Source: a virus
Lineage: Duplodnaviria; Caudoviricetes
Strand: one strand, 5' to 3'
IMG/VR virus record: IMGVR_UViG_3300036376_000009
Location: 25,895 to 89,894 of that record
DNA: 64,000 nucleotides
Shown here: positions 1 to 64,000 of the stretch, one piece after another
How the letters are laid out: the number at the start of each line of letters is the position of its first letter
Numbering within the stretch: the stretch's first letter is position 1
Notes under the pieces: model-generated
The model's database searches: none
What the model was told of the DNA's origin: nothing
What the model saw: the letters and a program-made list of their open reading frames with translations, nothing else
Translations under genes and position numbers: made by a program

Positions 1-4
1 CCGC

Positions 5-760
5 GTGCAGTCGATCCGCGAGGGGATCGACCCGTGGGCGAAGTTCACCGACCAGGTGAAGGACCTCGACGCCGCGCTCGCCGCCGGGATCCTCACGCTC
101 GAGGAGCACGGGCGGCTGGTGGTCGAGCTGCGTGCGAAGTACGACGCGCTCGCGGACAAGGCCGACGACACGTTCGCGGGCAAGATGTCCAAGGCGATCA
201 CCGGGTTCAGCGACGAGGTCAGCTCGGCGTTCGCGGACCTGGTGGTCGACGGCGAGACCAGCTTCGAGGCCCTGGCCAAGAGCTTCGAGAAGATGCTGCT
301 GAAGATGGCGCTCAACGAGCTGGCCTTCAAGCCCATCTTCGCCGGCCTGGGCAGCGCGTTCGGGAGCCTGCTGGGGGCGCCGTCTGGTGGCACCCAGATC
401 ACGGGGATTCCCGTGCCCAACACCCTCGAGCCGGTCGACGGTGTCCGCGACGCTGGCGGTCCTGTGCTGCCCGGTCGGCGATACCTGGTGGGCGAGCGGC
501 GGCCCGAGCTGTTCGTGCCGAACGAGCCGGGGTATATCTTCCCGAACCCGCAGTTGGGCGGCGGCGCCGTGATGGTCCAGGTCATCGACCAGCGGGGCGG
601 CGGCGCCCCGGTCGAGGTGTCTGAGGCGTCGGGGCCTGGCGGCCAGCGGCAGATCCAGGTGCTGGTGCGGGACGAGGTCCGCCGCCAGATCGCCCAGGGC
701 GGGCTCGACCGGGCCCTGGGGAACAACTACGGCCTGACCCGCCGCCCCGCCTCCCGATAG
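5..760 (+). CDS. Phage tail tape measure protein, C-terminal part (5' truncated)
   Basis: Typical TMP C-terminus: GGPVLPGRRYLVGERRPELFVP and VMVQVIDQRGGG...GNNYGLTR. Confidence 0.85.
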   Translation: MQSIREGIDPWAKFTDQVKDLDAALAAGILTLEEHGRLVVELRAKYDALADKADDTFAGKMSKAITGFSDEVSSAFADLVVDGETSFEALAKSFEKMLLKMALNELAFKPIFAGLGSAFGSLLGAPSGGTQITGIPVPNTLEPVDGVRDAGGPVLPGRRYLVGERRPELFVPNEPGYIFPNPQLGGGAVMVQVIDQRGGGAPVEVSEASGPGGQRQIQVLVRDEVRRQIAQGGLDRALGNNYGLTRRPASR

Positions 761-847
761 GGGTGGCCCCGGTCCAGAATCGGGGATAAGGTGTCACCGG
801 CCAGGGATGCCGCGAGGTGGGTGTAGGGGTCACCGCGGAGCGTTCCC

Positions 848-1363
848 ATGCGATCGATGCTGCTTGTGGCGTGTGTGGCGGCGGCCGTTGCCGGCGGGTG
901 TGGGCCGAAGGCCCGGGTCACGATGTTCGATCCCGCTGAGTACGAGCCCTACCTGAAGGCCGGCACGGGGTCGATTGAGGGCCAGGCGTTCATCCGGACT
1001 CAGGGCGGAGGCGTGGTCACCGCGGCTGGGCGCGGGGTGCACCTCAACCCAGCCACGGAGTACGCCCGGGAGTGGTACGAGTCGGCAGTGATCAATGGGG
1101 TGCCGCTGGAGACGGATCGTGACCAGGCGGCGGGAGCCGCGATTCGGGCCACGCGCCGTTCAACCATCGCTGACGCCTCGGGCCGCTTCCGCTTCGACGG
1201 CCTGCCCGCGGGCGAGTACTACATCACCTCCGAGATCTCCTGGGAGGTCCCGGTCGGCTACTACGGCGGCGGCGTCGCCTCGACCCGCACGGAGACCTAC
1301 GGAGCCCACGCCAAGGTCACCGTCCAGGACGGCCAGGTCACCCGCGCCATCGTCACCCGCTGA
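848..1363 (+). CDS. Lipoprotein, carboxypeptidase-regulatory-like/transthyretin-like fold (moron)
   Basis: Signal peptide with lipobox AGGC; GTGSIEGQAFIRTQGG..LNPATEY..EWYE; DASGRFRFDGLPAGEY. Confidence 0.7.
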   Translation: MRSMLLVACVAAAVAGGCGPKARVTMFDPAEYEPYLKAGTGSIEGQAFIRTQGGGVVTAAGRGVHLNPATEYAREWYESAVINGVPLETDRDQAAGAAIRATRRSTIADASGRFRFDGLPAGEYYITSEISWEVPVGYYGGGVASTRTETYGAHAKVTVQDGQVTRAIVTR

Positions 1364-1423
1364 ACATCTCAACCCAGGCCATGGACGGCCGCCATCGCCC
1401 GCGCCCACGCGGGTGGAGGCCGC

Positions 1424-1843
1424 TTGCTCAACATCGTGCTTCGGGCTCTTGGCCTGCGAGGCCGCGAGCCGCGCGTCGAGATCGGGATCGGGGATGACGC
1501 ACGACGCCGCGCGGACCCGTGGACGGTGACGACGCGGTTCCCCGTCGTCGGCGTGGTGTACACCAACAAGGACGGAGGCTGCCGGCAGAGCGCCGTGGCC
1601 GATCTCCGGGAGGGAGATCGCCTCGACCTGATGCCGGACCCGGGCAACAAGGCCGATCCCAACGCCGTGGCCGTGTTGGCAGAGGGTCAGATCATCGGCT
1701 ACGTCCCGCGTGAGCGCTGTCGGTCACTGCTGGCGCAGCTTCAGGCCGGGGAGGTGTTCTCGGTGGCCGTGGACAAGGTGTACCAGCGCAAGGACGGCAA
1801 GGTGGGCCTGACGGCGGTAGCGAGCCCTCGGGGGCGTAGGTAG
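1424..1843 (+). CDS. HIRAN domain protein
   Basis: VVGVVY...LREGDRLDLMPDPGNKADPNAVAV....IIGYVPR matches the HIRAN pattern. Confidence 0.8.
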   Translation: MLNIVLRALGLRGREPRVEIGIGDDARRRADPWTVTTRFPVVGVVYTNKDGGCRQSAVADLREGDRLDLMPDPGNKADPNAVAVLAEGQIIGYVPRERCRSLLAQLQAGEVFSVAVDKVYQRKDGKVGLTAVASPRGRR

Positions 1844-1891
1844 TGACAGAGTGCTACGGGGTGAATTCAAACTGCGAAGACAGGAGCTTTC

Positions 1892-2119
1892 ATGGCCAAG
1901 TTCCAAGATCTGCTCGACCCGATCGTGAAGGAGATGTTCGAATCGGCGTGCGCCGAGGGCGTCAGCCCCGAGGTCGCGGCCTCGCTCATCACAGCCCACG
2001 TGCTCCGCGACGTCGAATCTCAGCTCGTCCACCTGCGGGAAGTCTGCACCCGGGTGGAGACGATCGAAGCTGCCGTACTCGCCATGCAGCCCTTGGTGCA
2101 GCAGATCGCAAGCCGCTGA
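1892..2119 (+). CDS. Small hypothetical coiled-coil protein
   Basis: AGGAG RBS at 1882-1886; helical 75-aa ORF. Confidence 0.55.
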   Translation: MAKFQDLLDPIVKEMFESACAEGVSPEVAASLITAHVLRDVESQLVHLREVCTRVETIEAAVLAMQPLVQQIASR

Positions 2120-2197
2120 GGGCGTGTCGGCCCTCGCCTGACCGCCGCCCGCCGGTAGTATCCGCCTGACCCCTCCTGTGCACGGGCGGGTTGGAGC

Positions 2198-2914
2198 GTG
2201 GCGGACGCGATCTGGCCTGCGAGCCTCCCGCAGGCCCCACTGACAGCGAAGCTCTCCGGGGCCGACGAGCCCCGCGTGGTGTCGTTCTCGACCGAAACCG
2301 GGCCGCCGATCGTGCGCCGGCGCACCACCGCCCGCTGGGAGCGCTGGTCGATCGGCCTGCGGCTGACCAGGACGCAGCTCGCCACTCTCAACACGTTCTT
2401 CCGCGACACCGTCCAGGCCGGGGCCCTCCCGTTCCAGTGGAAGAACCACGAGACCGGCAACCAGGTCGATTACCGCTTCGTCGGCGAGCCGCAGAAGCGG
2501 GCCAACGCGCCGCGGAACGTCGCCGGCACCGACGTGTGGGACGTTGAGTTCGACGTCGTCACGGTCCCGGGCACGGAGGTCACCGGCAGCGAGCCGCCGC
2601 CGGACCCGCCGCCGGTCCCGCTCGTGCAGCTGGCGATGATGCCGCAGGACCCGCCCTGGCTCGAGCCGGCCGACGCCGACCTGGACGCGGGCGAGTATGT
2701 CACGCTCATCATCCGCGAGGCGGTCGCCGCGCCGCCCGACGTCGTTGTGTTCATCACGCAGATCCCGTTCGACCCGCCGACGGTCGAGGGCGAGGACGGC
2801 GGCGGGGACGCCGAGTTCGACCCGGTCTACGCGGGCGTGGGCGGGGGAAGCGGCGGGTACAAGGGTGGCACCGGCGCCGAGGGGCCGGGCGGCGGGGGCG
2901 AGGCCAGCAGCTGA
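2198..2914 (+). CDS. Distal tail (gpM-like) protein with Pro/acidic/Gly-rich C-terminal extension
   Basis: WPASLPQ..SFSTETGPPIVRRRTT...FFRDTVQAGALPFQWKNH resembles minor tail proteins that follow TMP. Confidence 0.7.
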   Translation: MADAIWPASLPQAPLTAKLSGADEPRVVSFSTETGPPIVRRRTTARWERWSIGLRLTRTQLATLNTFFRDTVQAGALPFQWKNHETGNQVDYRFVGEPQKRANAPRNVAGTDVWDVEFDVVTVPGTEVTGSEPPPDPPPVPLVQLAMMPQDPPWLEPADADLDAGEYVTLIIREAVAAPPDVVVFITQIPFDPPTVEGEDGGGDAEFDPVYAGVGGGSGGYKGGTGAEGPGGGGEASS

Positions 2915-2972
2915 GTCGTTTTACACACGCGCCCAGGACGGGCGACGGCTTTACACAAGGAGGGTTTCACGC

Positions 2973-3407
2973 ATGAGCGGGCTCAACATCAGCCACACCA
3001 CCTCGCAGGCGATCGCGACCGGAACGTCGACCAAGACGATCCTCGAGTACACGGCGCCGGCCAACACCGGAGCACGCATCCGCCGGGCGCGGATCACGTT
3101 CGACGGGACGTCGCCCACCGGCCCGAAGGTCCTGACGCTCTTCCGCAAGGGGGCGACCACCGGCACAGGCACCAACCGTGCGCCGCTCAAGGTCAGCGGC
3201 CACACCGGGAGCGTGCAGGGCACGGGCAAGGAGAACTTCACCGTCGAGCCCTCGGGCGGCTCCGTGGTGCACTCCGAGCTCGCCCACCCACAGAACGGGT
3301 GCGAGATGGCCCGCGAGGTCGTCCTCAACCCCGGCGAGACGTTCAACGTCGCGTGCAACGTCGGCACCGGCGTGAACGCCACCGTCACGCTCGACATCGA
3401 GGAATAA
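2973..3407 (+). CDS. Putative virion structural protein (homolog of 51834..52307)
   Basis: GGAGG RBS; Thr/Gly-rich beta-type sequence; ITFDGTSPTGP and HPQNG motifs shared with 51834. Confidence 0.6.
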   Translation: MSGLNISHTTSQAIATGTSTKTILEYTAPANTGARIRRARITFDGTSPTGPKVLTLFRKGATTGTGTNRAPLKVSGHTGSVQGTGKENFTVEPSGGSVVHSELAHPQNGCEMAREVVLNPGETFNVACNVGTGVNATVTLDIEE

Positions 3408-3470
3408 GCCGGGGCAATCCGTGCATGAAAACAGCGTGGGCGTGAATAGACACCCACCCGGGACGCATAC

Positions 3471-3950
3471 GTGCGATCGCTTTCCTCCACAGCTCGCCGC
3501 GCCGTCTACGCCGCGAACACCGGCGAGGTCTTCGTCTTCCTGCTCACGCTGCGGCACCCGAGCTTCGCCGCCGACATCCTCGTGTGCTCCGACTCGGCCC
3601 GCGTGGTCAGCCTGGGCCGGACCTTCGAGCCCTTCCCGTTCCAGGTCTCGCTCGCGGACGAGACCGAGGACGCGCCGGCCCGCGTCGCGCTCACCATCGG
3701 GAACGTCGACCGCCGAATCGTCGAGGAGATCCGGCGCGTCCCCTCGGGGGCGGTCGAGGTGGTGGTCGAGCTGGTCCTGGCCTCGAGCCCGCAGACGCGC
3801 GAGGCGGGCCCGCTCACGTTCACGCTGCGGGACGTGCAGTACGACGCGCTGCAGGTCGATGGGGAGCTCGCGTTCGAGGACCTGCTGAACGAACCGTGGC
3901 CGGCGCACACCATGACGCCCGGCCGCTTCCCCGGCATGTTCGCCGGGTAG
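3471..3950 (+). CDS. DUF1833-like minor tail protein (gpL-like)
   Basis: MRSLSSTARRAVYA..TGEVFVFLLTL.HP...F.PFPF...L.I.NVDR..; position between distal tail and NlpC gene. Confidence 0.8.
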   Translation: MRSLSSTARRAVYAANTGEVFVFLLTLRHPSFAADILVCSDSARVVSLGRTFEPFPFQVSLADETEDAPARVALTIGNVDRRIVEEIRRVPSGAVEVVVELVLASSPQTREAGPLTFTLRDVQYDALQVDGELAFEDLLNEPWPAHTMTPGRFPGMFAG

Positions 3951-3960
3951 GAGGCTCGCC

Positions 3961-4242
3961 GTGATCGTCACGCTCCCGCGGGCCGCTGGCCTGCTCGTCA
4001 AGGGAAGCTGGATGCCCAGGCGGCTCTCGCTCGCGCCGGGCAAGCCGCGGCGGATGGTGGTCGTCGTGAGCTGCCACCGGTGCGGGACCGAGGCCCACAT
4101 CAACCGCGAGGACCCCGAGTGCGGGCACGTCATCAACAGCCTGGGGCACGTCGCCCCCGCGCTGCAGTGCGAAGGGTGCGGCGCCGAGACGGTCGTTCGC
4201 CTCGAGGGGTACGGCCGGGGGCCGGGTGAAGAGTGCGGCTGA
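3961..4242 (+). CDS. Small Cys-rich putative zinc-ribbon protein
   Basis: CHRC and CEGC pairs; abuts both neighbours. Confidence 0.5.
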   Translation: MIVTLPRAAGLLVKGSWMPRRLSLAPGKPRRMVVVVSCHRCGTEAHINREDPECGHVINSLGHVAPALQCEGCGAETVVRLEGYGRGPGEECG

Positions 4243-7200
4243 CCGACACCCCGCCATCCTGGGCTCAGCGCTACGTCGGCGTCCCGTACGAGGAGCACGA
4301 CTGCTGGGGGCTGGTCCGCCTGATCTACGCCCGCGAGCTCGGCGTGCTGCTGCCGTCGGTGCCCAACCCGCCGGCGCCGCTCTCCCCGGTGGACGAGATC
4401 GAGCGCCGCCGCGCCCTGCTCGTCCAGCACCGCGACCACTCCGGGCTGTGGAAGCGCGTCCCCCTGGCCGACATCGAGGTCGCGGACGTGTGGGTCGGGC
4501 GGGCCGCGGGATCCCCGCACGTGGGCGTGATGGTGGCGACGGGCTGGATGCTGCACAGCCTGGCCGGGACCGGGTGCTGCCTCGAGCGCGTGGCCGCCCT
4601 GAGCTGGGCCGGCCGGAACGACGGGTACTACCGCTTCGCCGGCCCCGTCCGCGTAACGGGCTCGCCGCGGCCGTTTCCCGGCCCCCAGGACGCCCGGATC
4701 GACACCCTGCTCCCGGTCGGGCTCTCGATCGCCGAGGCCCTGGCGGCCGCGGGCGTGGCCCCCTCGCCGCTGCTGCGCGTGTTCGTGGGCGACGTCGAGG
4801 TGCCGGCCGAGTACTGGCCCCGCGTCCGGCCCCGCCCCGGCCGGGTGATCACCGTGGCGGCGGTCCCCGCGGGCGGCGGCGGCGGCAAGACCGCCCTGCG
4901 GATCGTCACCACCCTCGCGCTGGTGGCCGCCGCCGCCGCCATCAACCCCGCCCTGGCGGGGGCCCTGGGCGGCGGGACGCTCGGCACCATCGGCGCCGCG
5001 GTCGTCACCGGCGCGGGCGTGATGGCGGTCGGCCTGGGTCTGAACGCGCTGGCCCCGCCGCCCAAGCAGCGGCTGTCCGATCCGCAGGACCGCGTCAGCG
5101 CCACGGTGACCGGCACGCGCAACGAGCTGCGGGCCTACGGCGTGGTCCCCGCGGTCCTGGGCGCGCACCGCATCGCGCCCGTGTTCGCGGCCGTCCCCTT
5201 CAGCGAGACCGTCGGTGACGACCAGTACCTGCGCTGCCTGTTCATCGCCGGGTACGGGCCGCTCGAGCTCTCCGACATCCGCCTGGGGTCCACGCCGCTG
5301 TCGGAGTTCGAGGGCGTCGAGCTCGAGGTCCGCTCCGGCGCCGCCGGCGAGGACCCAATCCGGCTCTACCCGTCGACCGTCATCGAGGACGACCAGTCGG
5401 CGCTGCTGACCTACGACGCGTCGGGCGGGTGGGTGACGCGCCGGTCCGCCGCCAACGCCGACGAGCTCGCCGTCGAGGTCACCTTCCCCCAGGGCCTCGC
5501 CCGCGTGCGCCGCAACGGGGACCGCGAGAACTACACCGTCGCCGTCGAGGTCGAGTACTCGCCCGCCGGCGCCGGGGCCTGGACGCGGATCAACTCGGCC
5601 AGCCCGTCGTTCTACCGGCAGCTGGACTTCCTCAGCCGCACCCCCGAGTGCGTGTTCGGGGGAGCGACCGCCCACACCGCCCGGATCGCCTGGGGCACCG
5701 GCGCCGGGCTCACGCCCGACGCCCGCCCGGGGTACGTCCCCGGCGCCGGGTACAGCTGGGCGGTCGGCGGCTGGGTCTACGCCCCGACCGCGGGCACGTA
5801 CACGTTCGCCATCGACGGCTCCGACGCGATCGACCTGCACGTGAAGGGACGCGAGGTCGTGAGCTGGTACGGCCAGCACGCGCCCGCGGGCGCGTGGCGC
5901 ACGGGGGCGATCGACCTCGAGGCGGGGTGGCACGCCTTCCGCGTGCGCATGGAGTGCCGGCCCGGGCCCTGGCCCGACGGGGGCGCGATCGCGGTCGGCT
6001 GGCAGCGGCCCGGCGACGGGGCGATCGCGTACATCCAGCCCGCGAGCTTCCGCGACCTGGCGGGTGTTGACATGCAGCTCACCGTCAACTGGTTCGACCA
6101 CTCGCAGTACGACTCTGTCCTGTCCACGACCGAGGCGCGGGTCGGTGACCCCATCCGTCGAACGCTCGCCTGGGCGGTCCCCCGCGGCGAGTACGACGTG
6201 CGCGTTCGACGCGTCACGCCCGAGTCGGCGGACTCGAACATCATCGAGGACGTGTACTTCACCAACCTCCGCACCGTCCGCGGCGAGGACCCGGTGCGGC
6301 TCGCGGGCCTGGCGAAGATCGCGCTGCGGATCAAGGCGAGCGACCAGCTGCAGGGGGTGGTGGACGATCTCAACTGCCTGGCCCGCTCGGTCGTTCCCGA
6401 TTGGGACGCCGCGGCCGGGGCCTGGGTGAACCGCGCCACGAGCAGCCCGGCGAGCCTGTACCGGTGGGTCCTGCAGGGGCCGGCGATCGCCAAGCCCATC
6501 GCCGACGCCCGGATCGACCTGGCCGAGCTCGCGGCCTGGCACGGCGCGTGCGCGGAGAAGGGCCTCGAGTACAACGCGGTGATCGACTTCTCCGGCACCG
6601 TGCTCGAGCGGCTCGCGGAGATCGCCGCCGCCGGCCGCGCCAGCCCCGCCATGCGGGACTCGCTCTACACCGTCGCCCGCGACCGCGTGCTCTCCACGCC
6701 GGTGCAGCACCTCACCCCGCGCAACAGCGCCCGCTTCCGCGGACGCCGGGTGTTCGCGGACGTGCCGCACGCGCTGCGGGTCCGGTTCCTCAACCGCGAC
6801 GTCGACTACCAGCAGGACGAGCGGCTCGTGCTGGACGACGGCTACGTGGTCGACGGCGTCGACGCCTGGGGCAACCCCGCGCCCGGGCTCCCCGAGGCCA
6901 CGGTGTACGAGGTGCTCGAGCTGGCGGGCGTCACCGACCCGGCGCAGGCGTTCAAGCACGGCCGGTACCACCTGGCCACCATGCGTCTGCGATCTGAGAT
7001 CTTCGAGCTCAGCGTCGGGGCCGAGCACCTGGTGTGTAACAGGGGCGATCTTGTGTTGGTCACGCACGACGTCCCGCTCATCGGCCAGGTCGGCGGGCGC
7101 GTCACCCGGCTCGTCACCGACAGCGGCGGCAACCTCGCCGCGGTCCGGCTCGACGAGCGCGTGTCCATGGAGGCGGGCCGCGGGTACCAGCTGCGGGTCC

Positions 7201-8969
7201 GCCTCGAGGACGGCACCAGCTTCGTCGCCCCCGTGCTGACCGAGCCGGGCGAGACCGACGAGGTCACGCTCGCCGGACCCCGCGCGCCCGGGTCCGCCTG
7301 GCCGGCGGTTGGGGACCTGGCGATGTTCGGGGAGTCGGGCCTCGAGTCCCGCGAGCTCGTCATCAAGAGCATCCGCATGGGCCAGGACCTCTCGGCCACG
7401 CTCGAGCTGGTCGACCACGCGCCGGGCGTGCACCAGGCCGACGTCGGGGCCATCCCCGCGTACACCAGCGGCATCACCCGCCCGCCCGTGTGGCGCGACG
7501 GGCCCGAGGACCCGGTGATCGAGAGCATCCAGTCCGACGACTGGGTGATGGTGCGCGACGCCGACGGCTCGCTGCAGCCGCGGATGGTGATCACCCTGCG
7601 GCGCCCCAGCGGCCGCAGCCCCAGGCCGGTGCAGGCCCAGGTCATCACCAGGCCGGTGCCGCCCGGGGACGTCGGGCCCGCGGGCCCCTGGTACTACCAC
7701 CCGGTGCAGCCCCTGGAGAACCGGCGCGTCGCGGTCGCCAACGTCGAGGTCGGCGTCACGTACGAGATCCGTCTGCGGGTGTACGACGCCGCGGGCCGGG
7801 CCTCGCGCTGGGTCGACGCCGAGCACACCGTGGTCGGCAACGTGCTCCCGCCGCCGGACGTCGTCGCCTTCGACGTTGCGCGCATGGCCGACGGCACCCG
7901 GCGCTACAGCTGGGACCTGGGGGAGATCCCGCCCGACGTCGCGGGCGTGCGGATCAAGTACCAGCCCGCGGCCGAGACGCAGGACTGGTCGCGGATGACC
8001 GCGCTGCACACCGGCCTGCTCGACGCCGCGAGCCCCCAGGAGCTCAACGTCCCGAGCCAGGGCGAGTGGCGCTTCGGGATCGTGATGGTCGACACGGCCG
8101 GCAACGAGTCCGCCAACCCGCTGTTCATCGTGAAGACCCTCGGCCGGGCCCGGCTCCCCAACTCGGTGTACACGTTCGACGGCCGGGTCGAGCGCTGGCC
8201 CGGCACGCTCGAGGGGTGCTTCGTCAGCGAGCCCGGGCCCGTGCTCGAGGCGATCGACACCGCGACCTGGGACGGGCTCGCGGGCCAGGGGATCACGAGC
8301 TGGGACCTGTGGAGCCGCTGGAACGTCCGGCCGGTCACGCCGATCGTGTACACGACCGAGGCGATCGACCTGGGCGCGGTGTTCCCGACCAGCCCGTCGA
8401 TGGCGCTGGTCGCCAGCGGGGTGGCGACCGTCGAGTTCCGCTCGAGCAACGACGCGGAGGACTGGTCCGCGTGGCAGGCGTACGCCGCGGTCGAGGGCAC
8501 GAGCGTCGAGGCCCGGTACCACCAGTGGCGGATCACCGTGGCGCACCAGCCGCCGGGCTTCCCGGTGCCGACCATCCGGGAGTTCGTGGCCGACGCGCTG
8601 GCGACGGCGATCGAGCAGGTGTTCACCGACCTGGATACGTTCTACCTCGGGCCCCCGTACCGCCTGGGCGTGGGCGACTTCCGGGTGCCGATCCAGGCCG
8701 ACCGGTTCATCGCCATCCAGAGCGTGAACCTGACCTTCCGCGGCCAGGGCGCCGGCTACACGTACTCGCTCGAGGACGTCGACGCGGTGGTCGGGCCGCG
8801 GGTGGTGGTGTACGACTCCGACGACCAGCCGGCGGACGTCACGGTCGACGTCGTCGTCAGGGGCTTCGCGGGCGCCGCGGGCGGGTCGCGCGTGGCGGCC
8901 GGCGGCGAGGGTCAGTGGTACTTCAGGCTGCCCGCCAACAGCGGGCACCTGCTCACGGCGGGGTTCTAG
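4233..8969 (+). CDS. Tail tip protein: NlpC/P60 + gpI-like + gpJ-like host-specificity fusion with PA14-like insert and FnIII-like region
   Basis: N-terminal YVGVPY..HDCWGLV...PHVGV....MLHS (NlpC); ubiquitin-like segment with TM stretch; YGVVP.VLG.HR; gpJ-like LNCLA/PVQHLTPRNS; WVYAPTAGTYTFAIDGSD (PA14-like). Confidence 0.85.
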   Translation: MRLTDTPPSWAQRYVGVPYEEHDCWGLVRLIYARELGVLLPSVPNPPAPLSPVDEIERRRALLVQHRDHSGLWKRVPLADIEVADVWVGRAAGSPHVGVMVATGWMLHSLAGTGCCLERVAALSWAGRNDGYYRFAGPVRVTGSPRPFPGPQDARIDTLLPVGLSIAEALAAAGVAPSPLLRVFVGDVEVPAEYWPRVRPRPGRVITVAAVPAGGGGGKTALRIVTTLALVAAAAAINPALAGALGGGTLGTIGAAVVTGAGVMAVGLGLNALAPPPKQRLSDPQDRVSATVTGTRNELRAYGVVPAVLGAHRIAPVFAAVPFSETVGDDQYLRCLFIAGYGPLELSDIRLGSTPLSEFEGVELEVRSGAAGEDPIRLYPSTVIEDDQSALLTYDASGGWVTRRSAANADELAVEVTFPQGLARVRRNGDRENYTVAVEVEYSPAGAGAWTRINSASPSFYRQLDFLSRTPECVFGGATAHTARIAWGTGAGLTPDARPGYVPGAGYSWAVGGWVYAPTAGTYTFAIDGSDAIDLHVKGREVVSWYGQHAPAGAWRTGAIDLEAGWHAFRVRMECRPGPWPDGGAIAVGWQRPGDGAIAYIQPASFRDLAGVDMQLTVNWFDHSQYDSVLSTTEARVGDPIRRTLAWAVPRGEYDVRVRRVTPESADSNIIEDVYFTNLRTVRGEDPVRLAGLAKIALRIKASDQLQGVVDDLNCLARSVVPDWDAAAGAWVNRATSSPASLYRWVLQGPAIAKPIADARIDLAELAAWHGACAEKGLEYNAVIDFSGTVLERLAEIAAAGRASPAMRDSLYTVARDRVLSTPVQHLTPRNSARFRGRRVFADVPHALRVRFLNRDVDYQQDERLVLDDGYVVDGVDAWGNPAPGLPEATVYEVLELAGVTDPAQAFKHGRYHLATMRLRSEIFELSVGAEHLVCNRGDLVLVTHDVPLIGQVGGRVTRLVTDSGGNLAAVRLDERVSMEAGRGYQLRVRLEDGTSFVAPVLTEPGETDEVTLAGPRAPGSAWPAVGDLAMFGESGLESRELVIKSIRMGQDLSATLELVDHAPGVHQADVGAIPAYTSGITRPPVWRDGPEDPVIESIQSDDWVMVRDADGSLQPRMVITLRRPSGRSPRPVQAQVITRPVPPGDVGPAGPWYYHPVQPLENRRVAVANVEVGVTYEIRLRVYDAAGRASRWVDAEHTVVGNVLPPPDVVAFDVARMADGTRRYSWDLGEIPPDVAGVRIKYQPAAETQDWSRMTALHTGLLDAASPQELNVPSQGEWRFGIVMVDTAGNESANPLFIVKTLGRARLPNSVYTFDGRVERWPGTLEGCFVSEPGPVLEAIDTATWDGLAGQGITSWDLWSRWNVRPVTPIVYTTEAIDLGAVFPTSPSMALVASGVATVEFRSSNDAEDWSAWQAYAAVEGTSVEARYHQWRITVAHQPPGFPVPTIREFVADALATAIEQVFTDLDTFYLGPPYRLGVGDFRVPIQADRFIAIQSVNLTFRGQGAGYTYSLEDVDAVVGPRVVVYDSDDQPADVTVDVVVRGFAGAAGGSRVAAGGEGQWYFRLPANSGHLLTAGF

Positions 8970-8972
8970 CCG

Positions 8973-9635
8973 ATGGCCAACAACATCGCGGTCAAGGACG
9001 GCGGCGGGAACAACCAGACCGTCAAGACCACCGACACGTCGGGCGTCCACGTCCCGCATCACAACGTGGACGTCATCCCGCCGCTGGGCGCCACGGCCGA
9101 CGCCGCGGCCGGCAGCGACACCGCGGACAGCTCCGCGATCGGGCTGATCAAGCGGGCCCTGCAGCACCTGACGACCGTGCTCGGCCGCCTCCCCGCGGCG
9201 CTGACCGCGGGCGGCGGCGTCAAGGCAGGCCTGGTCGACGCGGTCCCCACCGGCTCAAACCTGATCGGGGACGTTGCGCTCGGGGCCCGCACCACCGGCG
9301 GCCACTCGCTGCACCGCCTGCTCAGCGCCGCGAGCACCAACGCCACGAGCATCAAGGCCTCGGCCGGCAAGCTCTACGGGATCATGGCTTCGAACATCGG
9401 CGTCGCGCCCGCCTACGTGAAGTTCTACAACAAGGCGAGCTCGCCGACCGTGGGTTCCGACACGCCGATCATGACGATCATGGTGCCCGCCAACCAGGGC
9501 GGCATCGCACGCGAGCTGCTCATCGGCGTCCCGTTCGGGACCGGCCTGGCGATGGCCGTCACCGGGGGAGCCGCCGACGCGGACACCACCGCGGTCGCCG
9601 CCAACGAGGTCATCGTCCACACGCTGTACGCCTGA
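8973..9635 (+). CDS. Putative tail appendage/structural protein
   Basis: C-terminal TNATSIKASAGKLYG...YVKFYNKASSPTVGSDTP beta-sandwich type seen in phage tail regions. Confidence 0.6.
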   Translation: MANNIAVKDGGGNNQTVKTTDTSGVHVPHHNVDVIPPLGATADAAAGSDTADSSAIGLIKRALQHLTTVLGRLPAALTAGGGVKAGLVDAVPTGSNLIGDVALGARTTGGHSLHRLLSAASTNATSIKASAGKLYGIMASNIGVAPAYVKFYNKASSPTVGSDTPIMTIMVPANQGGIARELLIGVPFGTGLAMAVTGGAADADTTAVAANEVIVHTLYA

Positions 9636-9652
9636 GCCAGGAGGACCCGCAG

Positions 9653-9964
9653 ATGCCGACCATCGATCATCCCGCCGCGGTGCAGGCCGCCCAGGAGGCC
9701 CGCGACCTGTGCAACCTGTACACGGCCATCGAGGCCCGAGCGTACGACTGGGCCATCCTCCGCTGGGAGGCGCAGGGCCTGGCCGCCGTCGTGCCCGCCA
9801 CGAGCGACCCGATCGCCGACGCCCAGACCACCACGGGCGCTGCGCCGATCACCGCCGACGACGTGCGGGCGGTGCGGGCGATCGCCGTGCAGATCATCCA
9901 GTCGATGACGCCGGAGCAGAAGGCCCTGGTGAACCGGCTCCGCACCTACCGGGTCGGGGGCTGA
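9653..9964 (+). CDS. Hypothetical phage protein
   Basis: AGGAGG RBS at 9639-9644; ATG at 9653. Confidence 0.6.
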   Translation: MPTIDHPAAVQAAQEARDLCNLYTAIEARAYDWAILRWEAQGLAAVVPATSDPIADAQTTTGAAPITADDVRAVRAIAVQIIQSMTPEQKALVNRLRTYRVGG

Positions 9965-9970
9965 CCCAGC

Positions 9971-11005
9971 GTGCCGCTCCGCTCGTTCAACCCGGCTCTG
10001 CACCGGCGCATGGCGCTGAACGCCACCACGGTGGCGACCGTGGCGCTCGACGCCACCAACGACGGCGTCGGCGCCGTGCTCCAAGTCCCCAAAGCCGGCA
10101 CGATCGACCGCGTCGGCATCTACGCCAGCGCCGTGATCGGCGCACCCCCCACGTACCGCGTCGGCGTCGAGGGCCTGACCACCACCAGGCAGCCCAACGG
10201 CGTGTACCTGGCGAGCGGCAGCGCGTACGTCGACGTCCCGTCCGTGAGCTGGTCGCCCGGCTGGTTCTGGTTCACGCTGGGAACGCCGGTGTCAGTCGCG
10301 GCCGGCGACCGCATCGCCGCCACCGCCCGGTACCAGACCGGCACGGTCAACGCGAGCAACTGCGTCACCGCCGGCTACGGGTTCAGCTCCACGCACCCCG
10401 CGGCCTACGCCCGGCCCTTCGCCCTGCAGCTGGTGGCGGGGACCTGGTCCGCGGTGCGCGTCGCCCCGTTCGTGAGCGTGCGGTACACCGACGGCACCGT
10501 GGTCGGCTTCCCGATCTCGGCCGCGGCCACCACCGAGAGCTGGTCGAACGCCTCGAGCCCGCTGCACCTGGGCTGCGTGTTCACCCCGCCGGTGCGGTGC
10601 CGCCTGTCGGGAGCGGCTCTGGTGATCCGCCCGTCTGCGAGCTCGGACTTCGAAGTGCGCGCGTACGTGGGCGGAGCGTCCAGCCCGGCCAGGTCCGCGG
10701 CCGTCGACGCGGACGTGGACTGGGCGAGCGCGACAACGACCGACCCCGGCGAGGTGGAGTTCGACCCGTTGATCCTCGAGCCCAACGTGCCGGTCCGCGT
10801 GGTCGTTACGCCGACGACCGCCAACGCCATCACCCAGCTGCAGCGGATCAACGTGCCCGACGCGGACTCGGCCGCCGCCTGGATGGGCGACCTGGTCAGC
10901 ACGCGCAGCCCGTCGGTGCTCGCGTGGACCGACGACGTCACCAGGCTCTACCCGGTGTACCCCGTCATCGACCAGGTCGACGCCCAGCCCGGCGCGTACC
11001 TGTGA
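9971..11005 (+). CDS. Putative virion structural protein (homolog of 35298..36347)
   Basis: Two-domain beta-rich protein; PKAGTIDRV and WTDDVTRL motifs parallel 35298. Confidence 0.6.
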   Translation: MPLRSFNPALHRRMALNATTVATVALDATNDGVGAVLQVPKAGTIDRVGIYASAVIGAPPTYRVGVEGLTTTRQPNGVYLASGSAYVDVPSVSWSPGWFWFTLGTPVSVAAGDRIAATARYQTGTVNASNCVTAGYGFSSTHPAAYARPFALQLVAGTWSAVRVAPFVSVRYTDGTVVGFPISAAATTESWSNASSPLHLGCVFTPPVRCRLSGAALVIRPSASSDFEVRAYVGGASSPARSAAVDADVDWASATTTDPGEVEFDPLILEPNVPVRVVVTPTTANAITQLQRINVPDADSAAAWMGDLVSTRSPSVLAWTDDVTRLYPVYPVIDQVDAQPGAYL

Positions 11006-11006
11006 G

Positions 11007-11034
11007 TTGACGCGCCCGCGCCCGCGGGAAGTAT
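11007..11034 (+). promoter_or_regulatory. Putative sigma70-like promoter giving a leaderless transcript
   Basis: TTGACG (11007-12), 16 bp, AAGTAT (11029-34), then ATG at 11041 with no SD. Confidence 0.4.
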
Positions 11035-11040
11035 CCGGGC

Positions 11041-11280
11041 ATGGCGAGCGCGAGCGTGAATGTGGGCGTGAGGTTGGGCGTGCTGTGGCGACTTCAGCTG
11101 CTGGTGGTGACCATCACGGTCGCAATCATGCGGGCCATCGCCGCGGTCCCCGTCGTGGGGAAACCGCTCCGTGGCCAGTGGTCCCTGCGCGTCGAGTTGA
11201 AGAAGTGCCGGCGCCGCCGGGCTGACAACATCACGTTTCGACCGGTGTTGCGGCTCATCAAGCTGCGGGGAATCTCATGA
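11041..11280 (+). CDS. Small basic membrane protein
   Basis: One hydrophobic segment plus Arg/Lys-rich tail; overlaps next start (ATGA). Confidence 0.5.
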   Translation: MASASVNVGVRLGVLWRLQLLVVTITVAIMRAIAAVPVVGKPLRGQWSLRVELKKCRRRRADNITFRPVLRLIKLRGIS

Positions 11281-12053
11281 CCTGGCCGACCACCCCCGGT
11301 TTCTCGAAGGCGAACCTTGACGCGGGCAGCGACTCGCCGGGCCTCGCACGCCCCGACATCTACTCGGCGATGGCCGACCTGGAGAGCGTCATCAACGGCC
11401 GCGGCCAGGCCAGCGGCGTCGCCTCCCTGGGCTCCGACACGCTCGTGCCCCTGGCCCAGCTGCCCGTGACGCCGATCACCACCGGCCGGATGGTCGACGG
11501 CACCGCCGGCGCGGGCAAGACCTGGAACGTCCCCGCGGGCGTCACGCGCGTGCGGGTGCGCGTGGTCGGCGCCGGCGCAGGCGGCGGCTACAGCGGCTCG
11601 GGCGACCACGGAGGCGGCGGCGGCGCGGGCGGGTACGCGGAGAAGCACTTCACCGTCGTGCCGGGCTCAACGTTCACATACACGGTCGGCGCCAAGGGCG
11701 TCGGCAAGTCGAGCGCGGGCGACGGGGACGGGACCGACGGCGGGGCCAGCTCGGTGGTCAGTCCCGCGAGCGCGACGCCCGGCAGCACGACCGTCACCGC
11801 CGCCGGCGGGACCAAGGGGCTCGGCCCCCCGGACCGGTTCGGCGGGGCCGGCGGCAGCACCACCAACGCCGACCTGGGCGTCTCTGGCGGGGCCGGCGTC
11901 TCGGGGGCCACCCGGGGCGGGGCCGGCGGCGGCAGCGCCCTGGGCGGCGGCGTGGCGGGCGCCACGGGCTACGGGGGCGCGGGCGGGTTCGGGTCGGGGG
12001 GCGGGACGTCCGCGTTCAACGGCCTCGACGGGGTCGTGATCTTCGAGTGGTGA
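11277..12053 (+). CDS. Glycine-rich tail fibre-like protein
   Basis: TWNVPAGVTRVRVRVVGAGAGGG...GGGGGAGGY...GVVIFEW is the typical phage Gly-rich domain. Confidence 0.8.
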   Translation: MTWPTTPGFSKANLDAGSDSPGLARPDIYSAMADLESVINGRGQASGVASLGSDTLVPLAQLPVTPITTGRMVDGTAGAGKTWNVPAGVTRVRVRVVGAGAGGGYSGSGDHGGGGGAGGYAEKHFTVVPGSTFTYTVGAKGVGKSSAGDGDGTDGGASSVVSPASATPGSTTVTAAGGTKGLGPPDRFGGAGGSTTNADLGVSGGAGVSGATRGGAGGGSALGGGVAGATGYGGAGGFGSGGGTSAFNGLDGVVIFEW

Positions 12054-12093
12054 ATAGCCGCTGAATGAACACCGCTCGGAAGCCGGAGGCAGT

Positions 12094-12249
12094 ATGGGTT
12101 TGACTCGGATCAAGATCAGCCGCAGGGACAAGCCCGGCCAGTGGCGCCGCCACTTCAAGAGGCAGTTCAGCCGGTGGCTGCGATACCAGGCCAAGCAGCA
12201 CCTGGAGGATGCACCCATTAAGCGCGTGCACCACGGCTACTCGCGGTGA
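12094..12249 (+). CDS. Small basic protein (51 aa; not in ORF track)
   Basis: GGAGG RBS at 12085-89; MGLTRIKISRRDKPGQWRRHFKRQFSRWLRYQAKQHLEDAPIKRVHHGYSR. Confidence 0.5.
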   Translation: MGLTRIKISRRDKPGQWRRHFKRQFSRWLRYQAKQHLEDAPIKRVHHGYSR

Positions 12250-12825
12250 TCACCCGCCGCCGCCGGCCGCGGCCGTCGCCGTCCCGATCATCGGGCCCAG
12301 GCCCAGGCCGAGCGTCATTCGCCGCGGGGGCGTCGCGTCCCCGGTGGGGACGAAGTACGTGATCGTCAGGCCGGCCGAGTCCAGGTCGATCACGCTCGAG
12401 GCGCCCGGGGCGCTGGCGGTCAGGTGCACGGTGATCCCGCTGTTGACGATCCCAGGGGTGAGCACCGCGCTCCACAGGTCCTTGTCGCCCCCGTAGGTGA
12501 GCGTCCCCTCCAGGGTGTTCACCGCCGCGAGCTTCGCTGCGCCGACCACGGTCAGGCCGTTGCCGAGCTGGGCGGTCAGGTCCACGGGCCCGCCGGTGCG
12601 CTTCGCCTGGACGTCGAGCTGCACGCCCGAAATCACCGCGTCGGCGGGTACCGCGAACCCGAAGGCCTCGAGCACGAGCGTTTCGGTGCCACCGCCGGCG
12701 GCGATCGAGGACGACGCGTACGTGTCGTTCGGCGCGTTGAGCGCGTTGCCGGGGTTGGTCCAGCCCGAGCCGCTGGCGCCGTAGGTCTCAACCGCGGTGG
12801 GGTAGCGTGGTCCCGAGCTGGGCAT
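12250..12825 (-). CDS. Putative virion/tail structural protein
   Basis: GWTNPGNALNAPND.YA...LEAFGFAVPADAVISGV resembles phage tail accessory domains. Confidence 0.6.
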   Translation of the reverse strand: MPSSGPRYPTAVETYGASGSGWTNPGNALNAPNDTYASSSIAAGGGTETLVLEAFGFAVPADAVISGVQLDVQAKRTGGPVDLTAQLGNGLTVVGAAKLAAVNTLEGTLTYGGDKDLWSAVLTPGIVNSGITVHLTASAPGASSVIDLDSAGLTITYFVPTGDATPPRRMTLGLGLGPMIGTATAAAGGGG

Positions 12826-12828
12826 CGG

Positions 12829-13188
12829 TCAGCCTCCGGCGCTGCGCATGGCCCGCAGCGCGTCGACCTCGGTCTTGAGCAGCGAGAGCTGCATCCGGTT
12901 GTCCGCGGCCTCGGCGGCCCGCTGGGTGGCCTGGTTCTCGGTGGTCTCGCGCAGGCCTTCCACGGCATCGGCGAGGCTGTTGCTGCTGGCCTGCATGGCG
13001 ATCGCAATGACTTTCTCGGCCTCGGTCTGCAGCCGCTTGCGATTGAGCAGGTCCTTGCCCATGAGGTGGTAGAGGGCCAGGGCGCACAGCGTGAGCGCCA
13101 CGATGACCGCCAGGCCAGGCACCGTCTCGATGCACTTCTGCAGCAGCTGTGCGCCCGTCGAAATTTCGTCCGCCGCGAGTATCAGCAT
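12829..13188 (-). CDS. Holin-like single-TM protein
   Basis: TM segment GLAVIVALTLCALALYHLM followed by coiled coil; GGAGG RBS upstream. Confidence 0.5.
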   Translation of the reverse strand: MLILAADEISTGAQLLQKCIETVPGLAVIVALTLCALALYHLMGKDLLNRKRLQTEAEKVIAIAMQASSNSLADAVEGLRETTENQATQRAAEAADNRMQLSLLKTEVDALRAMRSAGG

Positions 13189-13221
13189 CCGTGGCCGCCT
13201 CCAGGTACCGGCGGCCGGATA

Positions 13222-14619
13222 CTACCGGGGTGCGCGCCCGCGTCTGCCCCTGCGAGGTTCGCTCGCGACGGGCTTGCCCTGCTCGTCCAGCTGCACGCCG
13301 CGCTCGCCGGCAACGTCCCGCCAGGTCGAGTCCGTTCCCTCGAGCACGGCGTTCCGTCCGGTCAGCGTCTGCCAGCGCCGGACCGCGACGTCCACGAACA
13401 CCGGCTGCAGCTCGATCGCGGCGACGACGCGGCCCATCTTCTCGCCGGCGACCAGCTGGGAGCCCGAGCCGCTGAATGGCTCGAAGCACAGGGCCCCGGG
13501 CTGGGTGTGCTTGCGCATCGGCCTGGCGAAGATCTCGATGGGCTTCTGCGTCGGGTGCTCGTTGCCGACCACGCGGCTCTTGCCGTCGAAGTCGATCGGC
13601 CACACGTCGGCGCCCTCGTCCACCGCCACGCGGTTCCCCTGCACGACGGCCGTGGTCCACACGGAGGACTCGGCGCGGGGCGCGACGGGCGGCATGCTCT
13701 TGCTCTTCCAACCCATCAGGCACGGCTCGTGCTGGAACTGGAACATGCACCGGCCGAGCACCGGCGTGGGCTTCACCCACACGATGACCTGGTGGGGGAA
13801 GAGCCCGGCGGCCCGCCACGCCGCCTGCAGCTCTTCGATGCGCGAGTGGGCGTGCCAGCAGTACACCGCGGCCCGGGGCGCCATCACGCGGGCGACCTGC
13901 TCGAAGACCGCGGCGAAGAACGCTGCGGCGTCCTTGATCTCGATCTCGCGGTAGGTCGAGCTCCAGTCCTTGCCCTGGTCCTTGGGGCGGTCGCCGGTGT
14001 AGTTCACGACGTAGGGCGGGTCCGTCGAGACCAGGGCCGGGGCCCGGCCCGCCAGGACGCGGTCGACGTCGGCGGCCTTCGTGCTGTCGCCGCACAGCAG
14101 CCGGTGCTCGCCGAGCTGCCACAGGTCGCCCGCGCGGGTCACCGCCACCGGGGCCGGCTCGGGGGTCTCATCCTCTTCGAGCTGATCGCCGGTCCGCAGT
14201 CCCAGCTGCTCGAGGTCTGCCGCGCCCAGGCCGATCGCGTCGAGGGTGTCGCCCGGGAGCTCGGCCACCAGCTGGGCGAGCGTCGACTTCTCCCACTCGC
14301 TCAGCTCGGCCAGCCGGTTGTCGGCGATCGCGTACGCGGTGCGGTCCACGCCCGAGAGCGGGCTCGCTACCGCCGCCAGGTGGGTCCAGCCCAGTGTGCG
14401 GGCGGCCAGCAGCACGCCGTTGCCCGCGACCACCACGCCGGCTGAGTCCCGCAGGACCGGCCGCTGCTGCCCGAACCGGGCGAGGCTGGCGGCGATCGCC
14501 TCGATGCTGCGGGGAGGGTGGGCCCGGGCGTTGGCCGGGTCGGGCAGGAGCTTGTCGATCGGCACGAGGTGGCGCTCGAGCTCAGGGGCGACGGTGCACA
14601 CGCGGGTCCGGGCGGGCAT
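13222..14619 (-). CDS. ParB-N-terminal + N6A/N4C DNA methyltransferase
   Basis: LLPDPANARAH..FGQQRP...GNG (ParB); TDPPY, HPTQKP and EPFSGSGS MTase motifs; GGAGGA RBS before ATG at 14619. Confidence 0.9.
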   Translation of the reverse strand: MPARTRVCTVAPELERHLVPIDKLLPDPANARAHPPRSIEAIAASLARFGQQRPVLRDSAGVVVAGNGVLLAARTLGWTHLAAVASPLSGVDRTAYAIADNRLAELSEWEKSTLAQLVAELPGDTLDAIGLGAADLEQLGLRTGDQLEEDETPEPAPVAVTRAGDLWQLGEHRLLCGDSTKAADVDRVLAGRAPALVSTDPPYVVNYTGDRPKDQGKDWSSTYREIEIKDAAAFFAAVFEQVARVMAPRAAVYCWHAHSRIEELQAAWRAAGLFPHQVIVWVKPTPVLGRCMFQFQHEPCLMGWKSKSMPPVAPRAESSVWTTAVVQGNRVAVDEGADVWPIDFDGKSRVVGNEHPTQKPIEIFARPMRKHTQPGALCFEPFSGSGSQLVAGEKMGRVVAAIELQPVFVDVAVRRWQTLTGRNAVLEGTDSTWRDVAGERGVQLDEQGKPVASEPRRGRRGRAPR

Positions 14620-14815
14620 GGCGGTCCTCCTTGACCGTGACCTCCAGGCCGAGTTCGCGCATGATGGGCAGCAGGTATCGGAGCTTGATGGTCCGACGTC
14701 CCGACAACCACCGGCCGATGACGTCCCTGTCAACGCCGGTCCTGGCTGCCAGCTCCACGATCGTCATCGAGCGGCGGTTGAGCTGCCGAAGCACGGTGTG
14801 CGCGATCTCGTCCAT
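14582..14815 (-). CDS. XRE/Cro-like HTH regulator
   Basis: MTIVELAARTGVDRDVIGRWLSG; divergent from integrase A. Confidence 0.8.
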   Translation of the reverse strand: MDEIAHTVLRQLNRRSMTIVELAARTGVDRDVIGRWLSGRRTIKLRYLLPIMRELGLEVTVKEDRHARPDPRVHRRP

Positions 14816-15045
14816 GGTGGGCCGGCGTGATGCTGACCCACGATCGACCGGCAGTCACCGTCGCGTGCGCCGGGCTGGCGCATACCCGCGTCAAAAACTC
14901 ACACGCGTGTCTTTATGCGGGCTTTGACGTTGAGAACGGACGCGCAGCCGGCGCAGGGACACGCGCTTGTGGGGACTTATCGATGCTGGCGGCACGGCGC
15001 CCAACCGTGCCCGGGGACACCGGGCGGACCGAACAAGATCCTGAG

Positions 15046-16635
15046 ATGGCGGTGAGGTTGGTGTTCGAGTCGGGTGGTACCGAGGTCGAACTCGGAGTTT
15101 TCCGCTTGCGTTTGGAGCATCCAGGTGGCAGGATGGGGGGTATGCCCAGCTCCCCCGCTCATCCGGGAGCAGGCTCGTTCGCCATCCCGAACCCGCAGAC
15201 GGCCAAGGAGCCGGTCCTCGGGCGCATCGATGCGCAGCCGAGTCCGCTCAGTACTTCCGTCGACGCCTGGCTCGCGGCCCTGGCGGCCCGCGGCAAGAAG
15301 CCCAACACGATCAAGGCGTACCGAACGTTCATCGGCTCGGCCATCCGCGAGAACGGGTGGCGGACCCCGGCGGACCTGACGTACGAGGCGGTCACCGCCT
15401 GGATGGCGGGCAAGCGCGAGGCCGGCGTGTGGCAGGGGTCCACCTACAACCGCAACCTCACCGCCCTGCGCTCGCTCACCAAGTTCCTTCGCAGGACCAA
15501 GCGGGCCCGCACCGATGAGCTCGAGGACGCCGAGCGGGCCGAGGACGACGGCGGGCCCGGCTCGCGGGCGGCGAGCACCGACGAGGCCCGCGGCATGATC
15601 CGCCTGGCTTGGGCCCGGGGGCTCTCCGACCGCCGGCGGTCGAACGAGGCGGCCCTCGAGCGGCTGTGCTGTTTCAAAGCCGCGCTGCGATCGAGCGAGC
15701 CGGGCGAGTGGCGGTGGAAGCACCTGCAGCTCGACGCGCCGGTGCCGCACATTGCGTGGACCAAGGACGTGCAGAAGAACCGCCGCGCCCAGGACGTCGC
15801 GCTCGACCCCGAGCTGGTGGAGCTGCTGCGGGCGCACCGCGACGCCCGGCGCGGGGCACCGCCCGTGATGGCGGGCGGGCGCCGCAACGGCAATCCCCAG
15901 CTGCGGCGCGTGGATTCGAACGACCCGGAGGCGTTCGTGTTCGCCAGGCGGGCCAGCCGCACGACGTGGCGCGAGGACCGGGCCCGGCTGCAAATCCCCG
16001 GCGAAGATCACCGCGGGCGGCCCTTCAGCCCGCACTCGGCGCGCAAGTGGTTCGAGACCACGCTGCAGCTCGCCGGCGTGCCCGATCGCCTGGTCGACTG
16101 GCTCATGCGCCACACCGGCGACGTCGGCACCCGGTACCTGGATCCGCCGCTGGACGAGCAGCGGCGCGTGCTCAGTCTGCTGCCCGCGCTCTGGCCCGAA
16201 CAGGCCGGCGGCGGGACCGGCGGGGCGGTTTCGACCCAGCGCCGAAGTTATCCACAACGTGAAGATTCTCTCAGTTCGGACTTGACACCAGCTGGCGGCG
16301 TGCCGAATCTGTCTGTCGCTCATCCGGGGCTTGCCCCCACAGACAACCCGGTTCCGGTCCCGTCGCTGCGCCACACCTCGGATGAGCCCCCACCCCTCGG
16401 TGGGACCGATCGGTGCGCGGCGGGACCGGCTCCGGGACTTTCCCAGGGGCCTGCGGCTCCGAGCTTCGGGAAGCACGTCAGGGACGAGACCACGCGTATC
16501 CGGTCGGAAATGCCGAAACCCGGACTCGGACTTTGGAATTCTAACCCGCGAGTAGCAGCAGCGTTGGCCGGCTTCCTTGACGCGTGGGCGAGGCTCCTGA
16601 AAGCAGGAGCCGAAAGTGAACGCCAAGCGTCTTGA
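15046..16635 (+). CDS. int: Tyrosine integrase A; ORF reads through the att core
   Basis: SAM-like N-domain; catalytic R (AALRSSE), K (VQKN), HSAR, H (LMRH), Y (TRYL). Start codon uncertain. Confidence 0.9.
   Translation: MAVRLVFESGGTEVELGVFRLRLEHPGGRMGGMPSSPAHPGAGSFAIPNPQTAKEPVLGRIDAQPSPLSTSVDAWLAALAARGKKPNTIKAYRTFIGSAIRENGWRTPADLTYEAVTAWMAGKREAGVWQGSTYNRNLTALRSLTKFLRRTKRARTDELEDAERAEDDGGPGSRAASTDEARGMIRLAWARGLSDRRRSNEAALERLCCFKAALRSSEPGEWRWKHLQLDAPVPHIAWTKDVQKNRRAQDVALDPELVELLRAHRDARRGAPPVMAGGRRNGNPQLRRVDSNDPEAFVFARRASRTTWREDRARLQIPGEDHRGRPFSPHSARKWFETTLQLAGVPDRLVDWLMRHTGDVGTRYLDPPLDEQRRVLSLLPALWPEQAGGGTGGAVSTQRRSYPQREDSLSSDLTPAGGVPNLSVAHPGLAPTDNPVPVPSLRHTSDEPPPLGGTDRCAAGPAPGLSQGPAAPSFGKHVRDETTRIRSEMPKPGLGLWNSNPRVAAALAGFLDAWARLLKAGAESERQAS
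16248..16256 (+). promoter_or_regulatory. Perfect DnaA box TTATCCACA
   Basis: Exact consensus, ending 26 bp before TTGACA at 16282; function not shown. Confidence 0.4.
16282..16310 (+). promoter_or_regulatory. Putative promoter inside integrase A 3' extension
   Basis: TTGACA-N17-GAATCT; same 229-bp distance to the att element as the copy at 63731. Confidence 0.55.
16318..16474 (+). ncRNA. Candidate novel pseudoknotted RNA (copy A)
   Basis: P1 16318-29/16376-87, P2 16354-72/16412-29, P3 16389-404, P4 16432-47, P5 16456-74; same topology as 63767-63924; G-U pairs favour the + strand. Confidence 0.6.
16511..16528 (-). other. att junction between prophages A and B (tRNA-3'-end-like fragment)
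   Basis: Reverse complement CGAGTCCGGGTTTCGGCA resembles a T-loop/acceptor 3' end; 20/26 identity with 63955-63980 and shared CGGACTCG. Confidence 0.65.
16592..16611 (+). promoter_or_regulatory. Hairpin occluding the RBS of the first early gene of prophage B
   Basis: GGCTCCTG-AAAG-CAGGAGCC; AGGAG (16605-09) lies in the stem; GTG at 16616. Confidence 0.55.
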
Positions 16636-16954
16636 TCCTGGCAAGACCGGCCGATCCCCCAACCCCCGAAACGGCCCGCCCCCCGGCTCACACCGGCGGG
16701 GAGACGTTCGGCTCGCCGATGCCATCGCCGCCGCCGAGCTGCCGCGATGCGAGTTCTGCGACGGGGAAATGGAGCACGACCCCTACCAGCCGTCCGACCC
16801 CGAGGTCGGGGTTCGGGAGGCCCCGGCCGCGTGGACGTGCTGCCTGTGCGGCCACACCGTCACCGAGCCAACACTGTCCGAACTGAAGGACGCGGCCGAC
16901 GACGCCGCGGTTGACGCGCACCGCATGGGGGTGATCGGGGGTGGCGCGTGCTGA
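16616..16954 (+). CDS. Small zinc-finger protein (first early gene of prophage B)
   Basis: CEFC...CCLC; overlaps the integrase A stop and the next start. Confidence 0.6.
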   Translation: MNAKRLDPGKTGRSPNPRNGPPPGSHRRGDVRLADAIAAAELPRCEFCDGEMEHDPYQPSDPEVGVREAPAAWTCCLCGHTVTEPTLSELKDAADDAAVDAHRMGVIGGGAC

Positions 16955-17910
16955 CCGCTCACCAACTCGAGCAGCGCAAGGGCAAGATCACCGCCTCGCT
17001 CGTCCCCGCCATCTGCGGGCTCGACCCGTGGAAGGGGCCCGTCCAGGCGTACCTGGAAATCACCGGCCGCAAGGTCGAGGAGGCCGAGGGCGAGAACCTC
17101 GCCGCCGAGCTCGGGTCGCTGCTCGAAGAGCCGATCATCCGGCTCACCGAACGCAAGACCGGCCGCAAGATCCGCCGCCGCAACATCTGGCGAGTCCTTC
17201 AGGACGGCCCGCTCGCCGGCAAGGTCGGCGCCACGCTCGACTGCGACTACGACGTCGACACCGACTACGGCGAGATCAAGACCAACGGCGTGCTCTCGGG
17301 CTTCGGCATCAACAGCGGCTGGGGCGAGGAAGGGACCGACGAGGTCCCCGAAAAGGTCCACATCCAGATCGCCGCGCAGATGCTGGTCTGCCCCGAGAAG
17401 CAGCTCTGCATCGTGCCCGCCCTGGTCGGACGCAAGAACGGGCTGACCATCTACAAAGTGCACCGCAACAAGGACCTGGTCGAGGCGGTCGGTGACCGCA
17501 TCGCCCGGTTCTGGCGCGACCACATCGAGCCGGACGTGATGCCGCCGCTCGAACAGCCCGCCGACGCCGAGTACATCACGGAGCTGACCAGGTCGCTGCC
17601 GGTCAGGACTGAGCCGGTGGCGATCGACCCGGCCCTGTGCATGGAGTACGACAACTTCCGCGCGATGGAGAAGGCCGGCGAGGAAGGCAAGAAGATCGCC
17701 GCGGCCAAGATCAAGCTCGCCCTCAACGGCGCCGAGATCGGCACGGCGAGCGGGTTCAAGGTCAGCTGCAAGCGCCCCAAGGACAGCCTGGTGTTCGACC
17801 GTGAGACGTTCGAGGCCGAGCAGCCCGAACTTTTCTCCCGGTACACGGTCGCACGCCCCAACTCCCCCCGTCTGCTCGTGACGGCGGAGAAGAAGGCGGT
17901 GACCACGTGA
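16948..17910 (+). CDS. YqaJ-like (lambda exonuclease family) recombination nuclease
   Basis: RKGKITAS.VPAICG..PW; GATLDC..EIKT; QIAAQM. Confidence 0.9.
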   Translation: MLTAHQLEQRKGKITASLVPAICGLDPWKGPVQAYLEITGRKVEEAEGENLAAELGSLLEEPIIRLTERKTGRKIRRRNIWRVLQDGPLAGKVGATLDCDYDVDTDYGEIKTNGVLSGFGINSGWGEEGTDEVPEKVHIQIAAQMLVCPEKQLCIVPALVGRKNGLTIYKVHRNKDLVEAVGDRIARFWRDHIEPDVMPPLEQPADAEYITELTRSLPVRTEPVAIDPALCMEYDNFRAMEKAGEEGKKIAAAKIKLALNGAEIGTASGFKVSCKRPKDSLVFDRETFEAEQPELFSRYTVARPNSPRLLVTAEKKAVTT

Positions 17911-18941
17911 GCCAGATCAACCCCCACAACGTCAGGCGTTCCGCCACCGGCGACACCAGCGGCGCCACCAAGCCCGCCAAGCCCATCGAGACGTTCAAGC
18001 AGACGCTGGCGCTCATGGAGAAGCGGATCGCGGGCGTGCTCCCCAAGCACATCACCCCCGACCGCATCCTCAAGGCCGCGATGGTGGCGGCGTACAAGAA
18101 CAACAAGCTCTACCAGTGCACCCAGCTCAGCATGATGAACGCCATCATGACCGCGGCTCAGCTCGGGCTCGACCCGGGCGGGGCGCTGGGCAGCGCCTAC
18201 CTGGTCCCCTACGACCGCAAGCGCAAGGACGCCAACGGCACATGGGTCTACTCCCACACCGAGTGCCAGCTCATCATCGGCTACCAAGGCATGATCGACC
18301 TCGCCCGCCGCTCGGGCGAGATCGAGAGCATCGCCGCCATCCCGGTGTTCGATGGCGACCAGTTCGACATGGAGCTGGGCACCGAAGCGAAGATCAGCCA
18401 CAAGCCCAACGTCAAGGCTGTTCGGACCGTTGACACGCTGGTGCTGGTCTACGTGGTGGCGAAGTTCCGGGGGCCAGACGGCGCGCCCGCCGGCTTCCAC
18501 GTCGAGTGGATGAGCAAGGCCGAGATCGACGCCATCCGCCGGCGGAGCAAGGCCGCCGACGACGGGCCGTGGGTCACCGATCCGATCGAGATGGCCCGCA
18601 AGACGTGTGTGCGGCGGGCGTTCAAGTACCTTCCCAAGTCGATCGAGCTGCTCGCGAAGCTCGCCGAAATCGAGGCCGAGGGCACCGACGCCGGGGCGCT
18701 GGCCGACATCTTCGACACCACGGCGACGCCGATCGAGCCCGAGCCCGCGGCCGACGCGGCGCCCGCGCAGACCGAGACGGCTCAGCTGCCGGAACCCGCC
18801 AACGTGAACCCGCTGCCCGGCGTGTTCAAGGACGCCCAGGAGGGCCGCACCGAGGCCGCGATGCAGCAGCAGGCGAGGCCGTCGCGGGCGGCCGCCACCG
18901 CCGCCAAGCTCAACGGCAACCACGGCGGACCGCCCGCCTGA
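17907..18941 (+). CDS. recT: RecT single-strand annealing protein
   Basis: LPKHITPDR, AQLGLDP....AYLVPY, QLIIGYQGMIDLARRSG, EMARKT. Confidence 0.95.
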   Translation: MSQINPHNVRRSATGDTSGATKPAKPIETFKQTLALMEKRIAGVLPKHITPDRILKAAMVAAYKNNKLYQCTQLSMMNAIMTAAQLGLDPGGALGSAYLVPYDRKRKDANGTWVYSHTECQLIIGYQGMIDLARRSGEIESIAAIPVFDGDQFDMELGTEAKISHKPNVKAVRTVDTLVLVYVVAKFRGPDGAPAGFHVEWMSKAEIDAIRRRSKAADDGPWVTDPIEMARKTCVRRAFKYLPKSIELLAKLAEIEAEGTDAGALADIFDTTATPIEPEPAADAAPAQTETAQLPEPANVNPLPGVFKDAQEGRTEAAMQQQARPSRAAATAAKLNGNHGGPPA

Positions 18942-19016
18942 TCCGTGCTTCTTCTTCCTCCCGGTGCGCGGGGGTTCGTGCCCCCGCCGCCGGATTCTGA
19001 GCCCAGGAGTCTGCCC

Positions 19017-19403
19017 ATGCCCCAGAAAGAACTGAGCGTCGCCACGATCAACGAGATGGAGGACGGCCGGATCGCCGCCGAGTTCAACCGCGAACTGTCA
19101 GCGCTCGCCAAGGACTGCTACTCCCGGCCCGGCGACAAGCGCCCGCGACAGGTGACGCTGAAGGTCACCATCAAGCCCATCATGGACCGCGACGGCCGCT
19201 GTGACAGCGTCAAGCTGACCGCGGACGTGAGCTCGAAGATGCCCGACCTGCGCAGCCCCGAATACGTCGGCATGCTCAAGCCGTCGGGCGTCATCCAGAT
19301 CCAGACGACCAAGGGCCTGCACGCCGAGCCCAACCAGCTGTCGCTTGAAGACGAGGCGGCCCGGCGCAAAGGCGACCCGCCGAACAGCGGCCCGGCCCGG
19401 TAA
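19017..19403 (+). CDS. Conserved phage early protein ('replication terminator'-annotated family-like)
   Basis: AGGAG RBS; EFNREL..LAKDC..RP..K.RQVTLKVTIKP. Confidence 0.6.
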   Translation: MPQKELSVATINEMEDGRIAAEFNRELSALAKDCYSRPGDKRPRQVTLKVTIKPIMDRDGRCDSVKLTADVSSKMPDLRSPEYVGMLKPSGVIQIQTTKGLHAEPNQLSLEDEAARRKGDPPNSGPAR

Positions 19404-19456
19404 CACGGTCGCCACGCCAACCGCACGCCACCAGCCACCTCACACAGGAGATCCCC

Positions 19457-20269
19457 GTGGACCTGAACGCTGCCCTCAACACGCTCATCAAGATTGGCCA
19501 GGACGGGAAGCAGAGGCTTCCCGAAGTCACGACCCAGCCGTATCTGCCTTCGGACACGCTGCTGGTTCGCCGCAACGACGAGGCGCCGTCGCTGCTCGTC
19601 ATCAAGAAGCCGCGGCTGTACACCTCATCGACCATTCAGGGGTTCTGCGAGGCCCTCAACTACCTCCGCAAGCAGGTCAAGCCCGATGCGGGCCCGGTGT
19701 TCGTCACCGTCGGCTCCACCGGCATCGTCGCAATCCTGGGCGAGGAAGATCGCCGCGACGTGCTCCAGATGCCGCTGACCTACTCGGCGGCGTACGACCT
19801 GCTCAACGAGCCCAAGGACATGACCCAGGACGAGACCGTCGCCGCGGTCCGCGAGCTGTTCAACCAGAACATCAGCCCCAATATCCTGGGCCAGCTCCGC
19901 ACCATCCGCTTCAACTTGAGCAACGGCGGCGAGGGCAACATCGAGACCAGCCGCACGTCGTTCCGGGCCGAGACGGTCATGGAAATCAGCGGCCTGGGCT
20001 CCGACTTCCCCGACCAGGTCCTTGTCAGCCTTGTGTGCTTCAACGAGCTGTACTTCGGCCCGGTGAACGCCACCGGCGTGCAGGCCACGCTGCGCATCAA
20101 CATCCCCAAGGCCCGGTTCAGGTTTGTGCCGCTCGCTGGTGAGCTCGAATCGGCCGAGGCGGTCCAGCTCAACGCGGCCGCCACCTACATCCGCCAGCAG
20201 TGCGGCGAAGCGGTCTTCGTCGCCACCAACACCATCGCCGGTGAGTACGAGTACGCCGCTTCGGAGTGA
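19457..20269 (+). CDS. Conserved phage early protein (DUF2303-like partner of the previous gene)
   Basis: AGGAG RBS; gene-pair arrangement common in phage recombination modules (inference). Confidence 0.5.
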   Translation: MDLNAALNTLIKIGQDGKQRLPEVTTQPYLPSDTLLVRRNDEAPSLLVIKKPRLYTSSTIQGFCEALNYLRKQVKPDAGPVFVTVGSTGIVAILGEEDRRDVLQMPLTYSAAYDLLNEPKDMTQDETVAAVRELFNQNISPNILGQLRTIRFNLSNGGEGNIETSRTSFRAETVMEISGLGSDFPDQVLVSLVCFNELYFGPVNATGVQATLRINIPKARFRFVPLAGELESAEAVQLNAAATYIRQQCGEAVFVATNTIAGEYEYAASE

Positions 20270-20383
20270 GACACCTCCATTCGTGCCGCCCGCCGGGTCG
20301 CGATTGCCCGGCGGGCGGATTCCCGCGGGGCGGCGCTGTTGCCGCCCTCCCGGCCCGACTGCCCGCCCGGCGGTCGGCCCTTT

Positions 20384-21202
20384 ATGCCGAACTCCGCTCG
20401 CCCGCTCACGCTCGCCCAGGCGAGGTCGCGACGTGCGCAGTTCGGCAGATACGCCGGTGAGTCGCTCGGTTGGATCGAGCGGCACGACCCGTCGTACCTC
20501 GTCCAGCTCGCGGCGTGGACTGGCCTGAAGGACCCGTTCCGCTCCGCCGTCGTCCTCGTCGTCGTCGCCATGAGCGACAGAACCCAGGAGCCACCTATGG
20601 CCGGCAACCCGCCCAGTGCACGCCCCAAGCCCGTCAGTCTCAACGCCGAGCAGCTGCTGTTCCTCGCCGTGCTCGAGTCTTGGCCGACCATCCCACAGAC
20701 CTACCCCACCAGCCTCATGGTCCAGGAGGCGTGCGCCCCGCACGTGTGCGACGAGAGCCCGCTCTGGGAAGGGCGGTTGATCCAGGACGCCAAGCACATC
20801 CCCGGCGTCGAGGTCCAGAAGCGCTACGCGCTCACGATCACCGCCGCCGGCAGCGCGGCCCTGCGCAACGCGTTCGCGACGTGCATCAAGCACCAGCAGG
20901 TCAGATGCCAGGAGTGGGCGGCGCGCGGGCAGACCGACGCCGTCGCGCTGGGGAACCAGCTCATCGAGCGGTTGCAGGCGTGGTACTCCGAGCACGTGCA
21001 GGGGATCGGGGCGGCTCGCCTGCATCCCGGCCAGGTGGACCCCGCGGACCTGGACGCGCTGGCCGGCGCGACCGACGCGGGGGTGGTTTCGGCCGGGCCC
21101 GCGGACGGTGGGGGGCGTCAGGGCGCCGGCCCCGCGAGCCCCCCGCCCCCGCGCCGTCGCGACGGGGCTGCTGCTGGGGGTGGTGGGGGTGGTGGGGGAT
21201 GA
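20384..21202 (+). CDS. Hypothetical protein with N-terminal DUF3820-like motif; possible internal start near 20597
   Basis: FGRYAGESLGWIERHDPSYL; second AGGAG+ATG in frame at ~20587-20599. Confidence 0.5.
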   Translation: MPNSARPLTLAQARSRRAQFGRYAGESLGWIERHDPSYLVQLAAWTGLKDPFRSAVVLVVVAMSDRTQEPPMAGNPPSARPKPVSLNAEQLLFLAVLESWPTIPQTYPTSLMVQEACAPHVCDESPLWEGRLIQDAKHIPGVEVQKRYALTITAAGSAALRNAFATCIKHQQVRCQEWAARGQTDAVALGNQLIERLQAWYSEHVQGIGAARLHPGQVDPADLDALAGATDAGVVSAGPADGGGRQGAGPASPPPPRRRDGAAAGGGGGGGG

Positions 21203-21426
21203 GCGCTTCGCGGGACGCCATGGTCGAGCGGGCCCGCCGAGCGGCGCTGATTCGGCTGCTCGTCCGGGACAGGGCGACGTCGACGGAACTGGACCGGCTA
21301 TACGCCGGGCGCCGAGACGCGGCGGCCGCCGACGTGAACAGGCTGAGACAGGACGGGTTCCGCATCGAGGTTGAACCCGAGCGGCTCCGGCTTGTTCGAG
21401 GCGCGGCGGCCGTTGGACGCCGCTGA
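21199..21426 (+). CDS. Small winged-HTH protein
   Basis: LIRLLVRDRATSTEL.......AADVNRLRQDGFRIE; ATG overlaps previous stop. Confidence 0.55.
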   Translation: MSASRDAMVERARRAALIRLLVRDRATSTELDRLYAGRRDAAAADVNRLRQDGFRIEVEPERLRLVRGAAAVGRR

Positions 21427-21511
21427 ACGCGATTCCACACACGCCTTTCGCGCGGGGGACACCCCGGGAGGGCGTTTCGCACGGGGACGGGGGCGACCAG
21501 GAGCCGATGCC

Positions 21512-21916
21512 ATGCACAGCGCAGGCGTGGAAAGCGATTCTGCCCCGATCACGCACGATTTGAGCGGGGCTCCCATCACGACTGATTCCAGCACCATCAC
21601 GCACGATCCCGCCAGAGCGCCGGAGCCGGCGGGCCAGATTCCGCCGCCGCCGATCACGTCGCCGTTCGACTCGCGGCCGCAGCGCCCGACCGTCGGCCGC
21701 ATCGTCCACTACTACCCCGGCAACGTGTGTGAGACGAGCAAGGGCCAGCCGTATCCGGCCATCATCACGCACGTGATCAGCGATCGCGTCGTCAACCTTC
21801 GCATCTTCCAGGACGCGCAGCACCCGCTGCCGGTCAGCGAGTTGACCCAGGCCGAGGTGGTGAGTGCGGAGCCGGGCATGGCGGGGCGGCGCTGGTGCTG
21901 GCCGCCGCGCGGCTGA
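21512..21916 (+). CDS. Conserved small phage protein with repetitive N-terminus
   Basis: RPTVGRIVHY..PAIITHV...VNLRIF..WCWPPR; ITxD repeats; AGGAG RBS at 21499. Confidence 0.65.
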   Translation: MHSAGVESDSAPITHDLSGAPITTDSSTITHDPARAPEPAGQIPPPPITSPFDSRPQRPTVGRIVHYYPGNVCETSKGQPYPAIITHVISDRVVNLRIFQDAQHPLPVSELTQAEVVSAEPGMAGRRWCWPPRG

Positions 21917-22056
21917 TCAATTCGGGCCGGTAGGCGCAGATCGGAAGGGTTCTTCACAGTCTTCATGACTTCCGTGAAACGGGCGCCCACGCCTTCAAGT
22001 GGCATACCGGCCTTTTCAATGCGTCACCTTTCACCGCCCGGGTTCCCGGGTAGGAG

Positions 22057-22479
22057 TTGTCCATGAGATCCGCGCGTGGTTCGCAGGGGGCTCGGGGGAA
22101 TTCGTTGCTCGGGAGGTTGGCGCTCGTTATGGCCGCGGCCGTGGGGCCGGGCCTCATTCTGAGCGCGGGCGCGGTGGCCGCGTTCTCGAGCGCAGTGCCG
22201 GCCCGGGCCGTTGTGCCAGAGCCGGCGGAGGTTGACCCGCTCGGGCTGTACCCGGGGTGCCGGTTCGCGGTTGTGTTCTGGGACGGCTCGTACTTCCTCT
22301 GCGCGGACGCCGACGAGGCCGCGGACGTGTTCGCCCGGTTCCCGTACCTCGCCGACTCGGTTCGCCGCATGGGCGACCTGGACCAGGACCCCGACTTCTG
22401 CGGCTGGTTCGGGTACCAGTTCAGCCGCTCGCGCCCGCGCCTGACGCTGCACATCGTGGCGGCGGGGGCGGAGGGTTGA
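22057..22479 (+). CDS. Hypothetical membrane-anchored protein
   Basis: AGGAG RBS at ~22052; hydrophobic N-terminal segment. Start may be ATG at 22063. Confidence 0.5.
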   Translation: MSMRSARGSQGARGNSLLGRLALVMAAAVGPGLILSAGAVAAFSSAVPARAVVPEPAEVDPLGLYPGCRFAVVFWDGSYFLCADADEAADVFARFPYLADSVRRMGDLDQDPDFCGWFGYQFSRSRPRLTLHIVAAGAEG

Positions 22480-22623
22480 TCGTTTGGCCGGTGGGGCAGA
22501 CGGGCGGCTTCGCGAGTGCCACGCCCAGACACGGGCCCCCGCGCGTTCGAGACGCGAACCGGCCATTACCTGCGTGATCCGACGCAATCGGACCGCTCAA
22601 TCAATCAGAAAGCGAGGTGCCAC

Positions 22624-22635
22624 ATGAAGAACTAA
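22624..22635 (+). other. SD-led minigene ATG AAG AAC TAA (MKN)
   Basis: GAGGT at 22614-18, 5 nt before ATG; followed by a terminator-like hairpin. Confidence 0.4.
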
Positions 22636-22664
22636 CTCACGAACCTTCCGCAAGCAGTCCTGCC

Positions 22665-22698
22665 CCCCGCGCCCGCGTACACGCGAGCGCGGGGTTTT
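22665..22698 (+). terminator. Intrinsic terminator-like hairpin
   Basis: CCCCGCGC-C-CGCG...CGCG-A-GCGCGGGG followed by TTTT. Confidence 0.65.
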
Positions 22699-22726
22699 GA
22701 ACGACGAGAGACGCAAGGAGTTGATC

Positions 22727-22876
22727 ATGAGAACCGAACACGAGCGTGCGGAGCAGCAAGCGCTGAGCCACGCGGAACACACCAAGTACGTCGCGCTGAT
22801 ACTGCTGGCCGCAGCAGTCGCGCACGCCCTCGGCATCCTGGTTGGCAACGGCAGCATCGGCGGGTGGTTCCGGTGA
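22727..22876 (+). CDS. Small single-TM protein (49 aa; not in ORF track)
   Basis: AAGGAG RBS; YVALILLAAAVAHALGILVG; stop overlaps the next GTG. Confidence 0.55.
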   Translation: MRTEHERAEQQALSHAEHTKYVALILLAAAVAHALGILVGNGSIGGWFR

Positions 22877-24612
22877 GCTTCCTGCCCAGCGCTGCCCGCG
22901 AGCAGCACATCGCCATCACCGGCAAGACCGGCAGCGGCAAGACCACGACGGCCAAGAGCATCGTGGAGCAGGACCTGGACGCCGGGCTCCCTGTCGCCGT
23001 CATCGACCCCACGTCGGCCTGGTGGGGCCTCCGCTCATCGGCGGACGGCAAGAGCCCGGGCTACCCCGTGGTCGTCCTCGGCGGGGATCACGCCGACGCC
23101 CCGCTGTCGCCGCTGTCGGGCAAGGCGTGCGCGGCCCTGGTCGCGAACGACCGTGTGTCCGCGATCTTCGACGTGCGCGAGCTGATGGTGAACGAGCGCA
23201 ACCGGTGGTTCACCGACTTCGCCACGGAGCTGTTCCGGGCGAACCGCTCCCCGCTCCGCCTGGTGCTGGACGAGGCTCACCTTTTCGCGCCTCAGGGCAA
23301 GGTTCCCGACCCCGAGACGGGGAAGATGCTGCACGCCGCCAACACCATCGCCAGCAGCGGGCGCTCGCGCGGCATCCGGTGCCTGTGGATCACGCAGCGC
23401 CCGGCGAAGCTGCACAAGGACACGCTCACGTGCGCCGACACGCTCATCCCCATGCGGGTCATCGCGCCCCAGGACCGCGACGCGATCGAGGCATGGGTCC
23501 TCGGATGCGGCGACAAGGCCAAGGGGCGGGAGGTGCTGGACTCGCTCGCCCAGCTCGCCCGCGGCGAGGGGTGGGTGTGGTTCCCCGAGGGCGGCGTCCT
23601 CAAGCGGATGCAGTTCCCGGCGATCCGGACGTTCGACTCGTCGGCCACACCGACCGGGGGCGAGGCGCCGGCGAAGCCCAAGACGTTGGCGGAGATCGAC
23701 CTGTCGGCGATCACGGCGAGCATGGCCGCGGCCGTCGCCGAAGCCGAGGCGAACGACCCGAAGAAGCTGCGGGCCGAGCTCGATCGCGTGAAGGGCGAAT
23801 TGAAGAAGGCCCTGGCGACGCCGGTGAGTGTGGCGCCGGAGGAAATGACCCGGCTGCGCCGCCGCACCGAGAACCTCGTCGCCGACCTGAATGACGCGCT
23901 GCTCAAGCTCAAAGGCATGCGAGACGCCGCAGACGGCGTGGACACGACGATCAACTCGATCACAAGCACGCTCGCCGCGGACCCAGCCCACCCACTGCAC
24001 GAGCCCAACGACTACGCGCAGCTTCCGGCAGAGGCCGCCGTGAAGCCCCGCAACTACTTCCTCAACGAGGCGCACACAACCCACGTTCCCCGATCTGCCC
24101 CCACAGCACGGGTTGCCCGTCCCCCGGGGGAATCGCCCCCCGGGGGCGGACTCGGCCGCGGTGAACGCGCCATCCTGACCGCGTGCGCCCAGTACCCCGA
24201 GGGGTGCGACCGCGTCCAGCTCGGTGTCCTCACCGGCTACGCGCGGTCCAGCCGCGATGCCTACCTGCAGCGGCTTGCACAGCGGGGGTTGGTCACCCGG
24301 GACGAGCCGATCAGGGCCACGCCCGCGGGAATCGAAGCGCTCGGCGACTTCGAACCGCTGCCGAGGGGGTCGGCGCTGCGGGACCACTGGCTCAAGACCC
24401 TGCCCGAGGGTGAGGCGCGGATCCTCAGGGTGTGTATCCAGGCGTGGCCCGAGCCCGTCGCCCGCGAGACACTGAGCGACCGCACCGGCTACGCCCGTTC
24501 GTCCCGCGATGCGTACGTGCAGCGGCTGGGAGCCAAGAAGCTGGTCGTTACAAGCGTCTTGGGCGTCGCTGCCAGCCCCCGGCTGTTCGACGACTGGAAG
24601 GGGGTTGATTGA
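22873..24612 (+). CDS. HerA/FtsK-like (DUF87) ATPase with two C-terminal wHTH repeats
   Basis: GKTGSGKT Walker A, VLDEAH Walker B, ITQRPA; duplicated TGYARSSRDAY.QRL. Confidence 0.85.
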   Translation: MSFLPSAAREQHIAITGKTGSGKTTTAKSIVEQDLDAGLPVAVIDPTSAWWGLRSSADGKSPGYPVVVLGGDHADAPLSPLSGKACAALVANDRVSAIFDVRELMVNERNRWFTDFATELFRANRSPLRLVLDEAHLFAPQGKVPDPETGKMLHAANTIASSGRSRGIRCLWITQRPAKLHKDTLTCADTLIPMRVIAPQDRDAIEAWVLGCGDKAKGREVLDSLAQLARGEGWVWFPEGGVLKRMQFPAIRTFDSSATPTGGEAPAKPKTLAEIDLSAITASMAAAVAEAEANDPKKLRAELDRVKGELKKALATPVSVAPEEMTRLRRRTENLVADLNDALLKLKGMRDAADGVDTTINSITSTLAADPAHPLHEPNDYAQLPAEAAVKPRNYFLNEAHTTHVPRSAPTARVARPPGESPPGGGLGRGERAILTACAQYPEGCDRVQLGVLTGYARSSRDAYLQRLAQRGLVTRDEPIRATPAGIEALGDFEPLPRGSALRDHWLKTLPEGEARILRVCIQAWPEPVARETLSDRTGYARSSRDAYVQRLGAKKLVVTSVLGVAASPRLFDDWKGVD

Positions 24613-24800
24613 GCGCCCCAACCAAGACATCCGGCACCATGTTCCGCTGCCCGAACTGCAAGCGGCCGACGCTCTGCCGCGTGCTCGGCTCCGAATCGAA
24701 GCCGCCGCGGTTCGAGCGGACGAGGCAGCGCGAGTGCCGCGAGTGCGCGCACAGGTTCGTCACCCGGGAAGTGTTGGTGTCCGCAGGGGAAGCCTCATGA
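24609..24800 (+). CDS. Ogr/Delta- or NrdR-like zinc-ribbon protein
   Basis: CPNC...RQRECRECAHRFVTRE. Confidence 0.75.
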   Translation: MSAPTKTSGTMFRCPNCKRPTLCRVLGSESKPPRFERTRQRECRECAHRFVTREVLVSAGEAS

Positions 24801-25711
24801 GCAGCCGCGAGATCACGGCCGTCGCCGGGTGGTTCGGGTCCAACCGCATGCACCCCGAGCGGGTTGGGCTCGAGCTCGGCGAGCTGGACTGGTGTGGCGT
24901 CCCGTGTGTCGGGGGCGGGCCGGAGCTGCCGCACATCAACTGCCGATCGGGCGTGGCCAACGACCTGCACCGGCACGTCATCAACCTCTACCGGGTGCTC
25001 AAGTCGGATGAGCTGTGCGCCATGGCCGCGGAGCAGCTCGACCGAACGCTCTTTCACCAGGACGAGTTCGCCGACGCGCAGGAGCGGTGCCTCATGCGCG
25101 AACGTGACCGCACCAAGCCGTGGCGTCTGACCGCCGACTTTGAGCCCGAGCCCGGGAAGGTGTACAGCCACGAGCAGGTCGACCCGGCCGATGCCGTCGC
25201 GTGGGCCGTCGACTACGCCGTCGCGTGCTGGATGGGACCCGGGGCCAGGGCCGGCAAGCGCGACGAGTTCCGGGCGTACTTCTCGTCCAGGTGGACGGCT
25301 ACGGGCGGCGCCAGCGTGAAGCGGTTCCGATCGTGGATCGAGTCCATGTACGGCTGGCGGGACGTCCTGAAGCGGTGGGAGTTCCGCTGCATGGACGCGT
25401 TCGACTTCATCCATGCGTGCAAGGACACCGCGGGGCACGGGCTGTACGTCGACTTCCCGTGGGTGAAGGCGGGCGTGGATTACCGCCACCCGTTCAACGA
25501 GGCCCAGCACCGGGACGGGGCTCAGCTGCTCAGCCGGTTCAAGGCATGCCGCGTCGTGATCCGGTACGACGTGTGCCCGCTCATCGAGGAGCTGTACCCG
25601 CGAAGCCGGTGGACGTGGATTGAGGCCACCACCCGGAACCAGAGCAACGGCGAGACGCACGAGGTTCTGCTCATCAACGGGCCGAGCCGCACGGCCGGGG
25701 TGGTGGCATGA
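24797..25711 (+). CDS. Dam-like (D12 class) DNA adenine methyltransferase, atypical motifs
   Basis: WFGSN, VPCVGGG, NDLHRHVINLYRV, LYVDFPW, EVLLIN. Confidence 0.75.
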   Translation: MSSREITAVAGWFGSNRMHPERVGLELGELDWCGVPCVGGGPELPHINCRSGVANDLHRHVINLYRVLKSDELCAMAAEQLDRTLFHQDEFADAQERCLMRERDRTKPWRLTADFEPEPGKVYSHEQVDPADAVAWAVDYAVACWMGPGARAGKRDEFRAYFSSRWTATGGASVKRFRSWIESMYGWRDVLKRWEFRCMDAFDFIHACKDTAGHGLYVDFPWVKAGVDYRHPFNEAQHRDGAQLLSRFKACRVVIRYDVCPLIEELYPRSRWTWIEATTRNQSNGETHEVLLINGPSRTAGVVA

Positions 25712-26268
25712 GAGCGCGGCATTGGTACCACTGCACCGATCGGCGCAGCGACTCGGAATGGGTTGCCCAGCGCCGCGCGCCGCTCATTCGGGCTGACAGC
25801 GAGCCCGAGACGCCACGACTGTGCGTGGCGCCCAGCGTCGCTCAGGCCCTGGTGGCCGTGTGGTGGTTTCGAGACGTGACGGTGTACATCACGCCCATGC
25901 GGCGCACCGTGCCGCCCAGCGGCGTGTTCGACGCCTGCATGACCCAGGAGCGATGGATCATCCCGCCCGTCAAACTGACGCGCGTGGGCGTCATCCCGTT
26001 CGACTCGATCCACCCCGTGCAGCTTGAGTCCGATCCGAGGGAATACCCCGGCTACCGGGCGTGGGAGAGGCGGGCGTTCCGGCTGGAAGGCCTGTGTCGC
26101 GCTGTTCGAGCCCACCTGCCTGATGCCCACGCGCCCAGCGTCGAACGGTTCGCGGCCAAGTGCCGAGAGTTCTTCGACGCCAAGCAGTGCGAATTGGAAG
26201 AGGAGCGGGCCAAACAGTGGGGCCTGGACGAGCCAGAGTTGCCGGCACGGCGGGAGGTGCTGCCATGA
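25708..26268 (+). CDS. Hypothetical phage protein
   Basis: Coupled overlaps with both neighbours; EPETPRLCVAPSVAQAL. Confidence 0.6.
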   Translation: MRARHWYHCTDRRSDSEWVAQRRAPLIRADSEPETPRLCVAPSVAQALVAVWWFRDVTVYITPMRRTVPPSGVFDACMTQERWIIPPVKLTRVGVIPFDSIHPVQLESDPREYPGYRAWERRAFRLEGLCRAVRAHLPDAHAPSVERFAAKCREFFDAKQCELEEERAKQWGLDEPELPARREVLP

Positions 26269-26735
26269 AGTGCCTCTCCCTCTGGCAGCCGTGGGCCTCG
26301 CTGATCGCGGTCGGGGCAAAGCTCATTGAGACGCGGTCGTGGTCTACCTCGCACCGTGGCCCCGTAGCCATCCATGCCGCCGCCCTATGGGGACACAAGC
26401 AGTATCAACTGTGCCATTCCGGCGTGTTCTATCGAGCCCTGTCTGCCGGCGGCGCGTTTGTCCCCGACATGCGCACGCCCCGGCGGCGCCCGCCCTTCTG
26501 TCTGCCCTTGGGGTGCATCGTCGCGGTCGCCAAGGTGGTCGACTGCTTCCAGATCACCCCGATGTCGCGGCCGCTGGATGATCGTGAGCTCGCCTTCGGC
26601 AACTACGAGACGGGCCGGTACGGCTGGGAGCTGTCGGACATCGTCCGCCTTGAGCGCCCCATTCCCTTCAAGGGCCGCCAAGGACTGTTCACCCTTCCCC
26701 CCGACGTCGTCGGGCAACTCCCGGAGACCGCATGA
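26265..26735 (+). CDS. ASCH domain protein
   Basis: LSLWQPWASLI..G.K.IETRSW...HRGPVAIHA; KGRQGLF. Confidence 0.9.
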   Translation: MKCLSLWQPWASLIAVGAKLIETRSWSTSHRGPVAIHAAALWGHKQYQLCHSGVFYRALSAGGAFVPDMRTPRRRPPFCLPLGCIVAVAKVVDCFQITPMSRPLDDRELAFGNYETGRYGWELSDIVRLERPIPFKGRQGLFTLPPDVVGQLPETA

Positions 26736-27052
26736 GCTTGCAAAGAAAGCGACTGAAGCGCCGGCTCGCGGTTGCCAGTGATCAGGCGGCGGCTGCGCGC
26801 AAAGCCGCGCAGTTGTGGAGCGAGCGGGCTTCCGAGCTTGAGCGGGAACTGATGAACGCACACAAGGCGTTCGAGGCGATCGGCGGGGTGAGTGTTCGTC
26901 GCGACTACTGCACTGATCGGGTGCGGGTTGAGTTCGGAGTCGACCAGCGGTCATGGGACCACGCCAGTCGGACGGATGCGCGGACCACGGACTTGGCGAA
27001 CTACATCGCGGACGCCATCGCCTGCCACATTCGCAAGGGATTGCCCCGATGA
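26732..27052 (+). CDS. Hypothetical coiled-coil protein
   Basis: ATGA overlaps on both sides. Confidence 0.55.
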   Translation: MSLQRKRLKRRLAVASDQAAAARKAAQLWSERASELERELMNAHKAFEAIGGVSVRRDYCTDRVRVEFGVDQRSWDHASRTDARTTDLANYIADAIACHIRKGLPR

Positions 27053-27678
27053 GCATCGGCACCCGCATCCCGCACCCGACCGCGCTGGCCCTCGCCAACA
27101 GCCTCATCGCCCTGTGGGGCGGCCGGGCCAATCCGCACGGCCTGGTGGCGGTTGGCTCCGTTCGCCGGCGCCGGGCCAGCTCGGGAGACCTGGACCTGCT
27201 CTGCCCGCTCCCGGCCAAAGGGCAGCCCGACCGGTTGTACCAGGAGCTGGTGGGCGAGGCCAGGCCGACGCTGTTCTCCGCCGCCGAACCCGACATCACC
27301 GTCAAGGAGATCAGCGGGCTCAAGAAGGGGTTCCGCACCGCGACGTTCAGCGTCTACTGCCGGTCGCTCAACATCCGGGCGTTCGGCGTGCAGCTGCACC
27401 GGGCCGAGGCTGACAACTTGGGGTGGGCCGCGATCCTGCGCACCGGCCCCGAGGATTTCGGCCGCTGGTTCTTGTGGAGATGGAAGGACGTGATGCGGAT
27501 CGCGCCGAGCGGCCGGGCGAGCGACACGTACCTGCTCGACATGTACGGCAAGCCTGTAAAGGGCTTCAGCGAGACCGAGCTCATCAAGCGGGTCGCGCCC
27601 GAGTACATCGAGCCGAACAAGCGGGACGAGTTCATGGAGAAGAAGAACGCCGAGAGGCGGGATGGAGGGACGTGGTGA
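27049..27678 (+). CDS. Minimal PolX-family nucleotidyltransferase (palm + thumb only)
   Basis: GSVRRR....GDLDLL, ILRTGPEDF, SETELI..YIEP..R. Confidence 0.85.
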   Translation: MSIGTRIPHPTALALANSLIALWGGRANPHGLVAVGSVRRRRASSGDLDLLCPLPAKGQPDRLYQELVGEARPTLFSAAEPDITVKEISGLKKGFRTATFSVYCRSLNIRAFGVQLHRAEADNLGWAAILRTGPEDFGRWFLWRWKDVMRIAPSGRASDTYLLDMYGKPVKGFSETELIKRVAPEYIEPNKRDEFMEKKNAERRDGGTW

Positions 27679-28022
27679 AACGATCAAGTGACAATCGGTT
27701 GTGGGTGTGTCGGAACGGGCACATCGTGCGAGACAAGGCCCTGTCGGGGCAGGAGTGCCGGCGGTGCCGCGCCAATGAGAAGAGGCGCCGGACGACAAAG
27801 AACCGCGTGACATGGGAACCGGCAGATGGGAAATTGAGGGGGCGGTGGTATGCCAACGTTGGGACCGTGACCCGAGCCGACGGCAAGAAGTACAACGTGT
27901 TCCTGACTGTCCTGCGACGCGACCTTGAGCGGGTGATGCGATCGTTTGGCCGCGACACGTTGCTCGTTGAATCCGCCCCTGCCTGCCGAACGCGGTTCAA
28001 GTTCGAGGAACAGCCCGCATGA
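27675..28022 (+). CDS. Hypothetical zinc-finger protein
   Basis: CRNGH...CRRC; overlapping start and stop. Confidence 0.55.
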   Translation: MKRSSDNRLWVCRNGHIVRDKALSGQECRRCRANEKRRRTTKNRVTWEPADGKLRGRWYANVGTVTRADGKKYNVFLTVLRRDLERVMRSFGRDTLLVESAPACRTRFKFEEQPA

Positions 28023-29563
28023 CCCGCACGGACACGCGCCCAATCCGGGTCAATGTCCAGCTGGGCACCCTCTTCAACCGGCCGCCGCCGCACGCGCCCG
28101 AGACGGAGATGGCGTTGCTGGGCGCGATGATCCTGGACCACAAGGTGACGGGGGACGTGGCCGAGATTCTCAGCGGTCCGGAGGACTTCTTCAACGCCGC
28201 GCACGGGGCGATCTACGCCGTGCTGATCGACCTCTACAACCACAACCGCAGCGGGGACCTGGTCGAGCTGGTCGAGCGCCTGCGCAGCAACCAGATGCTG
28301 GCCGACATCGGCGGCGCGGCGTACCTGGAGAAGCTCGCGGCGGAGACGCCGGGATCGGCGGGCGCGGCGGCGTGGGCCACGGTGGTGGCCGGCAAGGCGG
28401 CGTTGCGCCGGCTGGTGAGCGTGTCGGGCGAGATCATGCACCGGGCGTACACCCACGAGGACGCCGGCAGCGTCGCCGAGGTGCTCGACCGGGCCGAGCA
28501 GGCGGTGTTCGACATCGCGCACAAGTCGCTGCCGACGCGGGCCAGCTCGCTCGGGGAGATCCTGCAGCAGACGTACGAACGGGTGAACGAGCGCGAGGCG
28601 GCGGGTTGCGCGGCCGGCGTGCCGACCGGTTTTTACGACCTAGACGCTCTGATCACCGGGCTCGAGCCCGGGCTGATCATCATCGGCGCACGCCCGTCGA
28701 TGGGCAAGACGGCGTTCGCGGTGCAGGTGGCGGAGCAGATGGCGGACGGCGGGTTCGGCCGGGCGGGGATCCCGGTCGGCGTGTTCAGCATGGAGATGTC
28801 CAAGGGGGCGCTGGTCGAACGGATGCTGTGCGCACGGGCGGGGATCACGACGCAGCAGCTCAAGAGCGGCAAGCTCGGCCGGGCGCTGGTGGCCAAGGTC
28901 ATGCAGGCGGGGGAGCAGATCGAGGCGATGCCGCTGTACGTGGACGACACGCCGGGGCTCACGATCATGGGCCTGCGCGCCCGCGCCCGCCGGATGGTGA
29001 AGCAGTACGGAGTGGGCGCGGTGTTCGTGGACTACCTGCAGCTCATGACCGCCCCGGGGCGGCAGGAGAACCGCCAGACGGAGGTGGCGGCGATCAGCCG
29101 GGGCATCAAGGCGCTGGCGATGGAGCTGGGGGTGCCGATCGTCTGCCTCTCTCAGCTCAACCGCGGGCCCGAGAGCCGGTCAGACAACCGCCCCCGCATG
29201 AGCGACCTGCGCGAATCCGGCGCGGTGGAGCAGGACGCGGACGTGATCATGCTCCTGCACCGCGAGGAGTACTACCACATCGGGGATCCGGTGTGGGAGA
29301 ACGACCCGGACAACGAGCAGAAGAAGGGGTTGGCGGAGGTGATTGTGACCAAGCAGCGGCAGGGGCCGACGGGCGTGGTGTACCTGCGCTGGCGGCCGGA
29401 GGCGACGAGGTTCGCGAGCGTGGCCAGGACAGCGCGGGAGCCGCGAGAGCCCGAGTACCGGGCGTCGCCTCCTCCCGATGCGTTCCCGCCCAGCCAGGCC
29501 GCCGCGCCGCGACAGCCGCCGACGCCGCAGAACGACGACCAGGAACCCGGCATCCCCTTCTGA
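28019..29563 (+). CDS. dnaB: Replicative DNA helicase
   Basis: PPHAPETEMALLG, GARPSMGKT, FSMEM, VDYLQL, SQLNR, DLRESGAVEQDAD. Confidence 0.95.
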   Translation: MTRTDTRPIRVNVQLGTLFNRPPPHAPETEMALLGAMILDHKVTGDVAEILSGPEDFFNAAHGAIYAVLIDLYNHNRSGDLVELVERLRSNQMLADIGGAAYLEKLAAETPGSAGAAAWATVVAGKAALRRLVSVSGEIMHRAYTHEDAGSVAEVLDRAEQAVFDIAHKSLPTRASSLGEILQQTYERVNEREAAGCAAGVPTGFYDLDALITGLEPGLIIIGARPSMGKTAFAVQVAEQMADGGFGRAGIPVGVFSMEMSKGALVERMLCARAGITTQQLKSGKLGRALVAKVMQAGEQIEAMPLYVDDTPGLTIMGLRARARRMVKQYGVGAVFVDYLQLMTAPGRQENRQTEVAAISRGIKALAMELGVPIVCLSQLNRGPESRSDNRPRMSDLRESGAVEQDADVIMLLHREEYYHIGDPVWENDPDNEQKKGLAEVIVTKQRQGPTGVVYLRWRPEATRFASVARTAREPREPEYRASPPPDAFPPSQAAAPRQPPTPQNDDQEPGIPF

Positions 29564-29594
29564 CCTTTGCCCCACCCCTTCAACGAACCAGGCC

Positions 29595-30605
29595 ATGACG
29601 CCCACGCCCACCAACACCTCTCCCACCGCCCCGACGCCATCACCGCCGCCGCGCATCAGCAAGGCCGCCAAGCTCCCGCCGATGCCCGTCGACGCGGAGG
29701 CGTTCCTGCACGCGTGTGAGCACGTGCCGGCGGACATCATCGGGGCCAGGGCGCTGGCGTGGTGCATCGCGTGGAGCGGGGGCCACGTGGACCAGGCGGC
29801 GCTGGCGCAGACGGCGGGGCTGTCGTTCGACCGCGTGAAGGACCACTGGCGGACGATCATGGAGGGGGTGCCGGAGCTGGTGCGTCGGCGAGCCCAGGCG
29901 GACCAGCGAGCCGAGCGGGCGCGGCAGCACGCCCAGGCGGCGGCGCAGGGACGATGGGGCTTGTTGAGAACGGATGCTCCGGGCATCGCGGCACATGCCC
30001 CGAGCATCCCAAACCATGCTCCGGGCATACCCGACGGTGATGCTCCGAGCATGTCGGGGAATGCTCCGAGCATCAAGAAGGATGCTCCGGGCATCCGGGA
30101 TGGACCGCCGCCACCCCTTATTGAGAATGCTCCGAGCATCGATCCACATGCTCCGGGCATCGAAAACCATGCTCCGAGCATGGCGGCGCGGAGGGTGCGC
30201 AAGGAGGGGGGGGGGGGGGAGGATGGTTTTACCCACCCCAAACCCAAACCATCACTTCAAAATCCGCAGGGCGCGCGCCGAAACGTCTGGACGCCGGAGA
30301 GTTTGGATGAGCTGGCTCGGGTTGGGGTGGGGGCGTACCGGATCCTCGATGACCTCGGAGTAGCTGAGCCTGCGCTGTCGCAGCTCGCCGAATCGGAGGC
30401 GGTGCCGACCGCCGCGATCATCGAGACGGCACGGGCGGTGCTCGCCACGAAGGGGCCCGTAACGTCGCGCCCGGGGCTGCTGGTTGCACGCCTGCGCAAG
30501 GCGTTCGGTCTGCCAGCCCTGAGGGCCGCCCCGCTCAAGACAGAGGCCAGGAAGGCCGCTCAGGGGCTGGCGGAGACGATCCGCCGCCGGAAAGGGAACC
30601 CGTGA
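29595..30605 (+). CDS. Putative phage replication initiator with internal iteron array
   Basis: Follows dnaB; central APGI/APSI heptad repeats encoded by 21-bp-period DNA repeats; lambda O-like organisation (inference). Confidence 0.6.
   Translation: MTPTPTNTSPTAPTPSPPPRISKAAKLPPMPVDAEAFLHACEHVPADIIGARALAWCIAWSGGHVDQAALAQTAGLSFDRVKDHWRTIMEGVPELVRRRAQADQRAERARQHAQAAAQGRWGLLRTDAPGIAAHAPSIPNHAPGIPDGDAPSMSGNAPSIKKDAPGIRDGPPPPLIENAPSIDPHAPGIENHAPSMAARRVRKEGGGGEDGFTHPKPKPSLQNPQGARRNVWTPESLDELARVGVGAYRILDDLGVAEPALSQLAESEAVPTAAIIETARAVLATKGPVTSRPGLLVARLRKAFGLPALRAAPLKTEARKAAQGLAETIRRRKGNP
29974..30181. repeat. Nine 13-bp near-palindromic repeats ATGCTCCG(A/G)GCAT, candidate iterons
   Basis: Starts at 29974, 29995, 30016, 30040, 30061, 30082, 30127, 30148, 30169. 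Confidence 0.9.
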
Positions 30606-30841
30606 TCAAGATCCATGTCCCGCTCGCGATCGACGGCACCATCTGGGAGGTGGCGCAGGGCCAGGGCAAGTGCGCCGAGGTGGCGCTGGAGCACCTGGAC
30701 AAGGCGTTCAAGCTCGCACGGTTGATGGTGGACGCTCAGCCGGACGCGGCGTTCAGCTCGGGAGAGTTCGAGATCACACTGAGCGTGGTCGCGCTCATCG
30801 CACCTTCGGGGGACGTCCCCGCTTCTTCTTCGGGCCGGTAG
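30602..30841 (+). CDS. Small hypothetical protein
   Basis: Coupled to the initiator stop (GTGA). Confidence 0.45.
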   Translation: MIKIHVPLAIDGTIWEVAQGQGKCAEVALEHLDKAFKLARLMVDAQPDAAFSSGEFEITLSVVALIAPSGDVPASSSGR

Positions 30842-31109
30842 GAACAGGCTTGGCCTTCTTCGGCCGGGCGCCCAAGTAGACGCCGACGGGGTTGGGGATG
30901 AGGGCCGCGGCCTGGTCCTTCGACCAGAGCCACGACTTGCCGATCATCTGCACCGGGTGCACGCCGCGTGAGCCGGCGATTTGCAGCAGGCGGCGGCGCG
31001 AGACGCCGACCAGCTCGGCGAGCTGGACGGTCGAGACGAGTTGGTCGGCCCGGATACCCGGGATCGGCTTGGCTTCCACGGCGTGAGGGTAGGGGGGTGG
31101 GGCCGACAT
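30795..31109 (-). CDS. HTH_17/MerR-like DNA-binding protein with C-terminal AT-hook
   Basis: VSTVQLAELVGVSRRRLLQI...IGKSWLW; KKKRGRPPK. Confidence 0.7.
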   Translation of the reverse strand: MSAPPPYPHAVEAKPIPGIRADQLVSTVQLAELVGVSRRRLLQIAGSRGVHPVQMIGKSWLWSKDQAAALIPNPVGVYLGARPKKAKPVPTGPKKKRGRPPKVR

Positions 31110-31118
31110 CGGTAGGGC

Positions 31119-31937
31119 TCAGGCGAACAGCGTGCCTTGCACGCCAGCGCCAACCGGCGCAGCGGCCGCGGGCTCATCGTCGGCGTCGTCATCGGGGGGC
31201 CACGCTGGCGCGCTGTCCGGGACCGGTCGAGCTTCGGGGCGGAGCGGATCCGCGATCGTGTTGCCGTCGATGTCGCGCCACCACAGCGCCCCGTTCGCAC
31301 GCACGGTCAGGAACACGGGGACGAACGGCGAGCCAAACAGCTCCGCCCAAGCGAGCATCCCGTCCCGGCGCTTCGCGTTGTGCGGGGCGCAGAGGACGAG
31401 GTAGTTGTGTTCGGATTCGTAGACGACGAAGTCGAAGATGGGGAGGTCGGCCCCGTCGTTGCCAGCGGCGAGCGCGTGATCGGGTACCAGCGCCTGCCGC
31501 GCCTCGCGCACGCTCACGTAGGCAACGCGGCGAGTGCGGAACAGGTCCTCCACCACGACCCGGGCGGGCTTGGACTCGGTACGCTCGCGCTTCGGCTTGG
31601 AGCCGGGCGTGAGAACGCGGGTAACGGCCCGTCCGGGTTCGTGAGGAGTGACGCCCGGGGTGTCGGGGACTTGCTCGCAGATCGCGACACGCACGCCGGC
31701 GGCGATCAGGGTGCGGAGATGCCGCTCGAGTTCCTGCGCCGGGAACCCGGCACAACGGAGCTTGCCCTCGCCGAATTCCGGGCCCAGCACCCGCGCGAGG
31801 GTGCACGCATCGTCGCCGTAGGCCTCGAACCGAATGCCGAAGCCCCACAGCAGCAGGGCGTCCGGGTGCGCCGCCTTGAACCGGTCATACTGGCGCTGCC
31901 GGGGCGAATCGAGGACGGACGAATTGGACGAGTTCAT
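31119..31937 (-). CDS. MutS domain I fused to a restriction-endonuclease-like domain
   Basis: QYDRFKAAHPDALLL...FEAYGDDA..LARVL...AGFP...LIAAGVRVAICEQ; C-terminal RRVAYVSVREARQAL..FDFVVY. Confidence 0.8.
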   Translation of the reverse strand: MNSSNSSVLDSPRQRQYDRFKAAHPDALLLWGFGIRFEAYGDDACTLARVLGPEFGEGKLRCAGFPAQELERHLRTLIAAGVRVAICEQVPDTPGVTPHEPGRAVTRVLTPGSKPKRERTESKPARVVVEDLFRTRRVAYVSVREARQALVPDHALAAGNDGADLPIFDFVVYESEHNYLVLCAPHNAKRRDGMLAWAELFGSPFVPVFLTVRANGALWWRDIDGNTIADPLRPEARPVPDSAPAWPPDDDADDEPAAAAPVGAGVQGTLFA

Positions 31938-32422
31938 GCGTTGCTCCCGGTGAAGAACAGCGGGGCGGCCGACCGCTCCGCGGCGATCGCCCGGGCCTGT
32001 CGGTTGGCCTCACGCTTCGCGGCGCGGGCATCGAGCACGCTCTGCAACTCGGGCTCGTAGACCTGGACCGTTCCGAAATGGAGTGTGTGGCGGAAGGCGA
32101 AGGCGGTGAATGCGGGCTTGCCCGGGGGTGTGAACGCGTGCCCGTACTTCTGCCCGTACGCCCGCTCGGTCAGCAGGTCTCCCCAGCCCGGAACCCGCTC
32201 GGGCTCGATCCAGCCGCGGGCGTTGCGGTCCCAGTAATACGACAGCGGCGGGCGCTCGCCGAGCTTGTCCACCAGCAGCCACCGGCAGAAGTCGGGCTTG
32301 TCGCTCGTCGCGCCTTGGCACGCGGCGACGGCCTCCTCCCAGGTGCGACGGGACTTCTGCGCGAGTTCGTAGCGGAACTCGGGCACGCCGAAGATGGTCA
32401 AGGTGGCGAGCTTGCCGGGCAT
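31934..32422 (-). CDS. Hypothetical protein
   Basis: ATGA overlap with the MutS-I gene; aromatic-rich globular sequence. Confidence 0.6.
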   Translation of the reverse strand: MPGKLATLTIFGVPEFRYELAQKSRRTWEEAVAACQGATSDKPDFCRWLLVDKLGERPPLSYYWDRNARGWIEPERVPGWGDLLTERAYGQKYGHAFTPPGKPAFTAFAFRHTLHFGTVQVYEPELQSVLDARAAKREANRQARAIAAERSAAPLFFTGSNA

Positions 32423-32467
32423 AAGCCCCCGCCCCGGGCGTCAACCCGAGGCGGGAGGGAGAGGAGT

Positions 32468-33655
32468 TCAGCGGGTGGCCTGCAGGATCAGCCGCATGGC
32501 GGTGCGCTTCGCGGCGGCGCCCTCGCCCAGCAGCTTGAGATGGTCGCGGCGGGAGCCCTGCACCTTGGGGGAGCGGTTGTGGTCCATCCACTCGGTGACC
32601 GCGTTCAAGAGCGCCCAGGCGGTGCCGCCGATGCCGTCGATGCACTGCTCGGGGCGGTCCATCGCGGCCCGCCACTCGGCCAGGACCTTGGCCCGCTTCT
32701 CGGCGTAGGCCTCGCGATGCTCGAGCAGCTCGGGCTCAGCGCCGAAGATGGCCGAGTAGGCGGCATCGAAGTATTCGGCGCGGCTGGTGGCATCCATCGA
32801 GATCCCGGCCAGGCGCTGCGCGGTCTGCTCATACGTGGTCAGGCCCTTCGCCGCGATCCCCAGCACACGGCGAGCTTCGACCATGGCGGAGGCGATGTCG
32901 CCATCGTGCCGCACCCGGAACGCCGTCCCGGCCCGGACGCTCGCGTCGATCCCGCCGAGCGCTTGGGTGTAGGTGTTGTTGCAGACAACGCGGACCATGG
33001 TCCAGCAGGCGGAAAGCGCCATTGAACCATCGTGGGCATTGGAGAGCAGCAGATACGGGACGGTCTCATCCTCGCCGGACTTCCCGACGCGGACAGACTT
33101 GGGAGCCTTGACCAGGAGGAACACCTTACGGCCACCCAACAGCGAGCCGCAGGTTTCCATGGTCAGGGCCGCATCAGCGCCGACGAGGGCATCGGCGAAC
33201 CGGCCCAAGTCGACGTTCTGAACGATCCGGTAGCCGTCGCTCACCAGCCCGAGGACCTCGCCGGTATCGGACCGCACGTTGGCCCGCGCCGGCAGCTCGC
33301 GGCGCTCGCCGTTGACCTCGCAGAACACCGGCCGCGACTCGACCCACCAGCCGCAGAACCGCTTCATCGCGTCCTCGCCGGTCAGGTTGTCATCGATCAC
33401 CGTGCCCAGCCCGTGCCAACCGGGCACCCGAGCGAGGCCCAGCGAATCGGAGCGCGTGAGCTGGTGGTTCGTCACCGCCTCACGCACCGTGCGTGCGCCG
33501 CCGTACTCGGCCGCATCCGCCGTGATCACACGCACCCGCTCGACTTCGATGATGTCCCCACGCGCCTGGTCCGCGAGCTTCGCGTTGATGCTCGGAGAAA
33601 TCAGGGAGGAACCGCTGTCAGAACCAGCACCGGGAGAGAAAAGACCGCCCTTCAT
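32468..33655 (-). CDS. DUF932 (LGT_TIGR03299-like) protein
   Basis: WHGLG, VRSDT..VLG.VS..Y..VQN, YLLLSNAHDG, RVVCNNT, GTAWALLNAVTEW.DH. Confidence 0.9.
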   Translation of the reverse strand: MKGGLFSPGAGSDSGSSLISPSINAKLADQARGDIIEVERVRVITADAAEYGGARTVREAVTNHQLTRSDSLGLARVPGWHGLGTVIDDNLTGEDAMKRFCGWWVESRPVFCEVNGERRELPARANVRSDTGEVLGLVSDGYRIVQNVDLGRFADALVGADAALTMETCGSLLGGRKVFLLVKAPKSVRVGKSGEDETVPYLLLSNAHDGSMALSACWTMVRVVCNNTYTQALGGIDASVRAGTAFRVRHDGDIASAMVEARRVLGIAAKGLTTYEQTAQRLAGISMDATSRAEYFDAAYSAIFGAEPELLEHREAYAEKRAKVLAEWRAAMDRPEQCIDGIGGTAWALLNAVTEWMDHNRSPKVQGSRRDHLKLLGEGAAAKRTAMRLILQATR

Positions 33656-33736
33656 ATGCGACCACCTTTCGTGAATCAATGCGCCCCCCACCCCAACCCA
33701 TGCAGATTCCACAAGAATCCGCACGCTCATCGGTCA

Positions 33737-33764
33737 AATATACCCACGTTGGAAGTGCTGTCAA
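33737..33764 (-). promoter_or_regulatory. Leftward sigma70-type promoter for the DUF932 operon
   Basis: Minus strand TTGACA-N16-TATATT in an AT-rich patch. Confidence 0.65.
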
Positions 33765-34311
33765 CAGAATTTTAGAAAAATCGCCCAAGTGAGCGATTGC
33801 TACGGGATCACTGCCGGCATAACTGATTTGGGTTCATGACCTCCACCCCCGACATCGATGCGCTGCACGTGCTGGCGAAGGAACACCCCGAACTCATGCG
33901 GGATGCGGGGCCCGTGCCGCTGGTGTTCGAGATCACCGCCAGGCCGAACCCGCCGCCGCCCTACACGCCTTCGCCGCTTGACACCCCACGGCGCAAGGCG
34001 AGGCAGCGCCCGGCGAAGCGCACCGGGTGCCAGGGCGGGAGGCGCCGATAATGCGAGCAAAACCCAAACGAAGCACGCAGGCCACACCGGCCAACCAGCC
34101 CCGCAGCCGATGCCGCCACACGCGCCGGCAGCGCCAAGCGTGGCGGGCCTGGATGCTCGCCACCATCGGGGCGGCGGCCGACCGCTTCGAGCCCCCGTCG
34201 GATCTACCGTTGGAGTTCACGGGCTGCGCCGCCCCGCTTGACCGCCCCTCACTCCCGGGTAACCTGACAACGGTTGAGTGACCGCGTCCCGCCAGCACTG
34301 GCGAGGGCCCC

Positions 34312-34932
34312 GTGTCGCAATTCCCAGCATGGAACGCGGAGCCCACCCGGCTCGCCACCCGTCAAAGCCCCCTGATCATCGCTCGCACCGCCGACGGGGC
34401 CAGGACCGTCACGCTCTCCACCGCCCTCCCCACCGCCGACACCTACGCCCACACGATCAACCTCTCCGACTGGGCCACCGAACTTGGCGCCGCCGGACGG
34501 TGGTACGTCCCGGCCCACGCGCATCAGCTCGCCATCTTCTGCCCATACGGCGGCGGTAGCGACAACACCACCGTCAACCTCGCCATCTGGTCCGTCGAGC
34601 CCCTGATTGACCCGCTCGCCGCCGCCGACGCCGCCCCCACCGAGTTCGTCGCGCACCACCAGCTGTCGCTGTCCTGCACCTTGGGCCAGGCGCTGGTGGC
34701 GGCCGGCAGCCGCCACATCCCCGCGAAGCCGGGGCTCACCTACCGCTGGGCGGACACCATCACCATTTCCACCAACCAGACGTTCCGCACCGGCAACGCC
34801 GCCAGCTACGGCGGGTCCGGCACCAACGGCGTGGGCGCGAACGGCCACGACGCGCTCGGCCCGGTCGGGTACATCGTCGTCGGCCGCGTTGGCACCGCCA
34901 CCGAGGTCGGTCTCGCCTACCGGTTCGCGTGA
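34312..34932 (+). CDS. Putative virion-associated protein
   Basis: Beta-rich Thr/Gly composition; first long gene of the late operon. Confidence 0.55.
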   Translation: MSQFPAWNAEPTRLATRQSPLIIARTADGARTVTLSTALPTADTYAHTINLSDWATELGAAGRWYVPAHAHQLAIFCPYGGGSDNTTVNLAIWSVEPLIDPLAAADAAPTEFVAHHQLSLSCTLGQALVAAGSRHIPAKPGLTYRWADTITISTNQTFRTGNAASYGGSGTNGVGANGHDALGPVGYIVVGRVGTATEVGLAYRFA

Positions 34933-34944
34933 ACTGGGGGCCGG

Positions 34945-34981
34945 TGCACCACCCTGCACCACTTTGCATCACTTTGCACCA
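34945..34981 (+). repeat. Four TGCA(C/T)CA repeats at 10-bp period
   Basis: Starts at 34945, 34955, 34965, 34975; ends at the AGGAG RBS (34981). Confidence 0.75.
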
Positions 34982-34993
34982 GGAGCAGCAACC

Positions 34994-35242
34994 GTGGCCA
35001 GAATCATCACCATCAATGGCATCGTCAACCCGCCCAACGGCCCGCTCGTCATCGACTACACGTATGACGGCAACACCCAGATGATCGAGTTCACCGACAA
35101 GGACACGGCCATCAGCCGCGCCAACGAGCTCACGCCCCAGGGCGAGGGCGCGCTCTGCGAGGCCCTGCGCAAGCAGATGGAGACGGACCCGCAGCTCAAC
35201 AGCATCAACGCGATGATCAACCAGTCCTACACCATCCAGTAA
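34994..35242 (+). CDS. Small hypothetical phage protein
   Basis: AGGAG RBS, GTG start, strong codon bias. Confidence 0.65.
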   Translation: MARIITINGIVNPPNGPLVIDYTYDGNTQMIEFTDKDTAISRANELTPQGEGALCEALRKQMETDPQLNSINAMINQSYTIQ

Positions 35243-35297
35243 TCGCGGCCCCGGACGGTCACCGCGGTACGCGCACGCCGATTCCCGAGAATCCACT

Positions 35298-36347
35298 ATG
35301 CCCGACTCCATGCAGCTGCTCATCAACCCGGGCCGGGCGTGGCCGCTGGGCGTCGTCGGCGGCAACTCCAAGGCCGGGCAGATCCTGTCGGCGGACTACA
35401 CCGCCGGCAGCCTGGGCACGGCGTGCGCGTACCGCTTCATCCCGCCCAAGTCCGGCATCATCACCAAGCTCGCGTACTTCATCACCGCCCGCGCCGGCAC
35501 CCCGCCCAACAGCGTGCTCGAGATCCGCCAGCACTCCGGCTCGACCGTGCCCGTCGTCACCGCGCCGGGGCTGTTCGCGTCGCAGACCGTCACTCCGCCC
35601 GGGGCGACCACGACCTGGACGCAGCTCACGCTGTCCACGCCCCAGGCCGTCACCCAGTCCACCCCCATCTGGTTCGTGTTCGCCACGCCGACCGGGGCTA
35701 GCGCCGGCAACTCGATCAGCATCGCCACCAACGGCGGGCCCACCGCGTTTGACAACGCGGGCGCGATCCTCGCCGCGGTCACGTCGTCCAACGGATTCTC
35801 CACCGGCTCCGTCGTTGTCGGCACGCCGCCCGTGGTATTCCAGTACGACGACGGCACGGTTGTGGGCTACCCGTACACCACCAACGCGAACTACACCAGC
35901 AACACCCTGCGCCGCGGGCTCAAGCTCACGCCGCTCACGATGCCCCTGACCGTGTCGGGCGTGAACGTGAACTCCGGGGCCAGCATCACCGCCATCGAGG
36001 TGTACAACGAGGGCAGTCCGCCCGGCAGCCCGATCATCTCACGTTCGGTCACCGGCTCGATCGCCATCCAGGCGGCGACGTTCGAACCGTTCGTGCTCGA
36101 TCCCGGCATGGGATCGGTGCGCATCGTGTGCACCTTCTCCACCAACTCGACCGCCCCAGGCTACCTGCTCAGCGAGGACTACGCCGCCAACGCCGCTTTC
36201 CTCGGCCCGTGCCGCTTCGGCGGCGGATGGTGCAGCACGATCGACGACGGCGCGGGAGGATGGACCGACGAGCAGGACCGGCTCCCGCGGCTGGCGCTGC
36301 TTGTGGACACACCGACGCCCCAATACCTGCCCTGGACGTTCCGGTGA
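35298..36347 (+). CDS. Putative virion structural protein (homolog of 9971..11005)
   Basis: PKSGIITKL and WTDEQDRL motifs. Confidence 0.6.
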   Translation: MPDSMQLLINPGRAWPLGVVGGNSKAGQILSADYTAGSLGTACAYRFIPPKSGIITKLAYFITARAGTPPNSVLEIRQHSGSTVPVVTAPGLFASQTVTPPGATTTWTQLTLSTPQAVTQSTPIWFVFATPTGASAGNSISIATNGGPTAFDNAGAILAAVTSSNGFSTGSVVVGTPPVVFQYDDGTVVGYPYTTNANYTSNTLRRGLKLTPLTMPLTVSGVNVNSGASITAIEVYNEGSPPGSPIISRSVTGSIAIQAATFEPFVLDPGMGSVRIVCTFSTNSTAPGYLLSEDYAANAAFLGPCRFGGGWCSTIDDGAGGWTDEQDRLPRLALLVDTPTPQYLPWTFR

Positions 36348-36757
36348 GCACCACGCCACACAAGCCCGACCCCAACGACCCCATCCCGCACCGGCCCCCG
36401 CGCCAGAGCGATATCGCCGCGGCCCGGCTCAAGATGCCGCCCGGTCTCCCCAAGGACGCCCGCAAGCAGATTGCCGCCACGGCCCGCGACTTCTTCGCGT
36501 CCCGCCTGCCCGGCGCCCGCGCCATCGTGGACAAATGCCTGGACCCGACCACGCCCGATGTCAACATGCTCACCCGGCTCATGGCCGCGCAGCTGGTCTT
36601 TGAGTACTGCTTCGGCAAGCCCAAGGTGATGCTGTCGGTGACCACGAACAACGAGCACGTCCGACAGCTGCTCGATGCGTTCGATGCCGCGCGGCTCGCC
36701 CAGCTATCATCGTCCGACCAGCGGGAACCTACCGGGCAACAGGACGACCGCAGTTGA
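36344..36757 (+). CDS. Probable terminase small subunit
   Basis: Position upstream of TerL; helical; FEYCFGKPK resembles TerS C-termini. Confidence 0.55.
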   Translation: MSTTPHKPDPNDPIPHRPPRQSDIAAARLKMPPGLPKDARKQIAATARDFFASRLPGARAIVDKCLDPTTPDVNMLTRLMAAQLVFEYCFGKPKVMLSVTTNNEHVRQLLDAFDAARLAQLSSSDQREPTGQQDDRS

Positions 36758-37158
36758 AGAAGTTCATTCTGACCAACGAATCGGCGCAGGTCACGCTCCA
36801 GACCACAACCCTGCTTTCCCTCGCCGCGGCCACCGCACGCGACCGCTTCGCGCAGGCGCTGCAGGTGCACGGCCAGGCCCAGGCCGCGTCCCGCGTGGCC
36901 CTTCCCGAGCCGGTGGCGGGCCGGATGCACGGCGTGGCCGGATCCATCAACGGGCGTGCTCATCAGCAGGTCGCCGCGGGCCCGTCGCCGCGGGAGCAGC
37001 TCCAGGCCCTGTCCGGCCAGCTGCTCAACGACGCCATGACCGAGATGCAGAACGCTCTGGTGCTCGCGAGCCAGTTGCAGCAGATCCTTGCCGGCATGGA
37101 GGGTGGCGGCCATGGCGACGCCGGCGGAAACGGCGGCCCCAAGCTCGCCTCCGAATAA
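36754..37158 (+). CDS. Hypothetical protein between TerS and TerL
   Basis: Overlaps both neighbours. Confidence 0.5.
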   Translation: MKKFILTNESAQVTLQTTTLLSLAAATARDRFAQALQVHGQAQAASRVALPEPVAGRMHGVAGSINGRAHQQVAAGPSPREQLQALSGQLLNDAMTEMQNALVLASQLQQILAGMEGGGHGDAGGNGGPKLASE

Positions 37159-39178
37159 CCCCGGCGGGGGCGGTGGCCGGATCGCGCGCCTGCCCCCGCT
37201 GGTGCACCCGCCCGGCTACGGGATCAACATCCCGACCGAGTCCGGGCCGGTATTCGTCACGATCCCGAAAGACCTGGACGCCAACGTCGCGTGGCGGCGT
37301 GATCTGCTCGAACGGATCAGCACCAGCGACGAGTGGGCGCAGCTCTTCCGGAAGGCTGTCTCCGCGCCCTGTGTGGAAGCGCTGCTCTTCTGGCTCAACG
37401 CCTTCGTTTGGACCTTCCGCGTGCAGTACGTCGACGCCAAGGGCGTGGACCGCACCATCACCGACGGGGCCAACGACTGGCCGTTCGTCACGTGGGTGTT
37501 CCAGGACCGGGCCATCCGCCGGCTGTACGAGGCGATCACCAAGCCCCATGACCTGGTGCTCGACAAGTACCGCAACGCGGGCGCATCGTGGCTCATCGTC
37601 GCGGTGTTCACCTGGTTCTTCCTGTACCAGCGGGGCAGCAACTTCATGCTGGTCTCGCGCAAGGAGGCGCTGGTCGACAACCCCGGTGACCCGGACACCC
37701 TCTTCTGGAAGATCGACTACATCCTGCAGCACCTGCCCCCCGCGCTGGTGCCTTCGTGCAAGCGCACGTTCCTCAAGATCATCAACGCCGAGACCGGATC
37801 CACCATCATCGGCCAGGCGTCCACGGGGGACGTCGGGCACGGCGGCCGAAAGACCGCGGTGCTGTTTGACGAGGTGGCGCTGATGCGCGAGGCCCGCGAA
37901 GCGTGGACCGGTGCTGGCCGCACCACCAACTGCCGCATCGGCAACAGCACGCCCCACGGCTGGACGTTCCACAGCGAGCTCGTCCACTCGGGCAAAGTGC
38001 CGGTGCTCGCCATCGACTTCTGGGAACACCCCGAGTTCGGACGTGGGCGATACGAGTACGTCGAGCCCGCCACCGGCGCGATCAAGATCAGCAGCCCGTG
38101 GCGCGATCGCGAGTGCGCCCGGGCCGTGAGCAAGCGGGAAATCGCCGAGAACATCGACCGTGACCACGCCGGCGCCGGGATGATGTTCTTCGACACCGAC
38201 CAGATCACCCGCCACCTGCACGGGCGCGTGCCGCCGATCTACGTCGGGCACATCTGCCCGATGCGGCCGCACCACGACGAGCACTCCGCCGCGCGGGCGC
38301 CGAACATCGACGCCGAGGACGCGGTTCACAACATCGACGACCCGTGGCGATGGTCGGCGTGGTACGACAACCCGCCGCGGCCGTACACGGGCCAGACGCC
38401 GTGGACCCTGTTCTGTGAGCTGTTCCCCGACCAAGAGACGGGCCTGTACCGCCCCAACCAGAACCGCACGTACGTGTTCGGCTGCGACATCGGCTTCGGC
38501 GTGGAGGCGTCGCTCAGCACGTGCACCGTGTTCGAGGCGGAGACCGGCCAGCAGGTGGCGCAGTTCGCCTCCGCCGCGTATTCCCCCGACGAGTTCGCGC
38601 GACTCATGGCCTACGCGGGGCGATGGTTCGGGGGCGGGCCCGGCGGCGCGGCGTTCATCGCGTGGGAGTCCAACGGCGGCCAGGGCCGGAACTTCGGCAC
38701 CATGCTGCGACGAACACTGGGCTACCCGTGGCTGTACTACTTCACCCCGACCGATCGAGACGGGGCCAAGGCCACCAAGCGCTGGGGCTGGCACTCGGAC
38801 CGGAACACGAAGAACGAGCTGTTGACCCAGCTGCGCGGCAAGATGGCCAGGGACGAAGTCAAGCTGCACTGCGAGAAGCTGCTCGCCGAGCAGAGGACGT
38901 ACGTGTTCCTGGACGACGGCTCCGTCGGGCCGCAGAGCCTGGTCCAGGAGGAGCCCGCCGCGCGGGCGGTGCACGGGGACCGCACCATCGGATGCGCGAT
39001 CGCCGCCATGGCGCTCGAATCGGTCGGCCGCTGCCCGGCCAAGCGCCGCCGGGCCCCGGTCGGTTCGCTCGCGTGGCGCCTGCAGCGCCGTGTCGACGAG
39101 CACGGAGACGAGGTCGACCCTGTTGCGGAACTCGAGGACGGTGCGGATTCCGACGACGACGGCGGGCGGCTCACTTGA
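37088..39178 (+). CDS. Terminase large subunit
   Basis: KYRNAGASW Walker A-like, VLFDE Walker B, NSTPHG, FGCDIG RNase H motif, HGDRTI. Start may be ATG at 37112. Confidence 0.9.
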   Translation: MPAWRVAAMATPAETAAPSSPPNNPGGGGGRIARLPPLVHPPGYGINIPTESGPVFVTIPKDLDANVAWRRDLLERISTSDEWAQLFRKAVSAPCVEALLFWLNAFVWTFRVQYVDAKGVDRTITDGANDWPFVTWVFQDRAIRRLYEAITKPHDLVLDKYRNAGASWLIVAVFTWFFLYQRGSNFMLVSRKEALVDNPGDPDTLFWKIDYILQHLPPALVPSCKRTFLKIINAETGSTIIGQASTGDVGHGGRKTAVLFDEVALMREAREAWTGAGRTTNCRIGNSTPHGWTFHSELVHSGKVPVLAIDFWEHPEFGRGRYEYVEPATGAIKISSPWRDRECARAVSKREIAENIDRDHAGAGMMFFDTDQITRHLHGRVPPIYVGHICPMRPHHDEHSAARAPNIDAEDAVHNIDDPWRWSAWYDNPPRPYTGQTPWTLFCELFPDQETGLYRPNQNRTYVFGCDIGFGVEASLSTCTVFEAETGQQVAQFASAAYSPDEFARLMAYAGRWFGGGPGGAAFIAWESNGGQGRNFGTMLRRTLGYPWLYYFTPTDRDGAKATKRWGWHSDRNTKNELLTQLRGKMARDEVKLHCEKLLAEQRTYVFLDDGSVGPQSLVQEEPAARAVHGDRTIGCAIAAMALESVGRCPAKRRRAPVGSLAWRLQRRVDEHGDEVDPVAELEDGADSDDDGGRLT

Positions 39179-39212
39179 CCCGGGGTCACTTGGGGGTAAC
39201 GTGCGCCGGTGA

Positions 39213-41150
39213 GTGACCCCGTCCCCACGGACTGCCCCCGTGCCGGACATTCTCACCGCTCAGAAGCTCGGGGAAGGTGTGCGCAGATGCGACGAACGCA
39301 TGAGCTGGTTCCGCGCGCAGGGGGCTGAGAACGTCCGCAAGATCGTCGGCCGTCACTACTCCGAGGAGACGGCGAGCGAGCCCGAATCCCCGCTCAACCT
39401 TCTCGGGATCGGCGCCAAAGTCATGCTGTCGCGGCTTGCCGGCCGCGCACCCGCCCACGACGTGAGCGTGCGGGGCGACTTCTCGCTCCGCGGCCGAGCC
39501 CGGGCCGCCGGCATGGTCATCCGCCAGCTGGACGAGGAGCTCGACCGGGCCGCGATCATGCGAGAGGTCACCTTCGACGCTCTCGTCCGCCGCATCGGCA
39601 TCGTCAAGATCGGAGTGCGCGAGGGCCAGGACCTGGTCACCATTTCCGGCCGCGTGTACGACCCGGGCAAGACGTACATCAAGCGGATCGACCCCGACGA
39701 CTGGGTATTTGACACCACCGCGACCAGCCGTTCGGCGTGGGCGTGGGAGGGACACCGCTACCGCGTGTGCCGATCGGTCGCGATTGAGAGCGGGCTGTTC
39801 AACCCCGACCTGATCGTCGACGTTCCCAGCGTCACCGAAACCGCCCGGATGCTCCCCGACCGCGAGACCGAGTGGCTCTCGATGCCGCGGCTCGATGACG
39901 AGGACGCATGGCTCTCGGCTCACATCGAGCTGCTCGACATCTGCCTCTACAACGACGACGTTTCGTACATCGTCACCCTTCCCAGCCACCCCAGCTGGGC
40001 CCACGACTACCTGCGGATCACCGAGTACGAGGGCCCCGAGCGCGGTCCGTACGAGCACCTGGTCTTTGATTCCATCCCCAACAACGCCATCCCGAATTGC
40101 TGGGCCAACGACGCTCGCGACGCCTCCGACGCCGCGCGCCGAGTGGTCACCAAGCACGTCGAGGCCGTCGAAAACCGCAAGGACATCAACCTGCACAAGA
40201 AGGGCGTCGTCTCCGAGAAGGAGATGAAGCGCATGGCCAGCGCAAAGCACGGCGCGCACCTGGCCGTGACGGATCCCGGCGCGACCAAGCGGGTGTCCAG
40301 CGCCGGAACGCTCCCTGACATCGTGCCGACCATCGCTCTGCTCGGCGAGTTCTTCAACAAGAGCGCCAACAACCCCGACCTGCTTTCCGGCACCGACGCC
40401 GACGGAGGCACCGCCACGAAGTACGCCGGCCAGTCCGGACACGCGGAGCGGCTGATCGGGGCGATGGAGAGCATCAAGGAGGCGTTCGACGCGCGCGTCA
40501 CCAAGCGGCTGATGTGGTGGGAGGTGACCAACCCGCTTCCCAACGCCCAGCGTCAGGTGACCGTGCGGCTGCCTGGCGGTCAGGAGTTCCAGACCAAGTT
40601 CGACCCGACCACGAAGGACGGAGACGCGATCGACTTCCAGTTCCGCATCCGGCCCCGGTCGAACGAGCAGCTCGACCCGCACGTCCGCACGGCCCGAGTG
40701 CTCGAAGCCGTCGGCCAGGTCGCGAGCCTTGCCGAGATGGCGATGGTGACCCAGGGCCTGATCGACCCTGTCGCCGGCGCCCGCGTCATCGCCGCGGAGA
40801 CCGGGTTCGACGAGCTCACCGAGATCGTCCGCGACCCGCAGATGCTCATGGAGCAGATCGGGGCGATGCAGCAGGTAACGCCGCCGATGCAGCCGGGTAT
40901 GCCGCAGCCCGTCCCGGGCATGCAAAACCCCGGCTACGGCCTTCAGCCGGTTCCGAGCGGCCCGGGCGTGCCAGGGACGGCGCAGCCCGGGCCCGCCATG
41001 TACGGGGCCGGCGGAGCGTTCGGCGGAGCCATGCGCGGACCCGGCCGGATGCGCTCGGCGCTGGGCCGCCGGCCCGCGCAGTCACCCGTCGGGGCCGCCA
41101 CGCGGCCGTTCCAGGCGACCGCCGCGCCATCGCCACGGAGGGCCGTGTGA
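39213..41150 (+). CDS. Portal protein (P22-like)
   Basis: Directly follows TerL; size and low-complexity Q/P/G/M C-terminal tail typical of podovirus portals. Confidence 0.75.
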   Translation: MTPSPRTAPVPDILTAQKLGEGVRRCDERMSWFRAQGAENVRKIVGRHYSEETASEPESPLNLLGIGAKVMLSRLAGRAPAHDVSVRGDFSLRGRARAAGMVIRQLDEELDRAAIMREVTFDALVRRIGIVKIGVREGQDLVTISGRVYDPGKTYIKRIDPDDWVFDTTATSRSAWAWEGHRYRVCRSVAIESGLFNPDLIVDVPSVTETARMLPDRETEWLSMPRLDDEDAWLSAHIELLDICLYNDDVSYIVTLPSHPSWAHDYLRITEYEGPERGPYEHLVFDSIPNNAIPNCWANDARDASDAARRVVTKHVEAVENRKDINLHKKGVVSEKEMKRMASAKHGAHLAVTDPGATKRVSSAGTLPDIVPTIALLGEFFNKSANNPDLLSGTDADGGTATKYAGQSGHAERLIGAMESIKEAFDARVTKRLMWWEVTNPLPNAQRQVTVRLPGGQEFQTKFDPTTKDGDAIDFQFRIRPRSNEQLDPHVRTARVLEAVGQVASLAEMAMVTQGLIDPVAGARVIAAETGFDELTEIVRDPQMLMEQIGAMQQVTPPMQPGMPQPVPGMQNPGYGLQPVPSGPGVPGTAQPGPAMYGAGGAFGGAMRGPGRMRSALGRRPAQSPVGAATRPFQATAAPSPRRAV

Positions 41151-41578
41151 TGCCCTGCTACGCACTCAAATGCCAGGCATGCGGCCACCGCTTCGAGACC
41201 TTCGCCAAGAGCGACGAGCGTTATCTCATCCCTTGCACCAACTGCGGGGAGCGGAACCTCGACACCGACTGGGATCGCAACGGCGCCCCGGCCACCAACA
41301 TCCGTGAGTGGCACGGCCTTGAGCAGCTTGACCTTGGGATGAAGTTTGACCCGTCCGCGCTGGGCCGGCTCAAGCGCGATGTACCCGACCTGGAGCTGGA
41401 CGAGCGGGGCTTCGTGAAGTTCCGCGACAACCAGCACCAGCGTCGCGTCTACCGGCAGATGAACGCGGCCGTGCAGCGGCAGAAGCAACAGGACGCAGAC
41501 CGCGGGCTCGAGGTGGCGACCGCCGCCGAAGGCCCCCCGACGTGCCCCACGGCACAGGAGATCTTCGGCGATGAATAG
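41150..41578 (+). CDS. FmdB-like zinc-ribbon protein
   Basis: MPCYALKCQACGHRFE...CTNCG. Confidence 0.8.
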   Translation: MPCYALKCQACGHRFETFAKSDERYLIPCTNCGERNLDTDWDRNGAPATNIREWHGLEQLDLGMKFDPSALGRLKRDVPDLELDERGFVKFRDNQHQRRVYRQMNAAVQRQKQQDADRGLEVATAAEGPPTCPTAQEIFGDE

Positions 41579-43010
41579 CACCGACAACGGCAGCTTGTCC
41601 CTCAACGGATCCGCTTTGGACGACGCGATCAGCAACGTCGGCGGCGATAACGGCGCAGGCCAGGAACAGGACTTCGCGCCGCCGGGCACGGTGGCGTTCG
41701 CCCGCCAGATGGAGGAGCTCAACGAGGCCGCGCAGGGCGGTGCCGGGCGCGGACGCCCGGCGCGTGAACCCCGCGACGCCGCCTCGCGCGACGGCCGCAG
41801 TCGCCAGCCCACCAAGACCAACGCCGACTATTCGCGCAGGGCCCCGGGCGCCGAGCAGGGGAGCGACGATCGCCCCAGCGCCGACGACGCCTACGAGGAT
41901 GCGGCGGGCACGGAACTCGCCGCCGGGCGCGAGCAGCGCCGCGGTCCCCAGCGTGAGGCCGCTCAGGACCAGGACGACGCCGGAGAAGAGCGGCCCGATT
42001 ATGCTCGGAAGTTCCTGAGCCAGTTCGGCATCGGCGACGCCGACGCGGACGATGCGCTCGAGCAGGCGGCCGACGACTTCGAAGACTCGCTCGGGCAGTT
42101 CGACCAGGTTGCGGGCCAGCAGGACGACGGGGCCGACTCCGCCCAGCAGGGCCAGGGCTACAGCTTCCAGCCGCAGACGCCGCCGTGGATGCAGCAGGGC
42201 GGGTATCCGCAGCAGCAGCCTTGGGCGCCGCAGGCCCCGTGGGGCGGCCAGCCGGGGCAGTTCCTGCCCAACCCGTACGGGCCGCAGGCTCCGTGGGGAC
42301 CCCAGACCGGGCCCTTCGGCCAGCAGCAGGGGCCGTGGGGCCAGCCGTGGGGCGGCCCGCAGAAGCTGCCCGACCCCGTCCTGATCGACGACGAGACCAT
42401 CGACGCCGTCGCCGAGTCGGGCGGCAAGGACGCCGCGCGGGCGCTCAAGCGCTTCAACCAGCAGGCGCAGCAGCAGCACCAGGCGATGCAGCAGATTCAG
42501 CAGCAGATCGCCTACCAGCAATGGCAGGCGTACCAGGCCCAGCAGCAGCGCCAGCAGCAGCAGCAGCGCCAGGGACAGGTCCGTCGCGGCCCGACGCCGC
42601 AAGACGCCGCGAAGATCTACGACGCGGTCTTCGACCAGCTCACCGACTTCGCCGATGTGCTCGGGCACTCGGCCCGCGGCCTGAGCCCCCAGCTCAGGGC
42701 GCTGCGCAAGGAGCTCGCCGCCAACGCCGCCCGGGTGCAGTACGTCAAGCGCCAGTCCGGCGTGCGCTACACCGACGAGACCGCGCTCAAGCAGGCGGTG
42801 CTCGCGTACGTGCGGGCCAGCCGCGGGCGCGAGGCGGGCGGAGGCGGCGGCACGGGCGACAGCGCCCGGGACCAGCGCGTGCAGTCCCGACACCGCCAGC
42901 GCGACATCAGCGCAAGACGCGGCGCACGCGGCGCCGGCGAAAGCGACAACACCATGTCCGAAGTGCTCAGCGCCACGCGGGAGTTCCTGCACGGGCAGCG
43001 CGGCGGCTGA
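41571..43010 (+). CDS. Probable scaffolding protein, largely low complexity
   Basis: Between portal and capsid; acidic and Q/P/G/W-rich segments. Confidence 0.65.
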   Translation: MNSTDNGSLSLNGSALDDAISNVGGDNGAGQEQDFAPPGTVAFARQMEELNEAAQGGAGRGRPAREPRDAASRDGRSRQPTKTNADYSRRAPGAEQGSDDRPSADDAYEDAAGTELAAGREQRRGPQREAAQDQDDAGEERPDYARKFLSQFGIGDADADDALEQAADDFEDSLGQFDQVAGQQDDGADSAQQGQGYSFQPQTPPWMQQGGYPQQQPWAPQAPWGGQPGQFLPNPYGPQAPWGPQTGPFGQQQGPWGQPWGGPQKLPDPVLIDDETIDAVAESGGKDAARALKRFNQQAQQQHQAMQQIQQQIAYQQWQAYQAQQQRQQQQQRQGQVRRGPTPQDAAKIYDAVFDQLTDFADVLGHSARGLSPQLRALRKELAANAARVQYVKRQSGVRYTDETALKQAVLAYVRASRGREAGGGGGTGDSARDQRVQSRHRQRDISARRGARGAGESDNTMSEVLSATREFLHGQRGG

Positions 43011-43098
43011 TCGATCGACGGCTCAGGACGAGTTCGAAGCGTGCGGCTGACCCCCGCTGACCAAGCAAGGAAGCACCCAACAGCAACGGGGAAACACC

Positions 43099-44181
43099 AT
43101 GGCCACGGGGATCAAGTACGCCAACGTCGGCGATCTCGCCAACCACGTCCTGCCGAAGTTCCACAAGAAGCGGAAGTTCGAGGCGTTCGTCAACAAGCAG
43201 AAGTACCGCATCGTCGACGAGCTCGCCGCCGAGAAGAAGCAGCGCATCGGCTACGGCAACCGCCTGGAATGGCGTCTGCTCACCGGCAGCACCAGCCCGG
43301 CGCAGTTCATCGACATGTTCCAGCCGACGCGGGTTGACCACGCCGACCTGTTCAGCTCGGGCTCGGCCCCGTGGCGCCACGGCGAGACCAAGGCCGTCTA
43401 CAACAACATCATCGCGGCCGACTCCAAGGACGAGGCCGAGCTGGTCAACTACCTCTGGGGCCAGTACTTCGTGGCCGTCGCAGCCGCCGTCGACCTCATT
43501 GAAGACGCGGCGTTCATGCAGCCCAACGACGCCGACGACACCAAGAGCGCCCTGGGCATCCCGTACTGCCTGCCCTACCTCAACTCGGGCACGGTCAGCT
43601 ACGAGGGCGGCTTCCTCGGCCAGACCGCGCGCTTCGCCGACGGCAGCTCCACCAACACCATCTACGGCACCAACCGCAACGCCCTGCCGATCACCCGGTC
43701 CTACGCCATCAACCACCAGGGCACGGTGGACGCCAACTGGGTCTACACCGCGCTGCGGGCCGCGACGTACTGCGACTTCAAGGAGCCCCGCGACCTGCGC
43801 GCGTACTACCAGCCCTCCGCCTCCGACTGGCGGTTCTTCACGAGCATGGACGACAAGCTCGAATACGACCGCCTGTGCGACATGACCGCCGGCAGCCGCA
43901 ACCGCGACATGCTGCCCGCGGGCATCAACCCCAACAAATTCATCGCCGGCATGCGCGTCATGGACGTGCCGACGCTCAACGGCCGCGCCGGGCGCCCGAG
44001 CTACGGCGTCAACCTCGCCCACTTCTTCATGTTCGTGCACAGCCAGTTCTGGATGAAGTGGGACAAGGCCGTCCAGCTCGCCGACCGCCACACCTTCGAG
44101 GTGGCGATGGACTTCCGCTTCAACTTCGCGTGCGACAACCCCCGCAAGGCTGGGTTCGTCATGCACACCGCCGGCGCCTGA
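43099..44181 (+). CDS. Major capsid protein
   Basis: 360 aa, very strong codon bias, position after scaffold. Confidence 0.8.
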   Translation: MATGIKYANVGDLANHVLPKFHKKRKFEAFVNKQKYRIVDELAAEKKQRIGYGNRLEWRLLTGSTSPAQFIDMFQPTRVDHADLFSSGSAPWRHGETKAVYNNIIAADSKDEAELVNYLWGQYFVAVAAAVDLIEDAAFMQPNDADDTKSALGIPYCLPYLNSGTVSYEGGFLGQTARFADGSSTNTIYGTNRNALPITRSYAINHQGTVDANWVYTALRAATYCDFKEPRDLRAYYQPSASDWRFFTSMDDKLEYDRLCDMTAGSRNRDMLPAGINPNKFIAGMRVMDVPTLNGRAGRPSYGVNLAHFFMFVHSQFWMKWDKAVQLADRHTFEVAMDFRFNFACDNPRKAGFVMHTAGA

Positions 44182-44255
44182 TCCGCCGGCCACTGAGCCG
44201 CCACCCACCAATCACGCCCCAGCACCACGCACCCCAACCGCCAGGAGTTCACCCC

Positions 44256-45395
44256 ATGATCCCGATCGTCAACGGCCAGCGGATGATGACGCCGGTCAAG
44301 GTCCGCTACGACGGCACCGAGCAGATCCGGCCCGGCATGGCGCTCTGCTTCGACGCGGCCGCGTCCTCCGTCGAGGACCGCGACTTCGTCGTCGCCAAGC
44401 CCAGCCTCACCAACATCAAGGACTTCGCCGGCATCGCCGCGCCCCAGCGGGCGAGCTGGACCGGTCCCGGCGAGCTGTTCATGTATCCCGTCTGCCCCGC
44501 CATCACCGGCGTGAGCGTGCTCACCGACGAGAACGTCGCCGCCGACGACTTCCTCGGTCCCATCCCGGGCAGCTGGTTCTTCGGCAAGCATCTCTTCGGC
44601 ACCACCCCCATCTTCCGATCCACCCGCGCCGTGAACGGCTCGGTGACCCCCGCGCTGGTCGCCGGCGTCTATGGCCTGGGCCACACCCTCAACGTCGATC
44701 AGCTCGCCACCAAGTTCATCCGGCACTTTGACCACTTCGACGGCCGCATCCACCACTCCACGACCGCCGACCTCGCGACGTACCTGCTCAGCGGCACCTC
44801 CGCCGCGGCCGCCTACGCCGACTCGTTCGGCCCCGACCAGGCCACCGCGGCCCTGCGCGGCGCCGGCGTCTACCAGCTCACCACCAACACCACCAACCAG
44901 GCCAACATCACGATGAACGGCGAGCCCTTCCGGTTCGCCGAAGGCTGCTCGGCCTTCTTCCGCCTGCGCTTCGCGCTGGACTCGATCGCGGCCAACACGC
45001 AGATGTTCGCCGGCCTCGGCATCACCGACGTCGCGTTCATGGCGTCCAAGCCCACCGACTACATGGGCTTCGAGCTGCAGGCGGCCGACCTGGACTTCGA
45101 GTTCGTCAAGGACGGCACCACCGGCGTGCAGTCGGCCGACGTCGCCACCCTGACGGCCAACACCATGAACGAGGTCGCGTTCATGGTGCGCAACCGCCGC
45201 ACGTCCGCGTCCGGCGCGGTGACCAAGGACATCAAGGCGTGGTTCAACGGCACGCCCATCACCCTCGCCAACACCGAGACGACCGACGCCGAGGTCGTCA
45301 ATGACGAGTCCCTCACGTTCATCTTCGAAATCCTGGGCGACTCGGCCCGCAACGCGTACCTCGACCTCGTCGAGATCGCCAACTACATCGGCTGA
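44256..45395 (+). CDS. Capsid decoration/minor capsid protein
   Basis: AGGAG RBS; N-terminal cement-like domain plus C-terminal lectin-like beta-sandwich; followed by a terminator. Confidence 0.55.
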   Translation: MIPIVNGQRMMTPVKVRYDGTEQIRPGMALCFDAAASSVEDRDFVVAKPSLTNIKDFAGIAAPQRASWTGPGELFMYPVCPAITGVSVLTDENVAADDFLGPIPGSWFFGKHLFGTTPIFRSTRAVNGSVTPALVAGVYGLGHTLNVDQLATKFIRHFDHFDGRIHHSTTADLATYLLSGTSAAAAYADSFGPDQATAALRGAGVYQLTTNTTNQANITMNGEPFRFAEGCSAFFRLRFALDSIAANTQMFAGLGITDVAFMASKPTDYMGFELQAADLDFEFVKDGTTGVQSADVATLTANTMNEVAFMVRNRRTSASGAVTKDIKAWFNGTPITLANTETTDAEVVNDESLTFIFEILGDSARNAYLDLVEIANYIG

Positions 45396-45475
45396 TCCCT
45401 GATCGGTCTCGCCGGCGGGGTCCCACAGGTCAAGGGACAGGGTCACTCAACCACCCGCCGGCATCGTCCTGGGTT

Positions 45476-45505
45476 CCTCTCCGCGAAAGCGGAGGGGGCC
45501 TTTTC
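45476..45505 (+). terminator. Intrinsic terminator
   Basis: CCTCTCCGC-GAAA-GCGGAGGGG followed by GCCTTTTC. Confidence 0.7.
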
Positions 45506-45507
45506 AG

Positions 45508-46383
45508 ATGCCCGCCGACACCGCCACGTCCGCCACGCTGCTCGACCTCATGCTGAGGGTCGGACGCGCTGCGGGCGTGCTCGATCACCAGCCGCCCGCG
45601 TGGGCCAGCACCGACAACCGCGGTCGCGTGCCCGACGACCCCTACACGAAAACGCTGCTGACAGCGATGGTCAACAACGGTTACGCCCTCTTCCTCCGCT
45701 CCGACCGGGACTGGTCGTTCTGCGAGTTCGAGTGCACGCTCACGCTCAGCCCCGACGGAAGCGGATCGGGCTGCGTCGAGGGCCGCGCATGGGAGTACGC
45801 GCTGCCGCGGTTCCTGCAGCATGCCCCGATCACCGACTGGGAATACCTGGACCAGAACAGCACCTACGACGCGGTCGTCCAGGCCACGCTGCCCGAGCTC
45901 CGCCGCGCCCGCCGCGAAGAGCCTTCCACCGGCGCGCCGCGGATCGCGGCGTTCGTGTTCGGCGCGACCGAGGCCGGGGACGTGTCGCCGGTGGCGGGCC
46001 GCGTGCTGTTCCACCCCACGCCCGACCAGGCGTACGAGCTCGCGGCCAGCTTCCGCATCGCCACTCACCGCATGGTCGAGCTGACCGAACGCCACGTCGC
46101 CGGCGCCGATCACGACGAGGCCATCTTCGCGGCCGCCATGTACCTGTGGGCTCTCGAAGACGGCACCGACGACGCCGTCAAGGCCCGCTGGGAACGCCAC
46201 TGGAAGACCCAGCTCGCGGCGTCAATCGAGCTGGACACCCACAACCGCCCCGTGCGCGAGGTCAACACGGTTGACCCAACAACCCGGGCGATGCGGGCAA
46301 GCGAGGGCGCGGCCACCTGGCGGCACTCGCCCGGCCGGCGGCTCTACTCCGTCAACGGCACCCCGATCGAGTACGACGACTGA
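45508..46383 (+). CDS. Head-tail adaptor (tail tubular A-like)
   Basis: Position; EFECTLTL, EYALP.....I and ELPERHHEAI-like ELTERHVAGADHDEAI. Confidence 0.6.
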   Translation: MPADTATSATLLDLMLRVGRAAGVLDHQPPAWASTDNRGRVPDDPYTKTLLTAMVNNGYALFLRSDRDWSFCEFECTLTLSPDGSGSGCVEGRAWEYALPRFLQHAPITDWEYLDQNSTYDAVVQATLPELRRARREEPSTGAPRIAAFVFGATEAGDVSPVAGRVLFHPTPDQAYELAASFRIATHRMVELTERHVAGADHDEAIFAAAMYLWALEDGTDDAVKARWERHWKTQLAASIELDTHNRPVREVNTVDPTTRAMRASEGAATWRHSPGRRLYSVNGTPIEYDD

Positions 46384-46432
46384 TCCCGTCCCGAGCACCG
46401 ACCCCGAACCCCTCTCCACCAGGAGCCAGACC

Positions 46433-47191
46433 ATGAGCACGTTCCCGCACACGGCCTTTGACCTTGAGCCCGCCATCAGGAACAGCGCGGCCAACGGCGG
46501 TTACCGGGTGGACCAGCCCATCATCCCGTGCCGCGACCTCGCCACGAGCGCCGGCGCGACGATCACCACGACAGGCGCCGTGCAGGTCAACAACCTCGCG
46601 TCGTCGGGCATGCGGGGCGTGCGCTGGATCTTCTCGTCCGACGTCACCGGATTCGCCATCCTCAACTGGACCGTGCCCCGCCACTACAACCAGCAGCTGG
46701 ACGACTGCCGCCTGTTCCTGGCGCTGCGGAAGTACGACGCCGCCGCCGACGAGAACGCCGACCTGCGGACGCAGATCGGAGCGACGTGGTTGAGCCCTGG
46801 CCGCGTCGACAACCTCCCCAGCGCCCAGGCCGCGACGACCGCCCCAACCGCCATCTCCGTTGGCGACACGGCCGTGCGCACCCTGACCACGCCGGTGAGC
46901 CGCACCCTTGCGGCGGCGTCGACGACGGCCACCGGCGGGTTCCACTGGTACGAGTTCGACTTGAGCCTCTCTGCCGCCCGCGGCGGACTCGAGGCCAACC
47001 GCTGGCGCCCCGGCACCATTGTGCAGTTCGAGATCGGCCCCAACGAGGCGGTCGGCGACACGGACATGGAGCTGCAGCTCGTCGGCGGCATCCTCTGCTA
47101 CACCAGCCACATCACCATCCCCGATCCGCAGGCCCGCAGCGGGTCCGGATTCGGTCGTCCGTTCGGCCGTCCTGTGCCTGACATCAGCTAA
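46433..47191 (+). CDS. Putative virion structural protein
   Basis: AGGAG RBS; beta-rich; within the tail block. Confidence 0.55.
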   Translation: MSTFPHTAFDLEPAIRNSAANGGYRVDQPIIPCRDLATSAGATITTTGAVQVNNLASSGMRGVRWIFSSDVTGFAILNWTVPRHYNQQLDDCRLFLALRKYDAAADENADLRTQIGATWLSPGRVDNLPSAQAATTAPTAISVGDTAVRTLTTPVSRTLAAASTTATGGFHWYEFDLSLSAARGGLEANRWRPGTIVQFEIGPNEAVGDTDMELQLVGGILCYTSHITIPDPQARSGSGFGRPFGRPVPDIS

Positions 47192-48822
47192 TGGAAGACG
47201 CGACCCGCCTCATCCCGCCGCGTCGGGGCGTCGCCAGCGCCACGACCTTCTCCGATCAGCCCGTGGAGTTCGCTCCGTACGGGTCGATGGAGAACGTCCG
47301 CATCTTCACCGGTGCGGGCGGCGGGGGTGATCGTCCCATGCCCGGGCAGCGTCCGCCGCTGGCCCGCGTCTACGAGACCCCGCTGGGCGATGGGGAGGTC
47401 CAGGGCCAGTGCTCCGCGTCCCGGCCCAGCACGGCCACCTACCAGCTCGGCACGCCCCAGTCGATCGTCGACGGCGGAGTCAGCCTCAACGCCCCGGCCG
47501 CGTCGGGCAACATCTTCGTGCTCGACACCGTCCCGTCCATGCTCGACGCCCGGGAGATGGACGTGACCGCGTGGGGCGGATCGGGTACGGCCGCCGCCAA
47601 CGCCGTCGCCTACAGCGTCGACGGCGGGCTCTTCGCCGTCGCGTCCAACTTCACCGACGGGGGCGGCAACCCCGCCGCGGCCGTGCAGGTCCGCAACACC
47701 GCCGACAGCGAGGTGGTTTGGTCGGCGCTGCTCGACGTCGACAACCGGGTCAACAGCTTGTGCTTCACCAACAGCTGCCTGGTGGTGTGCACAAGCCGGC
47801 TGTCGCCCGCGACCGGCTCGGCCCGGATGCACGTGTTCAACAAGGCGACGGGAGCCCGCGTCCAGGCCACCGACATCGACGGATGGAGCTCGGAGATCAT
47901 CCGGGCCCGCCGCTACGTCATCGATGGGGTCGAGCGCATCCGCGTCGCCTTCAACGGCGGCACCGCCGCCGGCCTGTTCTACGACGGCCCCTTCTTCCCC
48001 GGCGAGGCGATCGAGTCGGGCAACCCGGCGCGGCACTTCCGCACGGGGATCGCGCAGTACCGCGTTGCGGGCACGGTGTTCACCCGGGAGCAGTGCGGGC
48101 CGGCGCCGAGCCTGACCGGGGACCCTGCGCCCGAGCAGCTCCCCGACGGGACGGTCATCCAGCACGGGACGTTCCGAGTCAGCCAGCGCACCGAGCGCCC
48201 GCCCTTCGGATGCCTGATCACCTCCCTCGCGGTCGCCCAGGACGGCACCAGCCTCGCCACGCGGACCAACCAGGGCTACGGCCCCCAGGCCGCGACCTAC
48301 CCGCCCGACGGGGCGGTGTACGCCAACCTCGGCATCTTCGCCGTGAGCGCCGCGGGCGAGATGCTCTGGGAGCGCGACTGCCAGACGATCGTGGAAGTCG
48401 GGCTCGGCGGGTATTACAACGACATCCCCACGTCGGGAAGCGACTTCGCCAGCCTCCTGTGCGCCGAAGTCGACAACCGCGGCTACGCCTTCGTCGGCGG
48501 CCGGACCAACGACGGGGGGTTCAGCGCGTTCATGGTCCGCATGAACGATGGCAGCATCGTGTGGCGGGCCGACCTGCAGGGCGGGAGTGGGCGCGTCCTG
48601 GGCGTCGCTGTCGACCCAACCGACGGGAACCCCGTGTTCTGCGGCCAGCGGAACACGAGCTGGACCGGCTCGGGCGGGACGACCAACGCCCACCTGTGGA
48701 AGAGATCACGCATCGACGGCTCCCACGTGTGGAGCTTCGACCTGGGCAGCGCCGTGGCCGCCAACGACGTTGCCATCGCACCTTGGGGCGGCATCGCGTA
48801 CGTCACGGAGAACGTTCCATGA
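47191..48822 (+). CDS. Tail protein with beta-propeller-like repeats
   Basis: Repeated G...W...D strands (VVWSALL, MLWERD, IVWRAD, HVWSFD). Confidence 0.55.
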   Translation: MEDATRLIPPRRGVASATTFSDQPVEFAPYGSMENVRIFTGAGGGGDRPMPGQRPPLARVYETPLGDGEVQGQCSASRPSTATYQLGTPQSIVDGGVSLNAPAASGNIFVLDTVPSMLDAREMDVTAWGGSGTAAANAVAYSVDGGLFAVASNFTDGGGNPAAAVQVRNTADSEVVWSALLDVDNRVNSLCFTNSCLVVCTSRLSPATGSARMHVFNKATGARVQATDIDGWSSEIIRARRYVIDGVERIRVAFNGGTAAGLFYDGPFFPGEAIESGNPARHFRTGIAQYRVAGTVFTREQCGPAPSLTGDPAPEQLPDGTVIQHGTFRVSQRTERPPFGCLITSLAVAQDGTSLATRTNQGYGPQAATYPPDGAVYANLGIFAVSAAGEMLWERDCQTIVEVGLGGYYNDIPTSGSDFASLLCAEVDNRGYAFVGGRTNDGGFSAFMVRMNDGSIVWRADLQGGSGRVLGVAVDPTDGNPVFCGQRNTSWTGSGGTTNAHLWKRSRIDGSHVWSFDLGSAVAANDVAIAPWGGIAYVTENVP

Positions 48823-49301
48823 AAGCCTTCCTCTACGTCGTTCTGGCGGTCATCTGCATCCTGATGCTCACGCTCCTGTCGGCGTGCTTCGGCAACAGCC
48901 CCCGACCGCCGGCGCCGAGCACCGAGGCGCCAGCGCCCTCGTTCGACCGGGCCGCGGACGTTGTCAGCCGCCTGGACACCTTCGCCCGCGGCGCCGAGCG
49001 GCTTGCCGCCTCCGACCCCGACAACGCCGGACAGTGGCTGAGGATCGCCGGCGGTGTTCGGTCCGCGTCGAACATCATCGCCGCCACCAGCGGCAACGGA
49101 TACGACCAGGCCGTGGCCGCTCTGCTCGAAGTCACGGGCGTGCTGGGAGGCCGCTACGCCCTGTACGCCGCTGGCGCAGCGCTGGTGCTCGATCTGCTGC
49201 GCCCGTACGACTCCGTCCATCCGCCGCAGTCCAAGGACTATGCCTGTTCTCGCCTGAGCGCCAGCGCGTTTGAACATGTGCTCGCCGACGCGAGCCGCTG
49301 A
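48819..49301 (+). CDS. Lipoprotein (possibly lysis accessory)
   Basis: Signal peptide with LSAC lipobox; next to a holin-like gene. Confidence 0.6.
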   Translation: MKAFLYVVLAVICILMLTLLSACFGNSPRPPAPSTEAPAPSFDRAADVVSRLDTFARGAERLAASDPDNAGQWLRIAGGVRSASNIIAATSGNGYDQAVAALLEVTGVLGGRYALYAAGAALVLDLLRPYDSVHPPQSKDYACSRLSASAFEHVLADASR

Positions 49302-49345
49302 CCGCCCGCGGCGGTCACGACACCGCAGAAGCATGGAGACTTCCC

Positions 49346-49654
49346 ATGACCCAGTTGCCCGGTGGTGACAACATCGCGGGGATGGTCGGATCGAAGGTCC
49401 AGGAGTCCTTGCAGAAGGGCGCCCTGGGCATTCTGGGGCTCATGTGCATCATCGGCACGGTCGGCCTCATGTACGCGATCGTGTACCTCGGCCCCAAGGT
49501 GGTGGACTCGATCCAGTCGATCGCCCCGACCATCACCGCCGAGATATCGCGACAGAGCGAGACGCACGCCCTTGAGCGCAAGGCGTGGACCGACGAGCGC
49601 AAGCAGTACATCGAGCTGATCCAGAAGCTCATGCTTGAGCGAAAGGGTCCGTGA
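49346..49654 (+). CDS. Holin-like membrane protein
   Basis: TM segment GILGLMCIIGTVGLMYAIVYL plus charged C-terminus. Confidence 0.5.
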   Translation: MTQLPGGDNIAGMVGSKVQESLQKGALGILGLMCIIGTVGLMYAIVYLGPKVVDSIQSIAPTITAEISRQSETHALERKAWTDERKQYIELIQKLMLERKGP

Positions 49655-51820
49655 GTGGGCACGTGGACGTCCAACGGCAGCGGCGGCTGGACGCTCTCCG
49701 GAACGGGGCGAACGGCGTGGCGCGCGCCGCAGCAGGTGCCGGGGAACGCGGCCATCCTCATCCAGCTCGCCGACTGCGACGACCAGGTCCGGGTCTGCAT
49801 CCCCAGCTCGCCCGACATGCGGACGTGCATCGAGATCGGGGTGACGGGAGCGGACGTGGTGATCCAGCTGGTGGAGAACGCGAGCGTCACGTCCGTGCTC
49901 GCCACCACCGCGCACGGCCTGACCAGCAACGTCCCCTATTCGATGGAGGTCCGCAAGACCGAGGAAACGTGGGAAGTCCGCCTCAATAACGCTTCGGCCC
50001 CGACGCTGAGCTACACCTCAGCCGGCGAGCTTGAGGGCTACCGGCACTGCGGCTTCGTGTCGTCGGTCACCGGCGCCCGCGTCGTCGGCGTCACGCTCTA
50101 CGACCTGATCCGCAACCTCGTGCCGCGGGCGGACATCCACCTGTCGGTCAAGAGCGGCGCGCTGTACGCATCGATCGACGGCGAGCCCGAGACCCTGCTC
50201 CGCCAGGGCGCGTTCAACCGCACCGGCCGCGTGAGCCTCCGGCAGTTCCACGGCGAGGTGTTCGGGGTCGACGGGGCCAACGCCGTGGCGGTCGACCTCG
50301 CCACGCTCGGGGTCAGCGCGTGGGGCGCGTCCAGCGGGGCCGGCGTCCTCCCGGGCGCAACCGAATCGAGCCCCGGAGTGTTCGTGCCCGGCACCACGCG
50401 CATGACGTTCCTGGAGAACGACCTTGACCGCCTGGTCGGCGGCGGCGACCCCAACGACCCCCAGAACCTCAACTGGTGCGCCATCGGGGACGCCCGCGAC
50501 TGGGACGACGGCGACTCGACCGAAGGCGCCGCCGTGTCCCTCAACGCCGCCCTGCCCGGCCGCCTGGGCGAGCCCGTCGTTGGCGTGAAGCAGATCGGCA
50601 ACGGGGCGCTGGTCATCGGATGCACGCACTCGTTCTGGCGCAAGCGCGGCGACTTCGCGCTGGGCACCCCCGAGCTGGTCCCGGTTGTGTCCGGCCAGGG
50701 CCTCAGCGACGTCGAGGCAATCGACGTCACCCCCGACGGCTCGGGGATAGCGCACAGCACCGAGGGCGTCATCCTGATCCCGCCGTACGGGCTTGGCCGC
50801 CCGCTGTCGCAGGGCGTGATCACCGAAGGTATCAACCTCGACCGGTCGCAGCTGTCGCGCTACCGCATCATCGTGCGCCGCGACCCCAAGCGGTTCATCA
50901 CGTACTTCCTCTTCTCGCAGCTCGACCAGCATGGCGGGTTCGCGTTCGCGTACGACGAGCGCATCGGCGGCTTCGCTCCGGGCGCGGGGGGCTTCTTTGT
51001 CGACGCCTACCCCGCCGCGGTCGGCCCGGCCAGCGCGGTGGTGCACCGGGGCAGCCTCATGTGGGGCACGTGGGATGGCCGAATCCTCGCCCACGACGAG
51101 GCGGCCGCGGCGACCGGCGGCGACGACGGACAGCCGATCGCCTCCAAGTGCCCGATGCAGCTGCTCGACAAGGGCCGGGCTCAGACCGACACGATCCTGC
51201 ACGCGCTGAAGTTCACCTTCAGCCTCGGCTCGGGAGCCGCGACGTTCGCGGTCTACGGGGGCGCGACGCCCGAGGCTGTGTACACCGCGACGGCCCGGCG
51301 CACTCTGCTTTCGGGGCAGTGCCCCATCCCGCGCACGCGCCGGATCGCGACCAAGGTGCGGGCCGCGTGCATCATCGTGGTGATCAGCGCCGCCAACGCC
51401 TTCTGGCGGCTGGACGACGCCATCGCGGAGTGGTCCCTCGCCATGAACCGCACCGGCGCCGAGGCCATCACGCCCACGCCCCCACGTCCGTGCCGGTCCC
51501 CACGCGGGGACCTGGTGCACCCCGACGAGGCCCCGCCGACCGTGCCGGTGCTGGTCAGCGGCCCGGGCATCGCCACGGCCTACCCGGTCGCGATGGTGCT
51601 GTGGAGCGACGCCGGGGCGTACGGCGTGCCGGACGCGCCGGCGCTGCTCGAGCCCGTCCCCGAACTGGCGTCGTTCCTCGCTGACATCCCGTTGTCGGGC
51701 AACGGTGGCGGCGGGGGTGGGAGCGGCGGAGGCGGTGAGGGGGGGTGGGGCGAAAGCCCTGGTGGCCGTCCCGGACCAGGTACCGGCTCGGGCGGTGGAG
51801 GCGGCTTCGGTGAGTTTTGA
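49655..51820 (+). CDS. Tail tubular B / P22 gp10-like nozzle protein with Pro/Gly-rich tail
   Basis: LNWCAIGD.RDWD, propeller-like repeats, YDERIG, LMWGTWDGRI; podovirus gene order. Confidence 0.65.
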   Translation: MGTWTSNGSGGWTLSGTGRTAWRAPQQVPGNAAILIQLADCDDQVRVCIPSSPDMRTCIEIGVTGADVVIQLVENASVTSVLATTAHGLTSNVPYSMEVRKTEETWEVRLNNASAPTLSYTSAGELEGYRHCGFVSSVTGARVVGVTLYDLIRNLVPRADIHLSVKSGALYASIDGEPETLLRQGAFNRTGRVSLRQFHGEVFGVDGANAVAVDLATLGVSAWGASSGAGVLPGATESSPGVFVPGTTRMTFLENDLDRLVGGGDPNDPQNLNWCAIGDARDWDDGDSTEGAAVSLNAALPGRLGEPVVGVKQIGNGALVIGCTHSFWRKRGDFALGTPELVPVVSGQGLSDVEAIDVTPDGSGIAHSTEGVILIPPYGLGRPLSQGVITEGINLDRSQLSRYRIIVRRDPKRFITYFLFSQLDQHGGFAFAYDERIGGFAPGAGGFFVDAYPAAVGPASAVVHRGSLMWGTWDGRILAHDEAAAATGGDDGQPIASKCPMQLLDKGRAQTDTILHALKFTFSLGSGAATFAVYGGATPEAVYTATARRTLLSGQCPIPRTRRIATKVRAACIIVVISAANAFWRLDDAIAEWSLAMNRTGAEAITPTPPRPCRSPRGDLVHPDEAPPTVPVLVSGPGIATAYPVAMVLWSDAGAYGVPDAPALLEPVPELASFLADIPLSGNGGGGGGSGGGGEGGWGESPGGRPGPGTGSGGGGGFGEF

Positions 51821-51833
51821 AAGGAAGTGCACT

Positions 51834-52307
51834 ATGAACCCGGCCACATACGTCATCACGCGCAGCGCGTACACCACACCGACGGCGGACACCTGCTACG
51901 TGCAGCTCATCGCCGCCACCGGATACATCCTCAGCCTGGTGGAGTTCCAAGTGACGTTCGACGGCACCGACAGCGCCGGGCCGCAGTACAACATCCGCCT
52001 CACCAGGCAGACAACGGCGGGCACCGGCGGGACGGCGGCCAACTGGGCGATCAACGCCATGTCACCGAACGAGTCCCGGGCCAACACCCTCACCTACCTG
52101 CAGGGGTTCACCGCCGGCGCGCCCAACATGCCGACCGAGACGGACGTCTACGACCGGGCTTACGTGCACCCGCAGCGAGGATACATGTATCGGCCGGCAC
52201 AACCACTCCTCGTCCTGCCAACCGGCCGCATCGGCATCTGCGGGAGCGTGGGCACGGCCCGCGCTTCGAACTGGCGCATCGTGGTCCAGGAGATCAAGGT
52301 TGCCTGA
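51834..52307 (+). CDS. Putative virion protein (homolog of 2973..3407)
   Basis: VTFDGTDSAGP and HPQRG motifs. Confidence 0.6.
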   Translation: MNPATYVITRSAYTTPTADTCYVQLIAATGYILSLVEFQVTFDGTDSAGPQYNIRLTRQTTAGTGGTAANWAINAMSPNESRANTLTYLQGFTAGAPNMPTETDVYDRAYVHPQRGYMYRPAQPLLVLPTGRIGICGSVGTARASNWRIVVQEIKVA

Positions 52308-52725
52308 GGCGCCTCGCACGGTGAACCCGAGCACGCCTCCGCCCGACGCGATCCGGCAGCTGGCCGCGGCGATCGAGCAGGCGCAGGCGTCCGTGCGCGT
52401 CAGCTGCGGGGCCGAGGCCACCAACACCCGCGCCGTCACCATGCAGGTTGTGGACAGGCGCGGGCGTGCGTGGGCCAAGCGCTGGCTCGTTCTGTTCTAC
52501 ATCGCCAACGGCCCGGCGTCGGCGCCCGGGACAAGCCAGACCGTCACCCTCACCACGGGGACCGTGATCAAGGCCCTCACCACGGACAGCGTCTACCTGG
52601 TGCGCACCGACGAGAACGGAGTAGCCGTCATCAACCTGACCGTATCCGGCGCCGCGAGCCGCTACGTCATCGCCAACGTCCTGCCCGAAGCGTCCACCTC
52701 GCCCGAGATCCCGTTCGCCGCCTGA
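52300..52725 (+). CDS. Putative virion protein
   Basis: Beta-rich; overlaps the previous gene. Confidence 0.55.
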   Translation: MPEAPRTVNPSTPPPDAIRQLAAAIEQAQASVRVSCGAEATNTRAVTMQVVDRRGRAWAKRWLVLFYIANGPASAPGTSQTVTLTTGTVIKALTTDSVYLVRTDENGVAVINLTVSGAASRYVIANVLPEASTSPEIPFAA

Positions 52726-52737
52726 AAGGACAACCCC

Positions 52738-53931
52738 ATGGCCCTTGACTCCCTCCTCGAATCCGCGTCCCCTTACGCCATCGGCGGAGGCGCAGTCCTC
52801 GACGCCGTCGGCGGCTACTTCGCCGGCCAGAGCCAGAACCGGGCGATGCGCAAGGCCCGCGACTGGTCCGACGACCGCACCGAGGCGGGCGCCAACCGGG
52901 CGCTGTCCGCGCTGCTCGGCCCGCAGCTGGCGGGCGATTACTGGGCGGGGAGCTTCTACAACCCCATGGCCGCGGCGTCGTGGCGCCGCGACCCGAAGTT
53001 GCAGCAGGCCCAGCAGCGGGCCGGGCAGGCGATGCCGGGCTACCTCCCGGTCATGCAGGGCATCGCCGACTCGGTCAGCGCCCGCCAGTCGGGGAACCTC
53101 GGCTACTTCGACACCCGGACCCGTGAGCTCGCGGGCGTCGATCAACGGTACCAGCGCGGGCTGGCCGACCAGTACGCCGCCGCCCGCGGCCAGCTGTCAA
53201 GCATGCTTGCGGCCGACGGCACCGAAGTGCTGCGGCCGTACCAGGAGCAGGGCGCGGGGATCGCGTCCATGCTGGAAGGCTACGGCCAGGGCGAAGAGGC
53301 GAGGATCCGCTCGCAGATGGGCCGCGCGGCCCGCGGATCGGCGCGCCGGGGCACGGCGGCGCTGTCGGCGTCCGGGCTGGGCAACAGCACCACCCGCGCC
53401 AACTTCCTGCGCGAGAACGACCGGACGTTCGCCGAGGGAACCGAAGCCCAGGTCGGGGCGGCGCGGGACCGCTCCATCGATCGCCGCGTCTCCGCCGCAC
53501 AAGGCCAGCAGGCCGGGGAAGCGTCGATCCGCCAGACCAGCACCGCCCGACGCTCGGGCACGCTGGCCGACATGCTCAGCCGCGAAATCTCCGCCGGCGA
53601 GCGTGCGGGCAGCGCTGCACTGGGACGGGCGTACGACCGCGACGCCCAGCGCATGGGGCTCGAGAACGCCAACCTCACCCGCGACGTGACGCTCCGCACC
53701 GAGCCGCAGGAGCGGATGCTGTCGGTGATGCTGTCGGGTCCGATGAACCCGTACCTCGGTCAGAGCACGGCCCAGTATTACCCCGGCGCGTCCGGGACGG
53801 CACAGGCCCTCACGAGCGTGGGCGGAACGCTGGGGGCGCTGGGCAGCACCGGGCTGGGGCAGGCCAACCAGCAGCGCCTGTTGCAGATGCTCATGGACGA
53901 GATGGACCGTCGCCGCGATGGGTACTACTGA
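52738..53931 (+). CDS. Ejection/internal virion protein
   Basis: N-terminal GGGAVLDAVGGYFAGQSQNRA typical of DNA-transfer proteins; helical Ala/Gly/Gln-rich. Confidence 0.65.
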   Translation: MALDSLLESASPYAIGGGAVLDAVGGYFAGQSQNRAMRKARDWSDDRTEAGANRALSALLGPQLAGDYWAGSFYNPMAAASWRRDPKLQQAQQRAGQAMPGYLPVMQGIADSVSARQSGNLGYFDTRTRELAGVDQRYQRGLADQYAAARGQLSSMLAADGTEVLRPYQEQGAGIASMLEGYGQGEEARIRSQMGRAARGSARRGTAALSASGLGNSTTRANFLRENDRTFAEGTEAQVGAARDRSIDRRVSAAQGQQAGEASIRQTSTARRSGTLADMLSREISAGERAGSAALGRAYDRDAQRMGLENANLTRDVTLRTEPQERMLSVMLSGPMNPYLGQSTAQYYPGASGTAQALTSVGGTLGALGSTGLGQANQQRLLQMLMDEMDRRRDGYY

Positions 53932-54023
53932 TCCGGGCGAGACGACAAGTCCTTGCGGCAGCGCGGCTTGCGCAGAAGTTCGGCCGGATTCCGGCCATTT
54001 GGGGCGACCCGAGGAGTAAACCC

Positions 54024-54557
54024 GTGCCGAAACTCCGGATCTATCAGCAGGTGGTGTGGGAGCATCAGGGCCAGGTGATCGCCGACCCGCGCGGGTCGCT
54101 GCGCACGCCGTACTACGAGGTCGAGATCGAGAGCACCAAGCGCCCGCGCACGCACGTCAAGACGATCCCCGCGTCAACCACCGGCACGCAGATCTACAAC
54201 TTCGAGTGGGGGGAGAGCTTCGAACTGCTGCGGGTCAGCCTGGTGGGCTCAGGCTACGTGATGCTCAGCTGGCAGGTCGACAAGCCGACGGTGGCGGATC
54301 CGCTGCTCCCGACCGGCGAGGCGATTTGCTGGTTCCACAAGGAGATGAGCTGCTTCGCGCCCGAGTTCTTCTCCACCGACCAATGCCTGACCCACCCCGA
54401 CGAGGCAATCGCCGCCGGCGGGACGGGAGGTTCGCTCGGGGGCATCCAGCCGCGGCTCGCCACCGACGGCGGGGCCGTGAACGGCCGCATCTTCTACATC
54501 CAGGCCCAGAACTACGGGACCGAGGACGTGATCGTACAGGTTGATATCTGGGGGTGA
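54024..54557 (+). CDS. Hypothetical phage protein
   Basis: GAGGAG RBS; globular composition. Confidence 0.6.
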   Translation: MPKLRIYQQVVWEHQGQVIADPRGSLRTPYYEVEIESTKRPRTHVKTIPASTTGTQIYNFEWGESFELLRVSLVGSGYVMLSWQVDKPTVADPLLPTGEAICWFHKEMSCFAPEFFSTDQCLTHPDEAIAAGGTGGSLGGIQPRLATDGGAVNGRIFYIQAQNYGTEDVIVQVDIWG

Positions 54558-54591
54558 TCGCGGGCACAGCTCGCAGAACAGGAGAAAGCTC

Positions 54592-54837
54592 ATGCACTAT
54601 CGGAACGGACGCGAAGCGAAGAACGGAGACCAGATCGTGCAGCTCGGCAGCGACGGCAAGATCTCGGCTGTGGGCGTGCTCCACTCGGCACAGCCGGGCA
54701 ACGATTACTGCAACGGCGCGATCGCGCCGATTCAGAACGCCCACACCGGCGCCTGCATGTGCGACTGCCTGCACATCGACGACGTCGCGGCGCTGCTCAA
54801 GGAGAAGGGGCTCGACAAGCGCCCCGCCGGTAAGTAG
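54592..54837 (+). CDS. Small Cys/His-containing phage protein
   Basis: AGGAG RBS; MHYRNGREAKNGD...NDYCNG...CMCDCLH. Confidence 0.65.
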   Translation: MHYRNGREAKNGDQIVQLGSDGKISAVGVLHSAQPGNDYCNGAIAPIQNAHTGACMCDCLHIDDVAALLKEKGLDKRPAGK

Positions 54838-54876
54838 CACATCACCACCGCCCCGGGGAACTTGGGCGGTGGCCTT

Positions 54877-56142
54877 ATGAGCCGACTCGCATCCATCCTG
54901 CTCGCCGGCCTGAACCAGGGCGCGGACAACGTCAACAGCGCGTTCAGCCTGGCGAACAACCGGGACCTCTCCCTCCAGAACCTGCTCCATGACCATGAGC
55001 AGATCGACCAGGGCTGGGACCGCAACGACATCGCGTGGGACCGCAACGCCTATGACTGGCAGCAGATGCAGCGGGACGCGCAGCTCGACCCGTACCGCAT
55101 GGCGGGGTACGAGCGGGACGCGCAGCGGTGGGATCAGGAGCAGGCCACGCGCGCCGACCTGCAGCGCGGCGGGATGCTGCAATACGCCGCGGGCCTGCCG
55201 GAGTTGATGAGCAACGACCCCGAGACGCTGTTCCCGGCGATGGAGCAGGTGCAGCGGTTCGCGTCGATGCAGCCAGAGTCCCAGCAGTCCTACTTCGAAC
55301 ATCAGGGCCGGGTGAAGCGCGACCAGGAGATCCGCGGCTTCATTCAGTCCGTGTCGGACGCCGGGCATGTAGACGAGGCCCGGCGCATGGCGATCGAGTA
55401 CATGACCACGGGGAAGGTGAGCGGAACGAAGTACGCCGCGAGCGATCCCTTTGACTTCCAGTCGTACCAAGACGAAATCCTGAACGATCCCAATTTTGAT
55501 GATGACACCAAAGACAAGCTCGTCTCGCTCGCGATGGTGACGCGCAAGCGGCCATCGCCGTCGCAGGTGTTGACGCTGTTCGGCCAGCAGAATGCCGAGC
55601 AGTCGAGGTTCGCCCGTGTCGAACGGGCAACCCGGAACTTGCAGGTGCTCAACAACCCGGCCGCGTCTCCTGCGGATCGCGCGCGGGCGGCCGCGGAGCT
55701 GCGGGCCGACAACTATCCGGTGGGGATGCCCGAGGCAAATATCTCCGGGCGGCAGCGGGGATTCACGGGCGACAGCACCGTTGTGCAAGGGCCGATGGTG
55801 GACGGGAAGCCAACCGCCTTCCGGGTGCCCAAGGGCGGGGGCCAGGTGATCACGCCCGACATCGCGGCGCTGATCAGGCAGCGTGCCGAGGAGGCTGTCG
55901 GCGCTCCCGAGGGGCAGGGATTCTGGGAGTCGATGGTGAGCTACCAGCGGCGATTGCAGGAGCACGCGGCCGCCGTGGACGAAGTGCAGCGGCAGTTCCA
56001 GGCGGCTGCCGGGTGGATGGACGCGCCGGCTGGCCGGAGTGGCGCGCCTGCCCAGCCGCCCGCAGGCGGGGGCAGCTCGCTCGATGCCGCGCTGGATGCG
56101 ATGTCTCCTGATGAAATCCGTCAACTGATCTGGGGGCAGTAA
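54877..56142 (+). CDS. Ejection/internal virion protein
   Basis: Helical Q/A/D-rich; between ejection genes. Confidence 0.6.
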   Translation: MSRLASILLAGLNQGADNVNSAFSLANNRDLSLQNLLHDHEQIDQGWDRNDIAWDRNAYDWQQMQRDAQLDPYRMAGYERDAQRWDQEQATRADLQRGGMLQYAAGLPELMSNDPETLFPAMEQVQRFASMQPESQQSYFEHQGRVKRDQEIRGFIQSVSDAGHVDEARRMAIEYMTTGKVSGTKYAASDPFDFQSYQDEILNDPNFDDDTKDKLVSLAMVTRKRPSPSQVLTLFGQQNAEQSRFARVERATRNLQVLNNPAASPADRARAAAELRADNYPVGMPEANISGRQRGFTGDSTVVQGPMVDGKPTAFRVPKGGGQVITPDIAALIRQRAEEAVGAPEGQGFWESMVSYQRRLQEHAAAVDEVQRQFQAAAGWMDAPAGRSGAPAQPPAGGGSSLDAALDAMSPDEIRQLIWGQ

Positions 56143-59100
56143 TGACGCAGTTCGACACGGCGGATCCGGCATTCCGTGCGGCGCTGCGAGCCCGCGCCAT
56201 CGAGCGGCTGCGCGAACGCGCGATTGAACGGTTGCGCGAGCGTGCGATCGAGCGCACGGGCGCTGGCGGTCCGCCTCCGTTCGTGGCCGACTCGCCCGAC
56301 GTTCCGCCGGAACCCGTGCCCGCGTGGGCCCTCGAGGTGCCTGGACCATCCGCGGCGCCCAGCGTCGACCCCGCGCCCATCGCCACCGTCACCCCGAACC
56401 GAACCCTCTCCGAGTACGCCCGCATCGGGACGGTCGGCCCCTCGCCCCGGACCCACCTCCCGCCCGGCCCCGGTGACGTCGTCGGCCCGACGTACACCCG
56501 GCCGACTCCGCCGCTCATCATCCCCGGCGTGCCCGAGGCCCCGCTGGCGCGGGGCGAACTGCCGTACCAGCCGCCGGACCTGACGCCTGCGCCCCCGGCT
56601 CCGCGGTCGATCGGCGGGGAGTTCCTGGCGGCAGCCGAGCGCGGCATCGGCAACATGGGGCGGATGGTGGGGCTCGGGCCCGCGGGCGCCGACACCCGGC
56701 CGTCGGCACCGCCGGAGGGCGCTGGCGGGCTGCGGCGGTTTGCTCAGGGGGCCGCGAACGTGGCGGGGGAGACGGTGCCGGCGCTGGCCGCCGGCGTCGC
56801 TGGCTCGGTCCTGACGGGCGGCGTGGGCATCCCCGCGGCGATCGGTGCGGCCCTGCCGATGGCGGCGCAGGCGGGCGGCGCGGCGTACGAACGGACGGGC
56901 AGCAGTGACGCGGCGATGGCGTCCGCGGCCGTGGCGGCGGCTCTGGGGCCGCTCCAGGTGGGCGGCGTGCTCGGCCGGGTCCCGGGGCTCTCCAAGGCCG
57001 TGGGCGAGGCGGTGACGCCCAAGGTGGCGGCGTACATCGCCCGCCGCGGGGCAGAGGCTGGGTTCAACGGCGCGGTGAACGTCGCGCAGGCGTACATCGA
57101 TGAGGAGATTGCGCAGCGGATCGGCGGGGCCGAGGCGATGCCGGTGGACGCGGCGTCAGCGTTCGTCGGCGGGGCCGCTGCTACCGCCGGGCTGGGCGGG
57201 GCGCTGGACCTTGCCGGGGCCGTCGCCAACCGCGGGGCTCGAGTTGTGGAGGGGCCGCGGGCTCGGGGTGCCGAGACCGCTCCACCGGTCGGCGCTGAGG
57301 CCCTGACGGCTGGGGACCAGCGCCCGGCGCAGGTTGCCGACCAGGCCGGCGTAGCGGGGCGGGGCGGGGATCAGGTTGGGGTCGTGCCGGAACGAGACGG
57401 AGGCGTTGACGCCGTCCGTCCATTCGAGCGTGCCGCGGACCCGCTCGTGCGAGTTGCGGGGGCCGATCAGGTTGGGGGTGAGGTCGGGCAAGGGTTGGCA
57501 AATCCGGCGAATCTCGCGGCCGAGACGGTCGCGCTTCGGGGCGTGGTCCGGGATGCCCAGCGCGTGGGCGACGGTGTCCCGGTAGTCGGTGGCGAGCAGC
57601 GGGGGGTTTCGGTCAGAAGCCAAGTTCCACCCCCGTCAGCGATCGAGACAGCGACGCCTCTGCCGGAGTTGACACAAGGCCGAGACCTCGCGGATAGCTC
57701 CGCTGGCGCATCGCCGCCAGTTCGTCCATCGTCATCGACCGCAACCAGCGGAGTTGACGAAGCTCTCGCGCCGTCGGATCCCGCGGCCGCGGCGGCTCGC
57801 ACTCCCCCGGCGGAAACGACTCGGCAAACCGACGCTGGAATTCAGCAGGGCTCATCCCCCGATCCTACGGCGGCGGCCCCTGCGCGTCCGCTCACCGGCC
57901 TGGACCGGATCGAGGCGGAGGCAACCGCCCGCCTGCGTGAGTGGGCGGACAAGAAGCGCCGACTCGGCGCCGTTGCCCCTGATCCGCGGGAGTCGATCCC
58001 GGAGGACCTGCGCGCGCTGCGGGACGCGGCAATCGTCGCAGGCGTGCGCGTCGCCCGCGCCGGCGTGAAGGGGACGCGGGCGGTCACGGAGGCGGTCCGC
58101 ACCGCCATCCGCGAGATTGCGCCCGGGTTGGACCAGAGTCGCACGGACGCGGCCGCCCGCATGGCGTCGCGGATCGTCAGGGGGTCCGTCGGCGAGGATG
58201 GCGCGGTTGATCCCGCCGCGCTGGAGCGGGCGATCGGCTCGGTGCTCGAGCAGTCCGGAGAACGGCCGGCGAAGACGATGATCCGCGAGAACACCGGGCA
58301 GGCGTCGAACGAGGCCCCGACGATCCGGCAGGCCGACGCGCTGGCGGGCGGGCTGCGGCGGGAGCAGCGGGTGGCGGGCAAGGCGTACCGCGAGGGGGCG
58401 GCTGGCGCTCGGCAGGTGGAGCGAGCGAAGGGTCAGCAGCGACTGACCGCTCAGCGCGACAAGATCCAGAAGCAGGCGCTGACCGCGGGGTTGCGGCGCG
58501 AGGAGAAGGCCGCCGCCCGCGCTTGGCGAGAGGCCGTTCGAGTCACCAAGCAGCAGGAGAATGTGAAGTCGCAGGCGAAGCTCAAGAACATGATCGCCAG
58601 AATCGACTCGAAGCAGGCGACCAAGGACGGCATTCGGGCGGAGGCGGTTCGGCTCCTCGAGGAAGGCCTTCCCCAGAGCATGCGGGGAAAGTACCTGGTT
58701 GCGGTGCGTGACGCGACCACGCTCAAGAAGTTGTCGAAGCTGAGCGATCGAATGCTGCGGGACCTGGTGCGGGCGGACGGACGCAAGGCGGTCAAGGCGT
58801 CGGAGAGGGTCACTCGCAAGGACGTCGCGTCACTTGAACCAGAGATGAAAAGCGAGGCCGAGGCGGCACTCGGCGCCATCCAGCGGCTGCGCAAGCTTCT
58901 GGGGCCGGATACCACCGGGCAGACGGAGCGGATGTCGACGCCCGAACTGGCGGCCGTGCGGGACGAGCTCGTGTCGACCGTCAAGGCCCTGAACGGTCTG
59001 CTGCATGAGCAGAAGACGATGGACAAGGTCCGTGTGCGCGGCGAGCTGGTTGAAGCAGCGAAGATCCGGGAGCAGGTGATCGAGCGTGTCAGCGGGCGGG

Positions 59101-61232
59101 ACGAGATCAAGACTGGCGACACGCCAAGCGCTCCCGAACCCGGCTGGATGACGCAGTTGCTGCGCCGGCGCACCAACTGGGAATCGCTCTCGCAGCTGGT
59201 GGATGGATTCAAGTCCGGCGGTCCTGGCATGCAGCTCTTCCGGGAGGTGCTTCGCGGCCGTCGCACGTCGCTGGCGCTGCAGCACGCGTACCAGGACGGT
59301 CTGGCCAGCATCGTGAAGGCGAACGGCTATGAGTCGATCGCGCACTTTCAGATGGAGACTTCGGGCACCCTCGGGCAGAAGTCGCAGAAGACGGTGCAGG
59401 TGCGTGTTGGACCGCACAGTCGGATCACCCTTGGTCAGGCCATGTACCTGTACGCGTCTTCGACGGACGCCGGCTTCCGAGCGCGCATCGAGGCGGGGCA
59501 GCGGGTTCAGTTCCGCGCCGATTCGAACGCGGCCCCGTTCAAGCTCACTCTGGCCGATCTCGACCGCGTCGCCGCGGCCCTTCCCAGCAACGTCAGGCGG
59601 CTTGTGGATGAGGCGAAAGCGCTGTACGACTCGACGTTCTTTAGCAAGCTGTCGGCCGTGAACAAGCGGCTGAAGGGGTACCACCTGGACAAGGTCGACG
59701 GGTACTTCGGAATCAAGCTCAACCGCCAGTTCAGCGAGGGGCGGGGCACGCCGGATTCGTGGCGCCGCCAGGTCATCCGGGCGATGGAGGCCGCCGGCGT
59801 GATGCAGGAGCGAACCGGACCGTCCAAGACCCCGATGCTCATCGGCGACTTTGGCACCGACATCGTCATGCGGGGCCGAGCCGCCGCCACGATCATCGGC
59901 AAGGCGGAGCCGGCGAAGCTGCTGACGCGCGTCTTTCTTCATCCGGACGCGATGACTGCGGTGTCGAGGCGGCTGGGAACGTCGACCATCAAGCGGATTG
60001 AGCGAAGAATCAGCCTGTTTTCGGGCGGCGAGATGTTCAACGAAGCGGCGGACAGGCCCCTGCGAACGCTGCTGGGCCTGTGGGCTCGGGGCAAAACCCA
60101 GTTGTGGGCGTGGACCTGGGCCAGAAACGCCGTGTCAGGATCTGCGCGCATCCTCGCGGAGGTTGGCGGCGGTCGCGTGTCCACCACGGTGCTGCGGTCG
60201 ATTCTGCGGCCCAAGGCCACTTGGAGCGAGTTTCAGGACCTGATGCGGCTTTCGCCCGAGCTGCGGGAGCGGTGGGCGGGCGGCGCGGTCGGGTCGTTTT
60301 ACGACCACGGGGCGGATCACGGGGCAGAGGCACGCTTCAAACTGGCGATGGGGGCGACGTTCCGCGAACTGCGCGAGATGGCGAAGGGCGCGACGAGCAA
60401 GAACGCCGCTCAGGTCCGCGATGCGGCGCAGGGGCTGGGGAGGTCATGGCGGTCAGTCCTCGACTCGATCACGATCGCCAACTACTTCGACGCCGTTCCG
60501 GCGATCGCGGCCTATCGAGTCATGCTTGAGAAGGCGCCGAAGAACCTGTCCGGTGACGCGAGGAAGCGGTGGGCGGCGCGGCATGCAACCCGGGCCTTTG
60601 AGCGGGTGAGCAATACCGCCACCATCGAGTACGCCAACGACGTGCAGCTTGACGCCCGCGATTCGCTGTGGATGGCGACCCTGATCCCGTTCACGGGCGA
60701 CACCGCCAAGGCTCAGAACATGATCTACGAGGTAGTCCACAAAGGCGGCCGCAGACAGGCTCGCGTGTACTCGGCCATCGCCCTGGGTGCGGTGATGTCG
60801 GGCGTCGTGTCTTCGATGCGAGAAATCGTGTTGGGCCAGGACGACGAGACCCGCGTTGCCCGCGCCGGCGCCCAGCGTGCGCTGCAGGACGTTGTCGGCA
60901 TCGTTCCTGTGCTGGGGCCCGTGTTGTCGAAGCTCGTCCCGAGGGTGGTGCAGGGCGGCAAGGGAGCTCCAGCGCCTGAGCTTGAAGTCCCGGTCATCGA
61001 GGCTGTGAACAGCCTGATGGAGGCGACGATGGCATTCTGGGACGCCTACGACCGCTTGGGCGAGAAGCAACGCAAGGGGGTGATGACTGCCGGGGAGAAG
61101 TTCCGCAAAGCGGTGTGGCGGACCGGCGAGACCGTTGGCGGCGGTATTGGTCTGCCGGTGCAGTACTTCAGGGAGGCGCGTCGCGCAATTGAGGGTTGGT
61201 TCGGGGAGGGAGGAAGATCCCCAGGAAGATGA
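56142..61232 (+). CDS. Large ejection (DNA transfer) protein, 1696 aa
   Basis: Last late gene; TM-like Gly/Ala region, coiled coils, helical C-terminal domain typical of podovirus gp16/gp20-type proteins (inference). Confidence 0.75.
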   Translation: MTQFDTADPAFRAALRARAIERLRERAIERLRERAIERTGAGGPPPFVADSPDVPPEPVPAWALEVPGPSAAPSVDPAPIATVTPNRTLSEYARIGTVGPSPRTHLPPGPGDVVGPTYTRPTPPLIIPGVPEAPLARGELPYQPPDLTPAPPAPRSIGGEFLAAAERGIGNMGRMVGLGPAGADTRPSAPPEGAGGLRRFAQGAANVAGETVPALAAGVAGSVLTGGVGIPAAIGAALPMAAQAGGAAYERTGSSDAAMASAAVAAALGPLQVGGVLGRVPGLSKAVGEAVTPKVAAYIARRGAEAGFNGAVNVAQAYIDEEIAQRIGGAEAMPVDAASAFVGGAAATAGLGGALDLAGAVANRGARVVEGPRARGAETAPPVGAEALTAGDQRPAQVADQAGVAGRGGDQVGVVPERDGGVDAVRPFERAADPLVRVAGADQVGGEVGQGLANPANLAAETVALRGVVRDAQRVGDGVPVVGGEQRGVSVRSQVPPPSAIETATPLPELTQGRDLADSSAGASPPVRPSSSTATSGVDEALAPSDPAAAAARTPPAETTRQTDAGIQQGSSPDPTAAAPARPLTGLDRIEAEATARLREWADKKRRLGAVAPDPRESIPEDLRALRDAAIVAGVRVARAGVKGTRAVTEAVRTAIREIAPGLDQSRTDAAARMASRIVRGSVGEDGAVDPAALERAIGSVLEQSGERPAKTMIRENTGQASNEAPTIRQADALAGGLRREQRVAGKAYREGAAGARQVERAKGQQRLTAQRDKIQKQALTAGLRREEKAAARAWREAVRVTKQQENVKSQAKLKNMIARIDSKQATKDGIRAEAVRLLEEGLPQSMRGKYLVAVRDATTLKKLSKLSDRMLRDLVRADGRKAVKASERVTRKDVASLEPEMKSEAEAALGAIQRLRKLLGPDTTGQTERMSTPELAAVRDELVSTVKALNGLLHEQKTMDKVRVRGELVEAAKIREQVIERVSGRDEIKTGDTPSAPEPGWMTQLLRRRTNWESLSQLVDGFKSGGPGMQLFREVLRGRRTSLALQHAYQDGLASIVKANGYESIAHFQMETSGTLGQKSQKTVQVRVGPHSRITLGQAMYLYASSTDAGFRARIEAGQRVQFRADSNAAPFKLTLADLDRVAAALPSNVRRLVDEAKALYDSTFFSKLSAVNKRLKGYHLDKVDGYFGIKLNRQFSEGRGTPDSWRRQVIRAMEAAGVMQERTGPSKTPMLIGDFGTDIVMRGRAAATIIGKAEPAKLLTRVFLHPDAMTAVSRRLGTSTIKRIERRISLFSGGEMFNEAADRPLRTLLGLWARGKTQLWAWTWARNAVSGSARILAEVGGGRVSTTVLRSILRPKATWSEFQDLMRLSPELRERWAGGAVGSFYDHGADHGAEARFKLAMGATFRELREMAKGATSKNAAQVRDAAQGLGRSWRSVLDSITIANYFDAVPAIAAYRVMLEKAPKNLSGDARKRWAARHATRAFERVSNTATIEYANDVQLDARDSLWMATLIPFTGDTAKAQNMIYEVVHKGGRRQARVYSAIALGAVMSGVVSSMREIVLGQDDETRVARAGAQRALQDVVGIVPVLGPVLSKLVPRVVQGGKGAPAPELEVPVIEAVNSLMEATMAFWDAYDRLGEKQRKGVMTAGEKFRKAVWRTGETVGGGIGLPVQYFREARRAIEGWFGEGGRSPGR
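57156..57623 (-). CDS. Nested antisense gene (candidate), TTG start
   Basis: Minus-strand third positions are about 84/89 G/C over 57330-57600 versus about 64/89 in the plus frame (hand count); globular-looking product. Confidence 0.6.
   Translation of the reverse strand: MASDRNPPLLATDYRDTVAHALGIPDHAPKRDRLGREIRRICQPLPDLTPNLIGPRNSHERVRGTLEWTDGVNASVSFRHDPNLIPAPPRYAGLVGNLRRALVPSRQGLSADRWSGLGTPSPRPLHNSSPAVGDGPGKVQRPAQPGGSSGPADER
57613..57855 (-). CDS. Nested antisense gene (candidate), 80 aa
   Basis: AGGA SD 7 nt before ATG; stop overlaps the start of 57156..57623; plus frame here is P/S/T/A-rich as expected for a shadow. Confidence 0.55.
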   Translation of the reverse strand: MSPAEFQRRFAESFPPGECEPPRPRDPTARELRQLRWLRSMTMDELAAMRQRSYPRGLGLVSTPAEASLSRSLTGVELGF

Positions 61233-61395
61233 TCATCACCCAGGGCGTTGCGAAGAAGGAGAAGGCGGCACCCATCCATCCGTCAGTTGACCACGCGCAG
61301 TAGGTCACGAAGGCCCAGATAGCGATAAACACGGCAGCGCAGAGCAAGAACAAGAGGCGGCTGCGCAGTGACGGACGGGCGTATTCGTGGAGCAT
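61168..61395 (-). CDS. Small two-TM membrane protein (moron)
   Basis: Two hydrophobic helices; antisense to the late operon. Confidence 0.65.
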   Translation of the reverse strand: MLHEYARPSLRSRLLFLLCAAVFIAIWAFVTYCAWSTDGWMGAAFSFFATPWVMIIFLGIFLPPRTNPQLRDAPP

Positions 61396-61446
61396 GGGGT
61401 TCCTCGGGCATGCGATGGCGCAGGGCGAGACGTTCGACCCGGCGAC

Positions 61447-61971
61447 TCACCGTGTGGTCTCCGCCGGCGGGGGCGGCGGCTCAACTCCCTCTGTTAGGCG
61501 GATTCGTGTGTTCCAGCTGTCTATCGCCCTTACGAGGTCGCCCACTTCATCAAGAACAAGGCCCCAGCGGAAGTTCACTCGGCTCATCCGGTCGGGGTTC
61601 ACCCCGCGCGCCATCACGGGCACGGCTTGTCCCTGTCCGTCAACAACAAAGGCTTGTCCAGCCGGACTAATCACAAGGATTTTGTCGTCTGCTGCAAACG
61701 CACAAACTAAGGGCTGTTGCTGGCCGACAGCTCGCTCAATGGTCTCAATTTTTTCTAACGACTCTCTGCGAAGTTGCTCTGACAGTTGATCGATGCTGGG
61801 GACGACTGTTCCGTCCGAGAGCCTTTTCCCGCTGTACTCCAAAAAAATCTTGTCGGGTCGGCCGGACGACGGAGGGCCTGACGCCGTGCCCGACAGCGTT
61901 ATCAAGGCGGACGCGGCAACAAACCCCACCAAACACACGCGCCAGCTCACGCGTCTATGTTGCTCAGGCAT
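61447..61971 (-). CDS. Exported/membrane-anchored protein (moron)
   Basis: Signal-like RRVSWRVCLVGFVAASALITL; lower GC than flanks. Confidence 0.6.
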   Translation of the reverse strand: MPEQHRRVSWRVCLVGFVAASALITLSGTASGPPSSGRPDKIFLEYSGKRLSDGTVVPSIDQLSEQLRRESLEKIETIERAVGQQQPLVCAFAADDKILVISPAGQAFVVDGQGQAVPVMARGVNPDRMSRVNFRWGLVLDEVGDLVRAIDSWNTRIRLTEGVEPPPPPAETTR

Positions 61972-62425
61972 GCTCGACACTCCAAAAGGTCCCGCGCCCG
62001 ACGGGTCCGTGCGGCTTGTTCCGGATGTCGATAGATGGCCCCTCTTGGCCCTCGGCGACGGCACAGGCGTTGTTGAGGTCGATCAGAGAGCCAGCCGAAT
62101 CGCCAGTGGCAACGCTGCGAATCTCAAACATGAACTGTGGCGTGGCGGTTGGCACCGGTGTTCTCCCACCGGGCGAGTCGCGGGCCGGTGACAAACCTTA
62201 CCGCACTCGTTTCTCCGCTGCAACGCCACACAGAATGCGAACAGCCGTGACGCCGCGCAGTCTCTGCACGCCGGCCGCGACCGAGAACCTCCGATAACCG
62301 CCGCAGTCGCGCATGCGTTGCGCACAAGCGCAGACTTTCCCGACGCTCCCAACCCATACCGGTGGCTCTCGTATGAAATCCTTGTAACATGCCCAGACAC
62401 GGAGGTTTCTCGGAGGGGATCGTGC

Positions 62426-64000
62426 ATGGATTCGTTCGCGTTTCCAGGCATAAACAAGGCCGGTTCGCGGTCGCCGCTCCCCGAGCGGCGATTCAAACTC
62501 ACGATTCATGATGACGTGACCGGCGAGATAATCCTTCTCGCACGCTTGCCAGACCTACCAACATCGGCGATACTGAATCTCATGCATACCCCACCTGCAC
62601 ATGCGGGAGGGGCCATGGCTGCCCGTACCCTGGACGGAGCCGCGAACGAGTCCGTGCCCCTTGGGCGGATCGAGGCTCAAAAATCCGAAGTTGCCGCCGC
62701 GTTCGAAGCGTGGAGCGTTCGCGTCAAGACCCGCCTCAAGCCCGCTTCGTACTACAGCTACGTCAAGATCGTGGAGTCGGCGCTGCGCGACAACCCCGGC
62801 TGGACGCGGCTGGACGACCTCACCTTCGACGCCATCACCGCGTACATCGACGGCAAGCTCAACGCCGGGGACTGGGCCCGGCTCACGTACAACAAGAACC
62901 TCCGCGTCCTGCGCGACTTCACGCGGTTCGTGACCAAGGCGAGGCGCCGAGCCGGCCAGGCCGACGCCGCGGACCCGCTCGAAGACGCCGAGCCCCAGCC
63001 GGGCAAGGACTCCAGCGCCGGCGGCCGGGCCGCGACGACGGAGGAAGCACGTGCGCTGCTCCGCTACACGTGCGCACGCGAGGAGGCCGACTCCCGCGCC
63101 ACCGGCAGCCGCTCGATCATCCGGGCGTGCATGTTCCTCGCGGGCATGCGCCCGGGCGAGCCCGAGCGGCTCCGGTGGAAGCACGTCAACCTGGACCACT
63201 CCACCCCGTTTTTCACGTGGACTCCCGAGGTCAACAAGAACGGCCGCAAGGAATTCGTGCCGATCGCCCCGGAGCTGACCGAGTTGCTGCGGGCGCACCG
63301 CGACCGGCTGCGCGAGCGGGTCAAGTCCGACGGCGGTGTCGAGGTGTCCCGGGACCGGCGGAACAAGACCAGCTCGCTGCGCCGCTACGACCCCGACGAC
63401 CCGGAGGCGTTCGTGGTCCCCAAGACCACGTCGGGGTGTCAGTGGGCCAAGGACGTGCGCAAGGCCCGGATCAAGGAGGCGGACTGGCGGGGGCTCCCGT
63501 TCACGCCGAAGGCGGCGCGACGCTGGCACGAGACCACGCTGGTTAAGGCCGGCGTGCCTCAGAACATGGTCGACGCGCTCATGAGACACGCGGTGACCGT
63601 GCCGCGCCGGTACTTCGACCCCACGTTGGAAGAACTCGCAGAAAAATTATCGGTGCTTCCTAAACTCTGGCCGGGAATGGACTTACGCACGATCGACGAA
63701 GGACACGCGCCCAGAAATCTTGAATCCCGCTTGACAGATGAATCGGAAAAGTCGATAGTCAATGAATCCTGGTCGCGTAGTGAAGCGGACTTCACGGACC
63801 CCTCCGCGTCAAAGTCGACCAGGACTGAGCCGCGTGCCTCACGGCGCGTGGAACAGACGACAGCGTACGAGGGGTCCATGAACGCGGGGCCTCGCCCCGC
63901 GTCAAGCGAGCCGGTTGGGCCGCTGCCGCTGGTTGAATCCGTCATGTCGAATCTGGGAATGCCGAGGGGCGGACTCGAACCGCCGACCTCCGGGTTATGA
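62426..64000 (+). CDS. int: Tyrosine integrase B; ORF ends inside the tRNA (antisense)
   Basis: AGMRPGE, VNKNG, KAAR (H replaced by K), LMRH, RRYF. TGA at 63998-64000 is the complement of the anticodon loop. Alternative start 62615. Confidence 0.9.
   Translation: MDSFAFPGINKAGSRSPLPERRFKLTIHDDVTGEIILLARLPDLPTSAILNLMHTPPAHAGGAMAARTLDGAANESVPLGRIEAQKSEVAAAFEAWSVRVKTRLKPASYYSYVKIVESALRDNPGWTRLDDLTFDAITAYIDGKLNAGDWARLTYNKNLRVLRDFTRFVTKARRRAGQADAADPLEDAEPQPGKDSSAGGRAATTEEARALLRYTCAREEADSRATGSRSIIRACMFLAGMRPGEPERLRWKHVNLDHSTPFFTWTPEVNKNGRKEFVPIAPELTELLRAHRDRLRERVKSDGGVEVSRDRRNKTSSLRRYDPDDPEAFVVPKTTSGCQWAKDVRKARIKEADWRGLPFTPKAARRWHETTLVKAGVPQNMVDALMRHAVTVPRRYFDPTLEELAEKLSVLPKLWPGMDLRTIDEGHAPRNLESRLTDESEKSIVNESWSRSEADFTDPSASKSTRTEPRASRRVEQTTAYEGSMNAGPRPASSEPVGPLPLVESVMSNLGMPRGGLEPPTSGL
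63731..63759 (+). promoter_or_regulatory. Putative promoter inside integrase B 3' extension
   Basis: TTGACA-N17-GATAGT; 229 bp before the tRNA discriminator position (63960). Confidence 0.6.
63767..63924 (+). ncRNA. Candidate novel pseudoknotted RNA (copy B)
   Basis: P1 63767-75/63816-24, hairpin 63780-95, P2 63796-804/63869-77 (extendable), P3 ~63829-45, P4 63882-902, P5 63905-24. Confidence 0.6.
63960..64000 (-). tRNA. 3' half of a tRNA with CAT anticodon (Met/Ile2/fMet unresolved), truncated by window; integration site
   Basis: Reverse complement TCATAACCCGGAGGTC-GGCGG-TTCGAGT-CCGCC-CCTCGGC-A: anticodon loop, T-arm, acceptor strand; no encoded CCA. Confidence 0.9.

Follow-up and report, generated by a model that had tools for sequence, protein, structure and literature searches.

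A candidate sigma-70-type promoter is conserved inside the 3′ part of the integrase gene in a temperate phage family of the Phycisphaerae (Planctomycetota), and we consider it probable, at roughly 60%, that in the circular phage its leader transcript would cross attP into the early operon, and that integration would separate promoter and operon.

A tandem prophage array at a tRNA-Met gene

The window that we analysed, 64 kb of DNA, is the final 64 kb of an 89.9-kb virus record. It holds a tandem array in which the integrase end of phage A is joined directly to the left end of phage B, phage B itself extending from ~16511 to 63960. The features that frame the array are as follows.

15133..16635, + strand: integrase A reading frame (Pfam and PHROG integrase matches; catalytic part to near 16200)
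16506..16516, no strand assigned: hybrid att core GGAAATGCCGA, joining the P arm of A to the P′ arm of B
62615..64000, + strand: integrase B reading frame (Pfam and PHROG integrase matches; tail traverses the tRNA 3′ end)
63960..64000, − strand: tRNA-Met (CAT), 3′ part; window and contig end at 64000 within the gene; identical to the tRNA-Met of locus L001

Both proteins are tyrosine integrases, with 40% identity between them. The tail of integrase A traverses the hybrid att core and terminates within the left arm of phage B; integrase B of the window ends ..MPRGGLEPPTSGL, within the tRNA, at a TGA stop that falls in the complement of the anticodon loop. GC3 in the integrase frames is >0.9 before the LPxLWP motif and ~0.5 after it, and the frames stay open through the core. 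In Planctomycetota genomes, those of Phycisphaerae and others, ~90 stretches carry an identical tRNA-Met 3′ end (80-odd Phycisphaerae genomes), which names the host group; among these stretches a related integrase adjoins the tRNA only in L001.

The att core lies within the integrase frame, and the C-terminus of the protein is exchanged on integration. The letters AATGCCGA are common to the core region at 16506..16516 and to 63958-65; the "tRNA-end element" that an earlier sequence-only reading of this DNA had placed at 16511 is matched only loosely there (AATGCCGA, four mismatches, CGGACTCG), and the full tRNA 3′ end is absent. Within the family, a ..MPRGGLEPPTSGL ending marks the prophage form at tRNA-Met; attP forms have the ending ..ARLLR.. 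and vary there at synonymous positions, and the C-terminal peptide of integrase A, ..AWARLLK.., is kept in relatives with synonymous changes. One phage is represented in both states: the sequences of L094, in the attP form, and L096, integrated, agree almost completely as far as GAAATCGGCATT and diverge right past the core, L094 continuing into the ..ARLLR.. tail and then phage genes, and L096 into unrelated DNA with an early stop.

A promoter motif conserved at the integrase tail

The sequence-only reading had pointed to TTGACA-N17-GAnnnT at the same distance from att in both integrase 3′ arms, directed towards att across unrelated sequence, and each part of that description holds. The motif is present at 16282 and 63731, with TGCCGA 229 bp further on in both (16511 and 63960); both copies are aimed at att, being on the + strand upstream of the core; and the 223 nt of intervening sequence have a gapped identity of 59%, against 57 +/- 2% for shuffles, and an identity of 28% in register.

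16282..16310, + strand: tail promoter copy A, TTGACA-N17-GAATCT (−35 at 16282-16287, −10 at 16305-16310; 8/12 consensus)
63731..63759, + strand: tail promoter copy B, TTGACA-N17-GATAGT (−35 at 63731-63736, −10 at 63754-63759; 10/12 consensus)

The 64-kb window has eight copies of TTGACA on its + strand, and the chance of meeting a second one at one given offset is ~1e-4. The −35 of both window copies matches TTGACA at 6/6 positions; the consensus scan lists copy B only, copy A falling below threshold, and the −10 of copy A (GAATCT) is the weakest in the family. Both hexamers are in frame as Leu-Thr, within the long 3′ extensions of the integrase frames, a placement that the sequence-only reading does not mention.

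A word-based protein search returned three relatives only, and the two-integrase alignment as a query gave no matches in genome_contigs or viral_contigs; a profile (HMMER) search yielded 217 family representatives at E <= 1e-30, with most matches reaching the extreme C-terminus of the tail. Loci were gathered with two narrower alignments, the 60-sequence alignment being too diverse for locus search, and the DNA of 24 non-redundant loci formed the comparison set. Alignment of the raw tails by MAFFT left the hexamers unaligned; the loci were anchored on motifs instead. After LPxLWP, the tail runs through the ..DLTxGGxxAED.. block, the core codons (..EMPxxG..) and ..ADLLEALARLLR.. to the stop.

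The motif TTGAC[AT]-N17/18-nAnnnT is found <=200 nt past LPxLWP in 18/24 loci, at a density of 3.75 per kb there versus 0.026 per kb over the remainder of these loci, a 144-fold enrichment; the remaining 6/24 carry TTGAAT, TTGCAA, TTGCGA or TTGGAC with TATTCT, GATACT or CAACAT. The −35 is TTGACA in 14/24 loci and TTGACT in 4/24, with TTG present in 24/24, and the spacer is N17 or N18 in all 24. At least 12 different −10 hexamers occur, which have A2 and T6 in all loci, A5 in most, and T1 only in the TATTCT variants. These observations support a predicted sigma-70-type promoter at the integrase tail that is conserved as DNA across the whole integrase family.

Host Phycisphaerae tRNA-Met genes have TAnnnT boxes, with T1, just 5′ of the mature end, indicating that the host uses such promoters. 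As a counterpoint, the −10 at the integrase tails is mostly without the T1 of these host tRNA promoters, and that of copy A is poor.

The exact 229-bp spacing, on which the sequence-only reading had leaned, does not bear the weight put on it. Most loci place the hexamer 210-228 nt from the core codons, the distance changing in steps of 3; relatives thus keep the spacing only roughly, and the shared 229 bp is partly coincidence within a conserved range. A near-fixed distance to the core is also a property to be expected of an attP arm element, and one that a promoter does not need.

Constraint on DNA rather than peptide

The motif could instead be due to chance, or reflect a short peptide conserved in the integrase tail (..DLTxGGxxAED..) that is meaningless as DNA, as might be supposed from the hexamer being in frame in both window copies and from LT being the majority consensus in the 60-protein family alignment. 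The synonymous positions, however, are fixed (TTG, ACA/ACT, GAT/CAT/TAT): across 16 in-frame loci TTG is the only codon used for Leu, and Thr is encoded by ACA or ACT without exception, whereas in the catalytic part the same comparison gives TTG for 9% of Leu codons and ACA+ACT for 13% of Thr codons. Two loci (L102 and L115) retain the hexamer in another frame, +1, where it reads Val-Asp-Ser; the −10 encodes varying residues (ED, DD, HD, HY, EY, HH, EH) while nAnnAT is retained; and the enrichment over background given above likewise speaks against chance or a peptide. Fixed codons, together with the hexamer in another frame, mean that the constraint acts on the DNA, and a fixed TTG, followed at 17-18 nt by a fixed A2 and T6, has the information profile of a sigma-70-type promoter rather than that of a peptide. 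Codon and frame evidence together contradict the peptide-motif explanation, and we give this alternative as a whole almost no weight.

A structured leader downstream of the −10

A helix of 9-19 bp, enclosing 39-66 nt, begins 2-7 nt past the −10 in 22/23 scored loci; a helix of >=9 bp arises at just 10% of positions picked at random in these loci. In the window this first helix (P1) lies at:

16318..16387, + strand: P1 copy A (16318-16329 pairs with 16376-16387; onset 7 nt past the −10)
63767..63825, + strand: P1 copy B (63767-63775 pairs with 63817-63825; onset 7 nt past the −10)

P1 sequences differ among loci, and in an alignment of 8 sequences P1 is 100% paired, with compensatory changes in 9/11 pairs; the observed covariation was reached by 0/500 shuffles, and slid controls collapse. 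In both window copies P1 begins where the sequence-only reading had expected transcription to start, and the placement of the helix right after the −10 is consistent with a transcript starting there. P1 alone, with its Watson-Crick and wobble pairs, leaves the strand unfixed; G-U pairs in the other leader helices favour the sense strand. The folding z-score of the leader has a mean of −3.6, the sense strand being more stable than the antisense in 9/13 loci.

We considered whether the TTGACA block is part of the attP architecture, an arm-type site for the integrase or a directionality factor whose distance from the core reflects the geometry of the recombination complex. This would account for a core distance that stays within the 210-228 nt range in most loci despite unconserved intervening sequence, and it agrees with several repeats: in phage B there are five GAATC in 228 nt around the promoter and beside the core (42 in 89.9 kb), copies of TTGACAGA or TTGAATCC-like sequence lie 18-36 nt before the core (L001, L098, window B and L094), and the core of the Myxococcus phage Mx8 is flanked by GTGACAGCGG three times. 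It leaves unexplained, however, a second hexamer at N17/18 with A2 and T6 across 12 sequences, and the covarying helix 2-7 nt past that hexamer; most loci, moreover, have one TTGAC[AT] per attP, whereas arm sites come as several copies. We therefore regard an arm site as an improbable explanation of the block. Arm sites would also be compatible with a promoter, as overlapping ones would give autoregulation; in the account of KplE1 attL in PMC2951348, arm sites overlap the promoter and intS is autoregulated.

The early operon across the core

The genes and signals on the far side of the hybrid core, together with a further candidate promoter ahead of integrase B, are:

16592..16618, + strand: RBS hairpin (16592-16599 pairs with 16604-16611; holds GGAG and the GTG start at 16616)
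16616..30605, + strand: phage B early block, 14 kb (Zn-ribbon-like ORF, exonuclease, RecT, DNA methyltransferase, DnaB-like helicase)
16616-16954, + strand: small Zn-ribbon-like ORF, the first early gene, with a GTG start at 16616
16948-17910, + strand: YqaJ/RecE-like exonuclease
17907-18941, + strand: RecT
28019-29563, + strand: DnaB-like helicase
62546..62574, + strand: candidate integrase B promoter, TTGCCA-N17-GATACT (9/12 consensus; ahead of integrase B)

In the hairpin, the GGAG ribosome-binding site ahead of the next gene is paired with integrase-tail codons for Arg-Leu-Leu; about a dozen of the 15 attP-form loci compared have it, and its arm sequences differ among them. The gene that follows is co-directional in 15/16 attP-form loci, its start lying −94 to +3 nt relative to the integrase stop, the exception being L110, where it lies ~390 nt further on; the identity of this first operon gene differs between loci. 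As the sequence-only reading had proposed, the promoter of A occupies the slot ahead of the early genes of B, 334 nt upstream of them. That reading had also named a separate strong early-operon promoter in 16529-16615 as evidence that would count against it, and no consensus promoter lies there. Over the + strand from 16500 to 34500 there is likewise no consensus promoter, in a scan that is blind to promoters unlike the consensus; the whole window has three consensus-like sites, at 33764 (−), 62546 (+) and 63731 (+). The terminator scan gave none between 16282 and 16616 and no terminator-like site in 14800-17200.

TTGACG at 16577 was considered as a separate early promoter and rejected, having a poor −10 and no conservation in relatives; it encodes Leu-Asp-Ala within the conserved tail peptide.

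It is also conceivable, if rather unlikely, that the promoter is real and that its main product is a structured RNA of ~190 nt, with integration acting as no switch through the tail promoter. Such an RNA might be regulatory or confer immunity, or run antisense into tRNA-Met in the lysogen, and would be made in both states, the early operon being transcribed mainly from the integrase promoter or from promoters unlike the consensus. The leader is indeed strongly structured and covarying, and no Rfam family matches it; the promoter faces the early operon in the tandem array without apparent harm; and the RBS hairpin would limit translation from tail-promoter transcripts. Against this, no intrinsic terminator separates the leader from the core or from the first gene, the core is where the leader ends, nearly all attP forms run into a co-directional operon, and the 14-kb early block has no other + strand consensus promoter upstream.

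A promoter that integration may separate from its operon

We favour a reading in which the promoter serves the operon. In the family a single frame carries, in order, the catalytic integrase, the candidate promoter, the predicted ~190-nt leader, the att core, ~35 codons and the RBS hairpin; here the core is the 3′ end of tRNA-Met, and the ~35 codons end in the conserved ..ADLLEALARLLR.. peptide. From the tail promoter of the circular or attP form, transcripts would cross the core into the co-directional recombination and replication operon, as would those from the integrase promoter. On integration, the promoter and leader would remain at the integrase end, reading outward and antisense into the tRNA, and the hairpin and operon would come to lie 47 kb away, at the opposite end of the prophage; excision or a fresh infection would recouple the early operon to the tail promoter. 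The outward orientation is seen in the integrated state, with 63731 directed toward the tRNA at 63960, and likewise in L001 and L096. The activity of the promoter, its start site, read-through across the core and its status as the main promoter of the operon are what we infer from these sequence comparisons.

The earlier proposal that integration disconnects the early operon gains from the conserved promoter, the attP gene order and the L094/L096 pair; the tandem array, on the other hand, argues that disconnection would not be the sole silencer. The promoter of A is still joined to the operon of B, so the early genes of B must be silenced otherwise. A constitutive A promoter would express the replication genes of B in the lysogen; the tail promoter must then be under repression, or expression must be blocked by the leader or the hairpin. 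The hairpin over the RBS suggests that translation of the first gene needs ribosomes coming from the integrase frame, with which tail-promoter transcripts would not be supplied.

A stronger form of the same idea, which we think unlikely, is that promoter, covarying leader and hairpin make up one cis-acting device that is active only at an intact attP, with recombination as the primary gate between lysis and lysogeny. The role of the leader would then be to prepare the polymerase or the transcript for the early operon, either through antitermination or through base-pairing with the 5′ arm of the hairpin, which would release the RBS; RNAalifold proposes such a pairing of leader and hairpin arm, with little covariation. 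If this were true, recombination, rather than a repressor, would gate lysis and lysogeny in a whole family of Planctomycetota phages.

The arrangement is of wider interest in that the same stretch of DNA would encode protein, act as a promoter, specify a structured RNA and be the site of recombination, a compact case of overlapping constraints. The family offers 24 natural variants for testing promoter and RNA, and may provide a first regulatory handle on the phages of the phylum Planctomycetota, in which phage genetics hardly exists.

Comparison with known systems

Temperate phages are usually thought to silence their early genes by a repressor. The removal of a promoter from a replication and recombination operon by integration is known for the conjugative elements Tn916 and ICEclc; we know of no such case in tailed phages. 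In phage lambda, sib retroregulation depends on a cis-acting RNA element beyond attP, an RNase III site, which is joined to int only in the non-integrated state and lowers int expression; the two systems are alike in such a state-dependent linkage across attP, whereas here it would join a promoter upstream of att to an operon downstream.

The sequence-only reading had likened the proposed switch to that of mycobacteriophage BPs. In BPs, Brujita and Charlie, attP lies in the repressor gene and integration strips the repressor of its degradation tag (PMC9262239; Broussard et al. 2013). The phages studied here share with that group an attP inside a gene, a tRNA target and, as proposed, a lysogeny decision rewired by integration; their attP, however, is in the integrase gene, with a promoter split from an operon, and no repressor gene adjoins the core. 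The analogy is therefore a loose one, and Tn916 Porf7, ICEclc Pcirc and Mx8 are closer.

Mx8 has its attP within int, as described in PMC6070905. Like the phage family, it has the core in the 3′ part of the integrase gene, a swapped C-terminus, a tRNA target and tandem prophages, and int is followed by co-directional early genes, in Mx8 including a DnaC-like gene. Integration of Mx8 reportedly turns intP into intX, in work attributed to Magrini et al. in 1999. A tblastn search of the integrases against GenBank phages, Mx8 included, gave no match at E <= 1e-3, and no consensus promoter was found in the Mx8 int tail; we know of no published promoter or leader across Mx8 attP.

In Tn916, the conjugation genes come under the Porf7 promoter only once the element has been excised and circularised (PMC11658703, citing Celli and Trieu-Cuot 1998). 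As far as that account goes, Tn916 resembles the phage family in two respects: a promoter (in the phages a candidate one) at the end of the element reads outward when integrated and is joined to genes of the far end by circularisation, and a cis-acting RNA element, an antiterminator in Tn916, lies between promoter and targets. The Tn916 target genes are also without a promoter of their own, which may hold for the phage operon too, the consensus scan having given none. Tn916, however, is a conjugative element with a non-specific target, whereas these are tailed temperate phages with a site-specific attP, in which promoter and leader are within the integrase frame and known from sequence alone. 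In ICEclc, excision places the outward-facing Pcirc upstream of intB13 (PMC5812530, citing Sentchilo et al. 2003). On that description, ICEclc too has an outward promoter beside att that is fused to genes of the far end only in the circle; Pcirc drives the integrase gene, whereas the phage promoter lies inside the integrase gene and would drive genes for recombination and replication.

Motifs and folds around the attachment site

The tail promoter of phage B, that is, the conserved sigma-70-type candidate at 63731-63759 that lies in the integrase 3′ extension and points at att, is embedded in a cluster of GAATC motifs: five occur within the 228 nt of window positions 63722-63949, compared with 42 in the entire 89.9-kb contig. 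Three of these five are spread around the -35, the spacer and the start region of the promoter, bracketing them, and the remaining two adjoin the att core; the motifs are candidate integrase arm sites that could repress the tail promoter.

At the end of the attP-form integrase gene, in which the reading frame runs uninterrupted across the att core, we found a second element that spans the junction with the early block:

16592-16618, hairpin in which the GGAG ribosome-binding site preceding the first early gene is paired with the codons for Arg-Leu-Leu in the C-terminal peptide of the integrase.

The same pairing recurs in nine relative loci (L002, L003, L094, L098, L100, L102, L110, L116 and L121), and is preserved even though the sequence of the arms varies from locus to locus, suggesting that the first early gene is translationally coupled to the attP-form integrase tail. 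Gly, Ala or Ser is the last residue in 37 of the 49 attP-form integrases of protein alignment A4 (..AG, ..SA, ..AS, ..AA); these C-termini may constitute a degradation tag that is lost upon integration, or may simply result from the overlap between the integrase gene and the gene that follows.

Other elements of phage B

We located two further elements in the window:

29973-30190, three direct repeats of 65 nt, with GATGCTCCGRGCATC palindromes inside them.
33737-33764, minus strand, consensus promoter TTGACA-N16-TATATT (11/12).

The repeat array, a short way 3′ of a DnaB-like helicase gene (28019-29563), is a candidate iteron-type replication origin. The minus-strand promoter, the top-scoring consensus promoter in the window, is directed at the minus-strand gene cluster 30795-33730, and is a candidate lysogeny or immunity promoter.

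Integration targets and related systems

Phycisphaerae tRNA-Met genes (host loci L004-L093) have a clear TAnnnT box a short way 5′ of the mature 5′ end; TTGnnn lies 16-18 nt upstream of this box in only 32 of 82 loci. One relative phage was captured in two states, the attP form (L094:3860-3920) and the integrated form (L096:3860-3900), and the DNA flanking the latter is not a tRNA. The core of this subfamily is palindromic (CCTGAAAT CGGC ATTTCAGG in L095), and is also predicted to fold as a hairpin across the crossover point.

In Myxococcus phage Mx8 (AF396866), whose attP lies inside int, GTGACAGCGG occurs three times around a tRNA-Asp-like core within the int tail (region 6360-6600), and a 13-bp hairpin with a minus-strand T-run adjoins this core, probably serving as a phage-supplied terminator for the rebuilt tRNA gene.

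Follow-up and report, generated by a model that had tools for sequence, protein, structure and literature searches.

The window analysed here, a 64,000-nt stretch of phage DNA, carries the integrase genes of two tandem prophages, A and B, and all positions given are those of the window. Integrase A occupies an open frame on the + strand (P0001, 14827–16635) that is conserved from about 15217, with its catalytic R-Y at about 16132–16137 (+). Homology between integrases A and B stops at the L-W-P codons (16189–16197), and the frame stays open from there to 16635, with third-position GC falling at about 16230. Within this tail lies an 8-nt att core (16509–16516, +), which is common to the junction of copy B with tRNA-Met (63958–63965) and at which, here, the P arm of phage A meets the P′ arm of phage B. 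The last 30 integrase codons (16543–16635, +) correspond to a C-terminal amphipathic helix that is conserved in attP-form homologs. Homologs fall into two C-terminus classes, ending either in tRNA-derived codons or in the conserved helix. At the end of the window, the tail of integrase B passes into the 3′ end of tRNA-Met, read antisense, and at one related locus (L003) a tRNA-Met overlaps the end of the integrase ORF. The provirus record L033, examined for the attL of phage A, has a left end that is already inside phage genes.

The early operon begins where the integrase ends. Its first gene, encoding a 112-aa zinc-ribbon-like protein (16616–16954, +), has a start that overlaps the end of int, and it is followed by genes for a YqaJ/RecE-like exonuclease (16948–17910, +) and RecT (17907–18941, +). 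All attP-form loci have a gene, co-directional with int, that overlaps the integrase stop codon or directly adjoins it.

The integrase linker and its nucleotide-level constraint

The element that concerns us, a promoter-like site followed by two interleaved helices, is not intergenic. It lies within the integrase ORF, in a non-conserved linker that runs from the catalytic domain to the att core. It belongs to the P arm of attP, with candidate arm-type repeats of the TGAATCC family on one side and the core on the other. Integrase tails contain 0 stops in 2,419 codons of the int frame, whereas their other two frames hold 60 and 109. The linker has a lower synonymous divergence than the catalytic domain (0.16 vs 0.38, 0.04 vs 0.44 and 0.26 vs 0.50), and pN/pS is 0.5–2.8, up from 0.14–0.20. 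Both measures, together with the end of A/B protein similarity at L-W-P and the collapse of third-position GC, led us to reject a purely coding explanation. Judged from these sequence comparisons, constraint on the linker is exerted at the nucleotide level. We also rejected a −1 frameshift stimulator, as no slippery heptamer precedes the first helix and the frame is open anyway, and an integron attC-like folded recombination site, as the crossover core lies 75–190 nt downstream, at the tRNA end.

The promoter-like site (16282–16310, +) consists of a −35 TTGACA (16282–16287), a 17-nt spacer and a −10-like GAATCT (16305–16310), with a predicted transcription start at about 16317–16318. In this copy, which we call copy A, the −10 is poor (8/12 consensus matches) and was not called by the scanner, whereas the site of copy B passed the consensus filter. 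Only three sites of this promoter type occur in the 64 kb. The motif TTGACA-N17/18-nAnnnT is kept in ~19 of 21 non-redundant related loci and sits in two different reading frames relative to int. Four further loci with variant −35 boxes have both the promoter and the first helix (P1), as does L038, a close homologue with a canonical TTGACA promoter; L009 and L018 keep the promoter and are missing the helices. The start of P1 falls between −2 and +3 of the predicted +1 in 15/15 loci. Such comparisons support assigning TTGACA to a conserved sigma70-like promoter, the predicted +1 of which is the first base of P1.

P1 of copy A pairs 16318–16329, beginning at the predicted +1, with 16376–16387 (both +) through 12 bp, 11 of them Watson–Crick and one G.U. 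It was borne out as first drawn, 36 nt past the first base of TTGACA. The 5′ strand of the second helix, P2, lies within the loop that P1 closes. Its core of 13 + 5 bp (16354–16372 with 16412–16429) was present as annotated, and in the minimum-free-energy fold it is lengthened to 16347–16372 with 16412–16436 (both +), with a possible outer extension of 16446–16450 with 16333–16337. An A/C-rich motif of the CACAA type (16338–16347, +) lies in the stretch that leads from the 5′ strand of P1 to the core of P2; by eye, it recurs in ~10/15 homologs, in three different reading frames. The P3 hairpin (16389–16404, +) is present as proposed and is variable, occurring in copies A and B and in L008 and missing from several homologs. 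Two additional hairpins fared less well: in the predicted fold P4 (16432–16447) is absorbed into P2 as its outer part, P5 (16456–16474) is weak, and neither is conserved as drawn. Some GC-rich hairpin 3′ of P2 is found in many homologs. An intrinsic terminator made of such a hairpin and a U-tract was rejected, as homologs have no U-tract 3′ of P2 and searches for terminator-like sites in 15800–17200 and 63000–64000 found none.

The + strand of copy A (157 nt) folds to −86.2 kcal/mol, compared with −72.3 ± 4.5 kcal/mol for shuffled sequences (z = −3.1), and 0/200 shuffles equal it; the − strand gives z = −1.8. Copy B (promoter and P1/P2, 63731–63882, +) lies in the tail of integrase B and spans 63767–63882 with its helices, P1 pairing 63767–63775 with 63816–63824 and the P2 core pairing 63791–63804 with 63869–63882. 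Its P1 lies at the same offset from TTGACA (63731) as in copy A, as had been noted. With z = −4.4 on the + strand of copy B (−2.3 on the − strand), the stems of both copies are more stable than shuffled controls.

The claim that P1 and P2 form a pseudoknot holds in part. The crossing strand order P1-P2-P1′-P2′ is conserved, but coexistence of P1 with a full-length P2 is sterically doubtful. Only 3 nt separate the 3′ strands of P1 and P2 in L004, and copy A, L006 and L011 have 2–5 nt ahead of the outer segment of P2, which makes coexistence doubtful in each. Nested folding prefers P2 in 14/15 loci, and forcing P1 costs ~12 kcal/mol. Since the nested minimum-free-energy fold takes P2 and not P1, P1 would be confined to a pseudoknot with P2 or to a transient state.

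Conservation and covariation among related loci

Relatives comprise 21 non-redundant loci of this integrase from Phycisphaerales MAGs, IMG/VR and metagenomes. The full layout, with the promoter, P1 from the predicted +1 and P2 crossing P1, is present in ~19/21 of them, and helix sequences are unrelated between loci while pairing is kept. When loci were anchored on the promoter motif alone, P1 and P2 occurred at a fixed promoter offset in 14–15 of 15 non-redundant loci (Fisher p = 2e-16 and 6e-16, respectively, against decoy positions in the 15 loci). The crossing helices span 104–129 nt, with a P1 of 8–14 bp. The segment that links the 5′ strand of P2 to the 3′ strand of P1 is 4–27 nt long, is not conserved and holds no conserved hairpin.

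The covariation-like evidence that had been drawn from two copies now extends to ~20 loci. In a MAFFT alignment of homologs that was not fitted to structure (A3), 98.6% of P1 is paired and both bases have changed in 11 of 12 P1 pairs; a shift of the partner strand by 1–3 columns reduces pairing to 24–44%, and RNAalifold predicts P1 independently. Two loci that are 91% identical (L021 and L023) differ by five compensatory double changes, two in P1 and three in P2, with 98.6% pairing. A global MAFFT alignment of 15 elements showed 37% column identity and no structural register. A covariance model built from six alignable elements and covering P1 only (R1) found its seeds, L014 (E = 0.002) and L006 (E = 0.24) and missed copies A and B, which makes it too weak for searching the whole family or whole genomes. 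The retention of pairing despite letter changes in ~20 related phages suggests a structured leader RNA.

G-U pairs had been taken as a sign of the + strand. There is indeed an excess of G.U over A.C among helix mismatches family-wide (27 vs 14; 6 vs 0 in P1 alone), but it is modest, and the linker fold z averages −2.8 on the + strand and −2.2 on the − strand over 23 loci, a strand difference that is not significant. The upstream integrase coding sequence averages +0.08, compared with −2.8 for the + strand of the linker. Because the structure is nearly strand-symmetric, strand assignment depends on promoter direction together with the modest G.U excess.

Among more distant integrases in 401 same-class genomes, the few linkers that could be located carried no TTGACA/P1 element and were weakly structured, except L064 (z = −3.6). 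These integrases often run into antisense tRNAs.

Comparison with known RNAs and recombination systems

As the first-pass annotation had suspected, the element matches no known RNA family: Rfam 15 (4227 models) at gathering threshold gave 0 matches in the 64-kb window. The same scan of seven homolog loci returned tRNAs only, and a permissive scan of 16150–16750 gave one chance match (E = 7.8). A conserved structure outside every Rfam family, with crossing P1 and P2 helices beside att, is therefore supported. Its strand order resembles that of HDV-like ribozymes, nested double pseudoknots in which P1, likewise at the 5′ end, P2, P1′, an optional hairpin and P2′ follow one another. P1 in those ribozymes has 6–7 bp, compared with 8–14 bp here, and they possess a P3/L3 hairpin between the P2 5′ and P1 3′ strands, with the catalytic C in J4/2; the P3/L3 hairpin is absent here, and the Rfam ribozyme models did not match the element. 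5′-terminal mRNA stabilisers, for example that of the ompA 5′ UTR, are simple hairpins. In the work of Emory, Bouvet and Belasco in 1992, such hairpins reportedly start, as a rule, at the 5′ end of the transcript. The element shares with the ompA type a helix starting within 0–3 nt of the predicted 5′ end in every homolog and differs in that the 35–65-nt loop closed by P1 also serves as the 5′ strand of another long helix, P2.

Promoters placed across recombination sites are known from integrative elements. In Tn916, such a promoter drives genes in the circular form only. A promoter across the att junction of ICEKp1 is likewise reported to drive genes on the other side in the circular form only (PMC13023037). 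The present locus shares with both a promoter, here predicted, on one side of a recombination site and genes on the other. It differs in that their promoters are not known to lie inside the integrase coding sequence or to be followed by a conserved structured leader.

A similar layout is that of Mx8, whose integrase (intP/intX) has attP inside its coding sequence (PMC6070905, PMC4383910). In both systems the att core lies within the int ORF, 3′ of the codon for the catalytic tyrosine, and integration, which targets a tRNA gene at its 3′ end in antisense reading, exchanges the C-terminus; co-directional genes follow int. The Mx8 Int protein shows no useful similarity (BLASTP E = 0.04 over 58 residues around the catalytic Tyr), and tblastn with integrase B against the phage collection gave no match. 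The Mx8 stretch from catalytic domain to core is also shorter, at ~110 nt, and holds short direct repeats and one hairpin, with neither the TTGACA promoter nor the P1/P2 element.

Function of the element

On balance, we think that the element is probably a cis-acting structured 5′ leader of an early-operon transcript that runs from the promoter at 16282–16310 across attP. This reading is built on what was observed, namely helices that are conserved and covary, a promoter motif, an int frame that stays open and the layout of the operon; that the promoter fires, that the RNA acts on the + strand and what it does, we infer. The transcript would start at the conserved sigma70-type promoter within the integrase linker and cross the attP core into the genes for the zinc-ribbon protein, the YqaJ/RecE-like exonuclease, RecT and later products. 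Its first 8–14 nt, the P1 5′ strand, would pair 45–75 nt downstream and bury the 5′ end, and the P1-closed loop would then pair with the next 20–35 nt as P2, giving a knotted fold or else two states that follow one another. Counting against a leader is that the element also lies within int, which ribosomes read, and translation would melt the structure on int mRNA. As to what the leader does, we tentatively hypothesize, at somewhat short of even chances, a 5′-terminal structure with a protective or organising role, which would determine how stable the long early mRNA is or how it is processed. Because promoter and leader are both on the integrase side of the crossover, integration would sever them from the operon, which would get them back only once the genome is excised or circular or, as in this window, from the prophage next to it in tandem.

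Several other functions fit part of the evidence. The RNA might act as a processive antiterminator on its own RNA polymerase and promote read-through of the long early operon, in the manner of HK022 put, a cis-acting antiterminator RNA of ~70 nt. Like put, the element would be a structured RNA heading a phage early operon, just 3′ of a promoter (here predicted) and conserved in structure rather than sequence, with one element per phage. We consider this unlikely, because put consists of two adjacent, non-crossing stem-loops whereas the helices here are interleaved over 104–129 nt, there is no sequence relationship or model match, and no terminators were identified nearby. An action on integrase mRNA has a similarly low probability. 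The element would then limit the long integrase form with the C-terminal helix, either through RNase III-type processing or as a translational roadblock, a retroregulation akin to that by lambda sib, though located on the int side of att. Its place inside the ORF, after the catalytic domain and before the conserved C-terminal helix, would suit that role, as would P2, a long interrupted duplex of 20–35 bp like phage RNase III sites. The int frame has no slippery site or stop nearby, however, and P1 keeps its register with the predicted start of the internal promoter and not with int features, a coupling that would be purposeless on an mRNA begun upstream.

The segment order a-b-a′-b′ and the fast compensatory divergence of close relatives also recall antisense determinants, and the element could serve as an RNA–RNA recognition code, a phage-specific immunity or antisense device like P1/P7 c4 or P4 CI RNA. 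The promoter in integrated copies faces the antisense tRNA, so the lysogen transcript could also be antisense to the tRNA-Met 3′ half. We regard such a code as very unlikely: the leader is more conserved than synonymous sites, which indicates purifying and not diversifying selection, the helices are far longer than known kissing or antisense loops, and neither Rfam C4 nor any other family matches. Equally unlikely is a DNA-level feature in which inverted repeats shape the attP P arm, with no functional RNA, through cruciform extrusion, the spacing of protein sites or pairing in a single-stranded intermediate. The location between candidate arm-type repeats and core agrees with this, as does the fact that each of the two strands folds better than its shuffles. 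One would expect binding sites to be conserved, yet helix sequences are unrelated among integrases that are 35–45% identical; interleaved repeats with 45–60-nt spacers are poor cruciform substrates; G.U exceeds A.C; the P1 start is tied to the promoter; and Mx8, with the same int-over-attP layout, does without the element. Most improbable of all, in our estimate, is an attP-arm RNA that joins in recombination or its directionality by binding the integrase, for example at the long linker or the swappable C-terminal helix, or by joining the intasome. If true, the phage would sense its own integration state via an arm RNA, and a tyrosine recombinase would have an RNA cofactor.

The element is very likely a new RNA motif with unusually clean support, belonging to no curated family and showing covariation in ~20 phages of Planctomycetota (Phycisphaerales), a group whose phage regulation is, to our knowledge, essentially unstudied. 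It is encoded in an integrase linker that must stay open, with a predicted promoter inside the same gene. Its position on the integrase side means that recombination links or unlinks the promoter and leader and the early recombination/replication operon. If the leader favoured here governs stability, read-through or processing, early expression would be physically tied to the excised state. For annotation, the lesson is that a long integrase tail in high-GC prophages may hide a promoter, a structured RNA and an att site together.

Integrase frames that continue across the attachment site

The 64-kb window forms the right-hand part of an IMG/VR provirus record of 89.9 kb. It contains two tyrosine integrases, 44% identical to each other: integrase A (open frame 14827–16635) and integrase B (62615–64000). 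Their similarity stops at the L-W-P codons (16189–16197 in A, ~63672 in B), and the coding-type third-position GC signal drops at ~16230 and ~63630, respectively. Despite this drop the frames stay open for 145 more codons in A and 108 more in B, and the candidate RNA at 16318–16474 lies wholly within the tail of integrase A. Relatives were gathered from a protein search, three contig collections, and 401 genomes of the host class. The frame is open 94–149 codons beyond L-W-P in every relative; across 19 non-redundant loci, the 2,419 codons of the integrase frame contain no stops, while the other two frames contain 60 and 109. The tail is real. Homologs present in two Phycisphaerales MAGs point to Phycisphaerales as the probable host group.

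Among relatives the tails have two kinds of end. In integrated copies the tail enters a tRNA gene at its 3′ end, in antisense (tRNA-Met in locus L003), and the tail holding copy B of the element, at the window edge, takes its last codons from antisense tRNA-Met. In attP-form copies, including copy A in integrase A, the tail closes with a conserved amphipathic helix encoded past the att core. The att site lies inside the integrase gene, both integrase ORFs spanning the core. Copy A looks like a tandem-prophage junction, with the P arm of phage A on one side of the core (16509–16516) and phage B's P′ arm and early operon on the other. The endings of the two integrases thus identify two tandem prophages in the window, with phage B at ~16.5–64 kb.

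The core is also the center of a 14–16-bp perfect inverted repeat in several attP-form homologs (~4040–4100 in L017, with equivalents in L011 and L008), and each such repeat probably provides core-type binding sites for the integrase. Promoter B is surrounded by TGAATCC-like repeats (63719–63768, three at ~21-bp spacing), and two more are near the core (63935–63955). Several homologs carry the same word, either near the core or 5′ of the −35 box. The repeats flank the RNA element without overlap; as candidate arm-type integrase sites, they could block access to the promoter. In other genomes of the same bacterial class, distantly related integrases (L047, L048, L057, L062, L064, L067) also have 100–147-codon tails that extend into tRNA genes in antisense orientation; integrase ORFs that cross att seem widespread in the class.

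A predicted promoter and two covarying helices in the linker

The linker between the L-W-P codons and the core carries a −35 box with a perfect or almost perfect sequence (TTGACA or TTGACT), 31–153 nt past L-W-P, followed after 17–18 nt by a −10-like nAnnnT. An exact-pattern scan of 19 loci found this motif in 17, and in another four loci the −35 box is a variant with one mismatch. It occupies two reading frames relative to int and is therefore conserved as DNA, not protein. An independent promoter scanner called copy B (10 of 12 matches); copy A, with a weak −10 and a predicted start at 16317–16318, was not called by it. Across the whole window the pattern occurs just three times, twice next to att and once at 33737–33764 on the minus strand (TTGACA-N17-nAnnnT). 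Lying in a divergent region, this last site heads the minus-strand genes at 32468–33733; it may be a lysis/lysogeny switch promoter. Elsewhere, at 29973–30190, three tandem copies of ~65 nt each, made of short GATGCTCCGGGCATC-type palindromes, look like iterons or operators.

The first-pass annotation had proposed helices P1 and P2 downstream of TTGACA, with covariation-like evidence from copies A and B, and this proposal was borne out. In 15 non-redundant loci, a helix search anchored solely on the promoter and scored strand-symmetrically recovered P1 in every locus (8–14 Watson–Crick pairs; Fisher p = 2e-16 versus decoy anchors in the same loci) and P2 in 14 (main segment 14–34 nt; p = 6e-16). 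The 5′ strand of P1 begins between positions −2 and +3 relative to the predicted start, with its 3′ strand 48–87 nt downstream. Helix sequences are unrelated between loci. The element, from P1 start to P2 core end, measures 104–129 nt in 14 of 15 loci, the measured span being 67 nt in L028, which has no clear P2. On a structure-free MAFFT alignment of six loci (A3), P1 is 98.6% paired with both sides changed in 11 of 12 pairs, against 24–44% paired when the 3′ partner is slid 1–3 columns, and the RNAalifold consensus structure is P1. Loci L021 and L023, 91% identical and ungapped, differ by five double compensatory changes (two in P1, three in P2) and are 98.6% paired.

Mean linker fold z across 23 loci was −2.8 on the plus strand and −2.2 on the minus strand; the integrase coding sequence upstream scored ~0. 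Synonymous sites in three close pairs have diverged less in the linker than in the catalytic domain, and linker pN/pS is 0.5–2.8 versus 0.14–0.20; selection there targets the nucleotides, not the amino acids. Inspection by eye shows a recurrent A/C-rich, CACAA-like motif before the P2 core, in three different frames, and 'AAC' often comes after the P1 3′ strand. Two related phages, L009 (1326–1928) and L018 (2851–3423), keep the int-over-att layout and the promoter, which is only ~50 nt away from the core, a long palindrome. The P1/P2 element is absent from both, and they are a natural 'deletion' control.

Strand and crossing of the helices

G-U pairs had been taken to mark the plus strand. 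Helix mismatches modestly favor this assignment (27 G·U versus 14 A·C; 6 versus 0 in P1), but fold z does not differ significantly between strands. The proposed pseudoknot stands in part. P1 (16318–16329 with 16376–16387 in copy A) and P2 (16347–16372 with 16412–16436) do stand in crossing order: in 14 of 15 loci the P1 loop contains the 5′ strand of P2, and the 3′ strand of P2 comes after that of P1. However, P2 wins in nested folding in 14 of 15 loci, forcing P1 costs ~12 kcal/mol, and at some loci the connecting segments seem too short to let P1 exist alongside full-length P2. P1 is nevertheless clearly under selection; it must therefore form either alongside the inner P2 pairs or ahead of P2. 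Of the outer hairpins previously drawn, P4 (16432–16447) is part of an extended P2 and P5 (16456–16474) is weak.

Known systems and a possible role of the proposed leader

Myxococcus phage Mx8 has the same arrangement, with att within the integrase gene (PMC6070905, PMC4383910), and there is no detectable protein relationship between its integrase and those studied here. Neither the promoter nor the helices described here are present in Mx8. Within its int gene (L034 6360–6480), the antisense tRNA-like core is immediately preceded by a direct repeat in tandem (GTGACAGCGG, two copies) and a hairpin of 11 bp. Among the distant same-class integrases, the few with a locatable linker have no TTGACA/P1 element, and these linkers are weakly structured, except in L064 (z −3.6). 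No Rfam family matches the element. HDV-like ribozymes, simple 5′ stabilizers and put RNA each have one trait in common with it and fail others. We classify it as a putative new RNA motif within a known category, structured phage leader RNAs; its setting in a coding linker and att arm is unusual.

A same-strand gene overlaps or abuts the integrase stop in every attP-form locus; in the window a zinc-ribbon protein, a YqaJ/RecE-like exonuclease, RecT, and then further early genes follow. The simplest reading takes the element as a leader acting in cis at the 5′ end of the early transcript. Alternatively, it may act as a put-like antiterminator, control the integrase mRNA, serve as an antisense or immunity code, or work at the DNA level in the att arm. 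As a possible function of the leader we prefer a 5′-terminal protective or organizing structure, because P1 is strictly coupled to the predicted 5′ end. Upon phage integration, the promoter and this leader would remain with the integrase.

Follow-up and report, generated by a model that had tools for sequence, protein, structure and literature searches.

What happens to an integrase whose gene contains the attachment site of its own phage, when two such phages sit in tandem at one tRNA gene? This question is raised by a 64-kb stretch of viral DNA (the window), part of an 89.9-kb IMG/VR provirus record, in which two siphovirus-like prophages, A and B, lie head-to-tail with one tRNA-Met(CAT) gene as their target. 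The initial annotation had placed att inside the integrase ORF and proposed an in-frame swap of the C-terminal tail. Our analysis makes it very probable that in these tandem prophages att lies inside int, that the tail is swapped by integration, and that IntA, the integrase of prophage A, carries the helix of prophage B.

Two tandem prophages and their integrases

The layout of the window and the frames of both integrases are directly visible in the DNA (positions are those of the window):

Record start to 16516: prophage A, with IntA at its end
15142 to 16635, + strand: IntA, tyrosine integrase of prophage A, 497 aa as called (P0009)
16135 to 16137, + strand: catalytic Tyr codon of IntA (Y332 of P0009, motif GTRYLD)
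16517 to ~63965: prophage B, with IntB at its end
16616 to 16954, + strand: first early ORF of prophage B, 112 aa, GTG start, with AGGAG 6 nt upstream
62615 to 64000, + strand: IntB, tyrosine integrase of prophage B in its integrated form, 461 aa (P0002)
63960 to 64000, - strand: 3' part of tRNA-Met(CAT), 41 nt, discriminator to anticodon loop

Prophage A carries genes for ParB, TerL (4e-167), portal, major head protein (capsid), tape measure, and a J-like fibre, and prophage B for RecE/RecT, DnaB, and TerL; int aside, the two show little similarity. The left end of prophage A, including its own tail, lies beyond the record, which begins within an ORF, and a search of the 89.9-kb record for this end revealed no second tail and no tRNA-like repeat. 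Judged by synteny with B, the record may lack ~3 kb of the left part of A. An assembly chimera was rejected as the origin of the junction between the prophages; the assembler could not be misled because the sequence blocks shared with the other junction are only 8 bp each.

The target itself is represented by positions 63960–64000, where the final 41 nt of a tRNA-Met(CAT) gene stand in reverse complement. These 41 nt are identical to the 3' part of a whole 75-nt tRNA-Met identified by ARAGORN in MAG G006, and the same gene is complete and unoccupied in two Phycisphaerae MAGs. Both the window and its provirus record stop in the anticodon loop and, with the gene cut off there, ARAGORN made no tRNA call on the window. 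A search for other IMG/VR proviruses at the same tRNA-Met returned only G005.

IntA and IntB are 43% identical over the core, a similarity that ends at LWP, and the open frame of IntA extends back to 14827. They have the catalytic residues, Arg-Lys-(His)-Arg-His/Trp-Tyr, and the two-domain fold (core-binding and catalytic) of tyrosine recombinases. In an alignment of 62 sequences the catalytic Tyr occupies a near-invariant column, and conservation at R183, K212, R301, H324, and Y332 (numbered as in P0009) is complete or reaches 90% or more; IntA keeps the His of HxxR, for which IntB has Lys and P0003 has Arg. Pfam PF00589 matches IntB at 32.2 bits against a cut-off of 27.1 and IntA at 26.4 bits, slightly under that cut-off, and IntA matches a SAM-like N-domain as well. 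The AF2 model of IntA has a pLDDT >90 across the catalytic core. Superposition of its residues 31–352 gave Brujita Int as the top fold match (Z 17.6); other matches were integron IntI (Z 16.5, rmsd 3.3) and lambda Int 75–356 (Z 16.4, rmsd 3.0), with the SSV1 catalytic domain as a distant one (Z 11.4). These fold alignments end at residue 352, and the C-terminal helix considered below is outside them.

The integrase frame beyond the catalytic domain

The following features lie past the catalytic domain of IntA and at the matching end of prophage B:

16198 to 16508, + strand: linker of ~104 codons, from the LPxLWP end of the catalytic domain to the att core
16282 to 16287, + strand: TTGACA, a promoter-like -35 hexamer pointing to att and the sole conserved spot in the linker
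16509 to 16516, no strand: AATGCCGA, probable crossover core at the hybrid junction (A's P arm plus B's P' arm)
16517 to 16635, + strand: tail of 39 codons plus stop, assigned to the left end of prophage B (P'B) and fused to IntA
16521 to 16528, no strand: CGGACTCG, second identity block and earlier proposed core
16546 to 16629, + strand: predicted C-terminal helix, residues 469–496 of P0009 (AF2 pLDDT ~90)
63958 to 63965, no strand: AATGCCGA, core at attR of prophage B, identical to the block at 16509–16516

Both integrases read ATG CCG A.. in one shared frame across the mimic of the tRNA 3' end (ATGCCGAAACCCGGACTC at 16510–16527 and ATGCCGAGGGGCGGACTC at 63959–63976), and each ATG is in frame with its long tyrosine-integrase ORF. 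As the initial annotation had stated, IntB stops 13 codons past this ATG: its C-terminus is MPRGGLEPPTSGL, with 11 residues after MP, followed by TGA at 63998–64000, within the tRNA. IntA goes on for 39 further codons into the left end of prophage B (...MPKPGLGLWNSNPRV...LLKAGAESERQAS), to a stop at 16633–16635.

The tail was compared across the integrase family, two-domain tyrosine recombinases of Phycisphaerae phages that form 241 clusters at E ≤ 1e-30. A tail profile run on 149 representatives matched 62 of them at E ≤ 0.01. The median distance of these hits from the C-terminus is 9 residues, and they lie 66–151 residues past LPxLWP. The IntA helix, with its conserved core LAGFLDAWARLLK at 16564–16602, fits a LADLLEALARLLR-like motif that at least 62 of the 149 have close to the C-terminus, and many family tails finish in small residues (-AG, -SA, -PA, or -AA). 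Helix identity by codon position is 0.67/0.78/0.37 over seven loci, and judged by this pattern the helix is under selection as protein. It stays in the Int frame whichever frame the tRNA mimic has (the ATG frame in 21 members, other frames in 11, unclear in 20). The amphipathic character ascribed to the helix proved moderate, with a muH of 0.57 that 74 of 2000 shuffles reach.

Could everything past LPxLWP be an accidental open frame in G+C-rich DNA, with att non-coding and the tail devoid of a protein role? Such a reading would suit the linker, whose sequence is unconserved and predicted to be disordered (AF2 pLDDT <50 at residues 356–463). It would also suit the fall in GC3 from 0.9–1.0 in the catalytic core to 0.6–0.73 in the linker (0.53–0.77 in linker plus tail) and the long antisense ORFs that are frequent in the window. 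However, the integrase frame is the sole open + frame over stretches of 145 and 109 codons, where composition gives P(open) ~0.03 per stretch and the remaining + frames contain 3–7 stops. Moreover, the helix is conserved as protein with drifting third positions and is modeled at high pLDDT, and without a stop codon the ribosome has to read through regardless. An accidental frame is therefore scarcely credible, and the analysis confirmed that the open extension beyond the catalytic domain is not due to chance. The low GC3 of linker and tail points to constraints besides ordinary coding, for example those set by TTGACA and by the beginning of the following gene.

In 10 of 11 family loci, a TTGAC[AT] hexamer precedes the core by 214–234 nt, and the window has the TTGACA element at 16282 and at 63731; a scan for the sigma-70 consensus did not call it. 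The next gene is the 112-aa early ORF of prophage B, which overlaps the end of the tail, precedes RecE/RecT, and has no PHROG match. A gene overlapping the end of int is also present in L002, L003, L006, L007, and L029.

A conserved promoter-like hexamer ~225 nt upstream and pointing toward the core ATG, an ATG in 21 of the 52 tail-bearing members, and the low GC3 of the linker would also be compatible with a helix made as a separate ~40-aa protein. This protein would start at the core ATG (MPxxGL...) on a transcript from TTGACA, its fusion to Int being incidental. We consider this unlikely, given that in at least 11 members the mimic lies in a different frame, with no in-frame ATG, and the helix is still in the Int frame. 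A stop-free linker of 66–151 codons is also kept in more than 60 diverged clusters, and neither copy has a clear Shine-Dalgarno sequence before the ATG. Expression as a separate protein and fusion to Int are, in any case, not mutually exclusive routes; our preferred reading is that the helix is the C-terminal end of the integrase.

The exchange point and the origin of the tail

Two identity blocks common to both junctions, AATGCCGA and CGGACTCG, sit inside both int ORFs, in agreement with the initial placement of att. AATGCCGA complements tRNA-Met positions 68–73 and includes 2 nt of flank. Between the two blocks, 4 nt depart from the tRNA (AACC vs GGGG), and because of this difference CGGACTCG is not a displaced piece of the host tRNA. 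Relatives' attP arms bear comparable degenerate T-arm mimics, and by analogy CGGACTCG is more likely a T-arm mimic within the P' arm of B.

A relative in the family displays the exchange itself. A natural triple from one phage, with L029 as attP, L021 (in reverse complement, following tRNA-Cys) as attL, and L019 as attR, shares an 8-bp core CGACCTTT at the tRNA 3' end, inside int, with 200/200 identity on the expected arms and 50–62/200 on the other arms. Int of this relative reads ...ETTF then SGFKMRED...LADLL... at attP, and ...ETTF then RARG and a stop at attR, so that att again lies within the ORF and the tail is swapped in frame as proposed. The initial annotation had also anticipated that related single prophages would have the tail at their left ends. 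Such a case was found in a Phycisphaeraceae MAG, where a helix-coding tail lies at attL, directly past tRNA-Cys and 37 kb upstream of the truncated int; the unbroken attP form of the same integrase is on a separate contig.

The wider family includes both forms. Long forms lie amid phage genes with no tRNA close by (L002, L003, L006, L007, L029, L031, and L032), and short forms adjoin tRNA genes with host genes beyond them (L005 at tRNA-Val, L014 at tRNA-Met, and L011). The int of L005 ends within tRNA-Val and that of L019 four residues past the core. Approximately 18 representatives finish in tRNA-derived peptides, five of which share the IntB ending EMPRGGLEPP(TSGL). The helix is thus family-wide, and exchange at att is observed in a relative.

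In two relatives the junction identity is only 8–9 bp, at the extreme tRNA 3' end, and AATGCCGA has the same geometry as the 8-bp core of the triple and a 9-bp block in G005. Because the relatives' junctions share just these 8–9 bp, AATGCCGA is favoured as the exchange point. By this analogy, exchange at the present locus probably took place at 16509–16516 instead of 16521–16528, and the crossover at CGGACTCG put forward in the initial annotation is probably misplaced. The shift alters the predicted tail by two residues only, leaving the frame and the helix unaffected; the tail of free-phage IntB would probably start MP-KPGL instead of MPRGGL-GL.

Whether the tail of IntA comes from B bears directly on the chimera. 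If the junction at 16509–16528 were not hybrid, the tail would be A's own, part of an intact attP, and that of B would be lost or elsewhere. The origin of the tail is not readable from the sequence, and A's P arm plus the tail resembles a normal family attP, as this explanation would have it. Nevertheless, an intact A attP between two integrated prophages lacks a simple origin, and a hybrid is expected whichever of the two phages was the first to enter this tRNA by site-specific integration. The tail at 16517–16635 is the sole tail-profile match in the whole 89.9-kb record and sits exactly at the start of B's early genes, as in every free-phage relative, and IntB is truncated and in need of a partner tail. 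We therefore regard a non-hybrid junction as very unlikely and infer that the tail derived from B; a chimeric IntA would be a logical consequence of the tandem layout. Exact-pattern scans of viral and metagenome contigs with the left arm of B gave no free or single-lysogen form of this phage, and a degenerate pattern covering both possible joints gave no match to a B attP. For neither A nor B did the searches recover an excised circle, a free phage, or a single lysogen.

The proposed swap and comparable systems

We propose that the attP core mimics the extreme 3' end of the tRNA within the int reading frame, ~100 codons past the catalytic domain and ~40 codons ahead of the stop. The free phage would encode, in order, the catalytic core, a disordered linker, the core peptide, and the conserved C-terminal helix. 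Integration would cut int at the core and carry the helix-coding piece to attL, at the opposite end of the prophage. A few codons from the antisense strand of the tRNA would complete the integrated gene, as in the 11 residues of IntB; excision would regain the long form. In a tandem pair, the middle junction would combine A's P arm with B's P' arm, and since the core is read in one frame by both genes, IntA would have the helix of B and IntB would be truncated. The helix presumably matters for Int activity. It may act through contacts in the recombinase tetramer, a partner protein, or protein stability, and any such action would make the long and short forms of Int differ, as has been reported for IntP and IntX of phage Mx8.

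Ordinary tRNA-targeting integrases have an intergenic attP next to int, insert their phage at the 3' end of the tRNA gene, and leave this gene intact. Mx8 integrates at a tRNA-Asp gene, with 13 residues taking the place of 112 in the integrase. The attP of this tyrosine integrase lies in the 3' part of int, integration makes a new int 3' end, and the prophage form (IntX) is altered relative to the phage form (IntP), not destroyed (PMC6070905, PMC4383910). Mx8 was aptly cited as a precedent in the initial annotation, having attP inside int and a C-terminus replaced by a short host-encoded peptide; Mx9 Int reportedly follows a similar principle. Our system is Mx8-like in its core inside int, its short tRNA-encoded C-terminus, and its intact catalytic domain. 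It differs in that the swapped piece is short (39 aa), with one conserved helix after a ~100-aa disordered linker, and in that the design is common to a large Phycisphaerae-phage family with a core of ~8 bp at the extreme tRNA 3' end. In Mx8 Int, a GLEP motif lies ~110 residues ahead of the stop. Mx8 Int was rejected as a family member: tblastn against 50,697 phage records gave no match at 1e-5, and hhalign of the family profile against Mx8 Int returned a probability of 0.3. The IntP/IntX principle is present in an integrase family that shares the general recombinase fold with Mx8 Int but has no further detectable sequence relation to it.

SSV1-type ('suicidal') integrases of archaeal viruses and plasmids have attP inside the integrase ORF and a tRNA target (PMC7253208, PMC4383910), and their gene is split in two and disrupted upon integration (PMC7253208). 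In contrast, the catalytic domain with its Tyr is intact here and the C-terminal tail alone is exchanged; no such splitting was found, the core lying ~125 codons past the catalytic Tyr. In the integration-dependent immunity of mycobacteriophages BPs and Brujita, attP is within a coding sequence and integration removes a C-terminal piece, altering the protein, and Int carries a C-terminal proteolysis signal (PMC4557955); the gene cut in that system is the repressor, whereas here the integrase gene is crossed. Tandem arrays at one tRNA gene are common, with 125 of 3919 islands in Islander (PMC4383910), yet ordinary arrays have hybrid att sites and no hybrid integrase proteins.

A further possibility, which we hold only tentatively, is that one crossover takes both the helix off Int and the TTGACA element off the early genes, amounting to an integration-dependent life-cycle switch. 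If true, the integration state would set integrase activity or stability together with early transcription, and the inner phage of a tandem array would retain a full-length hybrid integrase and a connected promoter.

This integrase family of Planctomycetota phages has apparently not been described before, and through it a peculiarity of Mx8, an integrase that its own reaction rewrites, now extends to an entire family. New in the family is a defined conserved element, a helix on a long flexible linker, that would be gained or lost in each integration cycle and could offer a handle on how a tyrosine integrase senses a free versus an integrated genome. For annotation, prophage ends in this family fall inside genes, the integrase called in a lysogen differs from the enzyme of the virion genome, and hybrid integrases would arise from tandem arrays.

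Two integrase genes in a tandem prophage array

The window covers positions 25895–89894 of an 89,894-bp IMG/VR provirus record, whose last base is window base 64000. The window has a G+C content of ~0.70 and carries two tyrosine integrases:

15142–16635, + strand: IntA ORF, tyrosine-integrase domain, 497 aa as called; frame open from 14827
62615–64000, + strand: IntB ORF, tyrosine-integrase domain, 461 aa as called

IntA and IntB share 43% identity across ~365 residues, and this likeness breaks off sharply at a common LPxLWP motif shortly past the catalytic Tyr. Beyond the motif, the IntA frame remains open over 145 codons and the IntB frame over 109, with a composition-based chance of ~0.03 per copy; GC3 drops to 0.55–0.75 from 0.9–1.0 before it, and the other two + frames contain 3–7 stops. 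The His of HxxR, present in IntA and most tyrosine recombinases, is Lys in IntB (window 63518–63532, ...TPKAARRW...) and Arg in the family integrase P0003; this catalytic position is variable within the family.

Left of the middle junction lie genes for ParB, a large terminase (4e-167), portal, major head protein, tape measure, and a J-like fibre, and right of it those for RecE- and RecT-like proteins, a DnaB-like helicase, and a second terminase. The two halves are unrelated except for int and two small genes. Since the gene order in free-phage relatives is tail genes, int, early genes, the layout is prophage A, without its left end, closing with IntA, then prophage B from its early genes to IntB, and then the tRNA gene. 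An assembler artefact behind the middle junction was rejected because the blocks common to both junctions are too short to mislead an assembler. One small gene (record 2359–2727, before the window, and window 22093–22461) shows 76% amino acid identity between the otherwise unrelated A and B, which suggests a mobile or exchanged module. The first early ORF of B starts with GTG at 16616, within the last integrase-tail codons, behind AGGAG at 16605–16609. The next gene overlaps the end of int in all free-phage relatives examined, so translation of this ORF could be coupled to ribosomes ending Int.

Attachment sites and the point of exchange

A natural set of attachment sites was available from a relative. 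Its integrase P0014 (604 aa) comes from a small contig, where phage genes follow it (L029); the same integrase occurs truncated in a Phycisphaeraceae MAG (L019), and the missing piece (L021) is found on the same strand ~37 kb further upstream, right after a tRNA-Cys gene. All three sites, attP (L029), attL (L021), and attR (L019), have CGACCTTT in common. Right of it attP matches attL at 200/200 positions (62/200 left), and left of it attP matches attR at 200/200 (50/200 right). The attP integrase reads ...ETTF-SGFKMRED...LADLLDALSRLLR..., while that of attR reads ...ETTF-RARG-stop. Of the 8 bp of this core, five belong to the acceptor stem, one is the discriminator, and two are flanking T. 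The initial annotation, which placed att within the int ORF, had named a tail at the left end of a related prophage as a check, and this attL, 37 kb upstream, carries one.

In the window, the right junction (...GGGAATGCCGAGGGGCGGACTCGAACCGCC...) runs to GGGTTATGA at the window end, and 63960 to the end is the reverse complement of the final 41 nt of a tRNA-Met(CAT) gene. Two Phycisphaerae MAGs have a complete 75-nt tRNA-Met that ends in the identical 41 nt; there the site is unoccupied, with TTT directly after it. As first described, IntB reads ATG CCG AGG GGC GGA CTC... and ends at a TGA within the anticodon loop, 13 codons beyond the ATG. IntA, at the middle junction (...GGAAATGCCGAAACCCGGACTCGGACTTTGG...), crosses the ATG in that same frame, and 39 more codons follow MP before a stop at 16633.

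Both junctions share AATGCCGA and, 4 nt on, CGGACTCG, the latter initially taken as the core. The geometry of AATGCCGA is exactly that of the cores of the tRNA-Cys phage and of G005, an IMG/VR provirus that is another relative and sits at the very tRNA-Met seen here. The G005 junctions, GTGAATGCCGAG-TATCGACC... on the left and GAAATGCCGAG-GGGCGGAC... on the right, have only AATGCCGAG in common, so the exchange there cannot lie in the T loop. Between AATGCCGA and CGGACTCG the middle junction has AACC, versus GGGG in the tRNA, which rules out this segment as a displaced host tRNA end. Similar degenerate T-arm mimics occur in free-phage relatives on the same side of the core as CGGACTCG, and on the equivalent side in the P arm of the tRNA-Cys phage. 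From the core geometry of relatives, the AACC mismatch, and these mimics, we infer an exchange at 16509–16516, a comparative placement, as pattern searches of viral and metagenome contigs found, for either A or B, neither a circle nor a single lysogen. CGGACTCG would be part of the P' arm of B, perhaps a core-type integrase binding site that necessarily resembles the T arm of attB. The proposed in-frame swap holds with either core, but the relatives' cores make exchange more likely at AATGCCGA than at CGGACTCG; the predicted free-phage IntB tail would differ by two residues from the earlier version, with its frame unchanged.

Long and short integrases and the C-terminal helix

A word-based search yielded just seven relatives, and an exhaustive profile search 241 clusters (E<=1e-30). 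The IntA tail aligns with the C-terminal motif of long relatives, roughly LADLLEALARLLRxGA. Among the best 149 representatives, 62 match the tail profile (E<=0.01), with the match at a median distance of 9 residues from the C-terminus and 66–151 residues past LPxLWP; a similar helix is visible by eye in many more. About 18 of these 149 end instead in plainly antisense-read tRNA: EMPRGGLEPP(TSGL) five times, NAEGRTRTADL..VMN (the same tRNA-Met in another frame), WAQQDSNL, GRRGFEPRTPR, and several ...GRT. Long forms are flanked by phage genes with no tRNA near (L002, L003, L006, L007, L029, L031, L032), and short forms adjoin tRNA genes and then host genes (L005, L011, L014); in L005 the tRNA is tRNA-Val, with CinA and ThiG after it. 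Hosts with names are Phycisphaerae MAGs.

Two loci add variations. L016 (9–1535, 1470–1610; G005, 51 kb) is also tandem, at the same tRNA-Met; its second tyrosine integrase, P0154, of another subfamily, crosses the AATGCCGAG core in a different frame (NAEYRPH...) and thus does not gain the neighbour's helix, coded in the ATG frame. In L015, ARAGORN finds a complete sense-strand tRNA-Ala(GGC) at 11154–11232 within the integrase ORF, with the conserved helix coded directly after; this attP may hold a whole tRNA gene inside int.

Over the 13 helix codons, identity among seven loci is 67%, 78%, and 37% at codon positions 1, 2, and 3, the signature of selection acting on the peptide. The helix could in principle be a free-standing small gene, but it stays in frame with Int however the tRNA mimic is read, and an in-frame ATG is present in only 21/52 members, with at least 11/52 using another frame, which argues against this as a general rule. 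AlphaFold2 (62 sequences) predicts a two-domain core (residues 30–355, pLDDT >90), a disordered linker (356–463, pLDDT <50), and a helix at 469–496 (pLDDT ~90). In fold comparison, this core aligns with Brujita Int, integron IntI, lambda Int, Tn1549 Int, and Cre (Z 14–17.6). The helix is amphipathic, as anticipated, though moderately (muH 0.57, reached in 74/2000 shuffles).

Integration, integrase form, and early genes

The principle of att within int is known from Mx8 and also Mx9, and SSV1-type integrases show a destructive version of it; Mx8 Int has no detectable relation to the present family. Our literature search turned up no publication on this family or on the integrases of Phycisphaerae prophages. 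The prophage-form Mx8 integrase is reported as active but altered (PMC6070905). In BPs-type phages the C-terminal piece lost on integration is a degradation tag, and Int likewise bears a proteolysis signal (PMC4557955). The authors of Islander allowed for integrases extending across attP (PMC4383910).

We propose that the free genome likely encodes the long integrase. Integration would move the helix-coding piece to attL and leave a short integrase ending in tRNA-encoded residues, and excision would restore the long form. Our working model for the prophage form is an active but altered enzyme, as for Mx8; the helix might dock against an adjacent protomer, interact with a partner, or determine stability. 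In the tandem array, IntA is long and probably hybrid, and IntB is short; if B were excised, IntA would end in the tRNA, truncated but still in frame.

The linker has one conserved spot, TTGAC[AT], 214–234 nt upstream of the att core in 10/11 family loci and followed after ~17 nt by a hexamer like GAnnnT or CAnnAT:

16282–16310: TTGAC[AT] element in the IntA linker
63731–63760: TTGAC[AT] element in the IntB linker
L002, L005, L006, L007, L011, L014, L031, L032: TTGAC[AT] element in family loci

At protein level it gives 'LT', and the Leu codon is TTG despite a genome GC3 >0.9. A consensus promoter scanner did not call it, yet it looks like a candidate promoter inside int, facing the early genes across att. 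If it is a promoter, integration would cut it off from the early genes.

Follow-up and report, generated by a model that had tools for sequence, protein, structure and literature searches.

RNA-based immunity is known from phages P1 and P7, which employ the c4 antisense RNA (RF01695 being the C4 model of Rfam), and from satellite phage P4, which employs the CI RNA. In IS10/Tn10, the apical loop of the long RNA-OUT hairpin pairs with the extreme 5' end of RNA-IN, at its first codons. The put RNAs of phage HK022 bring about processive antitermination in cis and consist of two adjacent stem-loops outside the coding region, while HDV-like ribozymes fold as a nested double pseudoknot having a 3-bp P3 with L3, and P4 and J4/2 carrying the catalytic C. 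Replication is started by transcripts at ColE1-type and T4 origins. As regards integrases, the account in PMC6070905 of the intP gene of phage Mx8 describes an attP core within the int coding sequence, a tRNA target and a new C-terminus of Int upon integration. Here we describe what we think is, on balance, a conserved structured regulatory element in the codons of an integrase linker, most probably an RNA that works as a switch between a hairpin loop and a 5' end.

The intB gene and the helices in its linker

The window, i.e. the whole stretch of 64,000 nucleotides that was analysed, ends in tRNA-Met as does the provirus record from which it derives, and the anticodon CAT is readable at the window end. 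The features of this end are as follows.

62546..62574, + strand: P_int, promoter-like TTGCCA-N17-GATACT from the promoter scan, 7 nt before ATG 62582
62582..64000, + strand: intB open frame in the integrated form, stop TGA at 63998-64000 inside the antisense tRNA
63731..63759, + strand: P_tail, promoter-like TTGACA-N17-GATAGT from the promoter scan, in int linker codons and facing att
63960..64000, - strand: 3' part of the host tRNA-Met(CAT), the attR core (Rfam tRNA match, model positions 32-71)

The IntB recombinase is an ordinary tyrosine integrase (Pfam PF00589). Its catalytic conserved part has LPKLWP (63673) as last codons and is followed by a non-conserved linker, and its 43% identity with IntA likewise ends at LPxLWP. 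GC3 is 0.9-1.0 in intB and drops to 0.55-0.77 in the linker, where the region of the element has 60-70% G+C. The window as a whole is rich in long open frames and short helices. As in phage Mx8, the intB frame continues through the att core, here into the antisense tRNA-Met gene, and in the integrated form 13 codons read off the antisense tRNA substitute for the conserved end helix of IntB. This C-terminal helix is encoded past the att core, as seen in attP-form homologs and at the end of IntA; it lies in frame 0 in all loci compared, and in 12/12 the integrase tail has no in-frame stop and the frame is open across the att core. Programmed frameshifting was rejected, as the helix is in frame 0 everywhere and no slippery heptamer was seen by eye before P1. 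The position of P_int, 7 nt ahead of the ATG, suggests that the int mRNA may be leaderless, and the geometry TTGnnn-N17-nAnnnT-N7-ATG at the int start is common to 9 loci.

IntB alone, used as query against viral and genome contigs, retrieved no relatives, and the integrase alignment retrieved weak unrelated integrases only (Frankia, Nonomuraea and one metagenome contig). In tblastn of IntB against 50,697 phage records there was no match at E <= 1e-5, and thus no close phage relative, Mx8 or other, in that phage-genome collection. A profile search, on the other hand, revealed 211 cluster representatives of the integrase family at E <= 1e-30, so that a large comparative set is within reach.

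An earlier note had described a pseudoknotted RNA candidate beside att in copy B, the intB locus. The structured part does run up to the att core; it is not intergenic, being situated inside the translated, non-conserved IntB linker, the frame of which is open. Its components in copy B are listed below.

63767..63775, + strand: P1 5' strand TCCTGGTCG, coinciding with the predicted start of transcription, 36 nt downstream of the first T of TTGACA
63780..63795, + strand: local hairpin GTGAAG-CGGA-CTTCAC, its 3' arm overlapping the extended P2; not conserved in relatives
63791..63804, + strand: P2 5' strand, perfect core GGACCCCTC at 63796-63804
63816..63824, + strand: P1 3' strand CGACCAGGA, inside the P2 apical region
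63830..63851, + strand: P3 hairpin, 9 bp with two G.U, within the P2 apical region; not conserved in relatives
63869..63882, + strand: P2 3' strand, perfect core GAGGGGTCC at 63869-63877
about 63880..63903, + strand: P4 hairpin CGCGGGGC-CTC-GCCCCGCG, GC-rich, without U tract
63905..63924, + strand: P5 hairpin, weak, not conserved

The two helices were found as they had been described. P1 (TCCTGGTCG/CGACCAGGA) is a perfect helix of 9 bp, and the P2 core (GGACCCCTC/GAGGGGTCC) is likewise 9 bp and perfect and extends to 14 positions with one A.C mismatch. Since the strand order P1a, P2a, P1b, P2b truly crosses, P1 and P2 constitute a pseudoknot, thereby confirming the proposed topology. Compared with shuffles in RNAfold, copy B gave a plus-strand z of -4.2 (-4.16, as compared to -2.06 for the minus strand). 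With the covariance models of Rfam 15 at E <= 1, tRNA was the sole match in 62000-64000 and none was obtained in the element of 10 homologous loci; the C4 model RF01695 matched neither the window region 62000-64000 nor the 10 homologous loci. An intrinsic terminator was rejected, the GC-rich hairpin having no U tract and no terminator-like site being scored at 63700-64000 on either strand.

Conservation of the element in distant phages

We compared 12 loci, namely copies A and B and ten metagenomic phages, the integrases of which are about 30-43% identical. The copy A module is as follows.

16282..16436, + strand: copy A module in the intA tail, with TTGACA-N17-GAATCT at 16282-16310, P1 at 16318-16326/16379-16387 and P2 at 16347-16366/16417-16436

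The intA tail has the same P1/P2 layout as intB, and the claim that copy A mirrors copy B without sequence identity was thus borne out; the copy A fold has a z of -3.11 (RNAfold). As for the helices being missing from homologous integrase arms, the opposite was found: in 10/10 further arms both helices occur, with offsets from a conserved promoter-like motif that do not change. A motif homologous to P_tail is present in 12/12 loci, consisting of TTGAC(A/T/G) or TTGAAT, a 16-18 nt spacer and nAnnnT; the second and sixth letters of the -10 hexamer are A and T, respectively, in 11/12. The P_tail of copy A scores under the promoter-scan threshold. Across the 12 loci the motif is located 34-84 nt past the LPxLWP codons and about 221-257 nt ahead of the att core. 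A perfect DnaA box TTATCCACA lies 31-64 nt upstream of TTGACA in 5/12 loci, as the single such site in 2.4 kb, and is absent in 7/12, copy B among them.

P1 begins 33-36 nt after the TTGACA-type motif in 12/12 loci and is a perfect Watson-Crick helix of 8-13 bp in 11 of them, being interrupted (6 + 7 bp) in the most distant locus. P2, of 14-34 bp, encloses P1b in its apical loop in 12/12. The sequences of the element differ completely from phage to phage, and covariation was therefore counted by script across the loci. Duplicate contigs of the same phages have identical elements. The rule for P1 and P2 was fixed beforehand on five loci and then applied to seven fetched afterwards, six new ones and a distant one (profile E-value 1e-70), all of which conformed to it. 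When copy B was shuffled with its dinucleotides preserved, 0.15% of the shuffles had a perfect helix of at least 9 bp that satisfied the P1 position rule; a helix of at least 8 bp arose in no more than 0.75% of the shuffles of any locus and, in real sequence of the same loci, at 0.56% of 4,320 control anchor positions. The P2 alignment score exceeded that of shuffles by 3.5 sd in copy B and by 3.5-11.1 sd across the 12 loci. Neither P1 nor P2 was found in five unrelated AT-rich IMG/VR loci matching the promoter-and-core pattern.

The conserved parts of the element are P1, P2 and, loosely, P4 only, a P4-like GC-rich hairpin following P2 in most loci. The helix set described earlier has therefore to be narrowed, as the GTGAAG hairpin, P3 and P5 have no counterparts in the relatives. 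No systematic recurrence of the P2 arms was seen when the rest of the loci was searched for them. Between P2a and P1b lie 8-16 nt without structure, between P1b and P2b 3-44 nt (3 nt in locus L003), and the P1a-P2a junction is 9-26 nt. Such a junction is short for spanning a P2 of 30 bp, and P1 and the full P2 may thus not coexist in every phage. That twelve distant phages keep the helices despite wholly different sequences makes a new regulatory RNA superimposed on coding sequence very probable.

Near the int start, 9/11 loci have the P1a sequence a third time (8-11 nt), 8 of them at +12 to +18 from the ATG, as against cross-locus control matches of at least 8 nt in 9/110 and at least 9 nt in 3/110; the site is absent in copy B, L004 and L024. 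It occupies the loop of a hairpin of 5-8 bp, the stem of which covaries too. In copy A this site is as follows.

15142..15175, + strand: intA start with the hairpin, its loop holding GCTCATCCG (15157-15165)

GCTCATCCG equals the copy A P1 5' strand and is complementary to the copy A P1 3' strand. Between L009 and L013, synonymous codon changes at the int start are matched in each phage's own P1 strands. RNAduplex energies of int 5' ends with P2 loops failed to distinguish self from cross pairs, the sequences being GC-rich, and the pairing of the third site was judged by exact-match counts.

Proposed switch and alternative explanations

Taken together, three independent sets of covarying stems and a complementary loop, all situated at the 5' ends of two predicted plus-strand transcripts, are jointly explained only by intramolecular pairing. 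The sequences show the promoter-like motif, the helices and their covariation, the third site and the open frame; transcription from P_tail, action at the RNA level and a regulatory role are what we infer from them. A search of sequencing runs for this DNA gave no RNA run, only a DNA run of an algae metagenome that may be its source. P_tail, which resembles a sigma-70 promoter, would start a transcript at about 63766-63767, the first 8-13 nt of which would be P1a. These nucleotides could pair with P1b, displayed in the P2 apical loop, and the 5' end would thereby be sequestered as a pseudoknot. The full-length int mRNA would also contain the P1 and P2 sequences, and most relatives, though not copy B, show further complementarity of the P1b loop to the 10-12 nt hairpin loop at +12 to +18 of the predicted int mRNA. 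Such an antisense-like switch may limit translation of Int, may set the fate of the attP-crossing transcript that enters the co-oriented early operon, or both; integration would separate the early operon from P_tail. As the region is translated within int, ribosomes would be expected to melt the fold in the long mRNA. Any action in trans is made more complicated by the masking of P1b by P1a in the same RNA.

A wider and more tentative proposal, which we consider possible though rather doubtful, is that of an RNA address system common to a whole family of temperate phages, in which the 5' ends of the leaderless int mRNA and of the att-crossing transcript, as well as the loop of the long hairpin, would each carry a phage-specific code of 8-13 nt. 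Integrase synthesis and early transcription would be under control, or immunity, specific to each phage with no need of a protein repressor, and the hairpin RNA, encoded wholly in integrase codons, would remain with the prophage after integration.

Plus-strand folds gave z of -1.8 to -4.0 in five loci, the minus-strand z being similar on average and best in L003 (-5.6). Mismatches in P2 were G.T in 10 and A.C in 9 cases, and in a fold without G.U pairs the 1x1 mismatches numbered 5 and 12, respectively, both comparisons being confounded by the plus-strand composition (A>T, C>=G). The G-U wobble test thus gave no positive support for a plus-strand RNA. Perfect Watson-Crick pairing with no G.T preference, and strands that fold about equally well, agree with an element of the attP P arm acting as DNA, in which the 8-13 bp repeat would bind the arm-binding domain of integrase or a phage repressor, with a direct copy at each of the two promoters and a third, inverted copy serving as binding sites, while P2 would be a palindrome or cruciform shaping the intasome or the promoter. 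The positions of the copies are operator-like (+1 of P_tail and +12 to +18 of P_int), the distance between promoter motif and att core is fairly constant, sequences particular to each phage are to be expected of arm-type sites or operators, and the perfect DnaA box in 5/12 loci shows that DNA-level signals are present in the stretch. We nevertheless regard this explanation as unlikely, as it covers P1 only and leaves over the P2 arms of 14-34 bp, different in each phage, as well as the covarying stem around the int-start copy and the constant placing of P1b in the P2 apical loop. Moreover, the P' arm has no consistent copies of the P1 sequence, and the third copy, about 1.1 kb from the core, is beyond the range of arm sites. 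A function of the minus strand, whose hairpins would terminate or process the host tRNA-Met transcript entering the prophage or belong to an RNA antisense to int, could be read from the L003 minus-strand value, from the slight excess on the plus strand of A.C (G.U on the minus strand) over G.T, and from the tRNA gene pointing at the element. It is very improbable in our judgement: the hairpins lack a following U tract on that strand, where no terminator was scored either, the layout of the conserved promoter, of P1 at its start site and of the int-start site is that of the plus strand, and non-integrated phage forms without adjoining tRNA retain the element.

The DnaA box, together with a promoter and structure at the head of the early genes and replication-type AAA domains downstream in L024, might also indicate an origin or primer module, the stably folded transcript of which would start phage DNA replication. 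With 7/12 loci including copy B devoid of the box, neither iterons nor an AT-rich unwinding element, and the third site at the int start unexplained, we hold this to be very improbable. The earlier suggestion of an antisense tRNA or att-recognition RNA was not supported. The tRNA 3' end begins 36 nt past 63924 and an unterminated P_tail transcript would cross the tRNA gene antisense in the lysogen, but the tRNA is on the opposite strand and the complementarity is a trivial result of that orientation; complementarity or identity between the structured part and the att core was within the cross-locus background, and the recombinase is a tyrosine integrase of the PF00589 family. We therefore give an antisense tRNA, or a guide for recombination at att, only the slightest credence. 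Chance pairing in a GC-rich disordered tail or spacer would be favoured by the 60-70% G+C and by the frequency of long frames and short helices in the window, yet it is barely conceivable, given 12/12 loci that fit a position rule obeyed by at most 0.75% of shuffles per locus, seven of them checked after the rule was fixed, and P2 z values of up to 11.

If the RNA explanation is true, the element represents a new family of structured phage RNA that covaries strongly, with three compensating sets of helices in 12 phages without sequence identity, hidden in a coding region that annotation pipelines label just "integrase". It would join an integrase gene spanning its own att site, an early-operon promoter severed by integration and antisense-type control of a leaderless recombinase mRNA. 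The locus also offers a testable case of a disordered protein linker that leaves room among its codons for nucleic-acid signals, namely a promoter, a DnaA box, helices and an att core.

Comparison with known systems

The order P1a, P2a, P1b, P2b in 12/12 loci, with P1 at the first nucleotide of the predicted RNA, resembles that of HDV-like ribozymes. Such a ribozyme was rejected, since a conserved P3/L3 is lacking, 3-44 nt are available for P4 and the catalytic C, and no Rfam match was obtained; P2 of the element is also far longer than an HDV-like P2. VIPR vrRNA, in which 10-12 GGYNN repeats are arrayed ahead of a pseudoknot tail (bioRxiv 10.64898/2026.10.15.759431), was rejected with a longest GGYNN run of 0-3 units in the 12 loci. 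A bridge or guide RNA of IS110 type was likewise discarded, since matches between element and att core did not exceed the cross-locus control and the enzyme is a tyrosine integrase. The likeness to Mx8 lies in the att core within the int frame and the conserved C-terminal segment encoded beyond it; a promoter-plus-pseudoknot module is not mentioned in the Mx8 account of PMC6070905.

As with the put RNAs of HK022, a folded RNA would be made immediately after an early promoter, where a long co-oriented operon begins, and compensatory changes rather than sequence preserve the helices; unlike put, the element is a pseudoknot and is within a coding region. The arrangement of RNA-OUT and RNA-IN is similar in that the apical loop of a long hairpin would face the first codons at the 5' end of a recombinase mRNA, by which synthesis of a DNA-rearranging enzyme may be restrained; the enzyme is a transposase in IS10 and a tyrosine integrase here. 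RNA-OUT derives from the opposite strand of the same DNA, whereas the partners of the element, which covary, belong to one strand and are separated by about 1.1 kb. The c4 and CI RNAs would share with the element a short sequence on a stable phage RNA that can pair with sites in other transcripts made by that phage, and paired sequences that vary between related phages. In both, regulator and targets are on one strand, so that complementarity must be kept by co-variation. Here such loop-target complementarity links P1b to P1a in 12/12 loci and to the int-start loop in 9/11, the cross-locus controls being far lower. In contrast to c4 and CI, the element is located within the integrase frame adjoining attP, and its loop is predicted to pair with the 5' end of its own RNA.

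Tandem prophages and an integrase frame that spans the att core

The window covers the rightmost 64 kb of an IMG/VR provirus record of 89.9 kb and holds two prophages (A and B) in tandem, each with a plus-strand tyrosine integrase gene at its end. The tail of intB carries the element studied here (copy B), and the tail of intA carries its counterpart (copy A). The main features are as follows.

Features of the integrase genes and of copy B
14827-16635, plus strand: intA, tyrosine integrase gene closing prophage A
~62582-64000, plus strand: intB, tyrosine integrase gene closing prophage B
63731-63759, plus strand: promoter-like motif P_tail of copy B, TTGACA-N17-GATAGT, also scored by a consensus scan
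63767-63775 with 63816-63824, plus strand: helix P1 of copy B, 9 bp perfect
63796-63804 with 63869-63877, plus strand: helix P2 of copy B, a perfect 9 bp that can be extended to 14 positions
63960-64000, minus strand: host tRNA-Met(CAT) gene (Rfam), cut by the window end

The intB frame is open from the catalytic domain through the element into the antisense tRNA, with its stop at 63998-64000. IntA and IntB show 43% identity up to the LPxLWP motif (IntB codons end at 63673) and are unrelated beyond it, and the G+C fraction at third codon positions is 0.9-1.0 for the integrase body as compared to 0.55-0.77 for both tails. Metagenome homologs share this layout, with a non-conserved tail of ~110-145 residues closing with a conserved amphipathic helix that is encoded past the att core. 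In all 12 loci (ten homologous metagenomic phage loci, and copies A and B) the int frame of the tail was free of stops, while the other two plus-strand frames had 2-9, so the tail, element included, is translated. The att core sits within int, and in this the gene layout is like that of myxophage Mx8, where the att core lies inside int (PMC6070905).

Prophage-form IntB is without its end helix. The A/B prophage junction (16511-16635) is a hybrid att, in which the int arm of A is fused at CGGACTCG to the far attP arm of B. Since this arm now follows the core of A, it is IntA that terminates in the conserved end helix belonging to B, and the internal promoter of A is directed into the early genes of B. 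Short inverted repeats flank the att cores of free phage forms (e.g. CGGTAAT-GCCG-ATTACCG; L010 3936-3967, L013 3822-3841, L018 ~3995-4018), and these are probably core-type integrase binding sites.

The peptide motif (V/F)ES(T/P)I is present ~10 codons ahead of the att core (window 63926-63946; equivalents in L002, L003, L009, L013 and L014). Its variation, mostly at third codon positions, suggests protein-level selection in an otherwise unconserved tail; its DNA also resembles a T-loop (GGTTGAATCC). Directly upstream of int in several relatives, the opposite strand carries an HTH_3-type regulator gene (nearest), then a gene for an N6/N4 DNA methylase and in most cases an HNH gene (minus strand: L002 4417-4677; L009 2071-2340; L013 1930-2145).

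Crossing helices behind an internal promoter-like motif

All 12 loci possess a promoter-like motif (P_tail) 34-84 nt past the LPxLWP codons, comprising TTGACA (or TTGACT, TTGACG, TTGAAT), 16-18 nt and a hexamer that in 11/12 loci has A as its second and T as its sixth base. It is directed towards att and lies ~221-257 nt ahead of the core. A perfect DnaA box was observed close upstream of it in 5/12 loci (window 16248-16256, TTATCCACA; L003, L009, L016 and L018), 31-64 nt from TTGACA and the sole such box within 2.4 kb. In IntA the box is reversed, which makes it a DNA signal rather than a peptide motif. Other loci have weaker GTGGAnAAC versions, and copy B has no DnaA box.

The earlier note had described copy B as a candidate pseudoknotted RNA beside att, and every helix it listed (P1, P2, the GTGAAG hairpin, P3, P4 and P5) was found in its place. 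The strand order of P1 and P2 crosses, thereby forming a pseudoknot. Compared to dinucleotide shuffles, copy B folded 4.2 sd better on the plus strand and 2.1 sd better on the minus strand, and copy A 3.1 sd better. In the first five loci, a perfect helix (P1) begins exactly 36 nt past the first T of TTGACA, about the predicted transcript start, and its partner strand (P1b) is placed in the apical region of a far longer helix (P2). This position rule was recorded from five loci before further loci were fetched, and then held in six more phages and in one distant family member, where P1 is interrupted. In 11 loci P1 is an uninterrupted Watson-Crick helix of 8-13 bp, and no two of these loci use the same sequence for it. 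When the rule was applied to shuffles, helices of at least 8 bp turned up in no more than 0.75% for any locus, and control positions within these loci (4,320 in total) gave them at a rate of 0.56%. With a length of 14-34 bp, P2 surrounds P1b in all loci and scored 3.5-11.1 sd above shuffles. Neither helix was present in five unrelated IMG/VR sequences matching the promoter-and-core pattern by chance. Both helices are thus kept in the absence of any shared sequence, as seen in a structural alignment of the 12 loci that was scripted and not built as a covariance model. Among the smaller hairpins, GTGAAG, P3 and P5 were not conserved across relatives, but a GC-rich hairpin after P2 was common.

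Complementarity at the int start

In 9/11 loci the P1b loop has a further complementary site of 8-11 nt close to the start of int, located 12-18 nt past an ATG in 8 of those 9. Matches of at least 8 nt were obtained in 9/11 own-locus comparisons as against 9/110 cross-locus controls, and of at least 9 nt in 7/11 as against 3/110. The site sits within a loop of 10-12 nt, on a hairpin of 5-8 bp, the stem of which too shows compensating changes between phages. Between L009 and L013 the site varies by synonymous codon changes, and these are mirrored in the respective P1 strands. This third site is absent from copy B, L004 and L024; copy B retains the hairpin with a loop of only 4 nt. A gap of exactly 7 nt separates the int ATG from a second conserved promoter-like motif upstream of it (P_int), TTGnnn-N17-nAnnnT (window 62546-62584 and 15097-15144; L002, L003, L009, L010, L013, L014 and L018), which suggests that the int mRNA of this phage family is leaderless.

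Three compensating stem sets, together with loop complementarity, all located where two predicted plus-strand transcripts have their 5' ends, find their simplest explanation in RNA folding, and the int mRNA must include all these paired sequences. Alternatively, the pairing could reflect DNA, with P1 as protein sites and P2 as a palindrome. The usual RNA signature is missing: P2 mismatches were G.T 10 and A.C 9, and 1x1 mismatches in a fold without G.U pairs were G.T 5 and A.C 12, although the A/C-rich plus strand biases this test. The HTH_3-type protein encoded just upstream of int in several relatives is the candidate for the DNA-binding role. We consider the DNA reading unlikely; it leaves P2, the int-start stem and the constant placement of P1b in the P2 loop unexplained.

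Proposed mechanism and comparison with known systems

Under RNA folding, P_tail would give rise to an untranslated RNA with its 5' end locked to the P2 loop. In most relatives the P2 loop could form a kissing contact with the 5'-end hairpin of the putatively leaderless int mRNA, and such pairing would block 70S entry. As the first early gene overlaps the stop of int, with its ribosome-binding site within the last int codons, transcription of the early operon must cross attP, starting at P_int or P_tail; integration severs the operon from both. The module would then govern the production of Int, the transcript crossing att, or both, acting in cis or in trans, and P4 might end a small RNA. The last int codons after the conserved end helix read AGGAGC, and the next gene starts 5-8 nt on (window 16600-16625; L002-L018 int ends), and conservation of the Int C-terminus may partly represent this ribosome-binding site.

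The element matched no Rfam family. Tests for an HDV-like ribozyme, a VIPR vrRNA, a bridge RNA and an intrinsic terminator all came out negative, and the functions proposed in the earlier note, antisense tRNA or att-recognition RNA, gained no support. In its logic, the element appears analogous to P1/P7 c4, P4 CI and IS10 RNA-OUT.
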